A stretch of DNA of 64,000 nucleotides from Candidatus Micrarchaeia archaeon (lineage in GTDB: Archaea; Micrarchaeota; Micrarchaeia; Anstonellales; Bilamarchaeaceae). The DNA lies in the NCBI GenBank assembly GCA_050303335.1, contig JBNLBN010000001.1:42239-106238 (forward strand). Reading direction: 5' to 3'. A model generated the notes under the pieces. That model was not told the origin of the DNA. It ran no database searches and was given only the letters and a program-made list of their open reading frames with translations. Shown here piece after piece: positions 1-64,000 of the stretch (positions within the stretch are counted from its first letter, which is position 1; each line of letters begins with the position of its first letter). A program made the position numbers and the translations under genes.

Positions 1-275
1 CGAAGACCACCTTCGATATTCCCGCCTTTATTATCGCTTCGGTGCACGGAGGGGTCCTCTTCTTCTTGTGCGAGCAGGGCTCCAGAGTTACATAAAGAGT
101 TGCTCCATTGGCATTGCTTCCGGCAGCTTTGAGGGCAGCTATCTCAGCATGATCCTCCCCTGCCTTTTTGTGGTATCCCTTCCCGATGATCTTCCCGTCC
201 TTGACAATCACCGCACCTACCTTCGGGTTCGGGTACGGATCCGCTTTTTTGGACAGGGCGATTGCTTTTTCCATC
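1..275 (-). CDS. ribD: Partial CDS running off the window edge: N-terminal CMP/dCMP-type deaminase domain of riboflavin-biosynthesis deaminase (RibD-like)
   Basis: My reverse-strand translation from the ATG at 273-275 reads MMEKAIALSKKADPYPNPKVGAVIVKDGKIIGKGYHKKAGEDHAEIAALKAAGSNANGATLYVTLEPCSHKKKRTPPCTEAIIKAGISKVVF. It carries the HAE...PCxH...PPC zinc-deaminase signature. It sits next to ribA/ribCH/ribB. There is no stop inside the window, so it is absent from the ORF track. Confidence 0.55.
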
Positions 276-307
276 ATAATATTAATTCTATTATCAGATA
301 TCAATAT

Positions 308-1150
308 ATGCGCTTCTTGGTCCTGGTGTTCGTACTTATTGTGCTTGCAGCAACGCTTCCGGTGATATTTTTGATCGGACCCCAGCTTGATCTTTCTGTA
401 CTGGAAGAGCCTTCGCATCCGCCGGCAAAAAACATAACTCCGGCAGATCCTGATGCCGTAAGGTACTTCGAACTCAAGAACCGTTCATGCGAAACGCTTT
501 CGAAAGATTTCTACATTGCTACAAGGGACATATCAGTTGCACATATCGAGGGCATAACTTCACAGTCAGACGTGGAGGAACAGGCGGCCCGCTCAATTGC
601 CGATTCATTCAACTACAACGAGAGCAGGCGCACATATGTCAAAGGCGACTGGATGAAGATTTCGAATTCCACGGCTACAAGGATCTGGAAGCAGGGGAGG
701 TACTATTTTTGCACAAAAAACTGCACGATGACCCTCCTTGACGAGGGACTTTCAAACCAGTATTATGACATGCTCTATGAACTGCGCACAAACTGCAGGT
801 ATTTTGCAAAGACGGAATTTCCAAGCATAACGGACTATATCCGGATAGAGAAAACAGGCGAAAGGACGATAAACGGCAACAGGTGCGATTATTTCGAGAT
901 CACCCCTGGCCAATTCCCGCAGAACCTCACTCAGAAACAGGACCAGCTGGTCTGGGGGCTCTCAAGGCTGAAAGGTCCGATCCACGAATGCCTCGACGAG
1001 TCGACAGGAATAGTTGTTTACAGGAACCTTACCCTGGATCTTTCTGACGAGTACATTTTCGATGTTGATGAATTCACGGTAAGCCAGGAAACTGTGCTCG
1101 AAACGTTTAGGCGGAATGTCCCGGACGAGTTCTTTGCTATTCAGAACTGA
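308..1150 (+). CDS. Hypothetical Cys-rich secreted or membrane-anchored protein with several N-glycosylation sequons
   Basis: ORF 68..1150. The likely real start is the internal Met at 308 (MRFLVLVFVLIVLAATLPVIFLIG), a signal-anchor. The ORF before that Met is antisense to the ribD fragment. There are several NxS/T sites and many Cys residues. Confidence 0.35.
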   Translation: MRFLVLVFVLIVLAATLPVIFLIGPQLDLSVLEEPSHPPAKNITPADPDAVRYFELKNRSCETLSKDFYIATRDISVAHIEGITSQSDVEEQAARSIADSFNYNESRRTYVKGDWMKISNSTATRIWKQGRYYFCTKNCTMTLLDEGLSNQYYDMLYELRTNCRYFAKTEFPSITDYIRIEKTGERTINGNRCDYFEITPGQFPQNLTQKQDQLVWGLSRLKGPIHECLDESTGIVVYRNLTLDLSDEYIFDVDEFTVSQETVLETFRRNVPDEFFAIQN

Positions 1151-1713
1151 TGGCCCATCTTCTCCTTCTTTGTCTTCATGTACGATTCGTTGTACTGGTT
1201 CGTCTTGGTGATCAGGGGGATTCTTCTTGATACTTCTATTCCGCACTCTTCTATTGCCTCGATCTTTTTCGGATTGTTGGTCATAAGCGCTATCTTCCTG
1301 ATTCCGAAATACTTCAGCATCTCTCCTGCAACCCGGTAGTCCCGCTGGTCCTCCCTGAATCCGAGTTTCAAATTAGCATCGACAGTATCCATGCCTTTAT
1401 CCTGCAGGGCATAGGCACGGATCTTGTTTGCAAGCCCTATTCCCCTTCCCTCCTGGTCAAGGTAGATCAGGATGCCGCATTCCTTTTCCTCCAAATATTC
1501 CATTGCAGCCTCAAGCTGTTCCCTGCAGTCGCAGCGAAGAGATGTCAGGGTGTCTCCTGTCAAACATCTGGAATGAATTCTTACAGGAATCTCGTCATGG
1601 ACCGGATGGCTGCACCTTACAAGCGCAAGATGGTCATGCCCATCATCCTCGAATGCATGCACCGTGAATCTTCCGAACCGTGTCGGAAGAAAAGCCTCAT
1701 CTATATGTCTCAT
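1141..1713 (-). CDS. ribA: GTP cyclohydrolase II (bacterial-type RibA)
   Basis: 190 aa with CDCREQL and EGRGIGLANKIRAYALQDKGMDTVDAN, the GTP cyclohydrolase II zinc and catalytic motifs. Confidence 0.8.
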   Translation of the reverse strand: MRHIDEAFLPTRFGRFTVHAFEDDGHDHLALVRCSHPVHDEIPVRIHSRCLTGDTLTSLRCDCREQLEAAMEYLEEKECGILIYLDQEGRGIGLANKIRAYALQDKGMDTVDANLKLGFREDQRDYRVAGEMLKYFGIRKIALMTNNPKKIEAIEECGIEVSRRIPLITKTNQYNESYMKTKKEKMGHQF

Positions 1714-2582
1714 TCCCTTATCTTCCCCATTATGTCAAGCGTCGCTTCCATCGACCGCCTTGCATATTCCTCTGCCCGCTTTTCTACCTGTTCCCTCGTG
1801 GCATCGTGGCCGATTATACCGAGCGATACCGGTTTTCCGAATCTCAGGCTTAGTTCGGCAAGCTTGTCCGCGCAGACTTTTGTTATAATCTCATCATGCG
1901 CTGTCTCGCCCTTTATCACAGCGCCAAGCGTTGCAACTCCCCGGACCTTCTTATCCATCAGCATTTTTTTCACGATAAGAGGCATATCGAAGACTCCCGG
2001 GACCTCCATAACCTTGGTCTCAAAGCCTGCCGCCTGCGCCATCTGGACCGCCTTATCAAGCATCTTTTTTGTTATGTCGCTGTTGAATTTTGAGACTACT
2101 ATTCCTATTATGAATTTCTCCTCATTGTCCACGGGCCCTTCATCCTCTTTGCCCTGTCTCAGCCCCCGGCCTGCCTGGTGCGTCAGGTGGTCTGGATCCT
2201 GGATTATTTTTACTGCATTGTGCACATGCTTTCTGATCCTGTTCTGGCAGATCTCGACGAATTCCTCCCCGCTCCATGCCTCGTTCTCATGGACGAAGAC
2301 CTCGATGACGTGCTTGTTCGTAAGGAGCTTCACGTGCTGGATCCCTATCGATGCCTCATGCGCGCACTGGGTGTCGATCGGAGCCCCCCCGACCATTCCA
2401 AGGGCCATGCATATGTCATATCCCTCATCCAGGATCCTCTTGCATTCGACAGGCAGGTCCTTTATCCCAGGCACCGTTCGTCTTGCATATTCCACTTTCG
2501 GATAGCTCTTCCTCAATTCGTCTATAGCGATCGCTCCCATGTTCACACGGGCAAAAGTCGTATCAACAATTCCTATCTTCAT
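1710..2582 (-). CDS. ribCH: Fused archaeal-type riboflavin synthase (RibC) and 6,7-dimethyl-8-ribityllumazine synthase (RibH)
   Basis: The N-terminal half (GIVDTTFARVNMG...CAHEASIG...LTNKHVIEVFVHE...AGRGLRQG) closely resembles M. jannaschii-type riboflavin synthase as I recall it. The C-terminal half (KFNSDIT...VPGVFDMPLIVKK...GAVIKGETAHDEII) resembles lumazine synthase. Confidence 0.8.
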   Translation of the reverse strand: MKIGIVDTTFARVNMGAIAIDELRKSYPKVEYARRTVPGIKDLPVECKRILDEGYDICMALGMVGGAPIDTQCAHEASIGIQHVKLLTNKHVIEVFVHENEAWSGEEFVEICQNRIRKHVHNAVKIIQDPDHLTHQAGRGLRQGKEDEGPVDNEEKFIIGIVVSKFNSDITKKMLDKAVQMAQAAGFETKVMEVPGVFDMPLIVKKMLMDKKVRGVATLGAVIKGETAHDEIITKVCADKLAELSLRFGKPVSLGIIGHDATREQVEKRAEEYARRSMEATLDIMGKIRE

Positions 2583-2693
2583 TCAAAACCTACCTCTGCT
2601 TCTCATACGTTGGTTTTCCGACAGTTCCAACGGAACTGTGGACCATTGAAGCTTTGCTTCAATTGGTGTATCCAACCTGAGTCAAAAACCTGC

Positions 2694-3335
2694 TTATGTT
2701 TTCCTAGGTGGTTTTTGGAATCCACCTGTTATGTCCTTTCCTTCTATGAATACCAGGTTGTTCTTTTTAGCATATTCCCTTGCCTGGCCCTTTGACAACG
2801 CCTTTCCGGAACCGAGCATCTCGCAGAGGACCATCACTTTCAGGCCGGCCCTCCTTCCCATCTCAAGCGCCAGCTCTGTATGGCCCTTCCTGTTTTCAAG
2901 CCCCCTTCCTATAAGGAGGAACACATGGCCGGGGGAATAGAATTCCTCATTGAATCCCTCCATCCCGCGTTCACATGACTCGTCGATCTTCCTCATTGTA
3001 AGCGACCGGTCATTGTCAGTGATTCCCGTATAGACATTGCAGTGGTTTACGGGAAGCGAAAATGCTGGCTTGTCGCCGTATGCTGTCTGCTTGCAGCTGA
3101 TCCTTTTCAGTTCCAGTTTTTCAAGCATGTCGGTAAAAAACGGCAGGCCGGCTTTTTTTGCATCATCCAGATTTATCGCCGCGCAGATAAGGCCGCCGGC
3201 ATCTTTCCTAAGCCTTTCGATAACTTCCGGGCTCGCGTATTTTGCCCCTATTATCAGGTCAGCCTCCCCCTCCCTCTCATCGCCATCGTAGATCAGGATC
3301 ATCCTGCCTGATTTCAATTCTTCTGCAGCATCCAT
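2694..3335 (-). CDS. ribB: 3,4-dihydroxy-2-butanone 4-phosphate synthase
   Basis: 213 aa with LIYDGDEREGEADLIIGA and GHTELAL, both typical DHBP synthase segments. Confidence 0.8.
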   Translation of the reverse strand: MDAAEELKSGRMILIYDGDEREGEADLIIGAKYASPEVIERLRKDAGGLICAAINLDDAKKAGLPFFTDMLEKLELKRISCKQTAYGDKPAFSLPVNHCNVYTGITDNDRSLTMRKIDESCERGMEGFNEEFYSPGHVFLLIGRGLENRKGHTELALEMGRRAGLKVMVLCEMLGSGKALSKGQAREYAKKNNLVFIEGKDITGGFQKPPRKT

Positions 3336-3380
3336 AACTATGATTTGTTGATCTACAAATAAATAGGTAGCTACCAGTTT

Positions 3381-4181
3381 TTAAGTAACAATCCTTCCTG
3401 TAGGGTCCCGGTGGCTTTTTCCGAATTCCCTGAATGAAAGTGCTTCCTGTGCCGTGAAAACCGGGCCGTCGATACAGCAGAGCTTGCCGTCAATCGCGCA
3501 GGATCCGCATACCCCCACGCCGCATTTCATGTACCTTTCAATAGAAACCTCGCAGAACTTTCCCTTTTCATTGGAAAGTTTTGCAACCGCTTCCATCATA
3601 CTTTCGGGACCGCAGGCATAAACAGCATCCGCCCGGTCGATCAAATCCTCAACCTCGACCATGACATTTCCCTGCTTTCCCCTTGATCCATCATCTGTTG
3701 TGACGTGCACCTTGCTGCAGAGGAACAGCTGCTTTTCCCAGATAATGTCCTTTTCGTTCCTTGATCCGATTACTGAATATGATTCGATCCCCTGCTCTTT
3801 TGCCATCTTGGAGAGGAAGTACATTGGAACAACTCCGTATCCGCCTCCTACGCAAAGGATCTTTTTCGCACCCTGGGGAATCGTGAACGGATTTCCGAAA
3901 GGTCCCCTGTAGGAAATAGAATCCCCTTCCTTCAGTTTCGTAATCTCAGATGAGACCTTCCCGACATTCGCGACTGATATTGTCAGCGGATCGCTGTTTC
4001 CAATCGACATTGGCCTCTCGCCAACACCCGGAATCCAGACCATCAGGAACTGTCCCGGAAGGCACTCCATCCTGTGGTCAATCTCGATTGTCCGGACCCT
4101 GTAATTCTCATCAGTCACCTTAAGGATCCTGCTAGTATGCATGTTGTTCAATATCTCAAACCTGTTCATGTGCAGCACCAA
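3381..4181 (-). CDS. pyrK: Dihydroorotate dehydrogenase electron-transfer subunit (PyrK)
   Basis: 266 aa. It has an FAD/NAD-binding ferredoxin-reductase fold and a C-terminal Cys cluster CGxGxCGxC for the 2Fe-2S centre. It overlaps pyrD. Confidence 0.75.
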   Translation of the reverse strand: MVLHMNRFEILNNMHTSRILKVTDENYRVRTIEIDHRMECLPGQFLMVWIPGVGERPMSIGNSDPLTISVANVGKVSSEITKLKEGDSISYRGPFGNPFTIPQGAKKILCVGGGYGVVPMYFLSKMAKEQGIESYSVIGSRNEKDIIWEKQLFLCSKVHVTTDDGSRGKQGNVMVEVEDLIDRADAVYACGPESMMEAVAKLSNEKGKFCEVSIERYMKCGVGVCGSCAIDGKLCCIDGPVFTAQEALSFREFGKSHRDPTGRIVT

Positions 4182-5097
4182 TTATCTCTTCAAGCTTTCT
4201 GTATCCGTTCAGTTCCATCCAGACATTTATCTCTTCGGCTATCTTCGAAAAAGCATCAAGCCCCCTGTAGTAAACAGCTGTCCCGACGCTTATCCATCGT
4301 GCTCCTGCCATCATCATCTCTATCCCGTCAACACCGGCATTTATCCCGCCCGTTCCGATTATCGGGATCTTCACTGATTCATAAATGTCATATATGCATC
4401 GCACTGCGATCGGTTTTATTGGAGGCCCTGAAAGACCGCCCATCTTGAATCCCAGCATCGGCCTTTTCCTGTGGATGTCAATTTTCATTCCCGGACCGAG
4501 CGAATTTCCCATATTAATGGCATCAGCACCTGAATCCTCTGCAGCAATTGCAGCTTTCACCTCGCCCGGCACCGAGGGAGACAATTTTATGATCAACGGA
4601 AGCTTGCAGTTGTCTTTCACTGAACCTGTAATCTGGCTGACTGATTCAGGAGTCCCCTGCCCGACCATCGTTCCGTATCCGGGAGTATGGGGGCATGAAA
4701 TCACTGCCTCGAGCGCATCCGCCCTGATTCCTGATTCCTCGACCTTTTTTGCAAGGCTGGAAAATTCCGAAGCATCCTTTCCGACAATGCTTATCACGAG
4801 CGCCTCATCCCGCTCCCATCCGTCATATTCCTTCAGCCCTTCGGCTATTCCTGGATTAGGATAGCCCATTGCATTCAGGATTCCGCATTCTGTCTCAACG
4901 ATGTTCGGGCCCTCATGACCTTTTCTCGGCTCCAGGCTCATGGATTTTGTTATGACTCCGCCGCAGCCATAATCACAGACGGATTCAAGGCTTCCTTTCG
5001 TCATGCCATAAATTCCGGAAGCCAAGAAGATCGGGTTTTTTATTTTCTTTCCGAAAAACTCGCTTGAAATATCCATATGATCCATATTCGCTCTCAT
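4156..5097 (-). CDS. pyrD: Dihydroorotate dehydrogenase (class 1B) catalytic subunit
   Basis: 313 aa with a TIM-barrel flavoenzyme signature (GGxxT...GTGGI). It is paired with pyrK. Confidence 0.8.
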   Translation of the reverse strand: MRANMDHMDISSEFFGKKIKNPIFLASGIYGMTKGSLESVCDYGCGGVITKSMSLEPRKGHEGPNIVETECGILNAMGYPNPGIAEGLKEYDGWERDEALVISIVGKDASEFSSLAKKVEESGIRADALEAVISCPHTPGYGTMVGQGTPESVSQITGSVKDNCKLPLIIKLSPSVPGEVKAAIAAEDSGADAINMGNSLGPGMKIDIHRKRPMLGFKMGGLSGPPIKPIAVRCIYDIYESVKIPIIGTGGINAGVDGIEMMMAGARWISVGTAVYYRGLDAFSKIAEEINVWMELNGYRKLEEIIGAAHEQV

Positions 5098-5191
5098 AAG
5101 CTAATAAACTTTGTTTTTTCTACAAGTTTTTTTGAATTGCCGCAGTAGCTTTATAAATTTTATAGCAGTAGAAGTTTTCGGTGGGAGTAGA

Positions 5192-5893
5192 ATGAAAAAT
5201 ATAATGCTTGTTTTCTTGATTGGTTCCATCCTCTTGTTTGGATGCACCCAGTCAACAACGGACAAAACCGGAGATAACATGGATAACTCCATGGATACCG
5301 GGGACAATATGGAAGATACCGGAGATTCAATGAATGATACCACGCAAGATTCCGGGGACAATATGGAAGATACCGGAGATTCAATGAATGGTACTGTAGA
5401 CAGTAATGGTGGAACCGGGGGCTCAAATGACCTTCTTGGAAAATCCTTTGCTGAACTATCTGTGCTTGGAATTCCCTTACAATGTGATATCACAGCGTCA
5501 ATCGAAGGACAGACAACCAACACAAAGGTCTATATGAAAGGTGATGATGAGGTAAGGTCTGAAGTCGATATTACAGTATCAAGCGGCTGCGATCAGTTCG
5601 TCTACATCATGAAAAACGGTAAGGTCTACATGGGTTGCGAAGAAGGCGAAGTCTTCGGAGACATCGCGATGTTTGAAGGATGCAACTGGATAGAGTTCGA
5701 GAAACAGGAAGGCACTGTAGAAGGCTCAGAATCCTCATACAGCTATTCGGCCTCGACTCCTGACTTCGGATCCGTTCCGGATTCTGATATCAGCTGCGTT
5801 CCATGGCTATACGATGCATCCAAATTCGATACACCCGGGAAGATCTGCAACATTGAGGAGATAATGTCCCAGCAGGGAACGACCTTCCCCTAG
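5192..5893 (+). CDS. Putative lipoprotein with acidic Met/Asp/Asn-rich tandem repeats
   Basis: ORF 5111..5893. The start is placed at MKNIMLVFLIGSILLFGCTQ, a lipobox-like LFGC. It contains a repeated DNMEDTGDSMN(D/G)T unit. Confidence 0.5.
   Translation: MKNIMLVFLIGSILLFGCTQSTTDKTGDNMDNSMDTGDNMEDTGDSMNDTTQDSGDNMEDTGDSMNGTVDSNGGTGGSNDLLGKSFAELSVLGIPLQCDITASIEGQTTNTKVYMKGDDEVRSEVDITVSSGCDQFVYIMKNGKVYMGCEEGEVFGDIAMFEGCNWIEFEKQEGTVEGSESSYSYSASTPDFGSVPDSDISCVPWLYDASKFDTPGKICNIEEIMSQQGTTFP
5298..5390 (+). repeat. Two tandem copies of a 54-nt period repeat (39-nt identical core) inside the lipoprotein gene
   Basis: ccggggacaatatggaagataccggagattcaatgaatg occurs at 5298-5336 and again at 5352-5390. 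Confidence 0.8.
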
Positions 5894-5963
5894 ATGCTCA
5901 TGGCGGGGTAACCACCTTTCCACCCACCCATCCCTCCTTCTGGTCATTGGTGGTGGCCCCCCA

Positions 5964-5978
5964 TTTCATTTTTTCTTC
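5964..5978 (+). terminator. T-rich tract downstream of the lipoprotein gene (archaeal oligo-T terminator candidate)
   Basis: tttcattttttcttc. Confidence 0.25.
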
Positions 5979-6018
5979 GAAGAACACAAGTATTAAATGC
6001 TCTTCGACATAGCTAGTC

Positions 6019-6026
6019 TTTTTATA
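6019..6026 (+). promoter_or_regulatory. Candidate TATA box upstream of ftsZ
   Basis: tttttata lies about 36-43 nt upstream of the ATG at 6062. Confidence 0.3.
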
Positions 6027-6061
6027 CCTTCTTTGATATCACTTCATAGGGTGAGTCCCAT

Positions 6062-7090
6062 ATGTTTGATGATATTATAAAATCAGCAAAAGAGGGTCCA
6101 AATACTTCTGATCTGGATAATGCAACTATTAGGATTTCTGTAATTGGTGTCGGGGGAGCCGGATGCAACTGTGTCAACCGGATTTACAACGGCGGAATAA
6201 GAAGCGCAAAGACGATGGCAATTAACACTGACGGGAAGCACCTGAACATGATCAATTCCCATAAGAAAATACTCATTGGAAAGACCATCACGAGGGGCCT
6301 TGGGGCCGGTGGTGACGCCTCGATTGCAAAGAAATGCGCCGATGTCGATGCCCAGATGCTCCGGAATGAAATAGGAGAAAACGAGATCGTCTTCCTTTGC
6401 GCTGGTATGGGCGGTGGTACAGGTGGAGGTGCTGCTGCACCGATTGCAAAGATCGCAAAAGAACAGGGTGCGACCGTAATTGCCATGGTCACATATCCGT
6501 TTGCGCTGGAGCGTGTCAGGATAAAGAAGGCGCAGGAATCGCTACAGGAACTTGTCAAGGTCTGCGACACAGTGGTCGTAATAGACAACAACAGGCTTGC
6601 TGCATATGCCCCGAACCTTCCGATCAACAAGGCATTCGAACTTGCGGATTCGATTACTACCAGGGCCGTTACCGGAATATCAGATACCATTATGTTCCCG
6701 AGCCTCATAAACGTCGACTATGCTGATGTGCAGAACGTCATGGCAAACGGAGGCCTTTCGATGATCAGCCTGGGCAAAGGTTCCGGCCATGACAAGGTCG
6801 AAAACGTAGTCAAGGACACGCTGGAGCATCCGCTTCTTGATGTTGATTACGAGGGAGCAAAAGGCTGCCTCATCCACCTTGAAGGGGGAGCCGACCTGAC
6901 ACTTGGCGATGCAATCAAGGCCGGAGAGCTCCTTACCCAGAGCTTTGACGAAGAGTCAAATATCAAGATGGGCGCAAGGATCAACCCAAACCTGAATGAT
7001 GCGATCACCATGACAGCAATAATCACAGGAGTCAAGTCTCCGTATATCCTTGGCAAGGAAGAAAAAGAGGACAACCTCGATTTCCTGTAG
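6062..7090 (+). CDS. ftsZ: Cell division GTPase FtsZ
   Basis: Tubulin signature GGGTGGG (AGMGGGTGGGAAAPIA) and a VIGVGGAGCN N-terminal motif. Confidence 0.85.
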   Translation: MFDDIIKSAKEGPNTSDLDNATIRISVIGVGGAGCNCVNRIYNGGIRSAKTMAINTDGKHLNMINSHKKILIGKTITRGLGAGGDASIAKKCADVDAQMLRNEIGENEIVFLCAGMGGGTGGGAAAPIAKIAKEQGATVIAMVTYPFALERVRIKKAQESLQELVKVCDTVVVIDNNRLAAYAPNLPINKAFELADSITTRAVTGISDTIMFPSLINVDYADVQNVMANGGLSMISLGKGSGHDKVENVVKDTLEHPLLDVDYEGAKGCLIHLEGGADLTLGDAIKAGELLTQSFDEESNIKMGARINPNLNDAITMTAIITGVKSPYILGKEEKEDNLDFL

Positions 7091-7099
7091 GTGTAGCAA

Positions 7100-10063
7100 A
7101 TGCTTTCATTTGATATTCTGACATTCCTATTTTGGGTACTTGTATCCACGTTCATCCCGGGGGCGATCCTCGGCTTCGCTCTTTTTAAGAGCTTCAACAA
7201 CATCGAGAAAAAGATCATGGGTTTTGCCGTGGCCTTCATAAGCCTGCCGCTTATCCCGTTCCTGCTTAATCTTTTATTGGGAATCAAGTATTCCTATGAA
7301 CTTGCACTTCTTTCAGTTGCAATAATTTACATAATATCAATTGCACTATTTGTATACAACAAGAGTTACAAGGAAATCCGGCTCCCGAAAATGGACCGGG
7401 AACTTGCAATCACAGTTGCCCTTATCCTCATATTGGTGCTCTCGTATCTTGTTAGGATCGGGTCATACAGTCCGATTTTCCAGGAACTCGACCCGTACTT
7501 TTATACATATTCTGCACAGCAGCTGATCACTCTCGGAGAAAACCCGCTTGATGACCAGACAGCCTGGTACCCTGAGATGAATGTGAACCACAGGGTAATT
7601 CCCGCCCTTTCGTATACAGAGGCGATATGGTATTCCCTATATACCGGGGGAGGGGAATATGACAACCTCCTTATGGCAGTGATAGCCGGAATGTATCCGC
7701 CTATTGCAGCTGTCCTTGCAGTGTTCTTCATCTATCTTCTGATCTCTGTCATCGGGACAAGAGAGCTGGGAGTGCTCACTGCAGGAATTGCATCATTCGT
7801 TCCGATATTCATCTACAAGCTCTCGGCCGGAGAGATGGAAGTCCAGCCATATGCATTTTTTGCCCTGATGTTCCTGTATGCGATGTATGCCATCATGATC
7901 ACAAGGAAGGACATGAAATTCGCAGTCCTTGCGGGGCTCGGATTTGCGGCAGTTTCCCTTGGAAGTTCCAGCCAGCTCCTTGCTCTTGCATCCCTGATGA
8001 TTTTCGTTGTCCTGCAGTCAGTTTTCTATTATCTAAAGAACAAGGACCTTGAATTTTTGATTAAATCGAATGCCGTGATTTTCATAATCGGCCCATTACT
8101 GGGATCATTCATCAAGAATTTCTTCATCGCCGGTTCGATTACATTATCTATTGCAGCACCGTTCCTGCTTGTTCTCATCTTAGCAGCCCTTCTCTACTAT
8201 CTCGGGAAGAACGTTCCCAGCAGGGATACGCAATACATGATCCTTGCAACTGTAGCAATTCTTGCACTCGTACTCTTTGTCTTCACCCCGCTTGGCGATG
8301 TCGTCAAAAAAATCGGATCGTCAGGATTCGGTTTCGCCTCGTTCAATGCGCCGCTTGACCGGACCATTGCAGAACAGGGCCTTGCATCAGGCGGGCTTGA
8401 GCCGCAGCTGGGATTCATCTCCTTTACTCCAGATCCGAACAATGTCATAGAGCTTGTGTCCTATGCCGCATTCCTGCCATTTACAATTATTGCGAATATC
8501 GTCCTTACAATCACAGTTTCACTCCTGAATGCCTTCCTTGGAACATCAGTTGATTTCATTGACCGGGCAAACAGCTTTTCCATGCTTATAATAGTCCTCT
8601 TCTGGGCGGCCCTTTCATATTCCCTTTACAAGATGTACAGGAAGGACGAGGATGACCTTCCATTGTTGTTCCTGGCAATCATCATGCCGCCGTTCCTTGT
8701 GGGGATACTCAAGGCAAAATTCACGATCTATGCAGGAGTTATGCTGGCACTTGCTGTCGGATACCTTCTTTCGGTATTCTCTAAGATCGAGTTCAAGATT
8801 CCAGGTCTTAACATCAATTCGAATATGCTCATGCTCATACTGGGCGCGCTCCTGCTGGTCGGCCAGTTCACATACAACGGCCTTGCAATTAATCTGGCAT
8901 ACGGTTCATTCATCCCGCTATACCAGAACGATCCCATGGCACTCCAGGAGAAGTTCCAGGCAATCTGCGAGGACACCTTTGATCCAACCATTTGCGCTGC
9001 CGCAGATGATCCTGTCGGTTATGCGGGCAGGGGGATCAACTACCAGTACGACCAGAAGCTCTGCCTCCTTTCCGTATTCACTGATTACACTTACCTGTCA
9101 TCAGGAATGGCTCCTGCTGACCAGAGAACGATAGCATATTTCCGCTGCCAGAGGATATCAGACTACTGGATAGACTCGATGGAATGGATCAAAAAGAACA
9201 CAGAGCCTGATGCACGCATCATCTCTTGGTGGGACTACGGCCACTGGGAGAACTTCTTCGGCCAGAGGAACGCAGTAATCAGGAACGATCACAAGAACAA
9301 GGAGATGATCGGCGCTGTGGCCAACTATTACCTAGATGCAACGCCTCAGGAACTTATATCATACATGAAATCGCACGACAGCGAATACGCATTGTTCGAT
9401 GTTGAACTCGTTTCAAGCGGAAACATGCTCGGAGGCAAATACGGTGCGCTGAATTACCTTTCATGCGCGTGGAACAATGAGACCACGGTGGCAAATTCAC
9501 CAGGAACCTCGCTTTGCGAGGCCGAACATTTATGGGAAATCATTTATGTTTCGCAGTCTCCATGCACAGTTTCAGCACTTTCCGACAAGACCGGACTCAC
9601 AGCCTACAAAATATATGCAAACGGGGTCTACAGGCCTTATTATCCGAATGATTGTGTCTCTCCTTCCGACCAGGCAGTTGTATCAGGCTGCCAGAATGCG
9701 ATCCAGGCAGTCCCGACCTATTGTGTTGCAGAGGCGATGCTTGCAAACGGGCAACCGGCCACTGCGACTTACTATCTTGATGAAAAGTACCCGAACGGCG
9801 ACCTGAAGCTCAACAAGGCCATACTGCAGTTCCCGTTCTCGCTCCCCAACTCAGTCCATATGGGGCCTGCGACCGGCGTGACCCTTCTTTATACAGAAGA
9901 TCCGGTATGGCTCGAGAACGGGGAGATAAAATCAGGCTACGAGGACCGGAAAGGCAAGTTCTATGATTCCAATCTGTACAATGCCATATTCACAGAATCT
10001 CTTGAAGGATTCGACTTCGTATACGCGACGGACCAGATAAAAATATTCAAAATAGCTGAGTGA
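7100..10063 (+). CDS. aglB: Archaeal oligosaccharyltransferase AglB (STT3 family)
   Basis: 987 aa. It has a multi-TM N-terminal half and the WWDYGHW motif (WWDYG catalytic signature), followed by a long C-terminal soluble domain. Confidence 0.8.
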   Translation: MLSFDILTFLFWVLVSTFIPGAILGFALFKSFNNIEKKIMGFAVAFISLPLIPFLLNLLLGIKYSYELALLSVAIIYIISIALFVYNKSYKEIRLPKMDRELAITVALILILVLSYLVRIGSYSPIFQELDPYFYTYSAQQLITLGENPLDDQTAWYPEMNVNHRVIPALSYTEAIWYSLYTGGGEYDNLLMAVIAGMYPPIAAVLAVFFIYLLISVIGTRELGVLTAGIASFVPIFIYKLSAGEMEVQPYAFFALMFLYAMYAIMITRKDMKFAVLAGLGFAAVSLGSSSQLLALASLMIFVVLQSVFYYLKNKDLEFLIKSNAVIFIIGPLLGSFIKNFFIAGSITLSIAAPFLLVLILAALLYYLGKNVPSRDTQYMILATVAILALVLFVFTPLGDVVKKIGSSGFGFASFNAPLDRTIAEQGLASGGLEPQLGFISFTPDPNNVIELVSYAAFLPFTIIANIVLTITVSLLNAFLGTSVDFIDRANSFSMLIIVLFWAALSYSLYKMYRKDEDDLPLLFLAIIMPPFLVGILKAKFTIYAGVMLALAVGYLLSVFSKIEFKIPGLNINSNMLMLILGALLLVGQFTYNGLAINLAYGSFIPLYQNDPMALQEKFQAICEDTFDPTICAAADDPVGYAGRGINYQYDQKLCLLSVFTDYTYLSSGMAPADQRTIAYFRCQRISDYWIDSMEWIKKNTEPDARIISWWDYGHWENFFGQRNAVIRNDHKNKEMIGAVANYYLDATPQELISYMKSHDSEYALFDVELVSSGNMLGGKYGALNYLSCAWNNETTVANSPGTSLCEAEHLWEIIYVSQSPCTVSALSDKTGLTAYKIYANGVYRPYYPNDCVSPSDQAVVSGCQNAIQAVPTYCVAEAMLANGQPATATYYLDEKYPNGDLKLNKAILQFPFSLPNSVHMGPATGVTLLYTEDPVWLENGEIKSGYEDRKGKFYDSNLYNAIFTESLEGFDFVYATDQIKIFKIAE

Positions 10064-10064
10064 A

Positions 10065-11378
10065 ATGTATTCAAAAAAAATCACAGAGGAACTCAAGAAG
10101 AAAAAGATCGACATCGGCGACACGGTCAGCGTAACTTCAAAAGGAAAGCTTTTCGAGGGGCTCCTGATGCCGAAACCGGACCTCGGCGATCCTGAGGTCC
10201 TTGTCCTGAAATTGTCAAGCGGATACAATATCGGCATAACCCCAGAATCAATAGATCTTGTCGCAACTACCGGCTCAAGGTATTCCGAAGAGGATCCTCC
10301 TGAAGCGGCAAAAGACGGAGACATCGCGATTCTCGGATGCGGAGGGACCATTGCATCCAAAATAGAATACACGACCGGTGCAGTGTACCCGTCCATCCGC
10401 CCGAAGGAACTTCGTGCTGCTTTCCCTGAACTTTCAAAATGGCCCATCCACTCAAGGCAGATCTTTTCCCTTTTTTCGGACGACATGAATTCCTACCACT
10501 GGAAGATCATAGCAGATCATGTGGAAGAGGAAATTAAGTCCGGATCATCAGGCGTTGTCCTGATGCATGGAACTGACACAATGTCATACACATCATCGAT
10601 GCTCAGTTTCATGCTTAAAAATCTCCCTATTCCTGTCATTGTCGTGGGTTCCCAGAGGAGCAGCGACAGGCCTTCAAGCGAGAACAAGATGAATCTGCTC
10701 AATTCCGTGTATGCTTCGACAAAGGACCTTGGAGAGGTCGCTGTGTGCATGCATGCTGATACCAACGACCATTTTTGCTACATCCACAGGGGAACAAGGG
10801 TTAGGAAGATGCACACTTCAAGAAGGGATGCATTCCAATCAATAAATTCCAGGCCGCTTTTCAGGGTTGACTACAAGAATGATATTTTTGAAAAAATCGG
10901 CGAACCAATGCACAGGTCCCACAAGGGTTTTGAAGCAAAGAAGAAAATCAACGACAATGTCGCAATGGTATTTGTCCATCCTAACATGAAGCCGGAAATG
11001 ATCTCTGGGCTTTCGGATTATGACGGCGTTGTGCTGATTGGAACAGGCCTCGGCCACACGCCTGTTGGAGCCTTCGGGGTCAAGCACGTCAAGGGCATAC
11101 TGGGTCCTGTAAAGGAACTTATTGATTCTGACATTCCTGTCGTGATGTCCTCCCAGTGCATCACCGGAAGGATATGCATGAGGGTGTATACGAACGGAAG
11201 ACTGCTCAAGGAAGCCGGGGTAATAGGAGATGACTGCGACTGGACCCCCGAAGTCGCATTCACCAAGCTTTCCTGGGTCCTCGGCCAGACAAGGAAGATG
11301 GACGAAGTCCGGAGACTGATGGAAACGAATATCGCCGGTGAAATATCAGATCATTCAATTCTTGGTGATTACAAATGA
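10065..11378 (+). CDS. gatD: Glu-tRNA(Gln) amidotransferase subunit D
   Basis: Asparaginase-like motifs ILGCGGTIAS and HGTDTM. It is immediately upstream of gatE with an ATGA overlap. Confidence 0.8.
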   Translation: MYSKKITEELKKKKIDIGDTVSVTSKGKLFEGLLMPKPDLGDPEVLVLKLSSGYNIGITPESIDLVATTGSRYSEEDPPEAAKDGDIAILGCGGTIASKIEYTTGAVYPSIRPKELRAAFPELSKWPIHSRQIFSLFSDDMNSYHWKIIADHVEEEIKSGSSGVVLMHGTDTMSYTSSMLSFMLKNLPIPVIVVGSQRSSDRPSSENKMNLLNSVYASTKDLGEVAVCMHADTNDHFCYIHRGTRVRKMHTSRRDAFQSINSRPLFRVDYKNDIFEKIGEPMHRSHKGFEAKKKINDNVAMVFVHPNMKPEMISGLSDYDGVVLIGTGLGHTPVGAFGVKHVKGILGPVKELIDSDIPVVMSSQCITGRICMRVYTNGRLLKEAGVIGDDCDWTPEVAFTKLSWVLGQTRKMDEVRRLMETNIAGEISDHSILGDYK

Positions 11379-13141
11379 AGATGGGCCTTGAGATACACCA
11401 GAGACTGGATTCGAACAAGCTCTTCTGCCAGAACAAGTCCGAACTTACTGAAAAGGAACCAACAGTCATAATCCAGCGAAGGCTTCACCCTGTCCTATCC
11501 GAACTCGGTGAAGTGGATCTTGCATCCAAAGCCGAATTCTCCAAGGACAGGATATACGAATACCAGGCGTTCGAGGACTACAACTGCCTTGTCGAAACTG
11601 ATGAGGAGCCTCCCAGGTCGATGAACCTGGATGCGCTTAAGATCGCTCTTGAAATATCGCTCCAGCTCAATGCAACTCCAGTGGATGAAGTCCAGGTAAT
11701 GAGGAAAATCGTTATTGACGGAAGCAACACATCCGGTTTCCAGAGGACTTCCATAATAGCGCTGAACGGACACGTGGACACATCAAAGGGACCGGTAAAA
11801 ATCCCGACAATAGCTATAGAGGAGGAGAGTGCAGGGATCGTATCCAACACTGATACCAAAGTCGTATACCGCCTCGATCGGCTCGGTATCCCGCTGATAG
11901 AGATTACTACGGATCCAGACATTAAGGACCCTGAACATCTTAAGGAAACCGCTGAAAAGATCGGTATGATACTGCGTGCAACCGGAAAGGTCGCCCGGGG
12001 GCTCGGAACGATCAGGCAGGATGTCAACATTTCAACAGAAGGAGGCGCCAGGGTGGAAATCAAGGGCGCACAGGACCTGAAATCCCTTCCAGAACTTGCA
12101 AACAATGAAGTAAAAAGGCAGACGGAAGTTCTGAAGATCATCCATGAATTGAGGGTGAAAAAAGCCATCCCTTTCAAAAGCGATCCGGTGGATGCAACGT
12201 CCATATTCAAAGATACGAAATCAAAGATGATCTCAAAGGGCATAAGTTCAGGCTCATCTGTCCTTGCATGCAAGCTCCCACATTTCAAAGGATTCCTTGG
12301 AATTGAGATCCTACCGGGAAAACGCTTCGGGACAGAGCTTTCGAACTATGCAAAGATGGCAGGGGTAAAAGGATTGATACACGGTGATGAGGACCTCTCA
12401 AAATATCCTCTGGAAAAAGAGGAGGTCACGAGACTTGAGAAGGCCCTTGGAATTACGAAATCAGACGTATTCATCATGGTGGTTGCCCCGGAAGCCCAGG
12501 CCCGGCGGGCACTGGAATTCTCACTCAGGAGGGCCAACATGGATTTTGTCCCGAAGGAAACGAGGAAGGCGAATCCAGACAGCACCTCAAGCTACATGAG
12601 GCCCCTTCCCGGAAAGGCGAGACTGTATCCTGAAACGGACGTCCCGCCGATCAGGATAACAAAAGAGATCCTCGCATCCATTGCGAGTTCAGAATCCCTT
12701 GAGGAAAAACAGGCCCGTCTCGAAAATCTCCTCAACAAGGAAATGGCCAAGAAGATGCTGAAATCAAGAAGCCTCCACATTTTCGAAAAACTTGTCGAAT
12801 CCGGAGCAGATCCCATGCTTGCAGCAACAACGATCGAAAACACGCTCGTATCCCTAAGAAGGGAAGGAGTCGAGATAGAGAATGTTGAAATGGCCCTGGA
12901 AAAACTCTTCGAGGAATTCAGCAAGGGAACGTTCGTGAAGGCAGCGATACCTGATGTTCTCAAGGGAATGGCAAAAGGCGCAAGCGCTGAATCGGTGATA
13001 AAGGTCTACCGCCTGCAGAAAATATCCGGAAAGGAACTCGAAAAGCTTGTGGAGAATGAAGGCCGTGACCTGAAGAAGATAATGGCAAAGTACAGGCTGC
13101 AGGTCGATCCGAAGGAAGTAGCTGCACTGATAAAGAAGTGA
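11375..13141 (+). CDS. gatE: Glu-tRNA(Gln) amidotransferase subunit E
   Basis: 588 aa. The GatB/E-like core shows typical GatE N-terminal features (MGLEIHQRL and others). It is paired with gatD. Confidence 0.8.
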   Translation: MKMGLEIHQRLDSNKLFCQNKSELTEKEPTVIIQRRLHPVLSELGEVDLASKAEFSKDRIYEYQAFEDYNCLVETDEEPPRSMNLDALKIALEISLQLNATPVDEVQVMRKIVIDGSNTSGFQRTSIIALNGHVDTSKGPVKIPTIAIEEESAGIVSNTDTKVVYRLDRLGIPLIEITTDPDIKDPEHLKETAEKIGMILRATGKVARGLGTIRQDVNISTEGGARVEIKGAQDLKSLPELANNEVKRQTEVLKIIHELRVKKAIPFKSDPVDATSIFKDTKSKMISKGISSGSSVLACKLPHFKGFLGIEILPGKRFGTELSNYAKMAGVKGLIHGDEDLSKYPLEKEEVTRLEKALGITKSDVFIMVVAPEAQARRALEFSLRRANMDFVPKETRKANPDSTSSYMRPLPGKARLYPETDVPPIRITKEILASIASSESLEEKQARLENLLNKEMAKKMLKSRSLHIFEKLVESGADPMLAATTIENTLVSLRREGVEIENVEMALEKLFEEFSKGTFVKAAIPDVLKGMAKGASAESVIKVYRLQKISGKELEKLVENEGRDLKKIMAKYRLQVDPKEVAALIKK

Positions 13142-13145
13142 ATCG

Positions 13146-13640
13146 ATGGTCAACCCGTGCGCACTCTGCAAAGCAAACTGCTGCAAGACCTATATCATTA
13201 CCGTTACATCGTTCGATGTAAAAAGGATAATTGAGAAGGGACACAAACCGGATTTCGTCAAGTTCCACCCACCAAATCTCCTTGCTTATGATCCTGATTC
13301 TGTTCTTGATTTTACCGATGATTATCGAGGGGGATTGCTCGGATTCAAGTCACACCCATGCAATTTTATCAAGAACAACAGGTGCACGATATATGAATAT
13401 TCTCCCCTTTCCTGCAAGAGGTATCCATTCGATCTTTCGGGTAAAATCAACACCCGCCTCTGCCCGGTCGTCCCGTCGCTGGCATTCCGCCTGACCGGAG
13501 TCAGCATTACCCACGAAGAAGTGCTCTCAGAATATAATGAATATCGGAGGATAGTCCAGGAATGGAACAAGTCTCCTGGCAAAAAGAGTGAGTGCCTGGA
13601 ATTCCTTCTTGAGTCTACTTCTTTAGCAGAAAAGAAATAA
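13146..13640 (+). CDS. YkgJ-family putative zinc/iron-chelating protein (CxxCxxxCC)
   Basis: CALCKANCC motif at the N-terminus. 164 aa. Confidence 0.5.
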   Translation: MVNPCALCKANCCKTYIITVTSFDVKRIIEKGHKPDFVKFHPPNLLAYDPDSVLDFTDDYRGGLLGFKSHPCNFIKNNRCTIYEYSPLSCKRYPFDLSGKINTRLCPVVPSLAFRLTGVSITHEEVLSEYNEYRRIVQEWNKSPGKKSECLEFLLESTSLAEKK

Positions 13641-14412
13641 CAAACAGGATTATAGACACCATAACAATGGCGCCTCCTGATGCCAGGTCAAACCAGAATG
13701 AAAGGAACAATCCGAGGACAACAGATGTCAGGCCGAATATGGCAGAAAGTACGAGCGTTCCGCCAAAAGACCGTGAAACCTGAAGAGCAGCTGCAGGAGG
13801 TATGATCAGAAAAGATGAGATAAGTATTATCCCTACTATCCTTATTGATATGACTACGACGACAGCGGTTAGCACTATCAGTAATGTGTTCAGCCTTTTT
13901 ACAGGAACCCCAGATACCCTTGCACTCGTCTCGTCAAAGCACATGTACATGAGGTCCTTGCTGTAAACCAGGAGCAGGATTGCTACAATCGATCCGAGTC
14001 CGAGTGCCATTATCACGTCCTCTTCACTTATGGAAATGATGTTTCCGAAAAGGAAATAGTGCAGGTCCACGGAAAACCCGTGCGCAAGACTTATCAGTAT
14101 CACACCAAGTGCCAGGGCGAATGAAAACACGATTCCTATCGAAACATCCCCGTAAATCTTTGCATAGTCCCTTAGCTTTTCAATAGCAAGAGCAGAAAGG
14201 ACAGAAAAGACAAGTGCCACTCCGAAGGGAAGATAATTAAGGAACAATCCGAGTGCCACACCGCCGAATGCTATATGGCTGAGACCGTCTCCTATCAGGG
14301 CCATCCTTCGCAGTATCAGGAATACTCCTACGAGTGCTGTTGTGATTGCAATGACCGACCCTGCAATCAGGGCCTTTTGCATGAATCCATATCCAAGTAT
14401 TTCAAACATCAT
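13615..14412 (-). CDS. Metal (Zn/Mn-type) ABC transporter permease
   Basis: 265 aa polytopic membrane protein. It is the last gene of the SBP-ATPase-permease operon on this strand. ZnuB/MntB-like. Confidence 0.7.
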   Translation of the reverse strand: MMFEILGYGFMQKALIAGSVIAITTALVGVFLILRRMALIGDGLSHIAFGGVALGLFLNYLPFGVALVFSVLSALAIEKLRDYAKIYGDVSIGIVFSFALALGVILISLAHGFSVDLHYFLFGNIISISEEDVIMALGLGSIVAILLLVYSKDLMYMCFDETSARVSGVPVKRLNTLLIVLTAVVVVISIRIVGIILISSFLIIPPAAALQVSRSFGGTLVLSAIFGLTSVVLGLFLSFWFDLASGGAIVMVSIILFVISFLLKK

Positions 14413-15131
14413 ATCCTCTCTGTAAGTTCCCAGATCTTCTCCTTGTTGAACTTTTGCGGATCTCCGTCAAAGACCACTTTCCTGTTAAGTACTATGACCC
14501 TGTTCACATGCTGGAGCACCTGCCCGATGTCATGCGTTATCAGGATTATTGTTATCTCCATTTCCTTGTTCAGCTTCTGCAGGAGGTCATAGAAGCTGTG
14601 CTGGCTGTTGTAATCCATAGCAGCAGTAGGTTCATCGAGGAACAGTATCTCCGCGTTTCCTGCAAGAGTTTTTGCAATGAACACCCTTTGTCTCTGTCCT
14701 CCTGAAAGAGATCCGATCCTCCTGTCTTTCAGGTCGTAGATTCCTACGATTTTCATGGCCTCAATTGCCGCCTTCCTGTCCTCATTATCGAAGCTGCGAA
14801 GTATCCCCTTCTTTCTGGACAGCCTGCCCATCAGGACCACTTCCATTACAGTTGCAGGAAATTTGAAATCAAAGTCCTCGACCGTCTGCTGGACATACCC
14901 AATCTTCTGCCAGTCATTGAAAGTTCCAATGTCATTTCCGAGGATACGTATTGATCCTGTATTTGGTTCCAGCAGGCCGAGCGAAAGTTTCATGAGGGTG
15001 GATTTTCCAGTACCGTTGTGCCCAAGAAGGGCGACGAATGCACCTTTCTTGATTTTCAGTTCAATCTTGTCAAGCACCTTGTGCTCGCCATATGAAAAAT
15101 CAACATCAGAAAATACCAGGGAATCACTCAC
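14409..15131 (-). CDS. Metal ABC transporter ATP-binding protein
   Basis: Walker A GHNGTGKST, ABC signature LSGGQRQR, Walker B ILFLDEP. Confidence 0.8.
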   Translation of the reverse strand: MSDSLVFSDVDFSYGEHKVLDKIELKIKKGAFVALLGHNGTGKSTLMKLSLGLLEPNTGSIRILGNDIGTFNDWQKIGYVQQTVEDFDFKFPATVMEVVLMGRLSRKKGILRSFDNEDRKAAIEAMKIVGIYDLKDRRIGSLSGGQRQRVFIAKTLAGNAEILFLDEPTAAMDYNSQHSFYDLLQKLNKEMEITIILITHDIGQVLQHVNRVIVLNRKVVFDGDPQKFNKEKIWELTERI

Positions 15132-15975
15132 AGTCCAGCGCCTCCTTCATTGTGACAAGATTCTGATCCATTACTTCTATATAACTCTTCTGATCTTGTG
15201 GCGAATATGCCTCAATGGGGCTGAAAACCGCAGTTTTTCCGTCTATCTCGTTTGCAATCGCCTCGGACAGCTTCGGTGATATGTATTCCTCGAAAAATAT
15301 GTGAGTTGCCCCCTTCTCCTTTGCTTCCTTTATAAGTTCGTCCAGGTCAGCAAGAGACACTTCTCCCTCGGGCTCGAAGTTGTCAATAATTGCAACCTGT
15401 TCAAGCCCGTAGTCTGCTGCAAGGTATCCGAATGCAGCATGCGATACAAACATTTCCCTGTGCCTGCAGTTTTTTGTCCCTTCCGTATAACGGGAATCAA
15501 GTTCTTCCAGTTTAGCAAGGTACTCTTCCTTGTTCCTTTTGAACACTTCCCTCTTTTCCGGATATTTCCTGATCAGTTCATCTGCAATATGTTCGGCCAT
15601 TACCCTTGCCTTCCTCGGGCTCAGCCAGGTATGCGGGTCCTTTACGCCTTTGGTATCAATCAGCGGAATCTTTTCGCTTGCAGATATCACGTAAATATCA
15701 TTGCTCACAACGCCTACTGTTTTATGGATCCACAGTTCAAAATAGTCATTCGTGTATATTATTGCATCGGCATTCTCCAGCTTTACGATATCCTGCGGGG
15801 TGGGTTCGTATGAATGTGCATTGAGTCCCGGAGGAAGCATCAGCCACACTTCGATCTCCTCACCTACAATGCTCCTTGTCATATCGTAGACTGGATAGCT
15901 TGTCGTTGCAATGAACCCCGAACCTATCTCGCTTGTACAGCCGAAAACCAGGAATAAAAGAATGAGCCATCTCAT
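15124..15975 (-). CDS. Metal-binding periplasmic/surface substrate-binding protein (TroA/ZnuA cluster 9 family)
   Basis: 283 aa with a lipobox-like LVFGCTS and conserved His-containing segments (DPHTW, HAAFGY). Confidence 0.7.
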   Translation of the reverse strand: MRWLILLFLVFGCTSEIGSGFIATTSYPVYDMTRSIVGEEIEVWLMLPPGLNAHSYEPTPQDIVKLENADAIIYTNDYFELWIHKTVGVVSNDIYVISASEKIPLIDTKGVKDPHTWLSPRKARVMAEHIADELIRKYPEKREVFKRNKEEYLAKLEELDSRYTEGTKNCRHREMFVSHAAFGYLAADYGLEQVAIIDNFEPEGEVSLADLDELIKEAKEKGATHIFFEEYISPKLSEAIANEIDGKTAVFSPIEAYSPQDQKSYIEVMDQNLVTMKEALDCE

Positions 15976-16361
15976 CAGATCTTCCTCCCATGGGGGTCAA
16001 GCTTCGGCTCACCAAGGAATCTATAGAGCTTCCTTACCATCTCATCGCTTACTGCATGTTCCATTCTGCAAGCTTCTTCATGTATCTTTCCTTTTTTCAT
16101 CCCGAGTTTTTCAAATAGGAATGTTTCAAGCACCCTGTGCCTGAAGTTCATCTTCTTTGCGACCATTTTCCCTTTTGGGGTAAGATATATCCTGCCGTAC
16201 CTTTCCTTTTCAACATATCCTTTATCAGACAATTTGGAAAGCGTTATTGCTACGGTGTTTTTGGAAAGCCCAAGCTCCTTTGCGATGTCGATGGACCTGG
16301 CACCGTTATCGCTTATCTTGTCAATAAGACGGCAGTACTCCTCGATGGTTTGTTTCTCCAT
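15975..16361 (-). CDS. DtxR/MntR-family metal-dependent transcriptional repressor
   Basis: 128 aa with an N-terminal HTH. It resembles iron- or manganese-dependent repressors and is the first gene of the metal-transport operon. Confidence 0.7.
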   Translation of the reverse strand: MEKQTIEEYCRLIDKISDNGARSIDIAKELGLSKNTVAITLSKLSDKGYVEKERYGRIYLTPKGKMVAKKMNFRHRVLETFLFEKLGMKKGKIHEEACRMEHAVSDEMVRKLYRFLGEPKLDPHGRKI

Positions 16362-16366
16362 GAAAA

Positions 16367-16382
16367 GTTCTACCTATAGAAC
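16367..16382. promoter_or_regulatory. Perfect 6-4-6 inverted repeat GTTCTAcctaTAGAAC, the candidate operator for the DtxR-family repressor
   Basis: The palindrome is read directly from the sequence. It lies immediately upstream of the repressor start codon (16361), between that start and a ctattaaaa TATA-like element (16384-16392 on the minus strand). Confidence 0.45.
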
Positions 16383-16419
16383 ATTTTAATAGCTTTTGCC
16401 TGTCCATGTTCGCTGCCGG

Positions 16420-18843
16420 TTACTCCTCAGGAGGCGTCTCCACTTGAGATCCTGCGCCCTTGGGGACGACGGCGAAGGTCGCAACCTTCTCGCCATCTTT
16501 CAGCCGGAATATCCTCACTCCCTGCGTGTTCCTGCCAATAACCGAAATGTCCTTCACGTATGTTCTTATCGCCTGGCCGTTCGAACTCATCAGGATGATC
16601 TCATCGTCATCGTCGACTGCGCGAATTCCTACGACATTGCCGTTCCTTCCCTCGGTCTTGATGTTGATGACACCTGATCCTCCTCTTGCCTGTAGCCTGT
16701 ATTCATCGATAGGAGTCCTTTTTCCGAATCCGTTTTCAGTAATGGTAAGGAGGGTGGGCTTCTTGCACACGGCTATGCCGACTACATTGTCGTCACCCTT
16801 CATCCTGATTCCTATTACTCCCTGGCCGGTTCTTCCGATCTCCCTCGCGTCCTCTTCCTTGAACCTGATCGCCTGGCCTTTCCTGGTTGCAATTATAAGC
16901 TCCTTAGATCCATCTGTCTTGCGGACTTCGTCAAGCCTGTCTCCGTCCTTCAGGGTGATGGCAATGATTCCCCCGCGCCTCACGTTCTTGAAATTCTCGA
17001 GCGCGGTCCTCTTGATTATGCCCTTCCTGGTGCTCATTACGAGGTATTCGCTGCTGTCGAATCTGTCTACAGAAATCCACGAAGTCACCTTCTCGTCCTT
17101 CAGTTCAAGCAGACTGACCAGCGTCTTTCCTGTCGCATACCTGCCGGTTTCCGGAATCTTGTATGCCTTGAGCCAGAACACCCTTCCCTGGTCGGTAAAC
17201 AGCATGAGGTAGTTGTGGTTTTTCGTAACGATAACATCCTGGACGAAATCCTCCTCCTTGGTTTCAGTTCCGATTATTCCCTTTCCGCCCCTGTGCTGTG
17301 CGCGGTACTCGTCAAGCCCGACCCTCTTCACATAGCCCCTGCTGGTTATCGCGATGACCACATCATCATTCGGTATGAGGTCCTCTATGTCAGTGTCCTC
17401 TTCGGAATCGCTGATCTCGGTCCGCCTCTCGTCATTGTATCTCTCCCTTATCTCGTTCAGTTCGTTCTTGATGATCTCAAGCACCTTGTTGATGTCTGAA
17501 AGCACGCTCTGGAGCCATTCGATCTTCTTCATGAGTTCTCCATATTCGTTCTCTATCTTCTCCCGTTCAAGTGCAATCAGTTTCGAGAGCTTCATATCAA
17601 GTATGGCATTTGCCTGGATTTCGCTCAGGCTGTAATTTTCCATCAACCCTGCTCTTGCCTCTGCAATGTCCTTGGATTTGCGCAGGAATTCCACTATCGG
17701 ATCTATGTTCTCAAGCGCTATCCTCAGTCCTTCGAGCACGTGTGCACGCGCCTCGGCTTCCTTCAATTCGTACTGGCATCTTTTTGTTACGATCTCCTTC
17801 CTGAATTCTATGAACTCATTTATCATGTCATACAATCCAAGTATCTTGGGTTCTTTGCCTACGATCGACAGATTGATGATGCCGAATGTCGTCTGGAGCG
17901 ATGTGTGAGCGTATAGCTGGTTTATCAGGACATCGTAATCATGGCCCTTCTTTACATCCAGTATTATCTCCATTCCCTGCTTGTCCGACCTGTCGTGGAT
18001 TCCTGAGATTCCCTCGATTTTCTTGTTCTTGACTGCGGCAACGATGGAATCAATGACGCTCGTTTTGGTTACCTGGTATGGGATCTCAGTGATTATGATC
18101 GCTTTCTTTCCTTCGTCCTTGCCTACTTTTCCCCTGAGCCTGATGGTTCCCCTTCCGCTCTTGTAAGCCTTGTAGATTCCTGATCTTCCGCAGATTATGC
18201 CTCCTGTCGGAAAGTCCGGCCCTTTAACGATGTTCAGCAGCTCGTCTTCGTCCTTGCCGTCAATGAGCGCTATCGTTCCGTCGATTATCTCTCCGATGTT
18301 ATGTGGTGGGATGTTAGTAGCCATTCCGACCGCGATTCCTGATGATCCGTTGATAAGAAGATTCGGTATCTTCGATGGAAGATATAGCGGCTCCTTCAAT
18401 GTGCCATCGAAATTCTCTCCCCATTCCACTGTCTCCTTGTCAAGGTCGGACATGATCTCTGCTGCAAGCTTTGCCATCCTGACCTCCGTGTACCTCATGG
18501 CTGCCGGGCTGTCTCCGTCGACCGATCCCATGTTTCCCTGACCGTCAACAAGCGTGTACCTGAGCGAGAATGTCTGCGCCATCCTGACAAGCGCATCATA
18601 AATGGCACTGTCGCCATGTGGATGGTACTTACCGAGCGTTTCACCGACAACCCTCGCACTTTTCTTATGGGGCTTCCCGTAAACATTCCCCAGTTCATGC
18701 ATTGAGTAAAGGATTCTCCTGTGAACCGGCTTGAGGCCGTCCCTCACGTCCGGAATGGCGCGGCCGATGATTACCGACATCGCGTAGTCAAGGTAGCTAT
18801 CCCTCATATCCTTTTCAATTGGTATATTGACGATCTTTTCCAT
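16420..18843 (-). CDS. gyrA: DNA gyrase subunit A
   Basis: 807 aa. It has an AAMRYTE active-site Tyr motif and the C-terminal GyrA beta-pinwheel repeats. Confidence 0.85.
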
Positions 18844-18845
18844 TT

Positions 18846-20726
18846 TTACACATCCAGGTTCTTGACATAAACTGCGTTCTTTTCTATGAATTCGCGCCTC
18901 GGTTCAACCGCGTCCCCCATGAGGATCGAGAACAGTTCGTCTGCAACCATCGCATCCTCTATGGTCACTCTCTTCAATGTCCTTGTTTCCGGATCCATGG
19001 TGGTCTCCCACAGCTGCCCGGCGTTCATCTCTCCGAGACCCTTGTATCTCTGTATTCCGGCATTCCCTCCGATTTCTGTAAGGACTTCCTGGAGCTGAGC
19101 GTCGGTGTATGCATAGTTTATCTGCTTTCCCTTCTGGATCTTGTAGAGCGGAGGCTGTGCAATGTATAGGTAGCCCCTTTCTATTACATCCTTGAAATAC
19201 CTGTAGAACAGGGTGAGGATAAGTGTCCTGATATGCGAACCGTCCACATCCGCATCGGTCATGATTACAATCTTATGGTACCTGATCTTTGAAATGTCGA
19301 ACTCGTCCTTGAAACCTCCTCCTAGGGCCAGCACCATATTCTTGATCTCCTCGCTTGCAAGCACCCTGTGCATGGGCGCCTTCTCGACATTCAGGATTTT
19401 CCCCCGAAGCGGGAGTATTGCCTGGTAGCTCCTGTCCCTTGCCTGCTTGGATGTTCCGCCTGCCGAATCCCCCTCAACAATGTAGAGCTCTGCCTTTGAC
19501 GGATCCTGCTCGCTGCAGTCTGCAAGCTTTCCTGGAAGAAGGCTGCTTTCAAATACGTTCTTCCTCCTGATAAGGTCCTTCGCTTTTTGCGCAGCTTCCC
19601 TTGCTTCCATCGAGTTAACGATCTTTGCGCAGATGTTCTTCGCGTCGTCGGGGTGCTCTTCAAGGTATGTCTTGAACGTTTCGTATACCATGCTGTCGAC
19701 AGCCCCCCTAACCTCGCTGTTTCCAAGTTTCGTCTTGGTCTGTCCTTCGAACTGGGGCTCCTGGACCCTTGCGCTGATTACAGCCGTAAGGCCCTCCATT
19801 ATGTCGTCCCCAGTGATCTTCTTGTCCTCCTTCACAACCCTGTTCTGCTTGACATAGTCGTTGATGACCCTTGTCAGTGCGGTCCGGAATCCTGTCAGGT
19901 GCGTTCCGCCTTCGATAGTCTTGATGTTGTTTACGAAACTGTAGATCATGGGACTGAAGCTGTCCGTGAACTGCATCGCAACCTCTATTTCGACGTCATT
20001 CGAGATCTTCTCAAAATAGTATGCCTCATGCAGCTTGTTCCTTGCCTTGTTGAGATGTGATACGAACTCCTTGATTCCCCCCTCAAAGAAGAATTCCTCC
20101 CTTCTGTCATTCCTCTCGTCACTTATCACTATCCTTAGGCCCTTGTTCAGGAAGGCGAGTTCCATCAGCCTTTCCTTCAAATAATCATATTCAAATTCCG
20201 TCTTCTCGAAAATCTGCGCGTCCGGCTTGAACCTGACGTAAGTGCCATGCGAATCACTATCCTGCTTCACCTGCATGGGCTCGGTCATCTTTCCCCTGCT
20301 GTAACCGATTGTATGTACCTTCCCGTCCCTGTGTACCTCGATCGTCATCCATTCCGAAAGCGCGTTGACGACGCTCATCCCAACCCCGTGGAGTCCTCCG
20401 GATACCTTATATGCCTTTTTTCCGAATTTCCCGCCTGCGTGGAGGGAACTTGAAACCAGCTCCAGAGCCGATTTTCCGCTTGCGTGCTTGTCGACAGGGA
20501 TTCCCCTTCCGTTGTCCCTGACCTCCGCCCAGCCGTCCTTTCCGAGGGTAAGTTCTATCCTGTCACAGTAGTTTGCAAGGGCTTCGTCGATACTGTTGTC
20601 GATTATTTCGTAAATAAGATGGTGCAGTCCCCTTTTGCTGGTATCACCAATGTACATACCCGGCCTTCTTCTAACACCTTCAAGACCCTCTAAAACTTGT
20701 ATTTCCTTTGCTGTGTATTCATCCAT
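18846..20726 (-). CDS. gyrB: DNA gyrase subunit B
   Basis: 626 aa with GHKL ATPase motifs ([16 protein letters not shown]), a toprim EGDSAGG and a [12 protein letters not shown] motif. Confidence 0.85.
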
Positions 20727-20809
20727 GTTAAAACCATTAGTATTTTTGTCAATTTTACGTCGGGAAAATAGACCTAAAAATTAATGTTGAAGAGTCTTTA
20801 AATTCGTTT

Positions 20810-23038
20810 TCATTGGTCGATTATTTTCATCTTCGCCTTCCACTTCTCAATGGCCTCGTTGAACCTCTCCTTCCTGACAAAAAGGACCGATTCGCTTGCC
20901 TTCCCCTTCATGTACACTATGACCTTTGAGTTGCCCTGGCAAACAAAACTCTGCGGGTCGTGCTGCCCCAGTTTCTTTGCAAGGCTCTTGATGTAATTCC
21001 TCAGTTTCAGCGCAAGCGCCTTCTTAACCGTTCCGCTTCCCTCGCTGAATTCCGACATCTCAATCTTGTCATGCCTGATTACCAGTATTCCTTCGACAAG
21101 GTCCTTGACAATCAGGCCGTGGATGATATTGTCTACCGAGACCGTCTTTCTCTTCAACCCGTCATGGTCGAGCGAGACATCTTCGTGTTCTGTCGCGTAT
21201 TTGTTCAGTGCCCAGATGCGAAGTGATGCCGGTATCGTCATGAGGGATGCTGAGTAGACCTCATTCTGTTCGTCCAGAATCTTGGTGATGCTGTCCGACC
21301 ATGCCGGCCAGTTGGTATCTGCTGATGCCTTCTTTTCATTCAGGCTCTTGATCGCGCCTTCAACCGATGCAAGGTTGTCATCGATTACTGATTTGGTCTG
21401 TGCAGTGATCTTGGAGGAGAGCTTCTTCACGTCAAGCCCCTTTGCAGATGTGAGGATATCGTATTCCCTGCTGAATTCGAAATTTTCCTTTGTGTACTGG
21501 TTGATAAGATCAGCCAGTTCCTGAATCTTCTCCTCGAGCTTTGCAGCCTTTGCCATGTACATATCCTTCTCATGCCTGATGACCATACCGTATGCGCGCT
21601 CGAGTATGGTGATCTTCGTCAGGTTCTCGAATGCAAGGTAAAGCATGAGTATTCCGATCGCGCTGAGCCCGAATCCGAGTATTCCCAGTTCGCTCTTTAT
21701 AAGTGTTTCAAACGTTTCCGTGATCGGAGGAATCGTGGTGGGCTGGTCGCTCAGGAATTCGCTTACATAGAATCCGATTGCAAGGAAGACGATCGCGATC
21801 ACTATGTCGCTCTTCCATGTGACTGCCGTTCTTCCGAATGCCCTCCTGAATCCTGCAGTAAATGTAGCCCCTGCCGCCCTCTCGCTGACCAGTACGAATG
21901 CAAGGATTATGATGTTGTAGATCAGGAGCAGTATCGCGATTGTGATTCCGATTGCGAATCCAAGTGAGAGGAAATAGTTGCCCAAAATTGACTGTACGAT
22001 GTCGAAAATAGCTGAAGTGAGGAAGAATCCCCCGAGGCCTATATTCGAGGTCCTGATTTCAGGCCTTTCAATGGCGTTCAGCAGTTCCTCAGGAGGCTTG
22101 TTTGAGCTGAATTCATAGCCCACCATATATCCGTTCTTGTTAGGCATCCTGGAATTCCAGACTATTACCGTATCGGCATTCTTTGTTACGTCTATCTTCT
22201 GTATGGAGAATACGTCATCCGGCTCAATGAATCGCACATGGTCCGTGATTCCGGCGGATATCAGTTCTGTTCCCTCTTCGGACTGCGGACTCATGAGGAT
22301 CACTACTGTGTACTCATAGCCTTCAACCGAAGTACTGTATTCCCCGAGTTTCTTGGCAGCACTTATTGCGTATTGCGTTCCGAAATCGCTGTATGAACAA
22401 AGGTTGAGGTTGTTATAGAGGGGGTTGGAATTGATGCTCGAGACCCTCGAAACCATGTCCCTCGTTATCTGGAGGAACTCATTCTTCTCTTCGATGCTCT
22501 GGTTCCTTAGCCCAAGGACCATCCTCCTTGAATCAAGAATCAATGACCTCAATTCGGTGTTATCCTGGACGTATGTGATCATCGAGTCTGTCAGCACTTC
22601 GTCAAAGTCCTCTGCTATCGACCTGCATCTTGTTGTGGAAGAGCAAAGCCTGCTGCATGTTGTGATGTCCGAGCAGACGACGTTCAATATACCTATGTTC
22701 TTGCTGCATGCCGCATCTGCCTGGATCCTGGACTGGGAGAACTCGTCAAGGTCTGAATCCGCAAAAAGCAGGTCCACGTCAGTAAGATTACTGTCCAGCG
22801 CAGTATACTCTGCCCTGGTTTTTGTCGAGACGGTGACAAACCTCTGGACCTTCATGTTCCCCGCTTCGAAGGGGGAATATGTTATTGCCACATAATCGCT
22901 GATCCCGTCCCCATCAATATCCTCTGATACTGTATTCATGACATTCTCGTTTCCAAGCCCGGAATAATTAGAGTCTTCTATGCATCCGAACGCGACAAGG
23001 AATATTAATAACAGATATATTGCACGCATGTGAAACAT
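20810..23038 (-). CDS. Large hypothetical membrane protein with an N-terminal signal/lipobox, an ~370-aa extracellular domain, 3-4 TM helices and an ~300-aa cytoplasmic coiled-coil tail
   Basis: 742 aa. AFGCIEDS lipobox-like N-terminus, hydrophobic segments around residues 380-470, and a heptad-rich C-terminal region. I recognise no family. Confidence 0.45.
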   Translation of the reverse strand: MFHMRAIYLLLIFLVAFGCIEDSNYSGLGNENVMNTVSEDIDGDGISDYVAITYSPFEAGNMKVQRFVTVSTKTRAEYTALDSNLTDVDLLFADSDLDEFSQSRIQADAACSKNIGILNVVCSDITTCSRLCSSTTRCRSIAEDFDEVLTDSMITYVQDNTELRSLILDSRRMVLGLRNQSIEEKNEFLQITRDMVSRVSSINSNPLYNNLNLCSYSDFGTQYAISAAKKLGEYSTSVEGYEYTVVILMSPQSEEGTELISAGITDHVRFIEPDDVFSIQKIDVTKNADTVIVWNSRMPNKNGYMVGYEFSSNKPPEELLNAIERPEIRTSNIGLGGFFLTSAIFDIVQSILGNYFLSLGFAIGITIAILLLIYNIIILAFVLVSERAAGATFTAGFRRAFGRTAVTWKSDIVIAIVFLAIGFYVSEFLSDQPTTIPPITETFETLIKSELGILGFGLSAIGILMLYLAFENLTKITILERAYGMVIRHEKDMYMAKAAKLEEKIQELADLINQYTKENFEFSREYDILTSAKGLDVKKLSSKITAQTKSVIDDNLASVEGAIKSLNEKKASADTNWPAWSDSITKILDEQNEVYSASLMTIPASLRIWALNKYATEHEDVSLDHDGLKRKTVSVDNIIHGLIVKDLVEGILVIRHDKIEMSEFSEGSGTVKKALALKLRNYIKSLAKKLGQHDPQSFVCQGNSKVIVYMKGKASESVLFVRKERFNEAIEKWKAKMKIIDQ

Positions 23039-23067
23039 TTATTAGGCTTCTTTTAAAACCTTACCTC

Positions 23068-24294
23068 ATGAAGGAAGTTTTAGCCAAGATCAAGCCCTCA
23101 AAGGAGGAGCTCCAGACAGAGATTAATTTCGCAAACAAGCTGATCGACCACATCAGGATGCACGTCCCGGACAAATGCGAAGTGGTGCTGACAGGCTCGG
23201 TTGCGAAAAAGACGTTCCTGAAGAACAAGAAGGACGTTGACATATTCATTCTTTTCAGCATTGACACACCAAGGGAATCGCTCCAGCCGATAATAAGATC
23301 GATAATGGACAAAGCATTTCCAACCCTCGGCTACCAGCTGAGCTATGCAGAGCATCCCTATGTCCGCTTCCATATCAGCGGCCGGAAAGTCGATCTCGTT
23401 CCAGCCTACAAGATATTGAATGCCAGCGAGAGGGTCAGTGCCGTTGACCGTTCCATCCTCCATACCAAGTTCATCATGAAGAACCTGAAGGAGAAGCAAA
23501 GGGACGAGGTGCTCCTCCTGAAGCAGTTCCTGAAGGCCAATTCCCTTTACGGGGCAGAGATCAAGATCAAGGGCTTCTCAGGCTACCTCTGCGAGCTCCT
23601 GATCGTCCATTACGGGAGCTTCAAAAAGCTCCTGCAGGCGTCAAAAGACTGGGACAGGGTCTTTATAGACATAAAAAAATACCACAAAAAGAAGACTGAT
23701 GCTTTCGGAGATTTTGCGGTTATCGATCCGACCGACAAGGACCGCAACGTTGCAGCAGCCCTAAGTGCCCAGAACATATCGATATTCAGGAAACTTGCAA
23801 GGGCCTACCTGAAAAAGCCCGACAGGAAATACTTCTTCAAGCCGCCCGAATCGTTCGAAAAGAAGATATCAAGGCTCGGCCGGGAAAGAAAGAAGCTCCT
23901 CCTATCCCTTCCGAGGCCTGATGTTGTAGACGACATCCTCTGGGGCCAGCTTTACAAGCTGGTCAAGCAGCTGGAAGCACAGCTCAGGGATTACGAGCCG
24001 AGGATAATAGCAGACGATTCGAGGCACATGGTGCGAATAGCATTCCTTCTCAAACGGGACCGCCTGCCTCCGACAATGCTTGTCGAGGGCCCTCCGCTTT
24101 CAATGAAAACCCATCTTGCAAAATTCAAGAAGGCCCATAAGGATACGGTAACGAAAAAGGGCAAGATCTATGCAAGGGTCAAGCGGCCCGTGACAAAAGC
24201 AGCCGATGCTATAATGGAGTACATGCGGAAATTCAGCGCCACCGATTCGCACCTGGCTTGCCAGGAGGAACTGATAATCCTCGAGAAGCTCTAG
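23068..24294 (+). CDS. cca: Archaeal (class I) CCA-adding tRNA nucleotidyltransferase
   Basis: GSVAKKTFLKNKKDVDIFILF is the polymerase-beta-like nucleotidyltransferase motif of archaeal CCA enzymes. The start is placed at MKEVLAK. Confidence 0.75.
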   Translation: MKEVLAKIKPSKEELQTEINFANKLIDHIRMHVPDKCEVVLTGSVAKKTFLKNKKDVDIFILFSIDTPRESLQPIIRSIMDKAFPTLGYQLSYAEHPYVRFHISGRKVDLVPAYKILNASERVSAVDRSILHTKFIMKNLKEKQRDEVLLLKQFLKANSLYGAEIKIKGFSGYLCELLIVHYGSFKKLLQASKDWDRVFIDIKKYHKKKTDAFGDFAVIDPTDKDRNVAAALSAQNISIFRKLARAYLKKPDRKYFFKPPESFEKKISRLGRERKKLLLSLPRPDVVDDILWGQLYKLVKQLEAQLRDYEPRIIADDSRHMVRIAFLLKRDRLPPTMLVEGPPLSMKTHLAKFKKAHKDTVTKKGKIYARVKRPVTKAADAIMEYMRKFSATDSHLACQEELIILEKL

Positions 24295-25529
24295 ATCTCG
24301 ATGACGTCGCCGCCCTTCGGGGCGATAGCGTCGTATCCGAAGTTCTCGTTCAGTTCCTGTGCAAACCCGGCAGTACTGTCCCCATGGATCAGCACTATCT
24401 TTTCAGGGTTGGCGTGCTTGATGAAATTCAGCAGGTCAGCACGTCCTGCATGCGCCGAGAAGTCAAGGTATTCCCATGGTATGTCCACGTGGAGCTCCTC
24501 CCCGTCCTTGATTATGTAGCCCTCGTTCTGGAGATACCAGCCATTCGTTTCCTCCACGCAGTATCCCGTGAAGCAGAGCTTCGACTGTGCGTTGGAATGG
24601 AACAGGTAATTGAGAATAGGGCCGCCGTTCATCATTCCGGCGCTCGATATGATAATTGAAGGTTCCCTGGTTGCCGCCTTCTTGTCAGGTATCCCCTCGA
24701 CCATCCTTACATTACGCACGGCATCCCTGAATCCACGCGGATCCCTAAGGTATTTCGGATGGCTCTGGTAGATCCTTGTAACCTCCCGTCCCATGCCGTC
24801 TACATAGACCGGAATCTCCTGATCATAGTTCCTGATTGTCGCGATCAGTTCCTGGGTTCTCCCAACCGCGAAAGAGGGAAGCAGGAAGTTTCCGCCATTG
24901 TCTATTGTTTCATATATATGGTCCATAAGAGTCTCGTCCAGTTCCTTCCTGTCCGGATGCTCCCTGTTGGCATATGTGCTTTCTATTACAAGGACATCGA
25001 CGTCTTCATAGAACCCCGCTCCGCTGTGCATGAACGTATCCTGTCCCTTGAAGTCTCCAGTGTAAAAAACCCTCTTGCCTTGGAACTCTATATCCACCAT
25101 TGACGATCCTGCGATATGCCCTGCATCATGAAGGACCACTCCCGTTTCTCCGAATGACCTGGGCTGCTCGTAGAGGATTGGATCCCATCTCTTGAATGAC
25201 CTCTTGAAGTCTGCAAGGTTGTATGGAAGCCCGTCCCCCATTATCTTCATCGAGTCCTTCCAGAGCAGTTCCACTATGTCCTTTGTTGGAGGGGTCGAAT
25301 ACCATCTCATATTCCTGTGCTTGAAAAGGGAAGGCACACATCCGCTGTGGTCGAGGTGTGCATGAGTAAGTATCGCGAGATCAGGTTCGTTCCCCTTGAT
25401 CGGGAATTTGGCCGATCCGCTCTCATCGAATAGTTTTATTCCGTAATCTAGCATGATTTTTTTGTCGGTGTGGAGAAGGAAGGCGCTTCTTCCGACTTCC
25501 CCTGAGGCTCCTAAACATTCAATCTTCAT
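24291..25529 (-). CDS. Metallo-beta-lactamase / beta-CASP family ribonuclease (aCPSF-like)
   Basis: HAHLDHSG motif (HxHxDH). 412 aa, the beta-CASP size range. Confidence 0.7.
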   Translation of the reverse strand: MKIECLGASGEVGRSAFLLHTDKKIMLDYGIKLFDESGSAKFPIKGNEPDLAILTHAHLDHSGCVPSLFKHRNMRWYSTPPTKDIVELLWKDSMKIMGDGLPYNLADFKRSFKRWDPILYEQPRSFGETGVVLHDAGHIAGSSMVDIEFQGKRVFYTGDFKGQDTFMHSGAGFYEDVDVLVIESTYANREHPDRKELDETLMDHIYETIDNGGNFLLPSFAVGRTQELIATIRNYDQEIPVYVDGMGREVTRIYQSHPKYLRDPRGFRDAVRNVRMVEGIPDKKAATREPSIIISSAGMMNGGPILNYLFHSNAQSKLCFTGYCVEETNGWYLQNEGYIIKDGEELHVDIPWEYLDFSAHAGRADLLNFIKHANPEKIVLIHGDSTAGFAQELNENFGYDAIAPKGGDVIEI

Positions 25530-25580
25530 CTTTTTACCTTAACATACAATAATTATAAACTTCTTCTTCAATTCTATTCC

Positions 25581-25961
25581 ATGCGAAATGATTCGGTCGT
25601 AACCAACCTTATGAACATGCTTTCTTTTCTGGCAATCCTGTATGCCGTATCAGTTCCTTTCTACATGCATTTCGAGGGCTGGAGGCTTATCGATGCAGTA
25701 TATTTCACCACAATGACAATTACGACCGTCGGATTCGGGGACATTGTCCCTGAAACCGACATCTCAAAAATATACACCATGTTCCTTGCCTTTGCAGGAA
25801 TATCAGTGCTGTTCTACCACATAACCCACATCGGGCAGTTCAGGGAAAGGGCGATAGATCCGCATGTAAAGTCGCAGATCAACATGCTCAGGAACCTCAC
25901 GCACATTTACGGGGTCAAGAAAAGGGACATAACGAAGATCAAAAAGAAGATGGAAAAATGA
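25581..25961 (+). CDS. Minimal two-TM potassium channel
   Basis: 126 aa with a TTVGFGD selectivity-filter signature flanked by two hydrophobic helices. Confidence 0.7.
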   Translation: MRNDSVVTNLMNMLSFLAILYAVSVPFYMHFEGWRLIDAVYFTTMTITTVGFGDIVPETDISKIYTMFLAFAGISVLFYHITHIGQFRERAIDPHVKSQINMLRNLTHIYGVKKRDITKIKKKMEK

Positions 25962-26599
25962 AATTCGACAGGAATCCATTCAGCAGGATACACCAGTCCC
26001 TGATAAGGGATACCCCCATCGCCCTCGTCGGACTAGGGGGGATCGGCGGCTTCGCATTCGAGAACCTCCTCCGCCTCGGAGCCGAAAATCTCATCGTTTT
26101 CGACAATGACCGGTTCGAACTCACTAACTTCAACCGGCAGGTGCTTTCAACAGATTCGACTCTGGACCGCACCAAGACGTCCGCTGCAAGGGCCCGCGCA
26201 AGGAAAATCAACGGGAACGCAAAAGTCCGGGCCTACAGGAGTTTCCGGTCGCTGGATGAAAAAATCATCATCGACGCCACCGACAATCTTGAAACAAGGA
26301 TTGCCCTCTCCAGGATTGCAAGAAATGAAAGGATTCCCTATGTCTTTGCATCGGCAAACGATTCCAGGGGGATCGTCTCGCTTTTTACTGATTACGAATT
26401 TGAAAAGGCTTTCCAGGTCGCTGGCAAGCAGACTGGAAAATGCTCCACAATCACATGCCCTGCGGCCGCGGTTTCCGGATCCATTGCAGCATCCCAGGCT
26501 GTAAACCATATTATCGGAAAGCCGGTGATAAAGGCGCCAAAGGCCCTCTTTTTCGACCTTGAGAGGCCGGATCCGTTTTGGATGGTGGATCTGGAATGA
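25958..26599 (+). CDS. Compact E1-like ThiF/MoeB/HesA-family adenylyltransferase
   Basis: GLGGIGG nucleotide-binding loop, NFNRQ motif, DATDN, and a CSTITCP cysteine pair. Only 213 aa. ATGA overlaps at both ends. Confidence 0.7.
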   Translation: MKFDRNPFSRIHQSLIRDTPIALVGLGGIGGFAFENLLRLGAENLIVFDNDRFELTNFNRQVLSTDSTLDRTKTSAARARARKINGNAKVRAYRSFRSLDEKIIIDATDNLETRIALSRIARNERIPYVFASANDSRGIVSLFTDYEFEKAFQVAGKQTGKCSTITCPAAAVSGSIAASQAVNHIIGKPVIKAPKALFFDLERPDPFWMVDLE

Positions 26600-26865
26600 A
26601 ATACTATGTGCTCGAGCCGTGCAAGAGCTCGAACGGATTCGAGATCAAGTTCCAGGCAAAGATTGACCTTGATAGGTCGGCAGAAGTATTCGAGCCTGTT
26701 TCAAGGTCACTCGTGGTGCTCCTTGCAAAGTTCGGGGATTACACTCTGAGCATATATTCAAGCGGCAGAATTATGATAAAATCGGACAAGCGCATGGACC
26801 GGAAAGATGTAGAACATGCGGCAGAAGAAATTACTGCGAAACTGGAGGAGGGAAATGCAATATGA
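26596..26865 (+). CDS. Single-repeat TBP-fold protein (half-TBP-like)
   Basis: My alignment to the TBP repeat consensus: FEIKFQAKIDLDR...TLSIYSSGRIMIKSDKRMDRKDVEHAAEEITAKL against (I)VASVDLxxxLDL...ALLIFSSGKxVxTGAKSxxDxxxAxxKxxxxL. This is recalled similarity, not a search result. Confidence 0.5.
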   Translation: MKYYVLEPCKSSNGFEIKFQAKIDLDRSAEVFEPVSRSLVVLLAKFGDYTLSIYSSGRIMIKSDKRMDRKDVEHAAEEITAKLEEGNAI

Positions 26866-27506
26866 AAATCGACCTTCATGTCCATACCGAAAGCTCGATC
26901 GACTCGATAATCAAGATCGATGACCTTGCAAAAAAATCAAAGAGCCTCGGGATCATCCCTGCAATAACAGACCACAATAACATCAGGTCCCACGAAAGGT
27001 TCAGGAAGCTTGGCACGCCATTCATTCCCGGAGAGGAAATACGAACAGACCGCGGCGACCTGATAGCCCTGTTCATCAATGAGAATATACCAAAGGGAAC
27101 CGGGTTTGCCGAGAGCCTTGACATGATAAAGGTGCAGGGCGCACTATCCTATCTTCCTCATATGTACGACCTGACGAGGGCCGGAGCGATTCCGGAAAAA
27201 GGAGAAATAAACAAGATCGATATAATTGAGACTTTCAATGCAAGGACGCTTGACAAGAACATGAACCTTAAGGCCATGGACTTTGCGAAAAAACATTCGC
27301 TTCTCCAGGGAGTCGGATCCGACAGCCATTTCCTTTTCGAGTTTGGCTCTACCTATAATATCATGCCTGATTTTGACCTCGGCGACCCTAAAGATTTTTT
27401 AAGGTCAATGGCAAAGTCCAGCTATCAAAAGACAAGTGCGCCATTTTATGTGAGGGGGACCACGACAATGGTAAAATTCATGAGGAGGATCAATGGATCC
27501 GGTTGA
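26862..27506 (+). CDS. PHP-domain phosphoesterase
   Basis: MKIDLHVHTESS is the N-terminal His motif of the PHP fold. There are later His/Asp positions (ITDHNN, GSDSH). Confidence 0.7.
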   Translation: MKIDLHVHTESSIDSIIKIDDLAKKSKSLGIIPAITDHNNIRSHERFRKLGTPFIPGEEIRTDRGDLIALFINENIPKGTGFAESLDMIKVQGALSYLPHMYDLTRAGAIPEKGEINKIDIIETFNARTLDKNMNLKAMDFAKKHSLLQGVGSDSHFLFEFGSTYNIMPDFDLGDPKDFLRSMAKSSYQKTSAPFYVRGTTTMVKFMRRINGSG

Positions 27507-27771
27507 TGCAGGTTTTTGGCATCTTATTGCCGGAACCAGGGGAGGCCCGACACGGCTGGGCATACTTTTGGCTTTGTTAGAAGGACCGCTGAATGCCAAC
27601 CAGATCTGCGAGATCATGTCCATGGATTACAAGACCGTCCGCCATCATCTTGATATTCTTGAAAAGAACCACCTTCTTGAGGTGTCGAAGGAGAAGAAAT
27701 ACGGAGAGCAGTATGCGCTCCGGGAATTCGTCAGGGAGAAACTCTCCAAGATGAATTTGGGGAAACTATAA
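27493..27771 (+). CDS. ArsR-family winged-HTH transcriptional regulator
   Basis: 92 aa with an ICEIMSMDYKTVRHHLDILEKNHLL HTH. Confidence 0.6.
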   Translation: MDPVDAGFWHLIAGTRGGPTRLGILLALLEGPLNANQICEIMSMDYKTVRHHLDILEKNHLLEVSKEKKYGEQYALREFVREKLSKMNLGKL

Positions 27772-27796
27772 TAAATGAAATAAACGAGGTAAAAAT

Positions 27797-28081
27797 ATGG
27801 AAGTAATCGATATCGCGGTCATAATAAACGTGCTCAACGTCCTGCTGCTCTCAGCCCTGCTTTACACCTATGGAAAGAATTATTTCTCGGTCAAGGCGAA
27901 ATTCTGCCTCGGGCTGATATTGTTTGCGGGCCTTTTTATGATTCAGAACCTTATCGCGATCTACTTTGAGCTCTTCCAGTCCCACTGCTATTCGCAAGAC
28001 ACTGCGCAGTTCTCGCTGATACTAAACATCATCCAGACATTCGGCTTCACGTCCCTGCTGTATATAACCTGGAATCCCTAG
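27797..28081 (+). CDS. Small hydrophobic protein with 3 predicted helices (pilin/VirB2-like candidate)
   Basis: 94 aa, almost entirely hydrophobic. It sits immediately upstream of the membrane/ATPase module. Confidence 0.4.
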   Translation: MEVIDIAVIINVLNVLLLSALLYTYGKNYFSVKAKFCLGLILFAGLFMIQNLIAIYFELFQSHCYSQDTAQFSLILNIIQTFGFTSLLYITWNP

Positions 28082-28109
28082 CGAAAGCTATTTAATAGAT
28101 GGATAAGAT

Positions 28110-29165
28110 TTGGCTCCTATGGCAGATTTTCCTGGTGTAGAGATCGCAGTCACTGTTGTTTTCGCCTCGATCCTGCTCGCCGCCATCATGATAGGTCTTG
28201 GCAGGGCACTGCAATACAAGCGGATCGAATCCTTCGGAATCGAGGAACTCATACAGTCAATCATTAACGCAGCGATAATCGGAGCCTTCGCAGCAGTTAC
28301 GGAACTGGTCGCATCGATAAGCTCCACCATCGTCACTCCGATATGCCAGGAAGGGAACGTTATAGAGCAGCTGATCTGCGTGCTTTCCTCTGTAAACGAT
28401 ATGCTCTTCTCGATGTTCAAAGAGCTTGTGCAGATCATGAACCTGGTGGGATACTACCAGTCGATCTCGCTTGATTTCGGCGCCTTCATGATCACGCCGT
28501 TCGAGAATCTTGCCACCCTCTCAGGGGTGCTCTCCACCCAGCTGTTCACGCTCAATGCGCTGATAATTCTTGTTTCCCTCAATATCCAGGTTGGAAGCTT
28601 CATAGGAGAAAACGCCATGGGCCTCCTGTTTCCGGTGGGCCTTGTCCTGAGAACGTTTTTCGCAACAAGGAAGGTCGGCGGATTCCTCATTGCGCTTTCC
28701 CTGGGGCTATTCATCTTCTTCCCGACATTCATCATGATATTCCCGGATCCGCAGCCGAATGCGAACGAGTCTGCACTGCTGATGCAGAATTTCACGAACA
28801 ACAGCTTCTATGCGACCCCGCCAATCATCGACCTGAACGACAACTATGCCATTGCAGGAAAATTCGACATCCTTTCAGGAAGGTGCAAACAGCAGAACAC
28901 AACCAACATAACGAACGTCACATCGAACTGCAATGAGACGCTGGTACTCTACAACATATCCAACCTCTCGGCCAACAACACCTCGGTTGATTTCACGTCC
29001 GACATAACTGAAATAGTGCAGTCAAACAACAACGTGCTTGCGAAAGTCCTCCTTTATTCAGTTCTAGCGCCCGTCTTCTCGCTGCTTATCACAGTTGTTT
29101 TCGTCAAGGAACTCGCGACGATTCTCGGCAGTGAAGTAGGGATAAAAACCATAGCTTCAATTTAA
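28110..29165 (+). CDS. Polytopic membrane protein (VirB6/CedA-like candidate) with an N-glycosylation-rich extracellular segment
   Basis: 351 aa with 5-6 TM helices. NTTNITNVTSNCNETLVLYNISNLSANNTS is a sequon cluster before a final TM. Confidence 0.45.
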   Translation: MAPMADFPGVEIAVTVVFASILLAAIMIGLGRALQYKRIESFGIEELIQSIINAAIIGAFAAVTELVASISSTIVTPICQEGNVIEQLICVLSSVNDMLFSMFKELVQIMNLVGYYQSISLDFGAFMITPFENLATLSGVLSTQLFTLNALIILVSLNIQVGSFIGENAMGLLFPVGLVLRTFFATRKVGGFLIALSLGLFIFFPTFIMIFPDPQPNANESALLMQNFTNNSFYATPPIIDLNDNYAIAGKFDILSGRCKQQNTTNITNVTSNCNETLVLYNISNLSANNTSVDFTSDITEIVQSNNNVLAKVLLYSVLAPVFSLLITVVFVKELATILGSEVGIKTIASI

Positions 29166-29189
29166 AAATTTGGCAGGTGAGAAATTAAC

Positions 29190-29972
29190 ATGATTATAAA
29201 CCGCGCTATAACCATAATTGCTCTTGTAGGCGGAATTCTTGCTATAATCCTGTCTATCCTTTCCGGAAATTTCCTCTTTCCGATACTCGCATCATTGCTT
29301 TTCAGTTTCAGCCTGCTCATATGGAAATACGGCTATCTTTTCATTCCGGTCATCACCAAGGCGACGAACATAGTCGAGGTGCGCGGTTCATATCAGGTGC
29401 CATCTTCCAGGGATCACATACTGATGAAGACTGACAACGGCTATTACGCGTCAAAATTCCTTGAGGTTAAATTCTATGAAAGCTCGATGGAAAAGGACAC
29501 CACGGAAAAAAAGAACATGTTCGAATCCTTCGAGAAGGCAATAAGTTCGCTAAAATACGTTGTAAAAGTAAGCCTGATGATCACGACGCTTGACCTTTCT
29601 CGCCATATTGACGAGATAAAGACAAGGCGGGCAACTGTTGAAGCGAAAAAGTCAAAGGAAGCGAAACTGGCGCAGAACGAGGCACTCAGGATGGACCGTG
29701 AACTTGCGTACCTGAACAGGCTCCTTGACAGGATCACGCAGGGAGAACGGCCTGTCGAAGTAGTCGCATTCGCATCCACTACGGCCTTCGGCCTGACAAG
29801 GGACGAGGCGACCAGCAGGGTGAACCGGCAGGCAAAGGAAATACGGACAATACTTTCCAGTTCGCTCGGATGCGAGGTCCGCGACCTGAAGGACACAGAC
29901 ATGCTCAAATGCTTTGAATGGGACTATTTCTTCCCGACAACAAGAGAAGAAATCAAGGATTCCCTCTTTTAG
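29190..29972 (+). CDS. Membrane protein with an N-terminal 2-TM hairpin plus a cytoplasmic coiled-coil domain (VirB3-like candidate)
   Basis: 260 aa. Two hydrophobic helices in the first 60 aa, then a charged helical domain. Confidence 0.4.
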   Translation: MIINRAITIIALVGGILAIILSILSGNFLFPILASLLFSFSLLIWKYGYLFIPVITKATNIVEVRGSYQVPSSRDHILMKTDNGYYASKFLEVKFYESSMEKDTTEKKNMFESFEKAISSLKYVVKVSLMITTLDLSRHIDEIKTRRATVEAKKSKEAKLAQNEALRMDRELAYLNRLLDRITQGERPVEVVAFASTTAFGLTRDEATSRVNRQAKEIRTILSSSLGCEVRDLKDTDMLKCFEWDYFFPTTREEIKDSLF

Positions 29973-30019
29973 AAAACTTTATATATCCCACTGTTGAGTA
30001 CTTGTTGGGTTGAGGTGGA

Positions 30020-31573
30020 ATGAAGTCTTCATATATGCTCTCTAAGGAGCTTGCGCGCAATATGATTTTTGTGCATCCTCCGGAGCCGAGAAAAGATCTA
30101 TTGCTTTCAGATCCGATGCAGGGAGTCTATATCGGGAAAACAAGGTTTCTCGGCACTCCCGTATTCTGGGATCCGAAGAAGCTCATTAATCCGCACATTG
30201 CGATACTCGGAATTACCGGTTCCGGTAAAAGTTATACTGTAAAGACTTTTCTCACAAGGGCATCTTTAATCTGGAACACCAATGCAGTGATACTTGACTG
30301 GGTCGGAGAATACAGGGAATGGGTAAGGCAGGCAGGGGGGAGGATCATAGATCTTTCTGAAGAAAGGCTTAATATCCTCGACCTGGTCGGACTTCCGAAA
30401 AGGAGCCGGATCAGGCACATAATTTCAGCACTGGACATACTTGTGGACCTGAAGGCATATCCCAACGAGCGTGACGAGATCGAGCAGTCGCTTGAGGAGA
30501 TATATTTCAACCATTCTAGCAAGATGCCTGCAATGGCCGAGATAAACCGGAAGCTCTCGAAGAAGAACATAACCAAGAAAGAGAAACAGGAACTGCTCTC
30601 AAAGCTAAGCAAGCTGGAGAGCTGCAAGCCCACGCTTATCGATGTCGTCAACCTCCTTGAGAAGAAGGGGAAGAGGAAGGCTGCCAGGCTACTGAAGCGA
30701 TTCACCGTGGAAGGCACTGATTTCTTTGCAGGAAATTCTACAATGGACGTCAAGGCGCTTACAAACAGCGGACTTGTCTGCGTTGATCTCCACAATCTCC
30801 CGACAGAGGAGATGAGGAGTCTTGCCGGGCTCACGATCCTCCAGTACATAAAGGAGATAATGCGCCAGGAAAAAATGGAGGAGGACCATAAGAAGGTGAA
30901 GCTCTTCGTCGTCCTAGATGAGGCATGGAAGATCGCGCAGGACGAGAGGTCCGACGTGATCACCATAGTCCGTGAAGGTCGGAAGTACAACTTCTCGCTC
31001 GTGATCGCTACCCAGAACCCGACAGATATGCACAAGACGATCTTCAGCAACATCGGCTCGATCTTCGTGCTGCGCCTTGTTCTTAAGGAATACAGGGATT
31101 ACGTAAAGAATTCCATAGGATATTCCGAATTCATTGACAACGAGATATCCAAGTTCGGTGTGGGGGATGCCGCGGTCAACATGATATTTTCTGAGAGGCA
31201 GTCAAAGGTCATGACATTCCTGATGAATAAGATTGATGGAGAAGAGCCTCTTTTCCTCTACAAGATAAAGGGTGGAGAGATGAATATTGAAATCGAACGT
31301 GAACAGTTTGTTCAGATGCTTTATGAATTGGGACTTAACGAGGGCCAGCTGGGAATGATAAAAGCCCAGTTCGAGAAGGGAGACGGTCTGCTTGAAGGCG
31401 AGGAGCTTGTTGCAATACTGGAAAAGTTCGGATATTCCAGGCCATCGATCATATCATTCCTGCGGCAGCTTGGGATAGACGAGAAGAACCTTATAAAGGT
31501 GTTTTCCCTGGTCAGGATGCGGAAAGCGACCAAGGGGGTCGTTCATCTCGTAATGGAGGATGGAAATGTCTGA
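30020..31573 (+). CDS. HerA/FtsK-superfamily (DUF87, VirB4/CedB-like) ATPase
   Basis: Walker A ILGITGSGKSYTVK about 60 aa from the N-terminus, so there is no HAS-barrel. Walker B VVLDEAWK. ATQNPTD motif. ~100-aa C-terminal helical extension. Confidence 0.65.
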   Translation: MKSSYMLSKELARNMIFVHPPEPRKDLLLSDPMQGVYIGKTRFLGTPVFWDPKKLINPHIAILGITGSGKSYTVKTFLTRASLIWNTNAVILDWVGEYREWVRQAGGRIIDLSEERLNILDLVGLPKRSRIRHIISALDILVDLKAYPNERDEIEQSLEEIYFNHSSKMPAMAEINRKLSKKNITKKEKQELLSKLSKLESCKPTLIDVVNLLEKKGKRKAARLLKRFTVEGTDFFAGNSTMDVKALTNSGLVCVDLHNLPTEEMRSLAGLTILQYIKEIMRQEKMEEDHKKVKLFVVLDEAWKIAQDERSDVITIVREGRKYNFSLVIATQNPTDMHKTIFSNIGSIFVLRLVLKEYRDYVKNSIGYSEFIDNEISKFGVGDAAVNMIFSERQSKVMTFLMNKIDGEEPLFLYKIKGGEMNIEIEREQFVQMLYELGLNEGQLGMIKAQFEKGDGLLEGEELVAILEKFGYSRPSIISFLRQLGIDEKNLIKVFSLVRMRKATKGVVHLVMEDGNV

Positions 31574-32267
31574 AGAAAAGATCGTAGTAAAATGCAAGCA
31601 GAAGAAAAACCTCAAGGCCCTTGCATCGCTTTTCGGGGGGCTGGGATTCACCAAAATCACATACTCAAAGGGAACGCTGGCAATAGAAAAGACGAGGGGC
31701 ACCGATCTTCGGGGGAATCCCTATCTTGAATACAGGGTTGAATTCATCGGCGACGAGATCATCTTCACATTCAGCCTCTCAGGAAAACGCAGCAAGAACG
31801 CGAGGCTTCTTGAACTGATGCCGACATTCCTGAACATCCTGCAGGTCGCGGAGGATTACTACGACATAAACCCAACTCAGATTTTTTCCAACATCAACAC
31901 TGTTCTTCAGGAACTTTCAAAGATCATAGACAAGGACGCGGTCGAGTTTTCCACGCAGCTAACAGACCTGCAGGCGAAATTCGACGATCTCAACAGGAAG
32001 TATTCGGACCTCGTCCGCTCAAGCGAGGCAAATACCAGGATACTGCTGGAGTGCGAAAGGAAGCGGGATGAGCAGCAGAAGAAACTTTCCCAGCTTACCG
32101 GCATGAGCGACGAACTCCTAAAGGAATCTCTGTTCACATGGATCAAGGTCCACAGCGGATCGATAGACATCCGGGAATTCTCCAAGGTCAATTCCATCTC
32201 AGTATCAAGGACGGAAGAGGGCCTGGACCAGCTGATCCGTGAAGGGTACATAAGGAGGAGGGTTTAA
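31560..32267 (+). CDS. Coiled-coil protein with a C-terminal winged-HTH domain, translationally coupled to the ATPase
   Basis: 235 aa. It overlaps the ATPase by 14 nt. The C-terminal ISVSRTEEGLDQLIREGYIRRR is wHTH-like. Confidence 0.4.
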   Translation: MEMSEEKIVVKCKQKKNLKALASLFGGLGFTKITYSKGTLAIEKTRGTDLRGNPYLEYRVEFIGDEIIFTFSLSGKRSKNARLLELMPTFLNILQVAEDYYDINPTQIFSNINTVLQELSKIIDKDAVEFSTQLTDLQAKFDDLNRKYSDLVRSSEANTRILLECERKRDEQQKKLSQLTGMSDELLKESLFTWIKVHSGSIDIREFSKVNSISVSRTEEGLDQLIREGYIRRRV

Positions 32268-32406
32268 CCGTGAAAAAGCTTGAAGTGAACTACCTATTCG
32301 CCTTCGAGATCCTCAAGCCCTACAATTTCACGAGGTCATACATTATCAAAGCCCCGCTAAAAAAGTCTTTTAAAGAGAAGTTGGCTGAAATGTTAACAGG
32401 TCGGAT

Positions 32407-33702
32407 ATGATGAAAGTCTTACTAGTTGGAAATGGAGCAAGAGAACATGCAGTGGCAGCAAGACTCGCAACGGACTGCGAAGTATATTCAATCATGTCGA
32501 AAAAGAATCCGGCAATCGCACAACTCTCAAGAGAATACTGGACCTGCGACATAGAAAGTCCGGAAGAAGTCTCAAAAATTATAAATGACAGGGATTTCGA
32601 CCTAGGATTCTCAAGCCCGGATGCCACGCTGGCCGCAGGGATCAGCGACGTACTTTCAAAAAAGATGCTCGTTGCCTCCCCGACCATGGCTGCATCGCGA
32701 ATAGAATGGGACAAGTCGTTCATGAGGTCGCTTGCAGAGAAATACCACATTTCAGGCGCTCCTGTCCACAAGGTGATTCAGGATGATTCCGATCTGGAAT
32801 CATTTATCAGGGATCTGCAGGATGTAGCTGTCAAGCCGCTCGGTCTCACCGGAGGAAAAGGCGTTAAGGTAAGCGGTGACCACTTCAGGGACCCAAGCGA
32901 GGCAATTGATTATGCCAAGACGCTTATGCGCAAGGACGGATCTGTTCTTATTGAGGAAAAGCTGATTGGCGAGGAGTTCACGCTCCAGGCGTTCTGTGAC
33001 GGATCCAGGATCGCCCTAATGCCCCCTGTCCAGGACCATAAGCGCGCCTATGTCAATGACGAAGGGCCGAACACCGGCGGCATGGGAAGCTATTCCACAG
33101 GAAAAAAGCTTCCGTTTCTTACTGATTCAGATCTGGACGTTGCAAAAAAAGTCATCCAGGAGACGGTTCATTCGCTCCGGAAAGAAGGAAGCCCGTTCAA
33201 GGGAATCCTCTACGGGCAGTTCATAATAACCAAGAGCGGTATAAAACTCATAGAATTCAACGCAAGGTTCGGAGATCCCGAAGCAATGAACGTGATGACT
33301 CTGCTTGAAGGCTCGCTTTCAGATGTGTTCCTTTCGATGGCGGAAGGACAGCTGAAGGGCGCAGATTTTTCGGAGGACAATACCGTTGTCAAGTACCTGG
33401 TTCCCAAGGGCTATCCGGACAATCCGCTAAAGGATGCCGAAGTGAATGTCGATGCATCATCTCTCGAACAAAGCGGCGCGTCATTGTTTTATGCCTCAGT
33501 ATATGAGAAATCCGGAAAGATCTTTACAACTTCGTCCAGGGCTTTCGGGCTTGTCGGCAGGGCAGCAACCCTTGAGGAGGCAGAGAAAATCTCCGAGGAA
33601 TCCTGCAAGTACATAACAGGCCCGCTTTGGCACAGGGAGGATATCGGAACCAAGCAAGTGATCGAGAGGAAAATCAGGCGCATGAAAGAAATTCGTGGTT
33701 AA
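32407..33702 (+). CDS. purD: Phosphoribosylamine--glycine ligase
   Basis: 431 aa with an ATP-grasp fold: MKVLLVGNGAREHA N-terminus and EFNARFGDPE. Confidence 0.85.
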   Translation: MMKVLLVGNGAREHAVAARLATDCEVYSIMSKKNPAIAQLSREYWTCDIESPEEVSKIINDRDFDLGFSSPDATLAAGISDVLSKKMLVASPTMAASRIEWDKSFMRSLAEKYHISGAPVHKVIQDDSDLESFIRDLQDVAVKPLGLTGGKGVKVSGDHFRDPSEAIDYAKTLMRKDGSVLIEEKLIGEEFTLQAFCDGSRIALMPPVQDHKRAYVNDEGPNTGGMGSYSTGKKLPFLTDSDLDVAKKVIQETVHSLRKEGSPFKGILYGQFIITKSGIKLIEFNARFGDPEAMNVMTLLEGSLSDVFLSMAEGQLKGADFSEDNTVVKYLVPKGYPDNPLKDAEVNVDASSLEQSGASLFYASVYEKSGKIFTTSSRAFGLVGRAATLEEAEKISEESCKYITGPLWHREDIGTKQVIERKIRRMKEIRG

Positions 33703-34800
33703 ATGAGATTCTTCCTCATACTGCTCATCCCGCTAGTGTTTTCTTCCTCCGTTATTACCATCGAGCGCACATGGGATATCGATCCACTGTCCGAGCTGAA
33801 TGGTGCGCTGGTCCTGAACAACAGCCACCAGAAGGTCCTTTTCGTCGATTCGAACGCAAACATCTCCAGCCTCGGAGAGAAGGTAATGATCAATTCCCAG
33901 GGAAAGCATTCCGTATGGGCAAGAGCGAACGTCCTTGTAAACTATGACGTGAAATTCCAGGAAGATCCGCCTCTTCCTGCAGGAAGTCCTGAACTTACCG
34001 GGATGACAACCTATGACGATCTGATCCGGGACAAAGCGAGGAATCTTTCAACAGATTCAACTTTCTCGACAATCAAGAATGTCCTACTTTTCGTTCACAA
34101 CAATATTGAATATGATGAGAGCTACTGGGACAAAAACCGCACGGCGATTGAGACGTTCGCAGAGAAAAAGGGCGTCTGCGTGCAGTATACCCACCTTTTC
34201 ATTTCCATGATGAACTCGCTAGGATTCGAGACCCGCTATGTTGTTGGATATGTGTATCTGGACGACTGGCAGCCCCATACCTGGGCGGAAGTGAAGCTTC
34301 CTTCCGGATGGCTTCCGGCAGATCCGACCCTGGGTCAGCTGGGAAATCTCGAATCAAATCATATAGGCATCAATTTCGGGAAGGACCAGATGACGACCTA
34401 TGATTCCATTCTCACGCAGAATCCAGGGGGAAATTTCAGTTCCATGGACAGCCTCCTCATGACGAGGGATCCTCCGGCAAAAACTGGGTTTGTCTCAATG
34501 AATTATTCCAATTACACTGTAACAGTTAAATTGCAAAATCCCGGCAGTTCATATCTTTTTGCAAACTTCGCATTTGAGTCACCATTCAAAAGCGAAGACA
34601 CCATCATCGTGATGAAGCCGAATTCCACATCATACAGGTATTATGGCCTGAACCGCTCAGTAAAAGACACAATACCCATAACGGTCAGGCTGAACGACGA
34701 AGTGCTTGAGCGCAGGATAGTTGTTACTGAGCAGCAGTCAACCTGCATAGGCATGTTTATCCTCGTTTTGTTAGCGCTTAAAAATGCTTTTATCCAGTAA
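33703..34800 (+). CDS. Secreted transglutaminase-like cysteine protease-fold protein with a C-terminal TM anchor
   Basis: Signal peptide. Cys-His-Asp core GVCVQYTHLFISMMNSLGFETRYVVGYV...HTWAEV...D. C-terminal hydrophobic tail. Confidence 0.6.
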   Translation: MRFFLILLIPLVFSSSVITIERTWDIDPLSELNGALVLNNSHQKVLFVDSNANISSLGEKVMINSQGKHSVWARANVLVNYDVKFQEDPPLPAGSPELTGMTTYDDLIRDKARNLSTDSTFSTIKNVLLFVHNNIEYDESYWDKNRTAIETFAEKKGVCVQYTHLFISMMNSLGFETRYVVGYVYLDDWQPHTWAEVKLPSGWLPADPTLGQLGNLESNHIGINFGKDQMTTYDSILTQNPGGNFSSMDSLLMTRDPPAKTGFVSMNYSNYTVTVKLQNPGSSYLFANFAFESPFKSEDTIIVMKPNSTSYRYYGLNRSVKDTIPITVRLNDEVLERRIVVTEQQSTCIGMFILVLLALKNAFIQ

Positions 34801-34806
34801 TCTGCC

Positions 34807-35850
34807 ATGGCTGAAGTTCACATAATAGGCGCTGGTCCAGTTGGATCACTGGCAGCTATTTCAGCATTGAAAAACGGCCATGACGTGATCGTATCAGAAG
34901 AGCATGCGAGTGCCGGATCGCCTGAAAACTGCTCGGGGCTGTTTTCAAGGGACGGACTCGAATCGCTCCATATTGATTACAGGAAACTGATCGTCAATCC
35001 GATTTACGGCGCCGACATCCACATCGGATCGGAAAAACTTGAGATCAGGAGGGATGATCCGGTAGGTTTCGTACTCGACCGGGGGCAGCTTGATTACAGC
35101 CTTGCACAAAAGGCCCAGGACATGGGAGCCAAAATTAACTTCAACGAGAGGGTGAAGGGGAATTTCTACTCCAGAACCATTATAGGAGCAGACGGGCCGA
35201 TGTCCCATGTAGCTTCGCATTTCAGGTTCCCGAAAATATCTTCATTCGCCTCGACAATGCAGGAAACCCTACCCTTCAGTTCGGAAGATCCGCATATTGT
35301 CCAGGTCTTCCTTTCCTCCAGATTCCCTGGCTTTTTCGGATGGATAATACCAAAGGACGAGGACTTTGCAGAATTCGGAGCAGGTGTCAAGGTTCCGAAC
35401 CAGCCCGCACCGGCATTCCGCCATCTGCTCAAAATGAAAAGCCTGGCCCCAAAAAAACCAAGGGGCTGGCTGATACCGATCAGTACCAGGAAGAAAACAT
35501 CAATGAAAAACGGCTACAATGTCCTTCTTGCAGGGGATGCAGCAGGCCAGGTCAAATCCACCACAGGTGGAGGTGTAATATTCGGAGGTTACTGCGCGGA
35601 GATAGCTGGCCGAACCCTGGATCCGCTCAAATACGACATTGAATGGAACCTGAGGTACGGTCCGGACCTTAAAATCCACAACCTTGTACATTCATTCCTG
35701 GAAAACAAGTCTGAAAAGGAGCTTTCCCGGCTGGGCCAAAGGCTTAAGAAGCTGAATTGCGATGGTTTTCTGTCAAATTTCGGGCATATGGATAAGCCGA
35801 CAAAAATGATCGGACCCCAGATAATGGCCCATCTACTCAAGGTGTTCTGA
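34807..35850 (+). CDS. Geranylgeranyl reductase family (digeranylgeranylglycerophospholipid reductase)
   Basis: IIGAGPVGS FAD-binding N-terminus and a LAGDAAG motif. Confidence 0.75.
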   Translation: MAEVHIIGAGPVGSLAAISALKNGHDVIVSEEHASAGSPENCSGLFSRDGLESLHIDYRKLIVNPIYGADIHIGSEKLEIRRDDPVGFVLDRGQLDYSLAQKAQDMGAKINFNERVKGNFYSRTIIGADGPMSHVASHFRFPKISSFASTMQETLPFSSEDPHIVQVFLSSRFPGFFGWIIPKDEDFAEFGAGVKVPNQPAPAFRHLLKMKSLAPKKPRGWLIPISTRKKTSMKNGYNVLLAGDAAGQVKSTTGGGVIFGGYCAEIAGRTLDPLKYDIEWNLRYGPDLKIHNLVHSFLENKSEKELSRLGQRLKKLNCDGFLSNFGHMDKPTKMIGPQIMAHLLKVF

Positions 35851-36602
35851 TGAAAGTTGAAAAGTACATTAATGAGGAACTTGAAAAAAAGAAGGGTCTT
35901 CTCTTTGCATTGATCGACCCGCTTGATTACAAGTCTCCGGAACAGGCGATCCTCACAGCCAAAAATGCTGATGAGGGGGGAGCTGACCTGATACTGATCG
36001 GTGGAAGTACAGGTGTGCAGGGCGAGGTGCTTGACGCTGTTACCAAGGAAATTAAATCCGTGACATCAAAACCTGTCGTCCTTTTCCCGGGAAACATCGG
36101 CACGCTGACCAAATATGCCGATGCCGTCTATTTCATGTCAATGCTCAATTCCAGGAACCCATACTGGATAAGCGAAGCCCAGATGCTTGCAGCGCCGGTC
36201 GTCCGGTATTACGGAGTGGAGCCGCTGCCTGTTGCATATACGGTAGTCGAGCCGGGCGGAACTGTCGGCTGGGTGGGCGATGCAAAGAAGATCCCCCGCA
36301 CGAAGCCCAAGATAGCAGCCGCATATGCAATGGCGGCAGAATACATGGGATTCAGGATATTCATAACTGATGCAGGATCGAATCCTGAAAACGGCCATAT
36401 TCCCCTGGAGATGATCAGCGCAGTCAAATCATCCATCTCCATCCCATACATCGTTGCTGGAGGAGTGAGGACTCCGGATCAGGCAAAATCGGTGATGAAG
36501 GCAGGAGCCGACATCATACAGGTCGGGACAGCATTCGAGAAGGAAAATGCGATCTCAAAAGTAAAGGCAATGGTGAAGGCGGTAAGGGAGGGGAAAAAAT
36601 GA
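35850..36602 (+). CDS. Geranylgeranylglyceryl phosphate synthase (GGGPS / PcrB family)
   Basis: 250 aa TIM-barrel with LIGGS and GGVR/GAD motifs typical of GGGPS. It is coupled to the reductase upstream. Confidence 0.75.
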   Translation: MKVEKYINEELEKKKGLLFALIDPLDYKSPEQAILTAKNADEGGADLILIGGSTGVQGEVLDAVTKEIKSVTSKPVVLFPGNIGTLTKYADAVYFMSMLNSRNPYWISEAQMLAAPVVRYYGVEPLPVAYTVVEPGGTVGWVGDAKKIPRTKPKIAAAYAMAAEYMGFRIFITDAGSNPENGHIPLEMISAVKSSISIPYIVAGGVRTPDQAKSVMKAGADIIQVGTAFEKENAISKVKAMVKAVREGKK

Positions 36603-37261
36603 ACACCTCCTTCATAGAATTCCTTGCAAGGAGCGAGGCCATTAAATTCGGTGATTTTACCCTGAAAAGCGGGAGGCAGTCACCGTACTTCATTGATATG
36701 GGCGTTCTCTCAACAGGCGCCCAGTCAGCCGTTCTCGGAAGATTCTATGCAGAACTCATCCGGGATAAGTTCCCGCAGGCAAGCACGGTCTTCGGTCCTG
36801 CCTACAAGGCTATACCGATTGCAATAAGCTCGGTTATCGCACTGGATTCCATGGGAGTCCAGAAGAAATGGCTCTTCGACAGGAAGGAAATGAAGATCCA
36901 CGGGGCTGATGCAAACTCTGTTTTCGTCGGTTCGCAGTCCATAGACCACGGAGAGAAGATAGTGCTCGTGGACGACGTCATGACCACAGGAGGAACAAAA
37001 GCCGATGCCATAGCGAAGGTGAAAAAGACCCTCAAATGCGATGTCGTGGGCATTGTTATCGCAGTAGACAGGATGGAGCGCGGGAAGATAAAGAGCGCGA
37101 TATCCGAATTTCAGGATGAAAACGACATCCCAGTCCATGCGATAGAGAACATTTCAAACATATTCGAATATCTTGCGAACAACGATATCGGCGGAAAAAG
37201 ATTCGTCGACAAGGATACATACAAGGCTTACAGGGAATATATCAGGAAATATGGAGTATGA
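36599..37261 (+). CDS. pyrE: Orotate phosphoribosyltransferase-like (type I PRTase)
   Basis: FGDFTLKSGRQSPYFID N-terminus and the PRPP-binding VLVDDVMTTGGT motif. Confidence 0.75.
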   Translation: MNTSFIEFLARSEAIKFGDFTLKSGRQSPYFIDMGVLSTGAQSAVLGRFYAELIRDKFPQASTVFGPAYKAIPIAISSVIALDSMGVQKKWLFDRKEMKIHGADANSVFVGSQSIDHGEKIVLVDDVMTTGGTKADAIAKVKKTLKCDVVGIVIAVDRMERGKIKSAISEFQDENDIPVHAIENISNIFEYLANNDIGGKRFVDKDTYKAYREYIRKYGV

Positions 37262-38207
37262 AATCCATAAATGAGTCGTCTATTTCTGTTACTTCAAGAT
37301 CAGTGCATCTTGCAGATGTTCCAAGCAGGCCGGATATGCTCGGGGTCGTCCTTCCGGAATCTCCTGAAATCATCTCCTTGATGTATGTTCCTGGCTCGGC
37401 CTTGACGGAGATTGTTGCACTGTTTCCTTCCATCTCTTCTACTTCCAGCTCCTTAATCTTTCTCATCCTTACAAGGTCCGCCCTCCTGTGAGAGACGCGG
37501 AGCGGGGTTTTCTGGCTTAGGGTTTTCCCGACAAGCGATTCCATCAATTCCCTGTCTTTTTCATTTATCTCCCTTCCAAATTCAATTCTTGCCCGGTACT
37601 TCTTGTCGAAATGTGATTCAGTTACGAATTCAACGAACCTGCGCTCCACTATCCTGACGTTCCTGATAGCAACGCCGTCCCCCACGCTTTGTTCGATCTC
37701 CCCGATATCAGCATCCCTGTTTTTAGGATTCGTTATTTCCATCACGAATGCCCTTCCGGCTGAATTGGTTGCATCGACATCCTCCCTTCCGGAGGCATGG
37801 AGCACATAGTCGTCGGCATCGAATATCCTTTTGAGCGGTTCCCCTATTTTTTCTTCCACCGAATCATAAAGCTTCTTTCCGTCCCTGTCGATCCACCTGC
37901 TCTGCGAGAGGCCTTTCCTGCTTTTGAGATACCTTCCGAATACGAATATCGGCAATCTCTCGAAGTTGACAGTGTTGCTCTTGAAATCGAAGATCAGCCT
38001 GATCTCCCCTTCCCGGACGTAATTTCCCCCGAGCTGCTCAGGAATTATCCTGTTGACCCTGTTCTTTATGCTCTCGTTTCCAAGGCTCCTGTCGAATTCG
38101 GCCTCCTCTTTGATCATCCAGTCTGAGGGGATTATCGTGGATATTGAATAGCTCTTTGCTGCTTCCTTCTTCAGAATGGCCCTTGCATCCTCAATCATCT
38201 TTTCCAT
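37242..38207 (-). CDS. pus10: tRNA pseudouridine synthase Pus10-like (lacks a long N-terminal domain)
   Basis: HASGREDVDATNSAGRAFVMEI resembles the Pus10 catalytic AGREDVD motif. 321 aa. Confidence 0.5.
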   Translation of the reverse strand: MEKMIEDARAILKKEAAKSYSISTIIPSDWMIKEEAEFDRSLGNESIKNRVNRIIPEQLGGNYVREGEIRLIFDFKSNTVNFERLPIFVFGRYLKSRKGLSQSRWIDRDGKKLYDSVEEKIGEPLKRIFDADDYVLHASGREDVDATNSAGRAFVMEITNPKNRDADIGEIEQSVGDGVAIRNVRIVERRFVEFVTESHFDKKYRARIEFGREINEKDRELMESLVGKTLSQKTPLRVSHRRADLVRMRKIKELEVEEMEGNSATISVKAEPGTYIKEMISGDSGRTTPSISGLLGTSARCTDLEVTEIDDSFMDFILHIS

Positions 38208-38212
38208 AAGAA

Positions 38213-38563
38213 TCAGAATATTGCCTTGTGCGGCTCGGACGGAAGCGCGTGCTTTATCCGGTATCCCTCGATGATAAGTGCTGCCCTTTCAATCTTATCA
38301 TCAAGGCTGTTTGTAAAATCCCTGCCCCTCACCTTGTTTACGAAAAGTCCGAAATCAGCAAGAGTGTCGGTGCCGTTCCTGCTCATGAGGTCAAGGATCT
38401 CGACAACTACCCTTTTCCCCCTCGGTCCGCTTCCCCAGATGCTGAGGCCGAGTGCTACCTGGTTGATGAAATGGCCCTTATCCTCCTGGTTCATTTTCTT
38501 CCAGAGCTTCAGAATCTTCTGTTTGCACTCATCATCAAGAAAATCAATCATCCTTCCACCCAT
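38213..38563 (-). CDS. Hypothetical protein
   Basis: 116-aa ORF. No motif recognised. Confidence 0.3.
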   Translation of the reverse strand: MGGRMIDFLDDECKQKILKLWKKMNQEDKGHFINQVALGLSIWGSGPRGKRVVVEILDLMSRNGTDTLADFGLFVNKVRGRDFTNSLDDKIERAALIIEGYRIKHALPSEPHKAIF

Positions 38564-38874
38564 TTCTTCAGGTTCAGTTCCTTGCCGTCCTTTGCCATCT
38601 CGAACTGCTCACCGAGAGCCAATGCCTGGTTCAAAGCCCTTGCAGTCATATTCCTGCTAACAGTAGTCCTGGTTTCCTTTACCCGCTTGAACACAAGCTC
38701 TCCAATATCGGATTTCCTCGGAGTGGCCTCCTTGAGTTCCCTTGATTCCAGGGCGGTTTTCTCGTATCTTGCAAGGTTTTCCATCGAAAAACTTGGGCCG
38801 GTCTTGAACACCTCATCAAGGAATTCATTGAACTGGATCCTCAAGTCCTTCTTCTTTTGAGCAGGCGGCGTCAT
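38548..38874 (-). CDS. Hypothetical protein
   Basis: 108-aa ORF overlapping the downstream gene by 16 nt. No motif recognised. Confidence 0.3.
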   Translation of the reverse strand: MTPPAQKKKDLRIQFNEFLDEVFKTGPSFSMENLARYEKTALESRELKEATPRKSDIGELVFKRVKETRTTVSRNMTARALNQALALGEQFEMAKDGKELNLKKWVEG

Positions 38875-38925
38875 AAAAGCTATTCTTCACTATTCTTTAA
38901 AATCGTTGTGACAAGATTACTCAAT

Positions 38926-39639
38926 ATGAGGAGGGTAGCCGTAATATCGAACGAGCCTTCTTTCCAGGAGCCGATGCGTTTCCGGGGAAAGCTGGAAACG
39001 ATAAGAGGGATGGTTGATATCCAGCTCCGGGAAATGGGCGCAGAACCAAGAATCTTCAGGCCTATTGATGATAAAACCGATTTCCCGGACATCAGAAAAT
39101 TCTCAGCCCTGATTGTTGGCGGATCCAAGCTGAACATTACAGACCAGGACCTTAAAAAATACGAGTGGATGAGGATGCTCTTTGATTTTATCAGCGATTC
39201 CCACGGAAAGATCCCCATTCTCGGCCTCTGCTTCGGCCATCAGGCAGTCGGCCGCGTTTTAGGCGGAAAACTGGAAAAATATGAAGGCTATGAAGTGGGT
39301 TTTACAGGTACGAGGAAAATCGGCAATGACCCGTTGCTAGATGGGATACCTCCAGTATTCGATGCCCTTTACTCGCATTTCACTTACATCACCGGGATTT
39401 CTCCAATTGCCCTGTCTACTGACCCACAGAATCGGAGTGTGCAGGCATTCAATTCAGGGACCACGTGGGGGGTGCAATTCCATCCTGAATACGAGAGCGC
39501 TGCTGTGCTGGACCTTGTCAATGCAAGAAGAGAGGCAATCGAGCACCTCATAGATTTCGATTCCGTAAGAAGCAGGCTCCAGTCGGTGACAGAAAGGCAC
39601 GATATCCGCGTCCTTTCGAATTTCATAAGGATGATCTAG
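38926..39639 (+). CDS. Class I glutamine amidotransferase-like protein
   Basis: ILGLCFGHQA nucleophile-elbow motif and a later His (FHPE). The start is placed at MRRVAVISNE. Confidence 0.65.
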   Translation: MRRVAVISNEPSFQEPMRFRGKLETIRGMVDIQLREMGAEPRIFRPIDDKTDFPDIRKFSALIVGGSKLNITDQDLKKYEWMRMLFDFISDSHGKIPILGLCFGHQAVGRVLGGKLEKYEGYEVGFTGTRKIGNDPLLDGIPPVFDALYSHFTYITGISPIALSTDPQNRSVQAFNSGTTWGVQFHPEYESAAVLDLVNARREAIEHLIDFDSVRSRLQSVTERHDIRVLSNFIRMI

Positions 39640-41993
39640 AAGAACGAATCGAGGCTTTTTTGCATTCCCCCATGCCTCATGCTGTATTCGTCGTAACCCA
39701 GTTCCTTCATGATCTTCATGACAGCAGGAAGTATCTGGTGGCTTATGTAATATTCAGCATCATAGTCCTTTGCAAGTTCGAGAGGCTCGGCCTTTTCCGA
39801 TATGGTCTCTCCCCTCTTCCCGATAACATAGGAGATCAGGGTCCCCTTCTCAGCAGGGATCCCTGCCCTCATCATTTTCCTTGCAGCGCTAAGTTCCGGG
39901 CTTTTTACCTCATAGCTGTCAGGATTCTTGTTGAGCTGGGTGCTGATTGCAAGATTCTCGAGAGCAACTTTCCCGGAATTAAGCTGGTTTATCGTCTCCC
40001 TGATTATCTTGACGGCCTTTTCCTTGCTTCCTTCTATGAGGATCGCCTCAAGCACCCTCTTCTGGGTATCTTTTGCCACATTGGACCAGTCGCGCCTCAC
40101 CAGCTCGAATCCCCGGATCTTTATCCTTCCGTCTTCTCCAAGGAGGGCGTATTTCTTCTTTGCCCCCTTCTCGTCGCCCTTCTTCGAGACGAACACGCCA
40201 CGCTTGAAGAACCCTTCAAGTTCAAGTTCCATCTTCTCAGGAAGATCGTCATTCACCCTGTTCATGAAACTGGTCACTTCCTCCCTATCCTTGTAGATGA
40301 GGAAGACCGAATCGGTATCTGCATAGAGCACCTGGAACCCGGATTCCTCCGCCTTCCTGATGGCATCAGCTATATGCTGCCTTCCCCATGCAGTGACACT
40401 CTCGGCACAGGGCCTGGAATACCACCTGGATCTTGCATATCCAAGATACCCGTAGAACGAATTGGAGAGTATCTTCAATGCCTGGCTCCTTGCGCTGATC
40501 CTCACGTAGTCAAGGGAATCCTTATCCAGTTCCTTCAGCCTGCGCTTCAGCTTTGACCTCATATCCACAAGGTAATCAAGCACTTCTGGGACAAGGCCCA
40601 CCTCCTCCTTGCTGAATTTAGCCCCAGTTGGAGAGATATGTACATCCTCCCCATCCTCTACGAGCGTTCCGGGATCAATATTGTATGAAACTATGATGGA
40701 AGGATACAGCCCCCTGAAATCAAGGACTGCAATGTTGTCGTAAATCCCAGGCTCCGGCAGCTTGACGAATGCACCCTGAATGGGAGCATTTATCCTCTCA
40801 TAGATGGATTCTCCCACCGGTTTCCTCGGTATGATCTTGTTCCTTCTTGATGCATGGAACATCAGCAGGCTCTCGACGAGCTGGCCGCTTGTGGACAGGG
40901 TCGTCTGGAAAAGCGGCATCTTTGATACGGATGAGATCTCCACTTCGAGGGGAAGGAGCCTTTCGGACAATGATTTCGTCAATTCGGCATCCACCAGGGA
41001 ATACTTGAACAGCTTCTCGTCTCCGGCGTCCCACAATTTCCAGATATCATCCTTTGCAACATCAACCTTTTTCTCTCCCAGGACGCTTTCGCAGACTGCA
41101 TCAAGTGTGTACCTCTGGGTCTTGATCACCCCAATGAATCCGAAGAGCCTTGCAATTGGGTACATATCGAAATGCACCCTCCCCTTGACCTGGAAACCCT
41201 TAATCATCCCCTTCTTCATGGGAACGAGCTTTCCTCCGAAGCGTCCGATATCAAGAGGTACATTGAGCATGTCTGCCCTCGCTTTGAGATATGGTAGATC
41301 GAATGTAGAAGAATTATATCCTGTAATGACATCCGGATCCTCCTCTTTTACCACTTCCACGAACCTCCTGATCATCGACTTCTCGTCATTGAGATCCTCA
41401 ACGAAGTCCTGGCCTTTCTTGAAACTAAGGACGCCGCTTTTTTCTCCTGCATAACTAATCATGACGACAGGATCCTTGTTCTCCCTCGGCGCCCCCACCG
41501 GGTTGTAGGTTTCGATATCGAAGGCGAGCGTCTTAAGCTGCGGCGGCTCGCCTGATTCGACCTTTATGATCTTTTTTATGACCTTCCCTTCCCTCTCGTA
41601 TGTGATGACATCGAAAGGGGAAAGCTGCATGTCATATATGAACCTTCTAGCAAACGGGATGCTGTATTCAAAGCACGGGAACGGTATCGCCTGCTTGATT
41701 ATGGGGACATCTGCAGGTATCTTGCAATAAACCTTGATGATCTTCTTCTTAAGAAGCCCCTCCTCCTTGTCAATGATCTCCACGTTGCTCGGGGATGTGT
41801 ATTCGCCGTTTTTCCTCTGGACCTCTATATCGAGAAATTCCTCCGCCCGTTCCACCGGGCCCTCTACAAGGAAATACGGGTCCTGTTGGTAATACAATCT
41901 TGTTGTTACCTTTCCCTTGAGAAGAAGCGATACGTATGTCTTTCCGCCTTTGACGGTATAGCTTGCGTCTATAAAATAGGCCTTCTTCTTCAT
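39636..41993 (-). CDS. polB: Family B DNA polymerase
   Basis: 785 aa. Exonuclease FDIETY, polymerase YADTDSVF, and KILSNSFYGY motif. Confidence 0.85.
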   Translation of the reverse strand: MKKKAYFIDASYTVKGGKTYVSLLLKGKVTTRLYYQQDPYFLVEGPVERAEEFLDIEVQRKNGEYTSPSNVEIIDKEEGLLKKKIIKVYCKIPADVPIIKQAIPFPCFEYSIPFARRFIYDMQLSPFDVITYEREGKVIKKIIKVESGEPPQLKTLAFDIETYNPVGAPRENKDPVVMISYAGEKSGVLSFKKGQDFVEDLNDEKSMIRRFVEVVKEEDPDVITGYNSSTFDLPYLKARADMLNVPLDIGRFGGKLVPMKKGMIKGFQVKGRVHFDMYPIARLFGFIGVIKTQRYTLDAVCESVLGEKKVDVAKDDIWKLWDAGDEKLFKYSLVDAELTKSLSERLLPLEVEISSVSKMPLFQTTLSTSGQLVESLLMFHASRRNKIIPRKPVGESIYERINAPIQGAFVKLPEPGIYDNIAVLDFRGLYPSIIVSYNIDPGTLVEDGEDVHISPTGAKFSKEEVGLVPEVLDYLVDMRSKLKRRLKELDKDSLDYVRISARSQALKILSNSFYGYLGYARSRWYSRPCAESVTAWGRQHIADAIRKAEESGFQVLYADTDSVFLIYKDREEVTSFMNRVNDDLPEKMELELEGFFKRGVFVSKKGDEKGAKKKYALLGEDGRIKIRGFELVRRDWSNVAKDTQKRVLEAILIEGSKEKAVKIIRETINQLNSGKVALENLAISTQLNKNPDSYEVKSPELSAARKMMRAGIPAEKGTLISYVIGKRGETISEKAEPLELAKDYDAEYYISHQILPAVMKIMKELGYDEYSMRHGGMQKSLDSFF

Positions 41994-42053
41994 AAACTTC
42001 TATATCATAAGTAGATTTTTTAAAAAGAAAGAAAAAAGTGATGCCTAAAAAGA

Positions 42054-42785
42054 TTATTTCCTCAAGGATGACTCCTTGCTGACGAGCTCTGAGAGGATGT
42101 CTTCATGGACATACCTCCTTCCGCCGATCTTGACGTGAGGGATCCTTCCACGGTCCAATCTCCTCTCAAATGCGTTCCTCTTGATCCTTATCCCGTTCTT
42201 GTGCAATTCCTTGATTGCCTGGCTGACGGAATAATAGTTGGAACTGATGTGTGTTAAAGCATCAACTGCATCCTTTGGAACAAGTCTCCTTGTTCCGAAC
42301 TTCACTGACGGAATGGATCCTTTCTCGATCCTTCCAATAAATGCCCGGAAGTTGATTTTCGGATTTGACTTCTTGTATGATTCGAATGCTTCCTTTACGG
42401 TATAGAACTCTCCCTTCGTGCTTGTTATGTCGTCAAGTACGGATTTCGGTATATACCTTTTTCTTCCAACTTTAACGAATGGAATGGTTCCGCGCTCAAT
42501 CCTTCCTCCGAAAGCCCTGAATGATATGAATACTCCGTTGCCCTTTAGGTAATCGTATGCAGACCTTACTGAATAGAGGTCATGCTTTCCTTCAAGCTCA
42601 TCTTCTGATGCTTTCTGACGATAAAGATTCTGTGCGACCTTAAATACGCTGCCTATTGATGAAGACAAGCTCTTCTCGGTCTTGTCTCTTTCCTTCTTTA
42701 TTTCCCCAACGTCGATGGACCTAAATCTGTCGACATAGTCATCATCGACTTCTGTTTCTATAATGATTTTCTTTCCACGAGGCAT
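42054..42785 (-). CDS. Protein with three tandem excisionase/MerR-like HTH repeats
   Basis: Three ~60-aa repeats share the pattern FRAFxGRIExGxIPxVKxGxRRxxPKxxxDxx. Examples: ISFRAFGGRIERGTIPFVKVGRKRYIP, FRAFIGRIEKGSIPSVKFGTRRLVP, RNAFERRLDRGRIPHVKIGGRRYVH. Confidence 0.5.
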   Translation of the reverse strand: MPRGKKIIIETEVDDDYVDRFRSIDVGEIKKERDKTEKSLSSSIGSVFKVAQNLYRQKASEDELEGKHDLYSVRSAYDYLKGNGVFISFRAFGGRIERGTIPFVKVGRKRYIPKSVLDDITSTKGEFYTVKEAFESYKKSNPKINFRAFIGRIEKGSIPSVKFGTRRLVPKDAVDALTHISSNYYSVSQAIKELHKNGIRIKRNAFERRLDRGRIPHVKIGGRRYVHEDILSELVSKESSLRK

Positions 42786-42886
42786 GGCATCACCAATTTA
42801 TTATAATTTATACATTTTTATGTTTTATCTGATTATTACTATAAATGACACAGTTTATAAACGTAATGTTTGTGTCGATCTATAAT

Positions 42887-44134
42887 CTAGGCTTTGGATT
42901 TTATGCGAATTACCAAATATATCGCTAAAATCACTACAAAAATACCACCTACAATGTAAAAAAGTGGTAAACCCTGATCTGATCCTGTGTTTTCTTGTGT
43001 ATTTGTCTGGTTTTGGTCATCAGGCACTTCAACGTCCAACGTGGAGAATTTTCCCTCAATCGTTGCACGATTTCCTACCTTGTCCTTAACATCAGCTCTA
43101 AATGAAACGATGCTATTTTGTGGTAACTCAGGAAATTCTGCAGAAAAAGTATTAAAACCTACCGTATAAACGGTTGCAGGTGAAAACGGCGTTGTCGCGT
43201 CAGATGGCTCCACCCTGTAGCTTACCTGCAGGCTTTTTATGTCAACCCCGCTTCCGAATTCACCGGGATCTGTAACAGGTATGGTCAGTTTTGTCCTATT
43301 ATTCACTGTTTCTGGAATAATTTCTCCAAAAGTCGGTGGATGTATATCATAAATCACCAATGCACTTGTATTTTCCTGTGTATCAATCTCTCCCGTTTTT
43401 ATCTCGTTCTTGTAACTTACTTCAAATGGAACAACAAGCCCGTACGTTTTTTCTGTTGTGTAGCTTCCCATCATCTCATGCGTCTCATCAAAAATGGTCA
43501 GTTTTGCCTGCAGCGGTCCTCCAAAGTCATCGATCACATTGACTGTCAGCTGCTCGAAAGGAAAAGTCACTATAAAATTTATATCATCATCGACAACGAT
43601 GACTCCGCTCTGCTTCGCCCTTTCGTAACTGGCAAGATAGTCGTATTCCCCTTCAGGAAGGTATATCCTTGTGAAACCGTTGTTGTTGGTCTTCTGGAAC
43701 CTGTTTGAAATTGTTACTGATGCGTTCGGTATTCCAAGTCCGAACTGGTCCTTGACATAGAAATTCACCGGAAAGACATTCTCAAGCACAACGCTTACTA
43801 TTGATCCGTGCTGGTTTGCCTCGACCTTCTCTGTCTCATTAACTTCGTTCAGCTTGGCGAAGATGGTGATAGTGCAGTCTATATCCCGGATAGTAGTTCC
43901 CTGGTTTATGATCTTGAAGTGCACCATCCCCCGTTCGTCTGTCTGCCTCACTTTGGTTGTAAAGTACTGCTGTCCGAAGGAGGTCCCGGTGTCGTATGTT
44001 ATGGTAACATCGACGTTTTGGATGGGCCTGAGATTCGCATCAAGCACCTGCACATCGAATTCATCAGTCTTTCCCGAACAAAAATCCTCTGCAAAAGCAG
44101 TTGTTATCAAAAGTAGCAACAGCAAGTATTTCAT
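42887..44134 (-). CDS. Secreted surface-anchored protein with prealbumin/carboxypeptidase-regulatory-like beta domains and a C-terminal TM anchor
   Basis: Signal peptide MKYLLLLLLITTAFA. Repeated beta-rich segments. C-terminal LPLFYIVGGIFVVILAIYLVIRIKSKA. Confidence 0.5.
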   Translation of the reverse strand: MKYLLLLLLITTAFAEDFCSGKTDEFDVQVLDANLRPIQNVDVTITYDTGTSFGQQYFTTKVRQTDERGMVHFKIINQGTTIRDIDCTITIFAKLNEVNETEKVEANQHGSIVSVVLENVFPVNFYVKDQFGLGIPNASVTISNRFQKTNNNGFTRIYLPEGEYDYLASYERAKQSGVIVVDDDINFIVTFPFEQLTVNVIDDFGGPLQAKLTIFDETHEMMGSYTTEKTYGLVVPFEVSYKNEIKTGEIDTQENTSALVIYDIHPPTFGEIIPETVNNRTKLTIPVTDPGEFGSGVDIKSLQVSYRVEPSDATTPFSPATVYTVGFNTFSAEFPELPQNSIVSFRADVKDKVGNRATIEGKFSTLDVEVPDDQNQTNTQENTGSDQGLPLFYIVGGIFVVILAIYLVIRIKSKA

Positions 44135-44159
44135 AACCCTTCTTTATTATCTAAAATTT

Positions 44160-45311
44160 TTAATACTCTCCCAATGTCTTCTGCCTTGAACTGAGCATCT
44201 CCCGTATGAGGACGCCCTGGTCAATGAACCTTGATATCGGCAGCTTCATCTTTGTCGATACATAATTCATCGCGGACCTGAAGCTTTCGAATTCCCTTGG
44301 CTTTTCATTCATCGCATTCCGGACATTCTCCCTCACATTGAACACTCCAAGAGGTATATATCCTTCGCGTGCTTCGCGCAGTATTATCGCTCCGGCCTGC
44401 TTTTTCATCCTCATCAGGCCTTCGAGCACCCCGAACTTGGCGCTGTAATAGCATCCTCCGACCACAGAGTAGCTTTTCTTTGGCTTCCACTGCTCGTAAT
44501 CTGCAAAAATCATTTCCTCGTTTCCAAGGATCCTGATAAAAGCCTCTATCCATTCGTACTGCCACGGAGTCGGAAGAAGGATTATTGCATAATAGTTGTT
44601 GAGGCTCGAGAATTCGAATACCTGGAAATTGTGGAGGATATCGAAATACTTCACATTATCATAAAGGTACGATGCAAGCATGCTGTCTACTGCGGTAATA
44701 GACCATCTTGTAGGGACAAGCTTCCGCTCAATTCCCATAGATCCTGTAGAAAGCGCCTTCTGAAGGTTCGAGACAAGCACCCTGTCATTGTAAAGCCCGA
44801 CAACTGCATCCCTTGCAAGGAGGTCGGTATCATAATACGCCTTCTCAAGTCCCCGGTCCCACTTTACATTTTCGATCTCGAATTTGTCAAGCCTGGCGCT
44901 TGGCCCATGCGGCTGGTGCTCGTTGTCGAACATGAAGCCCCTTGGTTTGTGGTGGAATTCAGCCTCGCTCTGTACCGATTCGCGAGCAAGCGATATTTCC
45001 TGGAGCTTTGTAACCAGTTTGTCATCCAGGTCCCTGATTCCCACGATCTTTTTTCCTCTAACAAGATCCATCCTGAAGCTGATGATGTCCTCCTGTCCCT
45101 TATTCTGAGGTATCCATGCCTCAGGCCGGTCAAGGATGGTGCTCTCGTCATATTGGGTCATCATGGGCCCTACGGCAACCTTTGGATAGCCGAAGCTTCC
45201 TATAAATACCGATGGCGGGCTGCTTCCATCCATCTTTTCTGAGACATCTGCAGTCTTCCATCTGATGTTGCTGGTAATTTTTTTGAGATAGGCGCCTTTT
45301 CCCAAACCCAT
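44160..45311 (-). CDS. Conserved archaeal hypothetical protein, possibly Nre-family (PCNA-associated DNA-repair factor)
   Basis: 383 aa. The extreme C-terminus QKTLGEY is a degenerate PIP-box-like QxxLxxY. The family call is from memory only. Confidence 0.3.
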   Translation of the reverse strand: MGLGKGAYLKKITSNIRWKTADVSEKMDGSSPPSVFIGSFGYPKVAVGPMMTQYDESTILDRPEAWIPQNKGQEDIISFRMDLVRGKKIVGIRDLDDKLVTKLQEISLARESVQSEAEFHHKPRGFMFDNEHQPHGPSARLDKFEIENVKWDRGLEKAYYDTDLLARDAVVGLYNDRVLVSNLQKALSTGSMGIERKLVPTRWSITAVDSMLASYLYDNVKYFDILHNFQVFEFSSLNNYYAIILLPTPWQYEWIEAFIRILGNEEMIFADYEQWKPKKSYSVVGGCYYSAKFGVLEGLMRMKKQAGAIILREAREGYIPLGVFNVRENVRNAMNEKPREFESFRSAMNYVSTKMKLPISRFIDQGVLIREMLSSRQKTLGEY

Positions 45312-45336
45312 GGATATGAATTAGATCATTCTTGAT

Positions 45337-47205
45337 TTAAACCGGCTCTATCTTGTTCCCGTTCCGCACGACCTTTATTGTTCTCGGGTAAGGTTCATCG
45401 TGCACAATGAAATACTTGGGCTCCTGGCCATTATCAGTAAGGCATACGATGTTCAATCCGTACTGAATCTGAAGGTTGACATTGTCAGGAGGAATCTCCT
45501 GCAGCCATCTGGGCTTTCCTTCGGGCAAAGCGTTTATCAGAGGGACCCTCTCCGACGGTGATGTGGGCAGGCTTACGTGTTCCGGTTTCAGGGATTCCGT
45601 TCTTCTTGAAATCTCATCCCTCATCCTCTGCAGCCTTTCGCCTACGTTATCCGCTTTCCTTGCAAACACCTTGATCTTCCTGTCCTCGAACATTGTCTTC
45701 CTTGATCCCATGTAATCCTTGTCGAAAACAAAGTACCATCTCCCATGGAGGGATATCAAGGGTATTATTTCATCATTCTCAAGCTGCTTGTTTGCGATTC
45801 TTACAAGCCCTACAAGTTCGACCATAGGCATTTTTGAAAACAGGTCGCCGATAGGATAAAGGTACCTGACTTTTGATTCCGATAGTCCGACATCGTAAGC
45901 ATCATAAATCTCGGCCATCTCGCTTTCATAAGGCTGGACATATCCTGCCTTCACTGGCAGAGGAGGTCCCGCCTTTCCGTAAAAGCTCAAGTGGCTTGTC
46001 TTCTTGTTCCTGAAAATCCCGTGGCCGTTCAGTTCGGTAACGTCGATCCTTCTGCCGCTCCTGCTGCAGATCCTGGCCTGGGGGTAATCCTGTACAAGTT
46101 CCTTCCATTGCTGGACCGTCTCGGCCCTGACTACATAATACTCGCGATTGTTTATCGTAACGCTGCGGTGATCGGCAAAACTCCTGAGAACCTTAAGGTT
46201 GTAACTGTTTTTCGTATCTGCTTCAGGAACAGGATGGATGAAAAGCACCCTCTCTTCAGGAAGATGCTGGAGGAAATGTTCATAATCTTCCTCACTGGCA
46301 TGGCCGCCTATGAATCTTTCCGGCCATTTAACCACATCATATTCCCGGGCCGAAATTCCGTAATGATCAAGAAAAGCCTCGCTTGTCATCTCGTTTGGCC
46401 ATACCAGGAGCCTGGATCCGAATTTAGCAATAGATTTCTTTCCCATTTTTTCGTTAAGGAGATACTTTTTCCCAAGTATTTCACACCCCTCGCTTGACAA
46501 TGATACGTAAAACCTCCTCCCCTCAGGCATTCCTTTCAGGCCCTCAACTTCGCTAGAAGGAAGGATGAATTCAGTGAGTTCTATGACATTCGGTATTCCC
46601 TGGATCTGGTACCTCTCGATAATTTCGATCTCTGATGTCTCCAATTCCGTTCCCTCGGATTGGTCTTCAGCAGGCGGTTTTGATCCGTTGCTATTTTGTC
46701 TCCTTTCTCTTGCCGCCTCGTCAAGCTGCCTGTGTCTCTTTTCCGCCTCTCTCCTCATCGATTCCTGCGTTTTTCTTAGTTCTTTCTGGGCAGTCTCCCT
46801 GGCTTTTTCCGCCTCTGTTCTCATTTCCTCTGCTTCTTTTTTCTTCCTCGCCTCTTCAGCCTCTCTCCTCAGCCTCATCTCCTGCTCTTTTCTTGCTTTT
46901 GCCTCTTCAGCCCTTCTCCTTCCTTCATCAAGGGCATTTTCTGACAATTCCCTGATATGTGCAGTCGGCTCGTGTACTGAGGAGTCATCATCCTTTTTTA
47001 TTCTGAACAAAACTTCGCTATCATCAACAGCTCCTGTCCTCTGTTCTTTGTTTTTCGGCTTTGGGAGTGCAACCAGCCTTCCGAATATCTTCTCATGTTC
47101 AGGTGAACCTAGTATTATCGGGTTGGCATAAGTTCTTCTGATGCCTAGTCTGGATCTTATTAATACGCTTGTAATATGTCTGGCCATGTCGGTCTCTCCC
47201 ATCAT
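45337..47205 (-). CDS. Hypothetical protein with a long K/R/E-rich charged coiled-coil segment and a large C-terminal domain of unknown function
   Basis: 622 aa. Residues ~95-190 run RRRAEEAKARKEQEMRLRREAEEARKKKEAEEMRTEAEKARE... Confidence 0.4.
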   Translation of the reverse strand: MMGETDMARHITSVLIRSRLGIRRTYANPIILGSPEHEKIFGRLVALPKPKNKEQRTGAVDDSEVLFRIKKDDDSSVHEPTAHIRELSENALDEGRRRAEEAKARKEQEMRLRREAEEARKKKEAEEMRTEAEKARETAQKELRKTQESMRREAEKRHRQLDEAARERRQNSNGSKPPAEDQSEGTELETSEIEIIERYQIQGIPNVIELTEFILPSSEVEGLKGMPEGRRFYVSLSSEGCEILGKKYLLNEKMGKKSIAKFGSRLLVWPNEMTSEAFLDHYGISAREYDVVKWPERFIGGHASEEDYEHFLQHLPEERVLFIHPVPEADTKNSYNLKVLRSFADHRSVTINNREYYVVRAETVQQWKELVQDYPQARICSRSGRRIDVTELNGHGIFRNKKTSHLSFYGKAGPPLPVKAGYVQPYESEMAEIYDAYDVGLSESKVRYLYPIGDLFSKMPMVELVGLVRIANKQLENDEIIPLISLHGRWYFVFDKDYMGSRKTMFEDRKIKVFARKADNVGERLQRMRDEISRRTESLKPEHVSLPTSPSERVPLINALPEGKPRWLQEIPPDNVNLQIQYGLNIVCLTDNGQEPKYFIVHDEPYPRTIKVVRNGNKIEPV

Positions 47206-47251
47206 ATAGTGGTAAAAACAGTTTTTAAATGTTCTGAAATGCCATCAATTA

Positions 47252-47262
47252 CTTTTTATTTG
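47252..47262 (+). promoter_or_regulatory. Candidate TATA-like element upstream of tRNA-Gly
   Basis: ctttttatttg lies about 30 nt upstream of the tRNA 5' end. Confidence 0.25.
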
Positions 47263-47289
47263 TTTTCCATTATCATTTTCTTCTAATTC

Positions 47290-47361
47290 ATGCGACCGTA
47301 GTCTACCGGTTATGATTCGAGATTGCCAATCTCGCGGACCGGGTTCGATTCCCGGCGGTCG
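47290..47361 (+). tRNA. tRNA-Gly (anticodon GCC)
   Basis: Hand-folded. Acceptor GCGACCG/CGGTCGC. Anticodon stem CGAGA/TCTCG with loop TTGCCAA, giving GCC at 47323-47325. T-arm CCGGG-TTCGATT-CCCGG. Discriminator A. No encoded CCA. Confidence 0.8.
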
Positions 47362-47374
47362 CATAGTTGGTTTT

Positions 47375-48163
47375 ATGAGCGCGCTCGTAGATGAAATGCT
47401 AAAAACCCTAGAAATCCGACCAGTCGCAGAATTACTCCCGCACGAAGAAACTATCCCCTTCAACATCCGAAGGCTCAAGGAAGGGATGCTGAATCTCGGC
47501 CAGATAGTCGATCCGATAATCGCTGACAAGGAAACAGGTCTTGTAATAGACGGCAATCACAGGCACAAGGTACTTGAGATGATCGAATGCCCTCTTGCCG
47601 TCGTCCAGGTTGTGGACTACAAGAGCGACGAAGTGACGCTTGGCACATGGTATCCTGTCTGCTCGCTCAGCCCGTCCGAAATATTCAACCTGGATTCCAT
47701 AAGGCATGAAAAAGTTGATTATGAGGAAGGCAAAGCCGCTGTTGATAATCTTAAGGCTCCTTTCATGATCGTCTCGAAAGACGAATGCCACCTTCTCAAT
47801 CCAGGGAAATACGATATGAAGGGTATGATAAAGGAGCAGGTCTACATATTCTCGCTTCTGAAAAAATCCACGCTGGATTTCGTCGCGGATCTTGAAGAAG
47901 ATGTCGCTGCAGGAAACACCGTCTTTTACAGGAGGGCATATACGAAGGAGGAAGTCCTCAGCGCAGCGAAGGAAAAATTCCTTTTCCCGCCGAAATCAAC
48001 GAGGCACCTGGTTCCCGGTAGGATCATCCGGCTAAATATGAGGCTTGGGTGGCTCCACAGGTCGAAGGAATATGCAGAAGAGGAAATGAAAAGGAACCTC
48101 AGGAACAGGGTGTATAGTGGAAATGTCCGCAAATACTATGAACCCGTCTATGTCATCTACTAG
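47375..48163 (+). CDS. ParB/sulfiredoxin-like nuclease-domain protein
   Basis: ORF 47312..48163 overlaps the tRNA, so the start is placed at MSALVDEM. LLPHEE...NIRRL...DGNHRHKVLE resembles the ParB-like N-terminal domain. Confidence 0.4.
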   Translation: MSALVDEMLKTLEIRPVAELLPHEETIPFNIRRLKEGMLNLGQIVDPIIADKETGLVIDGNHRHKVLEMIECPLAVVQVVDYKSDEVTLGTWYPVCSLSPSEIFNLDSIRHEKVDYEEGKAAVDNLKAPFMIVSKDECHLLNPGKYDMKGMIKEQVYIFSLLKKSTLDFVADLEEDVAAGNTVFYRRAYTKEEVLSAAKEKFLFPPKSTRHLVPGRIIRLNMRLGWLHRSKEYAEEEMKRNLRNRVYSGNVRKYYEPVYVIY

Positions 48164-48450
48164 TTCCTGAATGGATCGAAGATCGTATTATTGATAAAAT
48201 CCTCGCGCTCGACCTTGGGGTTCCGCATCGCCTCATTGATCGCTTCCGGCCTGAATCCGACTATTATGTTCCCCTTGACATCAAGCACAGGAACGCCCCT
48301 CTGGCCGCTTTTCTTGATCATCTCGATTGCCTTTTCCCTGTCTGCTGATACGTCGTGGTCGACAAACTCTATCTTGTTGTTGTTCAGGTATTCCTTTGCC
48401 ATCGAGCAGAAAGGGCACGACGGCGTGCTGTAAACTATTACATCTGCCAT
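48160..48450 (-). CDS. Glutaredoxin / NrdH-like thiol-disulfide oxidoreductase
   Basis: 96 aa with a VIVYSTPSCPFCSMAKEYL CPFC active site. Confidence 0.75.
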   Translation of the reverse strand: MADVIVYSTPSCPFCSMAKEYLNNNKIEFVDHDVSADREKAIEMIKKSGQRGVPVLDVKGNIIVGFRPEAINEAMRNPKVEREDFINNTIFDPFRN

Positions 48451-48539
48451 TTAATTCACCTGTGCATACATATTGCACAAATGCTTTTTAAAAAGAACGG
48501 ACTAATGTATTTCCAGAACCAATATGCACAGGTGCAATC

Positions 48540-48884
48540 ATGCTTGATCTTTCATGCGTCGACCTTTCGGTATCGGACCTTCTGAAATGCTCCTTCGGGC
48601 TCAGCCAGCTCGAACTGGAAGTGCTCACGGCACTGCTTGAAACGGATGGTATGACCGGCGTCTCTGAACTGTCAGACAAAATGGATCGCGACCGGTCCGT
48701 AGTCCAGAGGGGGCTGAGTTCGCTGATGGAAAAGTCGCTTGTGAGGCGCGAGCAGTCGAACAAGGATGGCGGCGGATATCTCTACCTTTACTGTGCAAAC
48801 GGCAAGAAGAAGATAAAGAAATCGATACTGGAAAAAAGCCGGTCCTTCTGCTCCCTTGTGAAGGAGACCGTTAATCGCTGGTAA
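48540..48884 (+). CDS. Winged-helix transcriptional regulator (MarR/TrmB-like)
   Basis: 114 aa with an LSQLELEVLTALLETDGMTGVSELSDKM HTH. Confidence 0.5.
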   Translation: MLDLSCVDLSVSDLLKCSFGLSQLELEVLTALLETDGMTGVSELSDKMDRDRSVVQRGLSSLMEKSLVRREQSNKDGGGYLYLYCANGKKKIKKSILEKSRSFCSLVKETVNRW

Positions 48885-48911
48885 TTTATTATTTACATCC
48901 CAAATATCCTT

Positions 48912-49976
48912 ATGACAATACTGCTTACCCCAGGCCCAGTGCCTCTGATGGATGAAATAAGCAATGCTCAGACAAAGCCCATGATCACGCACCGATCGAA
49001 GGAAATGACCGAGCTCTATTCCGACCTCGTAACCAGGCTGAACAGGTACCTTGGAAGCGAGGAAGCATATGTACTTACCGGATCAGGTGCTCTCGGCATC
49101 GAGACGCTGGTGCTGAACCTGGTCGAGAAGGACGAGAGGGTGCTCTGCCTTCCAAACGGTGATTTCGGATCAAAGCAGGCGCTCACAGTGAATGTTTATG
49201 CCAATGCTGTCGAACATAAGCTTGAGGACGGTAAAGGGTGGAATCTCGAGAGGGCAAAGGATCACATAGATTCGAGCGGCGCAGATGCCCTTGCCATGGT
49301 TTACAATGAAACAAGCCTTGGCATAAAAAATGACATAAAGGATATCTGCAAGTATGCAAAATCCAAGGGGATGATGACGATAATAGACGGCATATCTGCC
49401 TGGCCAGGAACCGAGATGAACCTTGATGAATTCGGTGTCGATGCTTTTGTTACTGGATCGCAGAAATGCCCTGGTGCTCCTCCGGGAATGGCTCTGATGG
49501 GCCTCTCAGGGAATGCTGTCAGGAAATACAGCGGAAGGGAATCCATTCCGAGCTATTACTGCGATCTAAGGCGCCACAAGAAACGATACGAAAAAGACCG
49601 GCAGACGCCAAACACCCCCGGAATCACGCTGTTCTGGGCGCTCCAGAAGGCCTTCGATATTATCGACGAGAAAGGGGGCCCTGTTGCAGCTGCGAGAAGG
49701 CATGAAGCTGCAGCAGCATACGTAAGGAAAAGGCTTGTTGAGATGGGCCTCGGCCTGATTGCCGAGAAGGGATTCGAATCCAACACTGTTACCGGCTTCA
49801 CAACAGAACTGCAGGCATCAGAGGTAAGGAAAAAGCTTAAAGAAGATTACGGCGTTGAAATTGTAGGAGCAAGAGGCGCATTCAAGGAAAAGGGATTAAG
49901 GATCGCCCACATGGGCAACTTCAATATGGATGAGATTGACCTGGCACTGGATGCGATTTCGAAAATCATTAAATAA
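48912..49976 (+). CDS. Class V aminotransferase (serine-pyruvate/alanine-glyoxylate aminotransferase-like)
   Basis: 354 aa. The PLP-lysine region TGSQKCPGAPPG resembles the AGXT GSQKxLxAPPG motif. Confidence 0.7.
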   Translation: MTILLTPGPVPLMDEISNAQTKPMITHRSKEMTELYSDLVTRLNRYLGSEEAYVLTGSGALGIETLVLNLVEKDERVLCLPNGDFGSKQALTVNVYANAVEHKLEDGKGWNLERAKDHIDSSGADALAMVYNETSLGIKNDIKDICKYAKSKGMMTIIDGISAWPGTEMNLDEFGVDAFVTGSQKCPGAPPGMALMGLSGNAVRKYSGRESIPSYYCDLRRHKKRYEKDRQTPNTPGITLFWALQKAFDIIDEKGGPVAAARRHEAAAAYVRKRLVEMGLGLIAEKGFESNTVTGFTTELQASEVRKKLKEDYGVEIVGARGAFKEKGLRIAHMGNFNMDEIDLALDAISKIIK

Positions 49977-50003
49977 ATTAAGGTAAATATCCATGGGGTA
50001 TAT

Positions 50004-51119
50004 TTGATGCAGGAGGAGCACGTTAATCTGAACAAACTGGTTTCACTTACTTTTGACGAGGATCCAGAAGTCCGAAAGGAAGCTGCAAGGTCGCTTGCAA
50101 AAACAGGGGATCCGGCGGCACTTTTCGCGTTGGTTGAACTCAGCTATGACAAGGAACCCTCAGTCAGGGAAGTGGCAAAGGACCTGCTTGCAAACAAGAA
50201 GGAGGACGAGCAGGACGTGATGTCCTTTGCAGAACTCTTTTCACGCGGAGAGAAGAAGGAGCCTAAATCAAGGAAGGAGAAGGTTCTCGATCCCATCACG
50301 CAGATTTTCGAACGCCGGCTTGGAAAGGAAAAGGCAGACATAGTCAAGCAGAAGATGATGCCTTCTATCGAGAAGATGTACCAGAAGGCACAGCAGACCC
50401 ACAAGAAGGAAGGTGAACGCAAGGTGATGCAGGAATTCCTTACGAACTATCTTGAGGTTATTTCAGACCTCGACCAGGTGGGAAGCCACGGCGAGATCCT
50501 GGAGTCGGCTTCTGTCGAAGTGACCCTGCCACAGGCAGAGATTACTGGACTGGACGAAGTTGGATCAAACGAACAGCTCGACCAGATATCAACCGAGATC
50601 GCAACGCTCGAGACCGAAAAAATAGAAGAGATAAAGGAGGAGAACGAGATCGAGATTCTTCCGGACACTTTCTTCAAGAAGGCGTATGAAGTGATGATGC
50701 TCTCCGGCGGCGACGACCAGGTCATGAGAAAGGAAATGGGCAGGATGATCGATGACGCCAAGCGCGAAATCACGCTTGCATTCAACCTGGCAAAGAAAAA
50801 ATTCAAGGAAACGAAAATAACCGACATCACCAAGATCAAGGACCGGATGAGGAACATCAACACCGATCCGCTTATCGTACTTTCCGTAGAGAGCAAGGAA
50901 TACCAGAAGAGCAAGAAAGTGAATGCATTCTACACGAGGATCGTGGTAAATGATGAGGAAGGAAACGAGGGTGTCATATACCTCTTTGACGACCGCGGAA
51001 TAAACATCAGGCAGGGCATGAAGATCAAGATCGAGCGTGCACTTGCAAAGACATTCAAGTTCTCGAACGAGACTGCCCTGACACTTGGAAAAAAGAGCAA
51101 TATTTATATTGTTTTGTGA
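50004..51119 (+). CDS. HEAT/PBS-lyase-repeat protein with a long acidic/coiled C-terminal region
   Basis: DEDPEVRKEAARSLAKTGDPAALFALVELSYDKEPSVREVA are HEAT-like repeats. 371 aa. Confidence 0.45.
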   Translation: MMQEEHVNLNKLVSLTFDEDPEVRKEAARSLAKTGDPAALFALVELSYDKEPSVREVAKDLLANKKEDEQDVMSFAELFSRGEKKEPKSRKEKVLDPITQIFERRLGKEKADIVKQKMMPSIEKMYQKAQQTHKKEGERKVMQEFLTNYLEVISDLDQVGSHGEILESASVEVTLPQAEITGLDEVGSNEQLDQISTEIATLETEKIEEIKEENEIEILPDTFFKKAYEVMMLSGGDDQVMRKEMGRMIDDAKREITLAFNLAKKKFKETKITDITKIKDRMRNINTDPLIVLSVESKEYQKSKKVNAFYTRIVVNDEEGNEGVIYLFDDRGINIRQGMKIKIERALAKTFKFSNETALTLGKKSNIYIVL

Positions 51120-51132
51120 GTGTTATTTTTTC

Positions 51133-51300
51133 ATGGATCTTACCAAGTATGAAATTGCACGTATAATCGGAGCCAGGGCCCTCCAGCTTTCAATGGGCGC
51201 TCCCCCGCTTATAAAAGTGAAAGACGGATCAAAAACCTTCATCCAGGTTGCAGAAGAAGAACTCGAAAAGAAGACTATTCCTTTAGTTGTCGTCCACTAG
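51133..51300 (+). CDS. rpoK: DNA-directed RNA polymerase subunit K (Rpo6/omega)
   Basis: MDLTKYEIARIIGARALQLSMGAPPL is the Rpb6/RpoK signature. ORF 51085..51300, with the start placed at MDLTKY. Confidence 0.75.
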   Translation: MDLTKYEIARIIGARALQLSMGAPPLIKVKDGSKTFIQVAEEELEKKTIPLVVVH

Positions 51301-51927
51301 GCCGACTTCAAAACCCTCGCCCTCTATCTTGAGGAGGATTCTTTTTTCAACATCCACCCAGTCGTATTCATAGGTGCCGTCGGTGGAGTTTATGGCAACC
51401 TTGTAGGCCCTCCTTCCATTAACGTCCTCTGTCCCAACCACCCTGTAGCTGTTGTCTGCTATGTGGCGCATGACCCCGTCAAAGTTGAGATACATCGAAT
51501 TCTTCCAGCTCCAGTTTTCCTCAAGCGCCAGCATCCAGGGCTTGAATAGGATGAAAGAAGGGTCCTCGAAGCTCGAATTCGATTTCGTTTTGTCCATCCC
51601 CCATTTATCAAGGCAGATGCTCGTTTTGTTCACGCTTTCAGAAATGAAAATGACCGTACAATCCCTCTGCAAGGCAACGTAAGTGATGTTGACGACCGTA
51701 TTGTTCACATAGTACTTGTATTCGTACACGTCGCCGTCCGATATCTGCAGCATTGTGTTCTTGTGAAGCGGTTCTTCAACGAAGGCGAGCGAGGGATCCT
51801 CGAACCCTGGCCTGATAAACATGAGGCCTAGGACTATGATCGCAAGAAACGCCAATACGGTGATTGCAAGGATGCTGATCTTCATGATAGTATTACCCGT
51901 CCGGATTTTATTACTGGTCCCTTGCAA
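51283..51927 (-). CDS. Hypothetical secreted/membrane-anchored protein
   Basis: 214 aa with an N-terminal signal anchor MKISILAITVLAFLAIIVLGL. Confidence 0.4.
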   Translation of the reverse strand: MQGTSNKIRTGNTIMKISILAITVLAFLAIIVLGLMFIRPGFEDPSLAFVEEPLHKNTMLQISDGDVYEYKYYVNNTVVNITYVALQRDCTVIFISESVNKTSICLDKWGMDKTKSNSSFEDPSFILFKPWMLALEENWSWKNSMYLNFDGVMRHIADNSYRVVGTEDVNGRRAYKVAINSTDGTYEYDWVDVEKRILLKIEGEGFEVGLVDDN

Positions 51928-52426
51928 TGTCCCCGAATTTCCTGTAGGGCTTCGTTGTCCTGCTGTCCATCCTCTGGAATACGACCTGGGATATCCTCAT
52001 CCCGGAATAGAGCTTCACGGAAAAAGGTGCCAGGTTAGCAATCTCAAGGACCTGGTGGTTGGAAGATCCGGGCTGGACAAGAGCGCTTGTCATATGGATT
52101 ATTAGGCCCATTCTCGCATAGCGCGAACGCCCCTCCAGCTTTCCCATTATGTCCGGCGGGATGCTTATCTTCTCCTCCGTCTTTGCAAGGCACATCTGTC
52201 CGGGCCTCAGAATGATTGATTTGGCCTTCTTGGTATCGAACGCTTCCTGGAACGGGAGCTTTTTCAGATCCACCGTCTTTATCTTGAGCCTGGGCTTGAA
52301 GAACTGCCATTCATCCGAAAGGGTTAGGTCGACTGATGCCGGTCCGATCTGCTCGTCCTTGAGGGGCTTTATCTCGATCTTCTTTTCCTTGATCATCTTT
52401 TTTATATCCGAATTTGAAAGAATCAT
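51911..52426 (-). CDS. dcd: dCTP deaminase (dUTPase superfamily)
   Basis: 171 aa with an MILSNSDIKKMI N-terminus and a GPASVDLTL motif typical of Dcd. Confidence 0.75.
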   Translation of the reverse strand: MILSNSDIKKMIKEKKIEIKPLKDEQIGPASVDLTLSDEWQFFKPRLKIKTVDLKKLPFQEAFDTKKAKSIILRPGQMCLAKTEEKISIPPDIMGKLEGRSRYARMGLIIHMTSALVQPGSSNHQVLEIANLAPFSVKLYSGMRISQVVFQRMDSRTTKPYRKFGDIARDQ

Positions 52427-52487
52427 GCATTTTTCTTTCCGTTTGTTTATAAAACTCTATTTAAACATTTCCACATAAATTATCACC

Positions 52488-52853
52488 ATGAGGTTTACCC
52501 AGAGAGCACTAGCAATAGGTCTTTGCACAGTAGCGTTTGCAGGATGCGGAAAAAAGGAATTACCCCGACAAACGCCATTGGCCGAGAACCACTGCAGAGA
52601 ATCGTACGAGGAATTATCAGGAAAGCTCCGAAAAATCACGCCGCAGGACATTACTTTCCCTGGAACGATTGAGCTTGATGTAAAGGTCGACAAGAAGGGC
52701 AACACCTCTATTGAATCAACTAGGACAATCTGCAGGAGCATCGAATGCGAGACATCCCGTGTACCTGACCTTTCGATCATTTATGAAAGAGCAAAGGAAA
52801 TCAAGTTCCCTCCGCAGAAAAAGGACTGTACCATACTAGTAAAAATACATTAA
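52488..52853 (+). CDS. Small putative lipoprotein
   Basis: 121 aa with a signal and lipobox-like AFAGCG. Confidence 0.35.
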   Translation: MRFTQRALAIGLCTVAFAGCGKKELPRQTPLAENHCRESYEELSGKLRKITPQDITFPGTIELDVKVDKKGNTSIESTRTICRSIECETSRVPDLSIIYERAKEIKFPPQKKDCTILVKIH

Positions 52854-52867
52854 CACTAATTTTTTCC

Positions 52868-53791
52868 ATGGACAAGCTGGTGCACCTTGCAAAAAAAATA
52901 AGGATCAACAATGATTACCTTATGGAGCAGGCAAGGTCGATGCGAGATCTTGCAGTCCCCGTTTCAGGAGTTCCGCTTGATCTCTCAGTCTGCGCCGTAG
53001 ACGGAGGATTGCTTACACACAGGATGCACGGAATTGATATCGCTGTGAGCAGGTCCGTCGGGGTCAACCTTGTATATAGGGATTCATCGATAGTTGAACA
53101 TAACTATCATCCGACAAAGAATCCCCGCCCTGATATCGATGTAAAAAGCGCCCTGGATGACCATGAAGCCAACACCTTCAAGTCTCTCGTGCGCCTGAAA
53201 TCAGAAATCACATGCGCAATCGAGACGCTTGAAAAATTCAATCCGGACCTTTTATTGCTGGACGGTTCGCTTCTTCCGGTACCAGGAGATGTCCCGTCAA
53301 GGGAAAGCGAGCTCCATCCTCTTTATACCGACATTCTCGGCCTCTATGAGAGGCTTTTCTCATCAGGAAAAAACATTGCGGGCGTGATCAAGGATACACG
53401 TGCAAAAAGGCTTTCATCCCTCAAGTGCTCCGATTCAGTCCTTTCATCCTACCTCCTCAATGTCAATGAAAGGACGAAGGAAATCGACTATTTCGGGGAG
53501 ATCGCAAACAAGGAACTCTCAAGCCTTGGAAAGAAGATAAAGGTAACCTACATGAAACCCTCGCAGGAGGACCTGCCGCTTCGAGTCGAAATTTTTGGTG
53601 ATGTTGAAAAAATATCATCACAGGTCTATACATTATCGGCGATAAGCAGTCATTTCGCCTATCCCGCGATCCTTGTCGAAGCAGACATGTGCGCGGCGCT
53701 CGATCCAATAGAGATGGAATCAGTAGAACTCTCGCTTTCAAGGCTTGCAGGGATCAAGCCGCTAAGAAGGAATTTCAGGCCATTCAGATAG
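52868..53791 (+). CDS. NurA-like 5'-3' nuclease-domain protein (orphan, not adjacent to HerA)
   Basis: 307 aa. VCAVDGGLL matches the NurA catalytic AVDGS-type motif and fits the RNase-H-like fold. Confidence 0.4.
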   Translation: MDKLVHLAKKIRINNDYLMEQARSMRDLAVPVSGVPLDLSVCAVDGGLLTHRMHGIDIAVSRSVGVNLVYRDSSIVEHNYHPTKNPRPDIDVKSALDDHEANTFKSLVRLKSEITCAIETLEKFNPDLLLLDGSLLPVPGDVPSRESELHPLYTDILGLYERLFSSGKNIAGVIKDTRAKRLSSLKCSDSVLSSYLLNVNERTKEIDYFGEIANKELSSLGKKIKVTYMKPSQEDLPLRVEIFGDVEKISSQVYTLSAISSHFAYPAILVEADMCAALDPIEMESVELSLSRLAGIKPLRRNFRPFR

Positions 53792-54910
53792 ATCCTTCAG
53801 CCTTTGCCTGTATTTGTGGTAGTTGTCCCATTCAAGGTCATACTGGAACAGGTCATTTTCTGTAATGATGAATTTTATCGAGTAATAGAATTCGCAGTCA
53901 TCATAGCACATGGAGAATTCCTTTCCGATCGATCCAACGTATTTTCCGTCCTGCGGCTCAACAAGCTTCGATCCGTTGAAATCTCCAACAATCTCATTTT
54001 CGATCCTGTTCTTTGTGAACATCACCACGCAATGCCCGAGTAGGAGCGACCCGCTTCTGTCATAATAATAGCAGACGGGATAAACGTTCAGTTCATCCAG
54101 TTTTCCAATTTCCACGGCATCCGCATTCTCATAGTACCATACCTGCGAATTATCCTGGTAAACATCGAATATTCCGCTCCCGTCATCAAAAGCGACAAGT
54201 TCGTATCCCTTTTCCTTCAGGCTGTTCATGAGCGCAGTGAAAAACAAGGAATAGTCTTCGCAGTCTCCTCCCTTCCGCTCGATTATCTCCTCGTTGGAAT
54301 AAAGCCTGTCATCGAAATCTGATTTGTAAGTAATCCCAAGTTCCTCTTCCATCATGAAAGAGACGCATGCGAGATTCAGCTTCTTTCCGTCAGTGCACCT
54401 CCTTTCCACGATGCTCTTGAACCTGTCGGCCTGGTATAAATCAGGCAGCCTCGAATTGTCGTTGAACCACTGGATTGAGCTGTTTATCCTTTCCTCAAGA
54501 GCCCTCGCATCCTCCCTTATCTCCTCGATTTTTTCTTCAGTCAATACAAGGCTGCTTTCTGCCTGTGCAAGTTTCTCCTCGCTTTCGGAAAGATCCTCTT
54601 CCAAGTCGCGGATTTTCGAGTTTTTTTCCTGCAAGGTTGAGTTCAAATCTTGAATCTGCGAATCCTTCACAGCAATTTTTTGCTGCTGCTCCGTGATTTT
54701 CATCCCAAGATTACTGATGGCATCCTGCAGCTCATCCAACTTTTTGTCCTGCTCAAGATTTTCTGCCCGAAGGTCATCGTTTTCATTCAACAAAATAACT
54801 ATTGCGGATCCAAGAACAGCAAAGCCTGTTATCATGGCAAGAACCGCCGCTACAATAGCTATTTTCACAAAAAAAAATCCAGAAGAAAATTGATAAACCG
54901 ATCTGTCCAT
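53762..54910 (-). CDS. Membrane-anchored coiled-coil protein with a C-terminal transglutaminase-like Cys-protease core
   Basis: An N-terminal TM, ~130 aa of coiled coil, then GGDCEDYSLFFTALMNSLKEKGYELVAF...GHCVVMF in a Cys...His arrangement. Confidence 0.45.
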   Translation of the reverse strand: MDRSVYQFSSGFFFVKIAIVAAVLAMITGFAVLGSAIVILLNENDDLRAENLEQDKKLDELQDAISNLGMKITEQQQKIAVKDSQIQDLNSTLQEKNSKIRDLEEDLSESEEKLAQAESSLVLTEEKIEEIREDARALEERINSSIQWFNDNSRLPDLYQADRFKSIVERRCTDGKKLNLACVSFMMEEELGITYKSDFDDRLYSNEEIIERKGGDCEDYSLFFTALMNSLKEKGYELVAFDDGSGIFDVYQDNSQVWYYENADAVEIGKLDELNVYPVCYYYDRSGSLLLGHCVVMFTKNRIENEIVGDFNGSKLVEPQDGKYVGSIGKEFSMCYDDCEFYYSIKFIITENDLFQYDLEWDNYHKYRQRLKDLSEWPEIPS

Positions 54911-55163
54911 TATCTTTTTAGGTGAGGGGCAGGTGACCCACGGTAAAACTGAGGAAGTTCTGCCCTCCGTGAGGATACTGTAGCTTTAAGGGCTATATGA
55001 AGCAGTACAGAAACGATACGAACCATGTTCGATGAAACGAGTGTTTCCCTATCCGATGACGGAGCAAGGAGATTGTCTCCGCTTAGTCAAAAGTTTTTTC
55101 TGGCAAAATTTGCCAGCAAAGCTGACAATGTCACTAAAACAGAAGGCAGGCTATGTCCCTCAC

Positions 55164-56477
55164 CTACATTCCAAGATTCCCCATGCCGCCCTTCATCATC
55201 TTTTCCATCTTCTTCCTGAAGCCGCGGTTCTTCTTGAACATATTCATCATCTTCTCCATCTTCTCGAACTGGCTGATGAATTCCTTTACTTCCTTCTCCG
55301 TGCATCCGGATCCGCGCGCGATCCTTGCGATCCTTGCCGGGCTACGCAGAAGCTTCGCATCCTTCTTTTCTGCCTTCGTCATGGAGTTTATCATGTTCTC
55401 GAATTTCTTCAGCTTTTCCTCGCTCTGCTGCACCATTTCCTTGGGCACATCAGCAGCTCCGAGCATTGAAAAGACGTTTCCAAGCGGCCCAAGCTTTTTA
55501 GCAGCCTTGAGCTGCTCGTAGAATGATTCTATCGTGAGTTCGTCAGTCTCGATGTTTTTAAGGTCAGTCTCCTTCTGTATCTCCTTGATCTTTTCCATCA
55601 GCGATCCGATGTCAGGAACGCCCAGGAGCCTACCCACGAATTTCTCGGAATTGTAAACCTCGAGGTCGTTGATCTTTTCGCCGGTTCCTATGAATGCTAT
55701 CTTTGCATTGCTGGCACCGACCGATGATAGCGCCCCCCCTCCTTTTCCGGATCCGTCCATCTTGGTCGCAATCACTCCCGAGAGCGGCACAGCCTCGTTG
55801 AATTCAGTTGCCTGCTTGCCTGCCACCTGTCCGATATCAGCACTTATCACGAGATAGTTTTCGTCCGGTCTGAGAATATCAGCAATGGCCTTCAATTCGT
55901 CTGTCAGGCCGGAATCAAGCGCCGAACGCCCTGCAGAATCGACAATAACCACGTCCTCATCTGCTTCTTTCAGTGCAGACTCGACGATCTTGACCGGATT
56001 CTTCTCGCCTTTGGTCGTATAGAATGCTGCCCCCACTTTTTTCGAAAGCTGCTCCAGCTGCTCCTGTGCAGCCGGTCTGTCGGTATCCGCAGCAATCAAT
56101 GCAACGCTCAATCCCTTGCTCTTGTAAAAATGGGCAAGCTTTGCACAGCTCGTGGTCTTTCCTGAACCATAAAGCCCGCACATAAGGATCCTGTGTTTAT
56201 CAAGCCTCGGCTGGTAGGTCTCTCCCATCAGCTTCACAAGTTCGTCATAAACTACCTTTGTTACATGCTCTTTCAGGCTGAGTGCCTCGAGCTTCTCGCT
56301 CCTGAGGGATCTTTCTTCTATTGATTTCGAGAGCTTCAGGACCAGCTTGACATTGACATCATTGGAGATCAAGACTCTCTGCAGGTCCTTAATCAATGCC
56401 TTCACGTCCTTTTCATCGACGTAAGGACGGTTGGTAAGCTTGGAAAGCGCCTCCCTGAGTTTTCTGCCTAGATCCAT
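55164..56477 (-). CDS. srp54: Signal recognition particle protein SRP54
   Basis: GLYGSGKTTSCAKLA P-loop, DTDRPAA, and a Met-rich C-terminal M domain. Confidence 0.85.
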   Translation of the reverse strand: MDLGRKLREALSKLTNRPYVDEKDVKALIKDLQRVLISNDVNVKLVLKLSKSIEERSLRSEKLEALSLKEHVTKVVYDELVKLMGETYQPRLDKHRILMCGLYGSGKTTSCAKLAHFYKSKGLSVALIAADTDRPAAQEQLEQLSKKVGAAFYTTKGEKNPVKIVESALKEADEDVVIVDSAGRSALDSGLTDELKAIADILRPDENYLVISADIGQVAGKQATEFNEAVPLSGVIATKMDGSGKGGGALSSVGASNAKIAFIGTGEKINDLEVYNSEKFVGRLLGVPDIGSLMEKIKEIQKETDLKNIETDELTIESFYEQLKAAKKLGPLGNVFSMLGAADVPKEMVQQSEEKLKKFENMINSMTKAEKKDAKLLRSPARIARIARGSGCTEKEVKEFISQFEKMEKMMNMFKKNRGFRKKMEKMMKGGMGNLGM

Positions 56478-57169
56478 GATTTATCCTCTTTGTAGAAATA
56501 CACGTTTGCAAGTATTATTATTGAAGCCATTAATCCTATAAAATCTAATCGAATTAACGGTCCCGCAATTACGGCAAGCGCCAGCACCTTTTCAAGCTTC
56601 CCGGTTTTTTCCCTGTAAAGGAATCCAAAAACAAGGATGAAGTAATTGAATATGGATTCATATCCCGAAGTGACGGTATTACCCAGGAGAATATCAACAA
56701 TAAGCATTATCAGGAAAGTGAACACTGCTGTAGACAGGCTCCGTAATGATATTATTTTGAGCCTCGAAACATTCATGCCCTCAAATGCCAACATGAACAT
56801 GTAAATCAAGATTGTGGATTGCACAGTCCCGACCAGATGCGAGAAAGGATTGGTGCTTATCTCAATATCTGATATCAGGATGAAAACTGAAGGAATTACA
56901 GTGAACAATAAGGAAACAAGAAGATATGCTGCGCCAAGGTTTTCCGGCTCCCTCACTTTGAAAAGCCCCCCGAATTTTAGTATCAGGTACGCATTGACAG
57001 GGATCACGAGCAGGAAATAGACTGTGAATAGTATATCCGACATGCCCTCTCCTATGAGTGCTCCTGCCGAAACGATCACAAATCCGATGATAGTCAGAAG
57101 CACCAGGGCCCCGATAACCGAAACAAGATGCTTCAGCCTGATGCTGAATTCCTCTCCTAGCACTATCAT
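56468..57169 (-). CDS. Hypothetical polytopic membrane protein
   Basis: 233 aa with ~6 TM helices. It overlaps the srp54 start. Confidence 0.4.
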   Translation of the reverse strand: MIVLGEEFSIRLKHLVSVIGALVLLTIIGFVIVSAGALIGEGMSDILFTVYFLLVIPVNAYLILKFGGLFKVREPENLGAAYLLVSLLFTVIPSVFILISDIEISTNPFSHLVGTVQSTILIYMFMLAFEGMNVSRLKIISLRSLSTAVFTFLIMLIVDILLGNTVTSGYESIFNYFILVFGFLYREKTGKLEKVLALAVIAGPLIRLDFIGLMASIIILANVYFYKEDKSWI

Positions 57170-57197
57170 GTTCCCTTAAGGAAAGGTGGTTATTTTA

Positions 57198-58508
57198 TTA
57201 CCATAAGTAGAACGCAAGCGCGGAAACGACAACTATCCCAATGATGGTTAGCGGAATGCCAACCTTCAGCATGTCCACAACGCGCAGGTGGCCGTATCCG
57301 AACGCCATTGCAGAAGGGGGCGTTCCTGCAGGAGATATGAAGTTTATGGATGAACTTATCGCAACGAGCGATGCCAGTTCCCTGGATTCAGATATTGCGA
57401 GCATTATGGGGATGATAAGTGCCGCGGTGGAAGTATTGCTGACAAAAGATGAGATTCCGGACGTTACTGCTGCAATTAGGCCGAAAACGAAGATCTCGCT
57501 TCTTCCATCTATGCTGTTTTCGATGAAATTCCCGATATGTACTGATACGCCCGATACGTCTATCACGTTCCCCAGGCTGAGGCTTCCTCCGACAAGAAGT
57601 ATCACGGCCCAATTCAGCTTGTTCAGGTCCTCCTTCTCAAGCGAACCTGCAAGGTAGAGAAGGACGATTCCGAATACAGATATCGCTGAATCAGGGACCC
57701 TGTGGATGGGGGAACTCAGCCACAAGAGAGCTATCAGGAGCGCTACCCCGACGGTCTTCGTATGAACAGATGCCCATTTCTTCGTCTTGATCTTTAGTAT
57801 GGAACTCTCCTTTTCAGGAGGGTAGACGAACGTCACGACCGAGTATACTGCAACCAGCATGATGGCGACAAAAGGAATGGCGATCACCATCCATTGGAAG
57901 AAATTCATCTCGATACCGCGCTCCATCAGGGCTGCTGCAGCTATCGCATTAGGGGGCGTTCCGACAAGAGTCCCGATCCCCCCCACAGTAGCGGCAAATG
58001 CTACGCAGAGTATCGCAGCCTTGATGTAGTTTGTCTTGTGTGCTGCAGTCATTGCTATCGGGATCATGATCGCGGCAGCGGCAGTATTGCTCACCCAGAG
58101 CGAGAGAAATGCTGTTGCGACCATCATCATCGCTATCACGATCCTTGGCTTTCCCCCTGAATGTTCGAGGAGCATCACTATGAATTTCTTGTCTATGTGG
58201 TGCTTGTTGAGTGCGAGGGCTATTGCAAACCCCCCCAGAATGAGTGCAACGGTGGGGCTGAAATACGGTTCAAATACAACCTTTGCATCCATTCCAGCAA
58301 GAATGAACAGCACGGACCCAAGAAGAGCCGTGACAAAAAGCGGCATCGCCTCGCTTATCCAGAGCGCGGCAATAAAAACAGTTATGGAAATGATAATCCC
58401 CTCGAAACCCTGGAAAATGGCAAGCGCTAAGAGTGCTATGATAACCGAGAGAGTTATGTTAACGGGCCTTACCAATATCTGCAACCACCTGTTATGACCA
58501 CTCGCCAT
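57198..58508 (-). CDS. DASS/SLC13/ArsB-superfamily anion permease (citrate/sulfate/arsenite-transporter-like)
   Basis: ~12 TM with a repeated GTPPN hairpin motif. ORF 57198..58664, with the start placed at MASGHNRW (58508). Confidence 0.6.
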   Translation of the reverse strand: MASGHNRWLQILVRPVNITLSVIIALLALAIFQGFEGIIISITVFIAALWISEAMPLFVTALLGSVLFILAGMDAKVVFEPYFSPTVALILGGFAIALALNKHHIDKKFIVMLLEHSGGKPRIVIAMMMVATAFLSLWVSNTAAAAIMIPIAMTAAHKTNYIKAAILCVAFAATVGGIGTLVGTPPNAIAAAALMERGIEMNFFQWMVIAIPFVAIMLVAVYSVVTFVYPPEKESSILKIKTKKWASVHTKTVGVALLIALLWLSSPIHRVPDSAISVFGIVLLYLAGSLEKEDLNKLNWAVILLVGGSLSLGNVIDVSGVSVHIGNFIENSIDGRSEIFVFGLIAAVTSGISSFVSNTSTAALIIPIMLAISESRELASLVAISSSINFISPAGTPPSAMAFGYGHLRVVDMLKVGIPLTIIGIVVVSALAFYLW

Positions 58509-58551
58509 AGTTTTAAAAAAATTAGCTATAAATAGTGAATTACTATTTTTA
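58507..58551 (+). promoter_or_regulatory. AT-rich promoter region with TATA-like elements upstream of the thermosome gene
   Basis: ttttaaaaaaattagctataaatag ... actattttta. The ATG is at 58589. Confidence 0.3.
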
Positions 58552-58588
58552 GCAGATAAACTGCTTAGAATGATATTTGGGTGAAAAT

Positions 58589-60235
58589 ATGAGTAAACAA
58601 GTAAGCGGAGAGCAAATGGTTGTATTACCTGAAGGCTCACAGAGAGTCTTGGGAAGAGACGCAATGCGAATCAACATCGCAATCGGATATGCAGTAGCAA
58701 ACATCGTGAAGACAACACTTGGGCCTAAGGGAATGGACAAGATGCTCGTTTCCGATCTCGGGGACATCGTCATAACCAATGACGGTGCAACGATATTGGA
58801 AGAGATGAACGTCGATCACCCGGCAGCAAAGCTGATGGTTGAAATCGCGAAGACGCAGGACAAGGAAGTGGGTGACGGAACAACCACCTCGGTCGTAATC
58901 GCAGGAAATCTCCTCAAGAAGGCAGGCGAGCTTCTTGACCAGAACATCCATCCGACCGTGATAATAAAGGGGTATGAACTGGCATCAAGCAAGTCTGAAG
59001 AGGTCCTTCGTTCAATCTCAGAGGATGTCAAGCCTGAGGACAGGGAAACGCTCAGGAAAATTGCACTCGTTTCAATGGGGTCAAAGGGAATTGGCACCCA
59101 GGCCGAAAAGGAAAAGATCGCAGAGCTTATTTCAGATGCCGTCTGGATGGTTTCCGATAAGACCGATGAAAAGTATTCAGTAGATCTCGACCTTATAAAG
59201 ATCGAGAAGAAGGCGGGCGGACACGTCATGGACACCCAGCTTGTCAAGGGTGTAGTAATCGACAAGGAAGTGGTCCATTCAGGAATGCCGAAATCGGTAA
59301 ATGATGCAAAGATCCTCCTTCTTGACAGCGCGCTCGAAATTGAAAAAACCGAGACAGATGCAAAAATTGAGATTACGTCTCCGGAGAACATGCAGGCATT
59401 CCTTGACCAGGAAGAGAAGATGATGAAGGACATGGTCGGAAAGATCGCATCATCCGGTGCAAATGTTGTCTTTTGCCAGAAGGGAATCGATGACCTTGTG
59501 CAGCATTACCTTTCAAAGAATGGCATCATGGCCGTCAGGAGGGTAAAGAAATCAGACATGGAGAAGCTTTCACGGGCGACAAAGGCGACAATAGCATCAA
59601 GCCTCGATGACCTGAAGGAGTCTGACCTTGGTAAGGCCGGCCAGATCCACGAGAAGAAGGTTTCCGGTGAATCAATGGTTTTCATCGAAAAATGCAAGGA
59701 TCCGAAATCAGTAACAATCTTCGTAAGGGGAGGTACCGACCACGTTGTAAGCGAGGTTGAACGAGCAGTCGTCGATGCGCGGGGCGCAGTAGCAAGCGCG
59801 CTTGAAGACGGCAAATATGTTTACGGCGGAGGATCAGTGGAGATGGAAATCAACAGGGCACTTCACAAGTACGCAACAGAGATCGGAGGAAGGGAACAGA
59901 TGGCCATCCAGGCATTCGCAGACGCGCTTGAATCAATACCAAAGTCCCTTGCTGAAAACGCGGGAATGGATGTTATTGATGCCCTAGTATCTCTTCGAAA
60001 CAAGCATGCAGACGGAAAAGGAGTGACCATTGGCGTAAATGTCCTTGAAGGCACAGTATCGGACATAAAGGCAATCGGCATTCTTGAACCCGCCAGGGTG
60101 AAGAAGCAGGCAATCTCATCAGCAACAGAGACTGCCAGGCTTGTCCTTAGGATTGATGACATCATATCATCAAGGGGAGGTTCCGGCGGAGCAGGCGGCA
60201 TGCCACCAGGCGGAATGCCGCCTATGGACATGTGA
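58589..60235 (+). CDS. ths: Thermosome subunit (group II chaperonin)
   Basis: [18 protein letters not shown], a VGDGTTT ATP-binding motif, and a GGM-rich C-terminus. Confidence 0.85.
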
Positions 60236-60501
60236 AGATGAGTATCAACATTTTTGTTTTTGGCAAGGTCCAGGGGGTCTTTTTCAGGAGCAACACTCTT
60301 GAAAAGGCCCTTTCTCTTGGCCTCACAGGTTTTGTTAGGAATCTTCCGGACGGTTCTGTTGAAATCCGTGCATCCGGAGAAAAGGAAAAGCTTCAGGAAC
60401 TTCTTGAATGGGCGCGAAAAGGCCCTGCAACTGCCGATGTCAAGGAAGTTAAATACAGCTGGGGAAAAGAAAATTTTGAAAAATTCGAAATCAGGTACTA
60501 G
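60232..60501 (+). CDS. acyP: Acylphosphatase
   Basis: GKVQGVFFR and [13 protein letters not shown] signatures. Confidence 0.75.
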
Positions 60502-60869
60502 TATTCCTTGATCCCGCTTCCCCTTCTCCTGGGGGATGCATGGCTCCTTCCTGTCTTTATGTTCTGGATCTTTTCCAGGGCGTCCTCAAGTTCGGCGATC
60601 TTGACATCGTCTCCATAATACTTCTTTGCCTCATCCGGAATCTCAATAAGATTTCCATCGATGCAGGCGAGATTTCCCGAGTCATCAGTTATGGAATCAA
60701 GAAGATATACCATTGCCGATACCTTTGGGGAAGTAGTTCCAGGAATCTTCACGATCCCCTCGTTCTTCTTGCCGATCATGTTCATTATCTTCTGAAGCTC
60801 TTCTATATCATTATCCGAAAATCCCTGTTCATTAAGCCAACTTACGGCCGTTTCTCTGAATATGTACAA
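60498..60869 (-). CDS. Hypothetical protein
   Basis: 123-aa ORF. No confident family. Confidence 0.3.
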   Translation of the reverse strand: MYIFRETAVSWLNEQGFSDNDIEELQKIMNMIGKKNEGIVKIPGTTSPKVSAMVYLLDSITDDSGNLACIDGNLIEIPDEAKKYYGDDVKIAELEDALEKIQNIKTGRSHASPRRRGSGIKEY

Positions 60870-60893
60870 AATCTCACCCGCAATTATATCTTG

Positions 60894-62258
60894 CTATTGT
60901 TTTTTAATCATGTTTTCAATCGTCCTTGTAACGAGCCTAACACCGGTGCCGGTTGCCCCCGGAGTGAAATAATCACCGCCGCTCTTTACTGATTCAACGG
61001 CTGCAATATCAAGGTGCGCCCATTTGCTTTCCCCAACGAATTCTTTGAGGAAAGCCGCGGCAGTGATCGATCCGGCTTCGACGGTCTCAGAAATATTTTT
61101 CAGGTCCGCGATATTGGATTTCATCATCTCCCCGTATTCTTCCCACAGGGGAAGCCTCCAGACCCTCTCATGCGTGATGATTCCTGCCTTTTCGAGTTCT
61201 GTTGCCAATACGTCATCGTTCGAATACATCCCTATTGCATGCCTGCCTAGGCCGACTATGATGGCTCCTGTGAGCGTTGCCATGTCGATGATATATTCGG
61301 GCTTGTGCTCTGCTGCAAATGCAAGCGCATCGGCAAGTACCAACCTTCCTTCGGCATCCGTATTGAGCACCTCTATCGTCTTTCCGCTATATGATTTTAC
61401 AATATCCCCGGGTTTCTGTGCATTGCCGTCCGGATTGTTCTCTGTGAGCGGTATGAATCCAATCAGCCTGACCGGCAGCTTCAGGTCGGATACTGCCTTG
61501 AATACTCCGATCACGTTGATGGCCCCGGACTTGTCGTATTTCATCTCGTGCATGTCCTTCGACGGCTTGAGGCTGATGCCTCCGGTGTCGAAGGTGATGC
61601 CCTTCCCGACCACGCAGTACAATGGATATCTCTTGCCGGGATTGTATTCCATCTTGACAAGTACTGGAGGTTCACTTGCGCCCCTTGCAACCCCGAGTAT
61701 CGCATTCATCCCCTTCTTCTCAAGCGCCTTCCTGTCGAATGGGGTGACCTTGAACCTTCCCTTCCCGATTTTTTTTGCCGCTTCGGCTATCATCCTGGGA
61801 GTCGCAACGTTTGAAGGGTTTTCATCAAGCTCCCTCGAGAGGTTCTGTGCGTTCCCGTAAATCTCCCCGATCCTGAGTGCCGGGGATCTCCTTCCGACAA
61901 CATGGATCCTCTTGAGGGTGTTCACCTCCTTCTCGGATTTGAAATTGAGGAATTTGTAATTTGCAAGTACTGCGCCCTCTGCAAGTGCCCGGATCCCGTC
62001 ATCATCGGCCCATTTCGGTAGCAGGATGCTGATCTCCTTGAGTTTCCTCCTGTTTGCAAATCCAACTATCCGTCCTGCCGCCTTCCTGATGTTCTCGTTG
62101 CGGAAATCCTTCTTTTTGCCAAGCCCGACGATTATCCCTGATTCGCTGACATAAGTGCTTCCGAGCTTCCCGTCGAATTTCTTGCTCTCCCCCTCGAAAA
62201 CCATGCTTCCTGTGGTCTTTCCAGCTTTGTCTGAATATTCAAGCAACATGTACCCCAT
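60894..62258 (-). CDS. pepA: Leucyl aminopeptidase (M17 family)
   Basis: NTDAEGRLVLAD signature motif. Confidence 0.8.
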   Translation of the reverse strand: MGYMLLEYSDKAGKTTGSMVFEGESKKFDGKLGSTYVSESGIIVGLGKKKDFRNENIRKAAGRIVGFANRRKLKEISILLPKWADDDGIRALAEGAVLANYKFLNFKSEKEVNTLKRIHVVGRRSPALRIGEIYGNAQNLSRELDENPSNVATPRMIAEAAKKIGKGRFKVTPFDRKALEKKGMNAILGVARGASEPPVLVKMEYNPGKRYPLYCVVGKGITFDTGGISLKPSKDMHEMKYDKSGAINVIGVFKAVSDLKLPVRLIGFIPLTENNPDGNAQKPGDIVKSYSGKTIEVLNTDAEGRLVLADALAFAAEHKPEYIIDMATLTGAIIVGLGRHAIGMYSNDDVLATELEKAGIITHERVWRLPLWEEYGEMMKSNIADLKNISETVEAGSITAAAFLKEFVGESKWAHLDIAAVESVKSGGDYFTPGATGTGVRLVTRTIENMIKKQ

Positions 62259-62279
62259 TCAGTTCCATCTTTTAAAAAA

Positions 62280-63965
62280 TTAGGCCCGAATCATTTCCTC
62301 TATCTCTTTGCTCGTGGTGATCTCGTTGACGGATTTGTCATCCCTCATCTTTACGAATCTGGGGAACCTCAATGCATATCCTGCCGTGTGGATTGTTGAA
62401 ACGGAAATTTCATCGAAGGCAACCTCTATCACGTATTTCGGCTCGACCCAGTAGTCCACATCAAGCGTGCACTCTAGGTTTGCCGGGGCCTTCTTTGTCT
62501 TGATCTCCTCTAGCATCTCCCGGACATTCACCATCTCCTCTTCAGTGAATCCAGAAGCGACCTTTGCAACTGTCTTGAGCCTCCCGGTATCAGGATCGTT
62601 TACTGCAACCAGGACCCCGCCGAATTCGAATTCCGCCCGATGTCCCTGCCCGAGGTAATATCCGACAATCACAGCATCCACAGTATCAACGGACTGTCCA
62701 TATGATTTCTTGAGTTTGATCCACGCGAATTTCCTCTTTCCTGCAGTATATGGTGCATCGAGGTCCTTAGCCATGATGCCTTCCAGGCCGCTTGAAATGG
62801 ACCTCTGGAACATCTCCTCAAGTTTTTTCGAACTGGATATTATCTTGCTTTCTGCGGCGCGGATAATCCTTCCCTTGAATTTTTTTACCTTCCTGCGCCT
62901 GGCACTGTATTTCTCATTGGTGAGATCCCTGCCGTCATACATAATGTCGAAAACAAAGAGCTGCAGAGGGAAATCCTTCGACGCCTTATCGATACCGTGC
63001 TTCCTTCTCCTGTGCATGGTCTGCTGGAATGAGAAGAACCTCCCCTTTTTCTCATTATACGCCAGGGCTTCCCCTTCGAAAATCAGTTCCTCCTGTTTCA
63101 GCTTTTTGATCTCCTCAATGACATCCGGAAACATGTGGGTCATCTTCTCAAGCTTCCTGGAATATATCTCCACACTGTCCCCCGACTTGTGGACCTGCAG
63201 CCTGAATCCGTCATACTTCATTTCGACTGCGCATTTCCCGAGCTTCTCTATAATCGCTTCCGGGGAGCTAAGCCGCTCTGCCAGGGCAGGCATCAGCGGC
63301 TTGAAAGGCGTGACCTTGAATTTTTCTATGTTTTTGGGATCCTCGAAAAATAGCCGCGAGACCAGCCCAAGGTCTGAACAGACATTATATGCGCGTTCGA
63401 TCTCCTCCCTCATCGACTTGTCGCCGGCGTGGGAAACCGAAAGTGCATCAAGGATTGTCGGATCCCCTACGCCGAGCCTGAGCTTTGCAAGTACATACCT
63501 TACGATAAACCGTGCCTCCACCGGGTTTGCATTGTTCAGAAGTTCTGTGAGGTATTTGATCTTCAGCTGCTGCGAACCGGAACCACCTGCCCTGGCGATC
63601 TTCATCATCACTCCATAGACATATGATACCTCCATCTCGCTTGTCATCAGCGCCGTCTGCTTCTTCTTTCCGACAAGTTCCTCTGCAGTATCCCCCAGGT
63701 CGCCGCTTCTCTTATACATGTCGTCTATCTTCCCCACTGGATACCCCGTTGCATTGCTGATTGCCTCGATTGCAAGCCTTTCGCCCACTCCAAGATCAAC
63801 ATCCTCGTAAGGCGGAAGCAGTATCCCCTGCATGATGTAGACAAGTTTGTCAATTTCGGAAGCTTTGGTCTTTTTGAACAGTTCTGCAAGTATATCCGTC
63901 ATCTCCAGCCGTCCTGACTTTGATTCGAGCCTGTCGAATACAATTGCAACTTCCGAAAAATCCAT
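62280..63965 (-). CDS. lig: ATP-dependent DNA ligase
   Basis: KYDGFRLQVH (the KxDG adenylation motif), plus EGIMAK and OB-fold motifs. Confidence 0.85.
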   Translation of the reverse strand: MDFSEVAIVFDRLESKSGRLEMTDILAELFKKTKASEIDKLVYIMQGILLPPYEDVDLGVGERLAIEAISNATGYPVGKIDDMYKRSGDLGDTAEELVGKKKQTALMTSEMEVSYVYGVMMKIARAGGSGSQQLKIKYLTELLNNANPVEARFIVRYVLAKLRLGVGDPTILDALSVSHAGDKSMREEIERAYNVCSDLGLVSRLFFEDPKNIEKFKVTPFKPLMPALAERLSSPEAIIEKLGKCAVEMKYDGFRLQVHKSGDSVEIYSRKLEKMTHMFPDVIEEIKKLKQEELIFEGEALAYNEKKGRFFSFQQTMHRRRKHGIDKASKDFPLQLFVFDIMYDGRDLTNEKYSARRRKVKKFKGRIIRAAESKIISSSKKLEEMFQRSISSGLEGIMAKDLDAPYTAGKRKFAWIKLKKSYGQSVDTVDAVIVGYYLGQGHRAEFEFGGVLVAVNDPDTGRLKTVAKVASGFTEEEMVNVREMLEEIKTKKAPANLECTLDVDYWVEPKYVIEVAFDEISVSTIHTAGYALRFPRFVKMRDDKSVNEITTSKEIEEMIRA

Positions 63966-64000
63966 GGGATTATAGCCTGCTTTAAAATTTAAAAATCAGT

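Follow-up and report, generated by a model that had tools for sequence, protein, structure and literature searches.

A stand-alone TBP-fold protein with an invariant cysteine and its gene linkage to ThiF/MoeB-type and minimal ThiI enzymes in archaea

A hallmark of transcription in archaea and eukaryotes is the TATA-binding protein (TBP). In adenylation-dependent sulfur transfer, the C-terminal rhodanese domain of MoeZ/Uba4 and of E. coli ThiI is the sulfur carrier to the adenylate, and MoeZ-type E1s have this rhodanese domain at the C-terminal position. The literature also describes TBP-like domains in company with such enzymes. Makarova and Koonin (2010; PMC2948915) noted the architecture 'E1 core + TBP-like C-terminal domain' and proposed halobacterial TBP-like proteins with a C-terminal GG as functional analogues of ThiS/MoaD. 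Brindefalk et al. (2013; PMC3597702) used the name 'ThiF-MoeZ-MoeB group' for the TBP-like ThiF/MoeB. In their Table 3 they listed monopartite TBP-domain proteins of Thermococcales (82-136 aa), which differ strongly from the TBP of the same organism and have a predicted TBP-domain fold; no genomic link of these proteins to sulfur enzymes is given there. TBP goes unmentioned in Iyer et al. (2006). Since E1-TBP fusions and stand-alone single TBP-domain proteins were published in 2010 and 2013, the protein described here, TBPd, is a split variant of a known architecture. A literature search found no biochemical work on either the TBP-fold domain of ThiF/MoeB or TBPd, and no answer to what the sulfur donor to ThiS, MoaD or U8 is where a rhodanese domain is lacking.

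TBPd is encoded in the window, i.e., the whole 64-kb stretch of DNA that was analysed (Table 1). Its ORF opens with the ATG at 26596 and closes with the TGA at 26863-26865. A previous sequence-only reading had the coordinates right, but its length of 90 aa included the stop codon. A TTG at 26578 is an alternative upstream start; the homologues start at the ATG (MKYYV...). The gene lies, as that reading held, between an E1-like enzyme (6e-33 for ThiF) and a PHP phosphoesterase (PHP/PHP_C, ~1e-7), and it overlaps both by 4 nt: the ATGA at 26596-26599 joins the TBPd start to the ThiF stop, and the ATGA at 26862-26865 joins the PHP start to the TBPd stop. The GGTGGA hexamer, which falls within the 3' end of the ThiF gene, may act as a Shine-Dalgarno element for TBPd. 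TBPd is read in a different frame from ThiF and is a separate polypeptide, with no covalent fusion to the E1 core. It is acidic (pI 5.8, net charge -1) and ends in ...EEGNAI, with no GG. The string of overlapping genes is opened by the K+ channel-like gene (4-nt overlap with ThiF; syntenic in loci L001, L005, L007, L010, L012 and L016) and closed by the ArsR-type gene (14-nt overlap with PHP; syntenic in L001 and L006).

Table 1. Features of the TBPd locus (positions in the window)
Feature	Position	Strand	Evidence
Two-TM K+ channel-like protein, 126 aa	25581..25961	+	PF07885 E 6.5e-19
ThiF/MoeB-type E1-like adenylyltransferase, short form, 213 aa	25958..26599	+	PF00899 E 6.4e-33
Shine-Dalgarno-like GGTGGA	26584..26589	+	sequence reading; 6 nt 5' of TBPd ATG
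TBPd, single TBP-fold protein, 89 aa	26596..26865	+	ORF, family profile, AF2 model, Foldseek
Cys9 codon TGC, EPCKSS loop between extra N-terminal strand and S1	26620..26622	+	alignment
SIYSSGRIMIK, S4-turn-S5 hairpin common to TBP repeats (LIFxSGKxV)	26749..26781	+	HMM alignment
PHP-family phosphoesterase, 214 aa	26862..27506	+	PF02811 1.4e-7, PF13263 1.1e-7
ArsR-type wHTH regulator, 92 aa	27493..27771	+	PF01022 E 1.1e-11

The window ThiF aligns with residues 25-216 of E. coli MoeB and 23-210 of ThiF. GLGGIGG, NFNRQ, DATDN and a Cys at the aligned position of ThiF Cys184 are retained, whereas the two Zn-binding CxxC pairs are missing, as is any additional domain at the C-terminus. TBPd as a gene fragment of canonical MoeB was rejected, given this span on MoeB and the position of the extra domain beyond MoeB's end. 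For the PHP protein no sequence relative was found in the PDB. A scan of the 64-kb window for a ubiquitin-like carrier found no small ORF with a GG end, and neither a cysteine desulfurase nor a mini-ThiI was found within it; the class-V aminotransferase at 48912 is AGXT/PhnW-like.

Taken singly, the TBPd sequence scores below the 22.9-bit gathering cutoff of the TBP profile PF00352 (15.3 bits, E 0.018), so that the Pfam check proposed by the sequence-only reading fails for this one protein; 18 of 50 family members do match the profile, the best at E 4.9e-6. Compared with solved structures, the profile built from the 50 members gave no match above noise other than to 35 TBPs, with those of M. 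jannaschii (1.3e-7) and Sulfolobus (2.1e-7) at the head. The HMM aligns the SGK/SGR hairpin and the H2 helix of TBP, which is the region that had been aligned by eye. In the hairpin G57 is invariant, and S52, Y54, S56, R58 and K62 are strongly conserved. The AlphaFold2 model (pLDDT 92.5, pTM 0.83) has the order b0-S1-H1-S2-S3-S4-S5-H2, with strands at 14-19, 33-37, 41-46, 49-54 and 58-63 and helices at 25-31 and 69-85, which is the topology of a TBP repeat. All top 20 Foldseek matches are TBPs (probability 1.00, query-normalised TM 0.56-0.69, rmsd 2.2-4.4 Å), followed by the N-domains of RNase H3 and OGG1. A RiPP recognition element and a relative of THUMP/NFLD were considered and rejected, all significant structural and profile matches being to the TBP superfamily. 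The resemblance of TBPd to TBP is more than chance, at the family level only, and the TBPd gene encodes half of the TATA-binding-protein fold. The match to one TBP repeat claimed from the sequence alone is thus borne out by profile, predicted topology and structural search.

TBPd has no second TBP repeat beside it, since ThiF on one side and PHP on the other overlap its gene, and a search of the 64-kb window for a canonical TBP or any further TBP-like ORF gave none; TBPd is not a fragment of a two-repeat TBP. The under-threshold Pfam score of the single sequence would fit an ORF arisen by chance or a fragment of a TBP pseudogene, but this explanation is refuted by the conservation data and we regard it as next to impossible. 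There are ~180 homologous clusters with shared invariant residues and conserved length, start and stop overlap both neighbours, nothing is left of a second repeat, and the structure prediction is confident.

The family of about 180 clusters extends over Micrarchaeota and other DPANN, Thermoplasmata and Methanoperedens and is not very rare, the sequence-only reading having called single-domain TBP-fold proteins rare. By its nearest relatives, the window protein is assigned to Micrarchaeota. The members were found by exhaustive profile search, while a word-indexed search with the single protein gave three relatives only and a genome scan with one family alignment gave two loci only. All retrieved members (54-147 aa) are stand-alone. 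The Cys9 position is Cys in 178 of 179 aligned sequences, the exception being an N-terminally truncated ORF, and this is the only side chain invariant family-wide. It lies in the context EPC(K/T)S in the clade of the window protein and in RLCSGR and KPCR in other clades. Because the Cys is the sole one in 112 of 171 members, a metal site built by TBPd alone is unlikely. We propose Cys9 as the reactive residue.

At the other end of the protein, the C-termini vary in length and sequence, and GG is found in 0 of 176 members. This bears on the view that TBPd is a ubiquitin-like E1 substrate, a TBP-fold analogue of ThiS/MoaD whose own C-terminus would be adenylated. A small protein gene beside an E1 gene would suit it, and there is the precedent hypothesis in PMC2948915. 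The conserved feature of the family is N-terminal, however, and the fused relatives discussed below have no GG end either. From the lack of a conserved C-terminus this view is largely refuted already, and we consider it extremely improbable. A beta-grasp/Ubl substrate was rejected as well, having the wrong fold in addition to the missing GG.

PF11858, the RNase HIII N-domain, is matched by 14 of 50 members, down to 4e-4; the window TBPd falls below the cutoff (E 0.032) and has no RNase H domain. The JGI label 'ribonuclease HIII' on relatives is an apparent over-annotation. Both 'ribonuclease HIII' and 'TATA-box binding protein' are flagged here as database mislabels for the family.

The C-terminal ~85 aa of ThiF/MoeB proteins of 332-340 aa from Bacillales and Thermoplasmata are homologous to the TBPd family. 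Searched with the family HMM (hmmsearch), five long-form ThiF/MoeB gave 15-25 bits, all within residues ~255-338, and hhalign of the family against the fused domain gave 96.8% (E 3.1e-10). The fused domains keep a Cys just before S1 (LCGR[DN]/QCGD), and the hhalign register of this Cys is shifted by one residue between the two. In the fused forms the TBP-like domain is C-terminal to the E1; no solved structure was found that covers it. These examples were recovered by tblastn against PLSDB; starting from the fused domain at the C-terminus of a Thermoplasmata ThiF, a word-indexed search gave two fragments only. The long-form proteins match NCBIfam NF009123 end to end, and enzymes of this type include the ThiF of Bacillales (thiO-thiS-thiG-thiF operons) and MoeB (moa operons). 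Since the substrates of ThiF/MoeB are proteins (ThiS, MoaD), what unites the ThiF, MoeB and ThiI partners is the transfer of sulfur to an adenylate and not the binding of nucleic acid.

Of 9 distinct Micrarchaeota-type contexts, 7 have the ThiF-TBPd pair with its 4-nt overlap, and in one of these the pair is retained although every other neighbour differs. Two Micrarchaeota relatives retain TBPd-PHP without ThiF at the locus. The coupling to an E1-like enzyme that the sequence-only reading suggested thus holds up, with the fused homologues in further support, but is not obligate. PHP lies immediately 3' of TBPd in 8 of the 9 contexts, with a 4-nt overlap and including both that lack ThiF. TBPd might therefore be seen as a substrate-binding or regulatory partner of PHP in a two-protein nuclease or phosphatase, with the ThiF link secondary, by analogy with RNase HIII, which consists of a TBP-like N-domain and a catalytic domain. 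Another nucleotide hydrolase, HIT, is encoded 3' of TBPd in 23/23 loci of one DPANN lineage, which would agree with such a partnership. PHP is, however, missing from all contexts outside Micrarchaeota and from L002-L004, no TBPd-PHP fusion was seen, in contrast to the widespread fusions with ThiF/MoeB, and the Cys would be left unexplained. We hold this explanation to be improbable.

Across the wider family the commonest partner is a minimal ThiI PP-loop ATPase (mini-ThiI), a recurrent neighbour in three non-Micrarchaeota lineages. It precedes the TBPd gene in 35 of 37 informative loci of the DPANN lineage, while the order is ThiF(339 aa)-miniThiI-TBPd in Thermoplasmata and MoeA-TBPd-miniThiI in another archaeal lineage. 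The linked genes in these lineages nearly always overlap by 4 nt. The mini-ThiI partners lack the THUMP and rhodanese domains, and also NFLD. Those of the DPANN type lack the CxxC Fe-S motif and keep only the equivalent of Cys344, and so depend on a further Cys or source of sulfur supplied in trans; those of the Thermoplasmata type carry a three-Cys Fe-S motif. In Methanoperedens the TBPd gene adjoins an FKBP isomerase, and on one contig LigT, with no sulfur enzyme adjacent in either case. RNA-processing genes also occur near TBPd loci, namely those for a CCA-adding enzyme, a beta-CASP RNase, LigT and PIN. Related genomes account for much of this synteny, so that the loci cannot count as fully independent.

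Neither TFB nor RNA polymerase genes were ever among the TBPd neighbours or fusions examined. A transcription-related TBP paralogue, in which the single domain would homodimerise to a TBP-like saddle and bind promoter DNA, could appeal to true TBP-superfamily homology, to TBPs as the best structural matches and to the existence of halobacterial single-domain TbpA proteins (PMC3597702). Yet the identity to TBPs in the Foldseek matches is 11-26% only, the N-terminal strand and Cys loop are lacking in TBP, the window protein is acidic, and the contexts and fusions are those of sulfur-transfer enzymes; this explanation is very improbable. The suggestion, made from the sequence alone, of a protein- or nucleic-acid-modification role rather than transcription has fared well: the partners share adenylation-dependent sulfur transfer, to carrier proteins or to tRNA, which is a specific form of it.

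What has been observed here is a TBP-repeat fold, an invariant Cys, gene linkage with ThiF and with mini-ThiI, and homology with the fused ThiF/MoeB domain. An invariant Cys combined with linkage or fusion to ThiF/MoeB and ThiI makes TBPd probably a sulfur-relay accessory and not a transcription factor. We tentatively favour the reading of TBPd as a cysteine-based sulfur-relay module that serves adenylating sulfurtransferases in trans. TBPd would be a free-standing copy of the Cys-bearing TBP-fold accessory domain that ends the long-form ThiF/MoeB, its translation being coupled to that of a short-form ThiF devoid of that domain, onto which it presumably docks. Cys9, in a presumably exposed loop just N-terminal to the S1 strand, would join the sulfur chemistry after adenylation, most likely by passing persulfide sulfur to the acyl-adenylate that ThiF forms or, in other lineages, to the substrate that minimal ThiI adenylates. 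The co-operonic PHP phosphoesterase might act on nucleotide by-products. The relay role is supported by the position of the TBP-fold domain, which occupies the C-terminal place held by the rhodanese domain in MoeZ-type E1s. The chemistry at Cys9 (persulfide, or else thioester or disulfide) and the identity of the adenylated substrate are what we infer. That the TBP-fold module amounts to a new non-rhodanese class of persulfide carrier for ThiF, MoeB and minimal ThiI adenylates seems rather unlikely at present.

Several points weigh against the relay. Thermoplasmata mini-ThiI, with its three-Cys Fe-S motif, may not need a protein persulfide donor. The Methanoperedens and LigT contexts and the two ThiF-less Micrarchaeota loci do not fit it, and the window is without ubiquitin-like carrier, cysteine desulfurase and mini-ThiI. 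In addition, the average family member is basic (median pI 9.2), a property that would fit RNA binding as well. TBPd could then be an RNA (tRNA)-binding adaptor that recruits tRNA to adenylating enzymes with no RNA-binding domain of their own, binding an A-form helix like the RNase HIII N-domain and serving a mini-ThiI without THUMP or a TcdA-like ThiF. The PF11858 matches, the RNase H3 structures next after TBPs in Foldseek, the missing NFLD/THUMP of the partner, the RNA-processing genes nearby and a partial match of the window ThiF to the tRNA ct6A synthase TcdA are all consistent with an adaptor. However, the invariant Cys would stay unexplained, the window protein is acidic, and the fused homologue belongs to ThiF/MoeB enzymes of thiamine and Moco operons, which act on the proteins ThiS and MoaD. 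We judge the adaptor unlikely, though less so than a PHP partner; it and the sulfur relay are not mutually exclusive.

Single-domain TBP relatives bear on the origin of the TBP fold. The present data tie one branch of the TBP superfamily to sulfur-transfer enzymes and not to transcription. A single invariant Cys defines this branch, which exists as a free protein in DPANN, Thermoplasmata and Methanoperedens and as a fused domain in the ThiF/MoeB of Bacillales. If the persulfide carrier were true, it would account for ThiS, MoaD and tRNA sulfuration by the rhodanese-less enzymes of many Firmicutes and archaea, and the TBP fold would have an ancient role as an accessory to enzymes that has nothing to do with DNA binding.

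In comparison with known systems, TBPd has the fold of canonical TBP (PF00352) and is homologous to each of its repeats, the xSGK/R hairpin and the long helix at the C-terminal end included. Canonical TBP has two tandem repeats forming a saddle, whereas TBPd has one repeat in 89 aa, an extra N-terminal strand with the Cys loop and a gene context without a transcription link. The RNase HIII N-domain (PF11858/DUF3378) is likewise a single TBP-fold domain acting as an enzyme accessory, with weak profile similarity; unlike it, TBPd has no RNase H fusion and carries the invariant Cys. The monopartite proteins of Thermococcales are, compared by description only, similar in being small, archaeal, of one TBP domain and not within a larger gene; no Thermococcales name is among the matches listed for the TBPd family. 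The TBP-like Ubl analogues of arCOG06308 end in a conserved Gly-Gly, in contrast to the TBPd family.

The likeness to the rhodanese domains of MoeZ/Uba4/MOCS3 and E. coli ThiI is functional only: both are modules of ~90-100 aa with one essential Cys, C-terminally fused or adjacent to ThiF/MoeB E1s and ThiI. The rhodanese fold is unrelated and has a CX5R loop, whereas TBPd has a TBP-like fold without CX5R, no rhodanese match in Pfam or NCBIfam, and a hypothetical persulfide role. The long-form ThiF/MoeB domain (NF009123/PRK12475, ~338 aa) is homologous and of similar length, with the S4-S5 'DGR/SGR' hairpin, the Cys before S1 and the association with a ThiF-type E1 in common. There the domain is fused, whereas in the window the E1 is stripped to 213 aa without the Zn-binding CxxC pairs, and TBPd is made separately from a gene that overlaps the E1 gene by 4 nt.

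Searched alone, the sequence of TBPd, the 89-aa TBP-fold protein, gave 15.3 bits (E 0.018) against Pfam PF00352, whose cutoff is 22.9 bits. It matched the RNase HIII N-domain model of Pfam similarly below threshold, and phmmer found no PDB relatives. An exhaustive profile search over 1.84 billion representatives yielded 51 small proteins, and a word-indexed profile search 144 further clusters. The profile of 50 family members retrieved 35 solved TBPs, led by those of M. jannaschii (1.3e-7) and S. acidocaldarius (2.1e-7), and no other match of note. The alignment covers the IDL...helix segment, the xSGR/K hairpin, and the long helix, exactly the segments that the sequence-only reading had aligned. 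The PF00352 match proposed there fails for the single sequence and holds for the family, since 18 of the 50 profile members match individually (best 4.9e-6). The AlphaFold2 model, with the family alignment as input, has a pLDDT of 92.5, a pTM of 0.83, and the element order b0(3-6), S1(14-19), H1(25-31), S2-S5(33-63), H2(69-85). Foldseek against the PDB places TBPs at ranks 1-20 (probability 1.00 in 18 and 0.99 in two; TM 0.56-0.69 normalised to the query; rmsd 2.2-4.4 Å). RNase H3 and OGG1 N-domains, the remaining known members of the TBP-fold superfamily, follow. Profile, TBP-repeat-like model, and Foldseek together confirm the TBP fold.

Five plus-strand genes, for a channel, ThiF, TBPd, PHP, and an ArsR-type regulator, look like a single translationally coupled unit (see the table). 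Pfam bears out the E1-like enzyme and the PHP phosphoesterase named earlier as neighbours. ThiF is a stripped form which keeps the nucleotide-binding and catalytic motifs and one Cys aligning with E. coli ThiF Cys184; it has neither Zn-binding CxxC pairs nor a C-terminal extension. The locus leaves no room for a second TBP repeat beside TBPd, and the family HMM finds no further TBP-like ORF in the 64-kb window. It is very improbable that TBPd is a transcription-type TBP paralogue.

Features of the window, with coordinates
Feature	Position	Strand	Remarks
ZnuABC-type metal ABC transporter, DtxR-type repressor	13615-16361		adjoin gyrase genes
DNA gyrase A and B genes	16420-20726	-	full-length, in apparent Micrarchaeota chromosome
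742-aa protein	20810-23038	-	several hydrophobic stretches, no Pfam match; 734-760-aa protein in same position, upstream of CCA-adding enzyme gene, in L007 and L016
K+ channel-like gene	25581-25961	+	4-nt overlap with ThiF
ThiF gene (213 aa)	25958-26599	+	PF00899, E 6e-33; stop shares ATGA with TBPd ATG
SD-like GGTGGA	6 nt upstream of TBPd ATG	+	read from sequence
TBPd ORF	26596-26865	+	ATG to TGA, 89 codons + stop
PHP gene (214 aa)	26862-27506	+	Pfam PHP and PHP_C, ~1e-7 each; start shares ATGA with TBPd TGA
ArsR-type regulator gene	27493-27771	+	14-nt overlap with PHP
Block downstream of ArsR gene	27797-32267		Pfam-less membrane/unknown proteins (94, 351, 260, 235 aa) around 517-aa ATPase
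tRNA-Gly(GCC)	47291-47364	+	sole RNA gene detected in window (Rfam + ARAGORN)
Class-V aminotransferase gene	48912-49976	+	sole one in window; AGXT/PhnW-like (TIGR03301, E 3e-46, below its cutoff)

The remaining genes are those of an ordinary archaeal chromosome (GatD/GatE, FtsZ, AglB, gyrase, PolB, Pus10, GGGP synthase, Nre, NurA, SRP54, thermosome, DNA ligase). Synteny and the nearest relatives both indicate a Micrarchaeota origin. L001 and L016, two loci of TBPd relatives, share synteny with the block that follows the ArsR gene, and the ATPase counterpart there is called DUF87/AAA_10 (HerA/VirB4-like); the block may encode a secretion or pilus-like apparatus conserved in Micrarchaeota.

Nine distinct contexts represent the clade (window, L001, L002-4, L005, L006, L007/8, L010/11, L012, L016). 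ThiF lies directly upstream of TBPd in seven of them, with a 4-nt overlap wherever gene calls exist, and PHP directly downstream in eight. L002-4 keep ThiF-TBPd together among otherwise different neighbours (a Na+/H+ exchanger upstream, a laminin-G protein downstream). L005 and L012 lack ThiF, and there the channel gene directly adjoins TBPd-PHP. Neither ThiF nor PHP is therefore an obligate neighbour. That TBPd is primarily a partner of the PHP phosphoesterase appears quite improbable. In L006, from a Micrarchaeota MAG, a masked N run (~5628-5777) spans the 3' portion of ThiF, so that ThiF and TBPd appear as a single ORF of 279 aa.

In the 179-sequence family alignment, Cys9 and Gly57 each occur in 178 members, the lone exception for Cys9 being a truncated ORF; E16, D24, S52, Y54, S56, R/K58, and K/R62 are strongly conserved. 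A pseudogene or chance ORF is hardly credible. The SGR hairpin is a TBP-superfamily inheritance, and Cys9, which lies in the loop joining the extra N-terminal strand to S1, is specific to the family (the sole Cys in 112 of 171 members). C-termini are variable. Named hosts are Ca. Micrarchaeota, Micrarchaeia, Bilamarchaeum, unclassified (DPANN-like) archaea, Thermoplasmata, and Ca. Methanoperedens. Some members are annotated as hypothetical. Other public labels, namely 'ribonuclease HIII', 'TATA-box binding protein (component of TFIID and TFIIIB)', and even 'ArsR family metal-binding transcriptional regulator', are inconsistent and probably wrong (P0080, P0102, P0114, P0117, P0122, P0131, P0134, P0141, P0142).

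A fused counterpart exists. A 339-aa Thermoplasmata ThiF matches NCBIfam NF009123 ('MoeB/ThiF family adenylyltransferase', 338 positions) end to end, and its last ~85 residues, lying beyond everything covered by solved MoeB/ThiF structures, match the TBPd HMM. Bacillales ThiF/MoeB of 332-340 aa align with it over the full length (tblastn against PLSDB); two of the four records examined lie in thiO-thiS-thiG-thiF operons and two in moa operons. Their C-terminal domains score 15-25 bits with the TBPd HMM, and profile-profile comparison of the fused domain with the family gives 96.8% probability (E 3e-10). All five fused enzymes share a Cys in LCGR[DN]/QCGD directly before S1 and an F-x-DGR hairpin. 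By these matches, TBPd is a stand-alone version of the domain that ThiF/MoeB usually carry in fused form, with which the stripped window ThiF is consistent. The sequence-only reading is supported in its single-domain fold and its linkage to the E1-like enzyme. The Thermoplasmata loci L014/L015 (3348-5276) carry two Cys-bearing TBP-fold modules, one fused to the 339-aa ThiF and one free, overlapping the stop of a minimal ThiI PP-loop ATPase (mini-ThiI), which suggests one module per adenylating enzyme.

Outside the clade, mini-ThiI recurs. A Thermoplasmata member has the order ThiF(339 aa)-miniThiI(189-207 aa)-TBPd, in which the genes for mini-ThiI and TBPd share 4 nt. In a further lineage the genes run MoeA-TBPd-miniThiI, joined by 4-nt overlaps, and a ThiS-MoeA fusion lies opposite them. 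Among 48 metagenome loci of a DPANN lineage, the upstream sequence reaches 500 nt or more in 37, and 35 of these show a same-strand mini-ThiI upstream (directly adjacent in 23, one small gene between in 12); a HIT hydrolase lies downstream in 23/23 loci with enough sequence. The DPANN order (L021-L068) is mini-ThiI, sometimes an AAA_28 NTPase, TBPd, sometimes a small membrane protein, and HIT hydrolase (in L045: 3248-3979, 4001-4267, 4342-4848). The mini-ThiI partners are PF02568-only; they align to the PP-loop portion at the C-terminal end of TIGR00342 and to NF006222, a 198-position 'hypothetical' model, and so have no THUMP/NFLD or rhodanese domains. In the Thermoplasmata type, the motif of Fe-S-dependent U8 sulfurases (CxxC plus C) is retained; PMC9825150 describes that class. 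Of these cysteines, the DPANN type has lost CxxC and kept only the Cys344-equivalent, to which it adds a lineage-specific 'RC' Cys close to the C-terminus. Two contexts do not fit the ThiF/ThiI pattern and have no sulfur enzyme next to TBPd: Ca. Methanoperedens (L019, 6001-7104), with a 270-aa FKBP-type isomerase following TBPd and FdhD ~5 kb away, and a short contig (L009, 28-886), with TBPd divergent from a LigT 2'-5' RNA ligase/cyclic phosphodiesterase gene. An RNA/tRNA adaptor would suit the THUMP-less partners and the basic family average, but it is rather unlikely: the Cys does not fit, the window protein is acidic, and the fused enzymes are specific to ThiS/MoaD.

The basic E1-TBP architecture was already published in 2010-2013. 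Makarova and Koonin (2010; PMC2948915) noted E1-ThiI neighbourhoods and proposed halobacterial TBP-like proteins with a GG C-terminus as Ubl analogues; a Ubl-like substrate of E1 is extremely unlikely here, as C-terminal GG is absent from all family members checked. Brindefalk et al. (2013; PMC3597702) described monopartite TBP-domain proteins of Thermococcales, along with a small ThiF-MoeZ-MoeB-TBP group, and stressed the lack of a known function. No experimental work on the domain was found in the searchable literature. TBPd is a split, stand-alone variant of this noted, functionally uncharacterised domain. As far as can be told, four points are new: free and fused forms have the invariant Cys in common, minimal ThiI is a recurrent partner, the family extends into DPANN, Thermoplasmata, and Methanoperedens, and ThiF and TBPd occur as a split pair.

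These data yield a sharp hypothesis about sulfur delivery. Our favoured but tentative reading, by analogy, is that the TBP-fold module is a trans- or cis-acting sulfur-relay module, persulfide-carrying or otherwise Cys-reactive, for adenylating sulfur-transfer enzymes; TBPd would serve the co-translated ThiF. However, two related loci have no ThiF, the mini-ThiI partners include some of the Fe-S type, the close linkage to PHP is left unexplained, and no sulfur carrier, cysteine desulfurase, or ThiI was found in the 64-kb window. The class-V aminotransferase is no sulfur-mobilising partner, since it is not an IscS/SufS cysteine desulfurase. ThiF acts on ThiS, MoeB on MoaD, and ThiI on tRNA U8; in all three the acceptor is adenylated and then attacked by a sulfur nucleophile. 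In other organisms, this nucleophile is presented by a rhodanese domain that is fused at the C-terminus and has a single catalytic Cys (MoeZ, Uba4/MOCS3, E. coli ThiI). The sulfur-relay proposal is based on the likeness of the TBP-fold module to rhodanese domains in size, fused-or-adjacent position, partner classes, and a single essential or invariant Cys.

Follow-up and report, generated by a model that had tools for sequence, protein, structure and literature searches.

A conserved Micrarchaeota operon with a CedB/VirB4-like ATPase split over two genes, probably encoding a Ced/Ted-type translocation machine

Five open reading frames (ORFs) lie in the same orientation in the window, the 64-kb stretch of DNA from a Micrarchaeota (DPANN) archaeon that was analysed here (Table 1). 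They are separated by 28, 24 and 47 nt, and the last two overlap by 14 nt. ORFs, sequence motifs and overlap agree exactly with the first-pass annotation of this DNA. The second ORF opens with TTG, but ATG 28119 is the more likely start, and the deposited protein P0272 has the same length as the product from this ATG. The TATA-box-like sequence TATTTAATA is found 26 nt 5' of ATG 28119. It is the predicted promoter of a conserved operon, the transcript of which may be leaderless or near-leaderless. This fits the ArsR gene and the 94-aa gene upstream being a separate unit. Every neighbour scanned is a housekeeping gene and no integrase, relaxase or type IV coupling protein was detected when about 45 ORFs of the window were run against Pfam, both as initially described.

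Table 1. Features of the operon and its upstream region, with positions in the window.
Feature	Position	Strand	Assignment
94-aa ORF	27797-28081	+	small hydrophobic protein; outside conserved operon
TATA-box-like sequence	28089-28097	+	putative promoter, read from sequence
Polytopic, probably glycosylated membrane protein (348 aa with the ATG start, 351 aa with TTG 28110)	28119-29165	+	candidate VirB6/CedA-like channel subunit
260-aa protein, TM hairpin and cytoplasmic domain	29190-29972	+	detached anchor and N-terminal domain (NTD), CedB/VirB4-type by sequence
517-aa FtsK-HerA superfamily ATPase (DUF87)	30020-31573	+	CedB/VirB4-like kind
235-aa cytoplasmic partner, wHTH-like C-terminal bundle	31560-32267	+	translationally coupled to ATPase

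Matches were found in 363 species genomes, one genome per species, and the best 80 were compared, all of which are Micrarchaeota. Among the best 80 of 363, gene order and strand are kept for the membrane protein in 58 loci, for the 260-aa protein in 71 and for the 235-aa protein in 79; the synteny on which the first-pass annotation had made its module depend is preserved in both respects. These 80 loci also share housekeeping flanks, with PHP upstream and PurD (69 of 80) downstream. The ATPase has 57-87% identity over the best 80 loci and exceeds the neighbouring PurD in conservation in 65 of 65 loci. Inteins are found within the P-loop and Walker B of some ATPase homologues. The operon is chromosomal and probably vertically inherited. 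No close homologue was found among 72,556 plasmids, and the best plasmid matches belong to the VirB4-like CD1110 family (28-31% identity over about 150 residues). Some relatives have the operon interrupted by genes for giant beta-helix surface proteins.

The 94-aa gene had been grouped with the other four and its nearly all hydrophobic product (GRAVY 0.99) had been called pilin- or VirB2-like. It occurs in only 2 of the best 80 loci, where it travels together with the ArsR gene, so the grouping fails and the remaining four genes are the conserved operon. The protein does not match the TrbC/VirB2-like pilin family present in other loci and was rejected as a pilin of this system.

In the 517-aa protein, the motifs GITGSGKS (residues 64-71), VVLDEAWK (297-304) and ATQNPTD (330-336) were all located, including the Walker A about 60 aa from the N-terminus. 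The protein matches DUF87 (E-value 2.5e-19) and AAA_10 (1.2e-16) in Pfam, and its top NCBIfam models are CedB (5.4e-26) and the VirB4-like CD1110 (3.8e-25), both above HerA. The scores are under every curated cut-off of the NCBIfam CedB and VirB4 models, with 91.4 bits against 700 for the CedB equivalog NF041017, 88 against 325 for CD1110 and 47 against 643 for VirB4_CagE (TIGR00929). Judged from these scores, the kinship to the VirB4 family models is at the superfamily level only. For the conserved domain at the C-terminus, about 130 aa long (residues 390-517, 128 aa), no PDB sequence match was found.

The HerA model begins to align at its position 139, to ATPase residue 56, with about 55 residues ahead; there is therefore no room for a HAS-barrel. 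From its absence it had been argued that the ATPase belongs with VirB4/CedB and not with HerA. The absence holds, but as a lone argument it does not suffice, because the ATPase core fits both: in PDB sequence searches the core is equally near HerA-type defence helicases and VirB4. In the profile searches the CedB and VirB4-like models score best, and the PDB comparison ends in a tie. The core alone does not separate the two; it is the separately encoded NTD and the surrounding genes that decide, in addition to the missing HAS-barrel.

Hydropathy shows a hydrophobic hairpin at the N-terminus of the 260-aa protein; of its helices, only the first exceeds the threshold. The protein aligns to positions 8-174 of the NCBIfam CedB model (E-value 0.0015), and among 24 orthologues the most common matches are CedB (seven, best E-value 9.5e-5) and the VirB4-like CD1110 (five). 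In some more distant relatives the two parts are fused in one protein. Comparing the 260-aa protein by hhalign with the N-termini of seven such fused relatives of 689-913 aa gave 93.9% probability and an E-value of 1.5e-7 over 231 colinear columns, end to end. The fused relatives score 119-144 bits against the CedB model, and each of the three that were scanned matches nearly the whole model (positions 72-587, E-values 1e-34 to 1e-42). These alignments identify the 260-aa protein as the NTD of a CedB/VirB4-type ATPase, with its membrane anchor, detached from the ATPase proper. Its description as VirB3-like in topology is thereby refined to a homologue of the CedB/VirB4 anchor and NTD. The TM anchor and VirB4-like NTD characteristic of Ced are thus present as a separate upstream gene, and the comparison shows the motor to be a CedB/VirB4-like P-loop ATPase split over two genes, the 260-aa NTD and the 517-aa ATPase.

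The membrane protein is polytopic by hydropathy. In its 351-aa form it contains 11 N-x-S/T sequons, all at residues 216-289, which agrees with the sequon-rich extracellular loop noticed earlier; in shuffled sequences the mean is 4.0 (sd 1.8) and 1 of 2,000 reaches 11. Sequons and conserved cysteines fall in loops predicted to be outside and the window contains an AglB/STT3 gene, and the 348-aa protein is probably N-glycosylated. The likely topology is N-out and C-in with about five TM segments and the glycosylated loop outside. An N-out, C-in arrangement with about five TM segments is presumably also that of VirB6. The AlphaFold model is all-helical (pLDDT 79.4, pTM 0.73), and searches of Pfam, Foldseek and PDB sequences gave no match. 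From the proposed VirB6/CedA likeness, position and polytopic topology stand while homology finds no such backing, and we regard the protein as a candidate VirB6-like protein by position and topology only.

In the AlphaFold model of the 235-aa protein (pLDDT 85.8), an alpha/beta domain at the N-terminus is followed by a helix of 75 residues and, at the C-terminus, by a wHTH-like bundle of three helices, in line with the coiled coil and C-terminal wHTH predicted before. The protein had no significant fold or family match (Pfam, NCBIfam, fold searches), and no recognisable relative was found beyond this system.

A pilin candidate is found in related loci. An 81-aa two-helix protein is encoded directly 5' of the membrane-protein gene in 13 loci. 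Deeper Micrarchaeota lineages and Marsarchaeota-type loci have such a pilin gene at this place in the operon. One member matches Pfam TrbC with an E-value of 2.6e-6 and 28.0 bits (gathering score 27.9), T4SS_pilin matches 8 of 10 members below the cut-off, and some of these TrbC/VirB2-like pilins of orthologous operons have an apparent signal peptide. No pilin gene (CedA1, VirB2 or TrbC) was found in the 64-kb window, where the slot is occupied by an unrelated cassette of ArsR and small-membrane-protein genes, and the lineage may therefore be without a pilus.

In L084 and L085, two loci of the Marsarchaeota type, the genes for the pilin, the membrane protein, the NTD protein and the ATPase follow one another in identical order. 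The membrane-protein HMM matches at the same position in both (2e-30 in L084 and 5e-32 in L085), and a homologue of the 235-aa protein is at the matching position in L085 (HMM E-value 9.4e-6), with a weak match in L084. Proteins that cluster with the ATPase of L085 (P0159) carry Marsarchaeota names. Since the operon is also found in loci that the cluster names assign to Marsarchaeota, outside DPANN, it is not restricted to DPANN. A Nitrosopumilaceae locus, surrounded by unknown and TIR-domain genes, has the same layout and a small protein with a weak precomputed CedA1 match. More distant fused relatives are found in locus L082.

The Ced system of Sulfolobales (CedA, CedA1, CedA2 and CedB, with CedD/CedE) is a DNA importer that is induced by DNA damage. 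Like Ced, the operon is chromosomal and relaxase-less as far as the about 45 ORFs scanned show, and combines a HAS-barrel-less, membrane-anchored FtsK-HerA ATPase with VirB4-like NTD and a polytopic membrane protein, the latter a CedA candidate by position and topology. CedB is the best NCBIfam model for both the ATPase and the detached NTD protein. A small two-helix pilin, matching TrbC/T4SS_pilin, belongs to related operons and is missing in the window. The two systems differ in that the ATPase has the additional conserved domain (about 130 aa) at its C-terminus and scores, with 91 bits, far under the CedB cut-off, and in the host phylum, which is Micrarchaeota here and Thermoproteota in Ced. 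To our knowledge, the coiled-coil/wHTH partner has no counterpart in Ced. In Ced, too, the VirB4-like NTD is spread over two proteins, CedB and CedD (PMC11868833), but these are two complete ATPases, whereas here anchor and NTD form a gene without an ATPase domain.

For TedC, a cleaved N-terminal signal sequence has been reported, and the L085 pilin, read by eye, has an apparent N-terminal signal sequence too; Ted was compared by description. TedB is a single VirB4-like protein, in contrast to the split motor, and the HerA, ParA and Rad50 genes reported for Ted loci are not seen here. Ted, the system of Thermoproteales (TedA, TedB and TedC), is a domesticated chromosomal derivative of a type IV secretion system (T4SS) with VirB2-, VirB6- and VirB4-like parts (PMC9905601). 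Parallel parts are also found in the bacterial minimal T4SS of monoderms (MPF-FATA), namely a VirB3-like anchor, VirB4, a VirB6-like protein and a VirB2-like pilin, and the VirB4-like CD1110 is the second-best ATPase model and the family of the best plasmid matches. The likeness is only at the superfamily level, as reflected in the low identity of these plasmid matches; the system is archaeal, has the wHTH partner as its own component, and no homologue of VirB8/PrgL, TrsD/VirB11, the type IV coupling protein or the hydrolase was seen.

We therefore consider that the genes from 28119 to 32267 probably, though by no means certainly, encode a membrane translocation machine derived from a conjugative T4SS and of the same kind as the Ced/Ted DNA-import systems. 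From the module proposed in the first-pass annotation, the four-gene system and the CedB/VirB4 kinship are retained and the five-gene set with a pilin is not. In such a machine the 348-aa protein would form a VirB6/CedA-like membrane channel, onto which the 260-aa protein would dock the ATPase ring, assumed to be hexameric by superfamily analogy. Powered by ATP hydrolysis, the motor would move a polymer through this channel, with DNA as the most likely one, and by analogy with Ced and Ted the direction would be inward, out of a cell in contact. The wHTH protein might handle nucleic acid or regulate the motor on the cytoplasmic side.

A T4SS-derived machine could also serve as a surface filament or contact conduit, for adhesion or the transfer of protein or host material, and not for DNA import. 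The Patescibacteria provide a precedent, with a chromosomal and mostly relaxase-less T4SS, components of which were found to be essential for epibiotic growth (PMC12102498), and the present host is likewise ultra-small and a DPANN archaeon. The pilin gene of orthologous operons, the lack of a relaxase or coupling protein among the ORFs scanned and the beta-helix surface-protein genes inside the operon of some relatives would fit as well. We consider this reading rather unlikely, given that the operon reaches loci which cluster names place outside DPANN, that the motor is coupled to a wHTH protein, that a pilin gene is missing from the locus in the window lineage and that Ced and Ted, the nearest systems to have been characterised, are DNA importers (PMC9905601).

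Gene-exchange machinery is not usually so strongly conserved, nor does it usually carry inteins, and both traits could indicate a housekeeping function. The motor might accordingly be a membrane-anchored DNA pump similar to FtsK/SpoIIIE, which clears or segregates the chromosome at division with the wHTH partner as its DNA-recognition module. The FtsK-HerA superfamily membership, a weak Pfam FtsK_SpoIIIE match over the P-loop (25.7 bits), the ATPase conservation above that of PurD, the inteins at P-loop and Walker B, the wide distribution of the operon in small genomes, the missing pilin gene at the window locus and the coupling of motor and wHTH protein agree with such a pump. However, the FtsK_SpoIIIE match is limited to residues 44-79, and neither a full-length FtsK motor domain nor a gamma-type DNA-recognition domain was found in the ATPase. 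The detached NTD is CedB/VirB4-like, TrbC/VirB2-like pilins, some with signal peptide, open orthologous operons, and a septal pump would not need a partner with large glycosylated extracellular loops. Overall, a pump of this type is improbable.

The presence of a NurA-like gene in the window, which is genuine (52868-53791, Pfam E-value 2.9e-18), had raised the alternative of a HerA-type DNA-repair helicase partnering this nuclease, as in the HerA-NurA complex of DNA end resection. The NurA gene has no HerA next to it, the ATPase is of the same superfamily with DUF87 as the "HerA central domain" family, and its top PDB sequence matches are HerA-like proteins. But NurA is located 21 kb from the ATPase gene, between genes for a dCTP deaminase, a coiled-coil protein and SRP54, and the ATPase is adjacent to neither NurA, Mre11 nor Rad50. 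With the HAS-barrel missing, HerA models outscored by CedB and the VirB4-like model, and the ATPase gene accompanied by those of two membrane proteins and translationally coupled to that of the wHTH protein, a repair helicase is very improbable. Least credible is an integrated conjugative element or plasmid that resides in the chromosome by chance and has these genes as its transfer apparatus, for which the surroundings of the Nitrosopumilaceae locus and the phage-type integrase and antitoxin gene beside the fused relatives of L082 might speak, but which disagrees with the constant PHP/PurD neighbours across the best 80 loci, the level GC content (0.47-0.50 throughout the region), the distance of 15 kb to the sole tRNA found in the window, the lack of an integrase among the ORFs scanned and the lack of a close plasmid homologue.

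In the literature we found no paper describing a Ced-like module in these tiny symbiotic archaea. With its motor encoded in two genes, the module would be a split-ATPase variant of the Ced/Ted-type systems.

The first-pass annotation had proposed a five-gene DNA-translocation module. The five ORFs are present as described, on the + strand with gaps of 24-47 nt and a 14 nt overlap between the ATPase gene and the last gene, and its placement of the Walker A, Walker B and ATQNPTD motifs was correct. ATPase relatives were found in 363 genomes in a scan with one genome per species. We compared the window proteins by tblastn with the best 80 of these loci, which have 57-87% identity and carry the labels Micrarchaeota, Micrarchaeia, Anstonellales, Bilamarchaeaceae, 'ainarchaeum' or 'archaeon'. 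Three module genes keep their order and strand across the best 80 loci, with the single exception of one locus (L032), where the membrane-protein gene is inverted and lies further upstream. Many of the unmatched cases are loci cut by contig ends. The module stands as an operon of four conserved genes which are inherited together, and the fifth, the 94-aa gene, is rare in these loci and drops out.

Features of the window and tblastn matches of the proteins in the best 80 loci
Feature	Window position	Strand	Size	Loci matched	Remarks
STT3/AglB oligosaccharyltransferase homologue	7100-10063		987 aa		
Large ORF	20810-23038	-	742 aa		No Pfam match at E <= 1e-5
ArsR-type wHTH gene plus 94-aa gene	27493-28081		ArsR 92 aa	ArsR 1/80	ArsR: Pfam HTH_5, 1e-11
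94-aa protein	27797-28081	+	94 aa	2/80	
Membrane protein	28110-29165	+	351 aa	58/80	TTG start; alternative ATG at 28119
NTD protein (membrane anchor and N-terminal domain)	29190-29972	+	260 aa	71/80	
ATPase	30020-31573	+	517 aa		
ATPase C-terminal domain	31187-31570		~130 aa		Residues 390-517; strongly conserved, helical look from sequence
Last protein (wHTH partner)	31560-32267	+	235 aa	79/80	
PurD				69/80	Downstream neighbour
Low-GC region	41000-44200				GC 0.42-0.44 vs ~0.48 elsewhere
HTH_17 protein	42054-42785				Excisionase-type HTH; in low-GC region
Ig-like/CarboxypepD_reg protein	42887-44134				In low-GC region
Large ORF	45337-47205	-	622 aa		No Pfam match at E <= 1e-5
tRNA-Gly	47291-47364				
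NurA-domain gene	52868-53791				Pfam, 2.9e-18

In all 65 loci compared, conservation of the ATPase exceeds that of PurD (median difference 10.6 percentage points). The 120 ATPase homologues listed are 67-100% identical to the ATPase of the window, and all of those with a named source belong to Micrarchaeota or related groups (Bilamarchaeaceae, 'ainarchaeum'); Bilamarchaeum is placed in the class Micrarchaeia of the DPANN kingdom Nanobdellati. In the more distant lineages the operon genes directly touch or share a few bases. A TATA-like TATTTAATA is located 26 nt upstream of the ATG at 28119, suggesting a separate promoter for the conserved operon that lies after the 94-aa gene. A mobile-element origin of the window operon is rejected on the flat GC content across the operon region, the 15 kb distance to the nearest and only tRNA gene of the window and the constant neighbours across the 80 loci. 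A tblastn search of the ATPase against plasmids gave weak partial matches only. Elsewhere in the window, the low-GC region may be a small acquired island.

Among the relatives, the junction of the NTD and ATPase genes looks like a hot spot for insertions. Stretches of 2.5-7.6 kb with unrelated genes are inserted there in nine loci (L008, L010, L011, L018, L019, L020, L027, L042, L055), including right-handed beta-helix/NosD-like proteins of 1200-1259 aa (L018, L020), proteins of 795-946 aa without a family match and an AAA_5 ATPase. Inserts of ~1 kb also exist, for example an alpha/beta hydrolase gene in L024.

The ATPase has Pfam DUF87 and AAA_10 matches. It is also matched by the NCBIfam models of CedB (5.4e-26), the CD1110 VirB4-like protein (3.8e-25), the mycoplasma ICE VirB4 (5.3e-21), CedD (2e-18) and HerA (2.4e-16), with all five scores far under the curated cut-offs. 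In PDB sequence searches, HerA-type defence helicases slightly outscore VirB4 (4ag5), so that the core, judged by its sequence, would by itself leave the choice between HerA and VirB4 unsettled; VirB4 aligns to the ATPase profile over one long stretch (positions 35-301). This ambiguity agrees with the former classification of CedB and CedD in the HerA clade (PMC11868833). The missing HAS-barrel had been taken as the argument for VirB4/CedB. The barrel is indeed missing, but the assignment to the CedB/VirB4 type also needs the CedB/VirB4-like NTD gene and the membrane-protein and pilin context. A NurA partnership of the ATPase is rejected: the NurA gene is genuine but unlinked to the operon, its neighbours encode a dCTP deaminase, a coiled-coil protein and SRP54, and genes for HerA, Mre11 and Rad50 are absent beside it.

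The match to the CedB model stops near residue 389, so the C-terminal domain of the ATPase, which carries two similar LG-x-(N/D)E motifs, has no counterpart in this model. The same residues (390-517) had no match among the PDB sequences. Some ATPase homologues hold inteins with LAGLIDADG homing endonucleases (Pfam Intein_splicing and LAGLIDADG_3; locus L052 at 4846-7890, proteins P0129 and P0130). The intein of P0130 is located in the P-loop, after GSGK, and that of P0129 in the Walker B motif.

Searching 1.84 billion representative proteins with the ATPase profile returned 153 relatives below 1e-30. Among them are fused proteins of 813-913 aa, built of two N-terminal TM helices, an NTD of ~250 aa, the ATPase and a C-terminal wHTH. 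Three fused relatives were scanned and each matches positions 72-587 of the 590 positions of the CedB model (1e-34 to 1e-42). By eye, several fused relatives (P0156, P0158, P0170, P0175, P0219, P0271) look as if they also carry a PD-(D/E)xK-type nuclease-like domain.

The 260-aa protein alone matches positions 8-174 of the CedB model with an E-value of 0.0015. CedB (seven proteins, best 9.5e-5) and CD1110 VirB4-like (five) are the two most-matched families among its 24 orthologues and VirB4_plasma matches three; an ATPase domain is absent from the protein and all 24 orthologues. By hhalign, 231 colinear columns of the family profile align (93.9% probability, E 1.5e-7) with a profile built from the N-termini of seven fused relatives, which are 689-913 aa long. 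Significance is reached only against this profile, as alignments with single fused proteins are weak (E 0.096 and 0.056), and the PDB sequences gave nothing useful for the NTD profile. The motor parts are homologous to those of CedB/VirB4, and the 260-aa protein is a detached N-terminus of this type. In the Sulfolobales a VirB4-like NTD is reportedly divided between CedB and CedD (PMC11868833), giving a precedent for a divided NTD, although the split in the window operon is of a different kind.

A pilin is present in orthologous operons. It is an 81-aa protein whose gene immediately precedes that of the membrane protein in 13 of the more distant Micrarchaeota loci, and its two hydrophobic helices are linked by a conserved Q-x-Q-P-x-x-x-R-G-K loop. 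T4SS_pilin is the most-matched family, found in 8 out of 10 members (best E 4.4e-5), and one member reaches 28.0 bits against the Pfam TrbC/VirB2 gathering score of 27.9 (E 2.6e-6). The profile of this family found nothing useful among the PDB sequences and had no match in the six-frame translation of the 64-kb window. Compared by hhalign with the N-terminus of the membrane protein, the family aligns weakly (E 0.024, probability 2%). The membrane-protein HMM also picks up two pilins with low scores (E 2.9e-4 and 3.4e-3, 23-sequence database), a similarity which we do not count as evidence and which resembles the published relation of CedA and CedA1 in Ced.

The 94-aa protein, a three-helix membrane protein, had been described as pilin/VirB2-like in size and is the only free-standing small hydrophobic ORF within the window. 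It pairs with an ArsR gene and lies outside the 81-aa family, which speaks against a pilin role in the module. A diverged pilin is rejected as well, given the rarity of the protein, the result of the pilin profile and its contexts in two other loci. In L012 the ArsR and 94-aa pair precedes a thioredoxin/CcdA-like cassette and is separated from the operon, which lies downstream, by 2.6 kb. In L062 a 94-aa-like sequence makes up the C-terminal part of a 154-aa protein encoded on the opposite strand. The ArsR gene of the window, which precedes the 94-aa gene, overlaps the upstream PHP gene by 14 nt. Since the two genes are also paired in L012, they look like an independent unit that was inserted ahead of the operon.

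What precedes the operon varies among the relatives. In L001, L010, L018, L022 and L027 the slot filled by the ArsR cassette in the window, directly upstream of the membrane-protein gene, is taken by a membrane protein of 182-209 aa with 3-5 predicted TM segments. The one copy scanned (L010) is a Yip1-domain protein (Pfam Yip1, 8.8e-8).

Hydropathy, the positive-inside rule, conserved cysteine pairs and sequons predict an N-out, C-in topology for the 351-aa membrane protein, in which the chain crosses the membrane about five times and forms two loops on the outside. Agrobacterium VirB6 is also described with this topology. All 11 N-x-S/T sequons are located in residues 216-289; shuffled sequences gave 4.0 +/- 1.8 sequons and reached 11 in 1 of 2000 shuffles. 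N-glycosylation of this loop is plausible, as the window encodes an STT3/AglB homologue. The AlphaFold model is a bundle of long helices (pLDDT 79.4, pTM 0.73) in which the sequon-rich loop is poorly defined. Neither Foldseek against the PDB (best TTYH, E 0.047, TM 0.19) nor the profile search of PDB sequences gave anything useful.

The last protein has no family match in Pfam or NCBIfam and its homologues are found solely within Ced-like operons of this type. Its AlphaFold model (pLDDT 85.8) comprises an N-terminal alpha/beta domain, a 75-residue helix and a C-terminal three-helix wHTH-like bundle. Foldseek found no significant match (best E 0.13), the N-terminal domain being weakly TBP-, ZipA- and SRPBCC-like.

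Related operons were also detected in more distant loci. L081 (GCA_900175155.1) has the same five-gene layout with an 82-aa pilin and adjoins PcrB and other housekeeping genes. L085, whose ATPase (P0159) clusters with proteins named Marsarchaeota, matches in all parts: pilin (2.6e-17, with an apparent signal peptide), membrane protein (5e-32), NTD protein (2e-16), ATPase (2e-61) and last protein (9.4e-6). A JGI metagenome contig (L084) has the same order, with pilin (1e-16), membrane protein (2.4e-30), NTD protein (5.8e-23), ATPase (6.7e-57) and a weak match for the last protein (0.006). In the Nitrosopumilaceae locus L083, a small protein with a weak precomputed Pfam CedA1 match is followed by two proteins of 281 aa and 264 aa, the second of them NTD-like (3e-5), and then by the ATPase. 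In L082 the fused form (7001-9586) adjoins a phage-type integrase and a MazE antitoxin gene, and thus probably sits on an integrated element. The machine therefore exists in both mobile and domesticated versions, the Micrarchaeota version being domesticated.

The operon is best read as encoding a chromosomal translocon of the Ced/Ted kind, derived from a T4SS, whose motor is split. The membrane protein would be its VirB6/CedA-like channel, DNA would be the cargo and import the direction, and the wHTH protein may handle nucleic acid. A more central role may also be considered, given how strongly the operon is conserved and that homologues carry inteins in the P-loop and Walker B motif; this could be the role of a host-contact conduit like the T4SS of Patescibacteria (PMC12102498) or of an FtsK-like housekeeping pump. 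In Patescibacteria a relaxase-less T4SS is needed for epibiotic growth (PMC12102498). A bolder reading, which we consider rather unlikely, is that the operon encodes an archaeal equivalent of the Patescibacteria T4SS, a conduit conserved widely among Micrarchaeota and nearly essential to them, by which these reduced-genome archaea would take up DNA or other host macromolecules from the cells to which they attach. The splitting of the ATPase and the wHTH partner would then be adaptations specific to the lineage, and in the lineage of the window the conduit would work without an operon-encoded pilus.

Our literature search found no paper on a Ced- or T4SS-like system in Micrarchaeota. Its only sign is the name "CedB", given automatically in one genome, which the Bilamarchaeum genome paper does not discuss. 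To our knowledge, no chromosomal DNA-import machines derived from conjugation have been described in archaea apart from Ced and Ted, both from Thermoproteota. With the translocon proposed here, DPANN archaea would have such a machine too, in a form set apart by the splitting of the VirB4/CedB-type motor into an anchor-plus-NTD protein and an ATPase, and by a dedicated coiled-coil/wHTH partner. The split motor is a natural dissection of the VirB4 NTD from the motor. Since there are a few co-cultures of Micrarchaeota, the four genes are a defined target for which experiments on localisation, expression and transfer are feasible. Gene-exchange machinery is not usually so conserved: the homologues in 363 genomes, an ATPase more conserved than PurD and the inteins in catalytic motifs suggest that the system is central to the biology of these archaea, and it would bear on the question of how DPANN archaea obtain host material.
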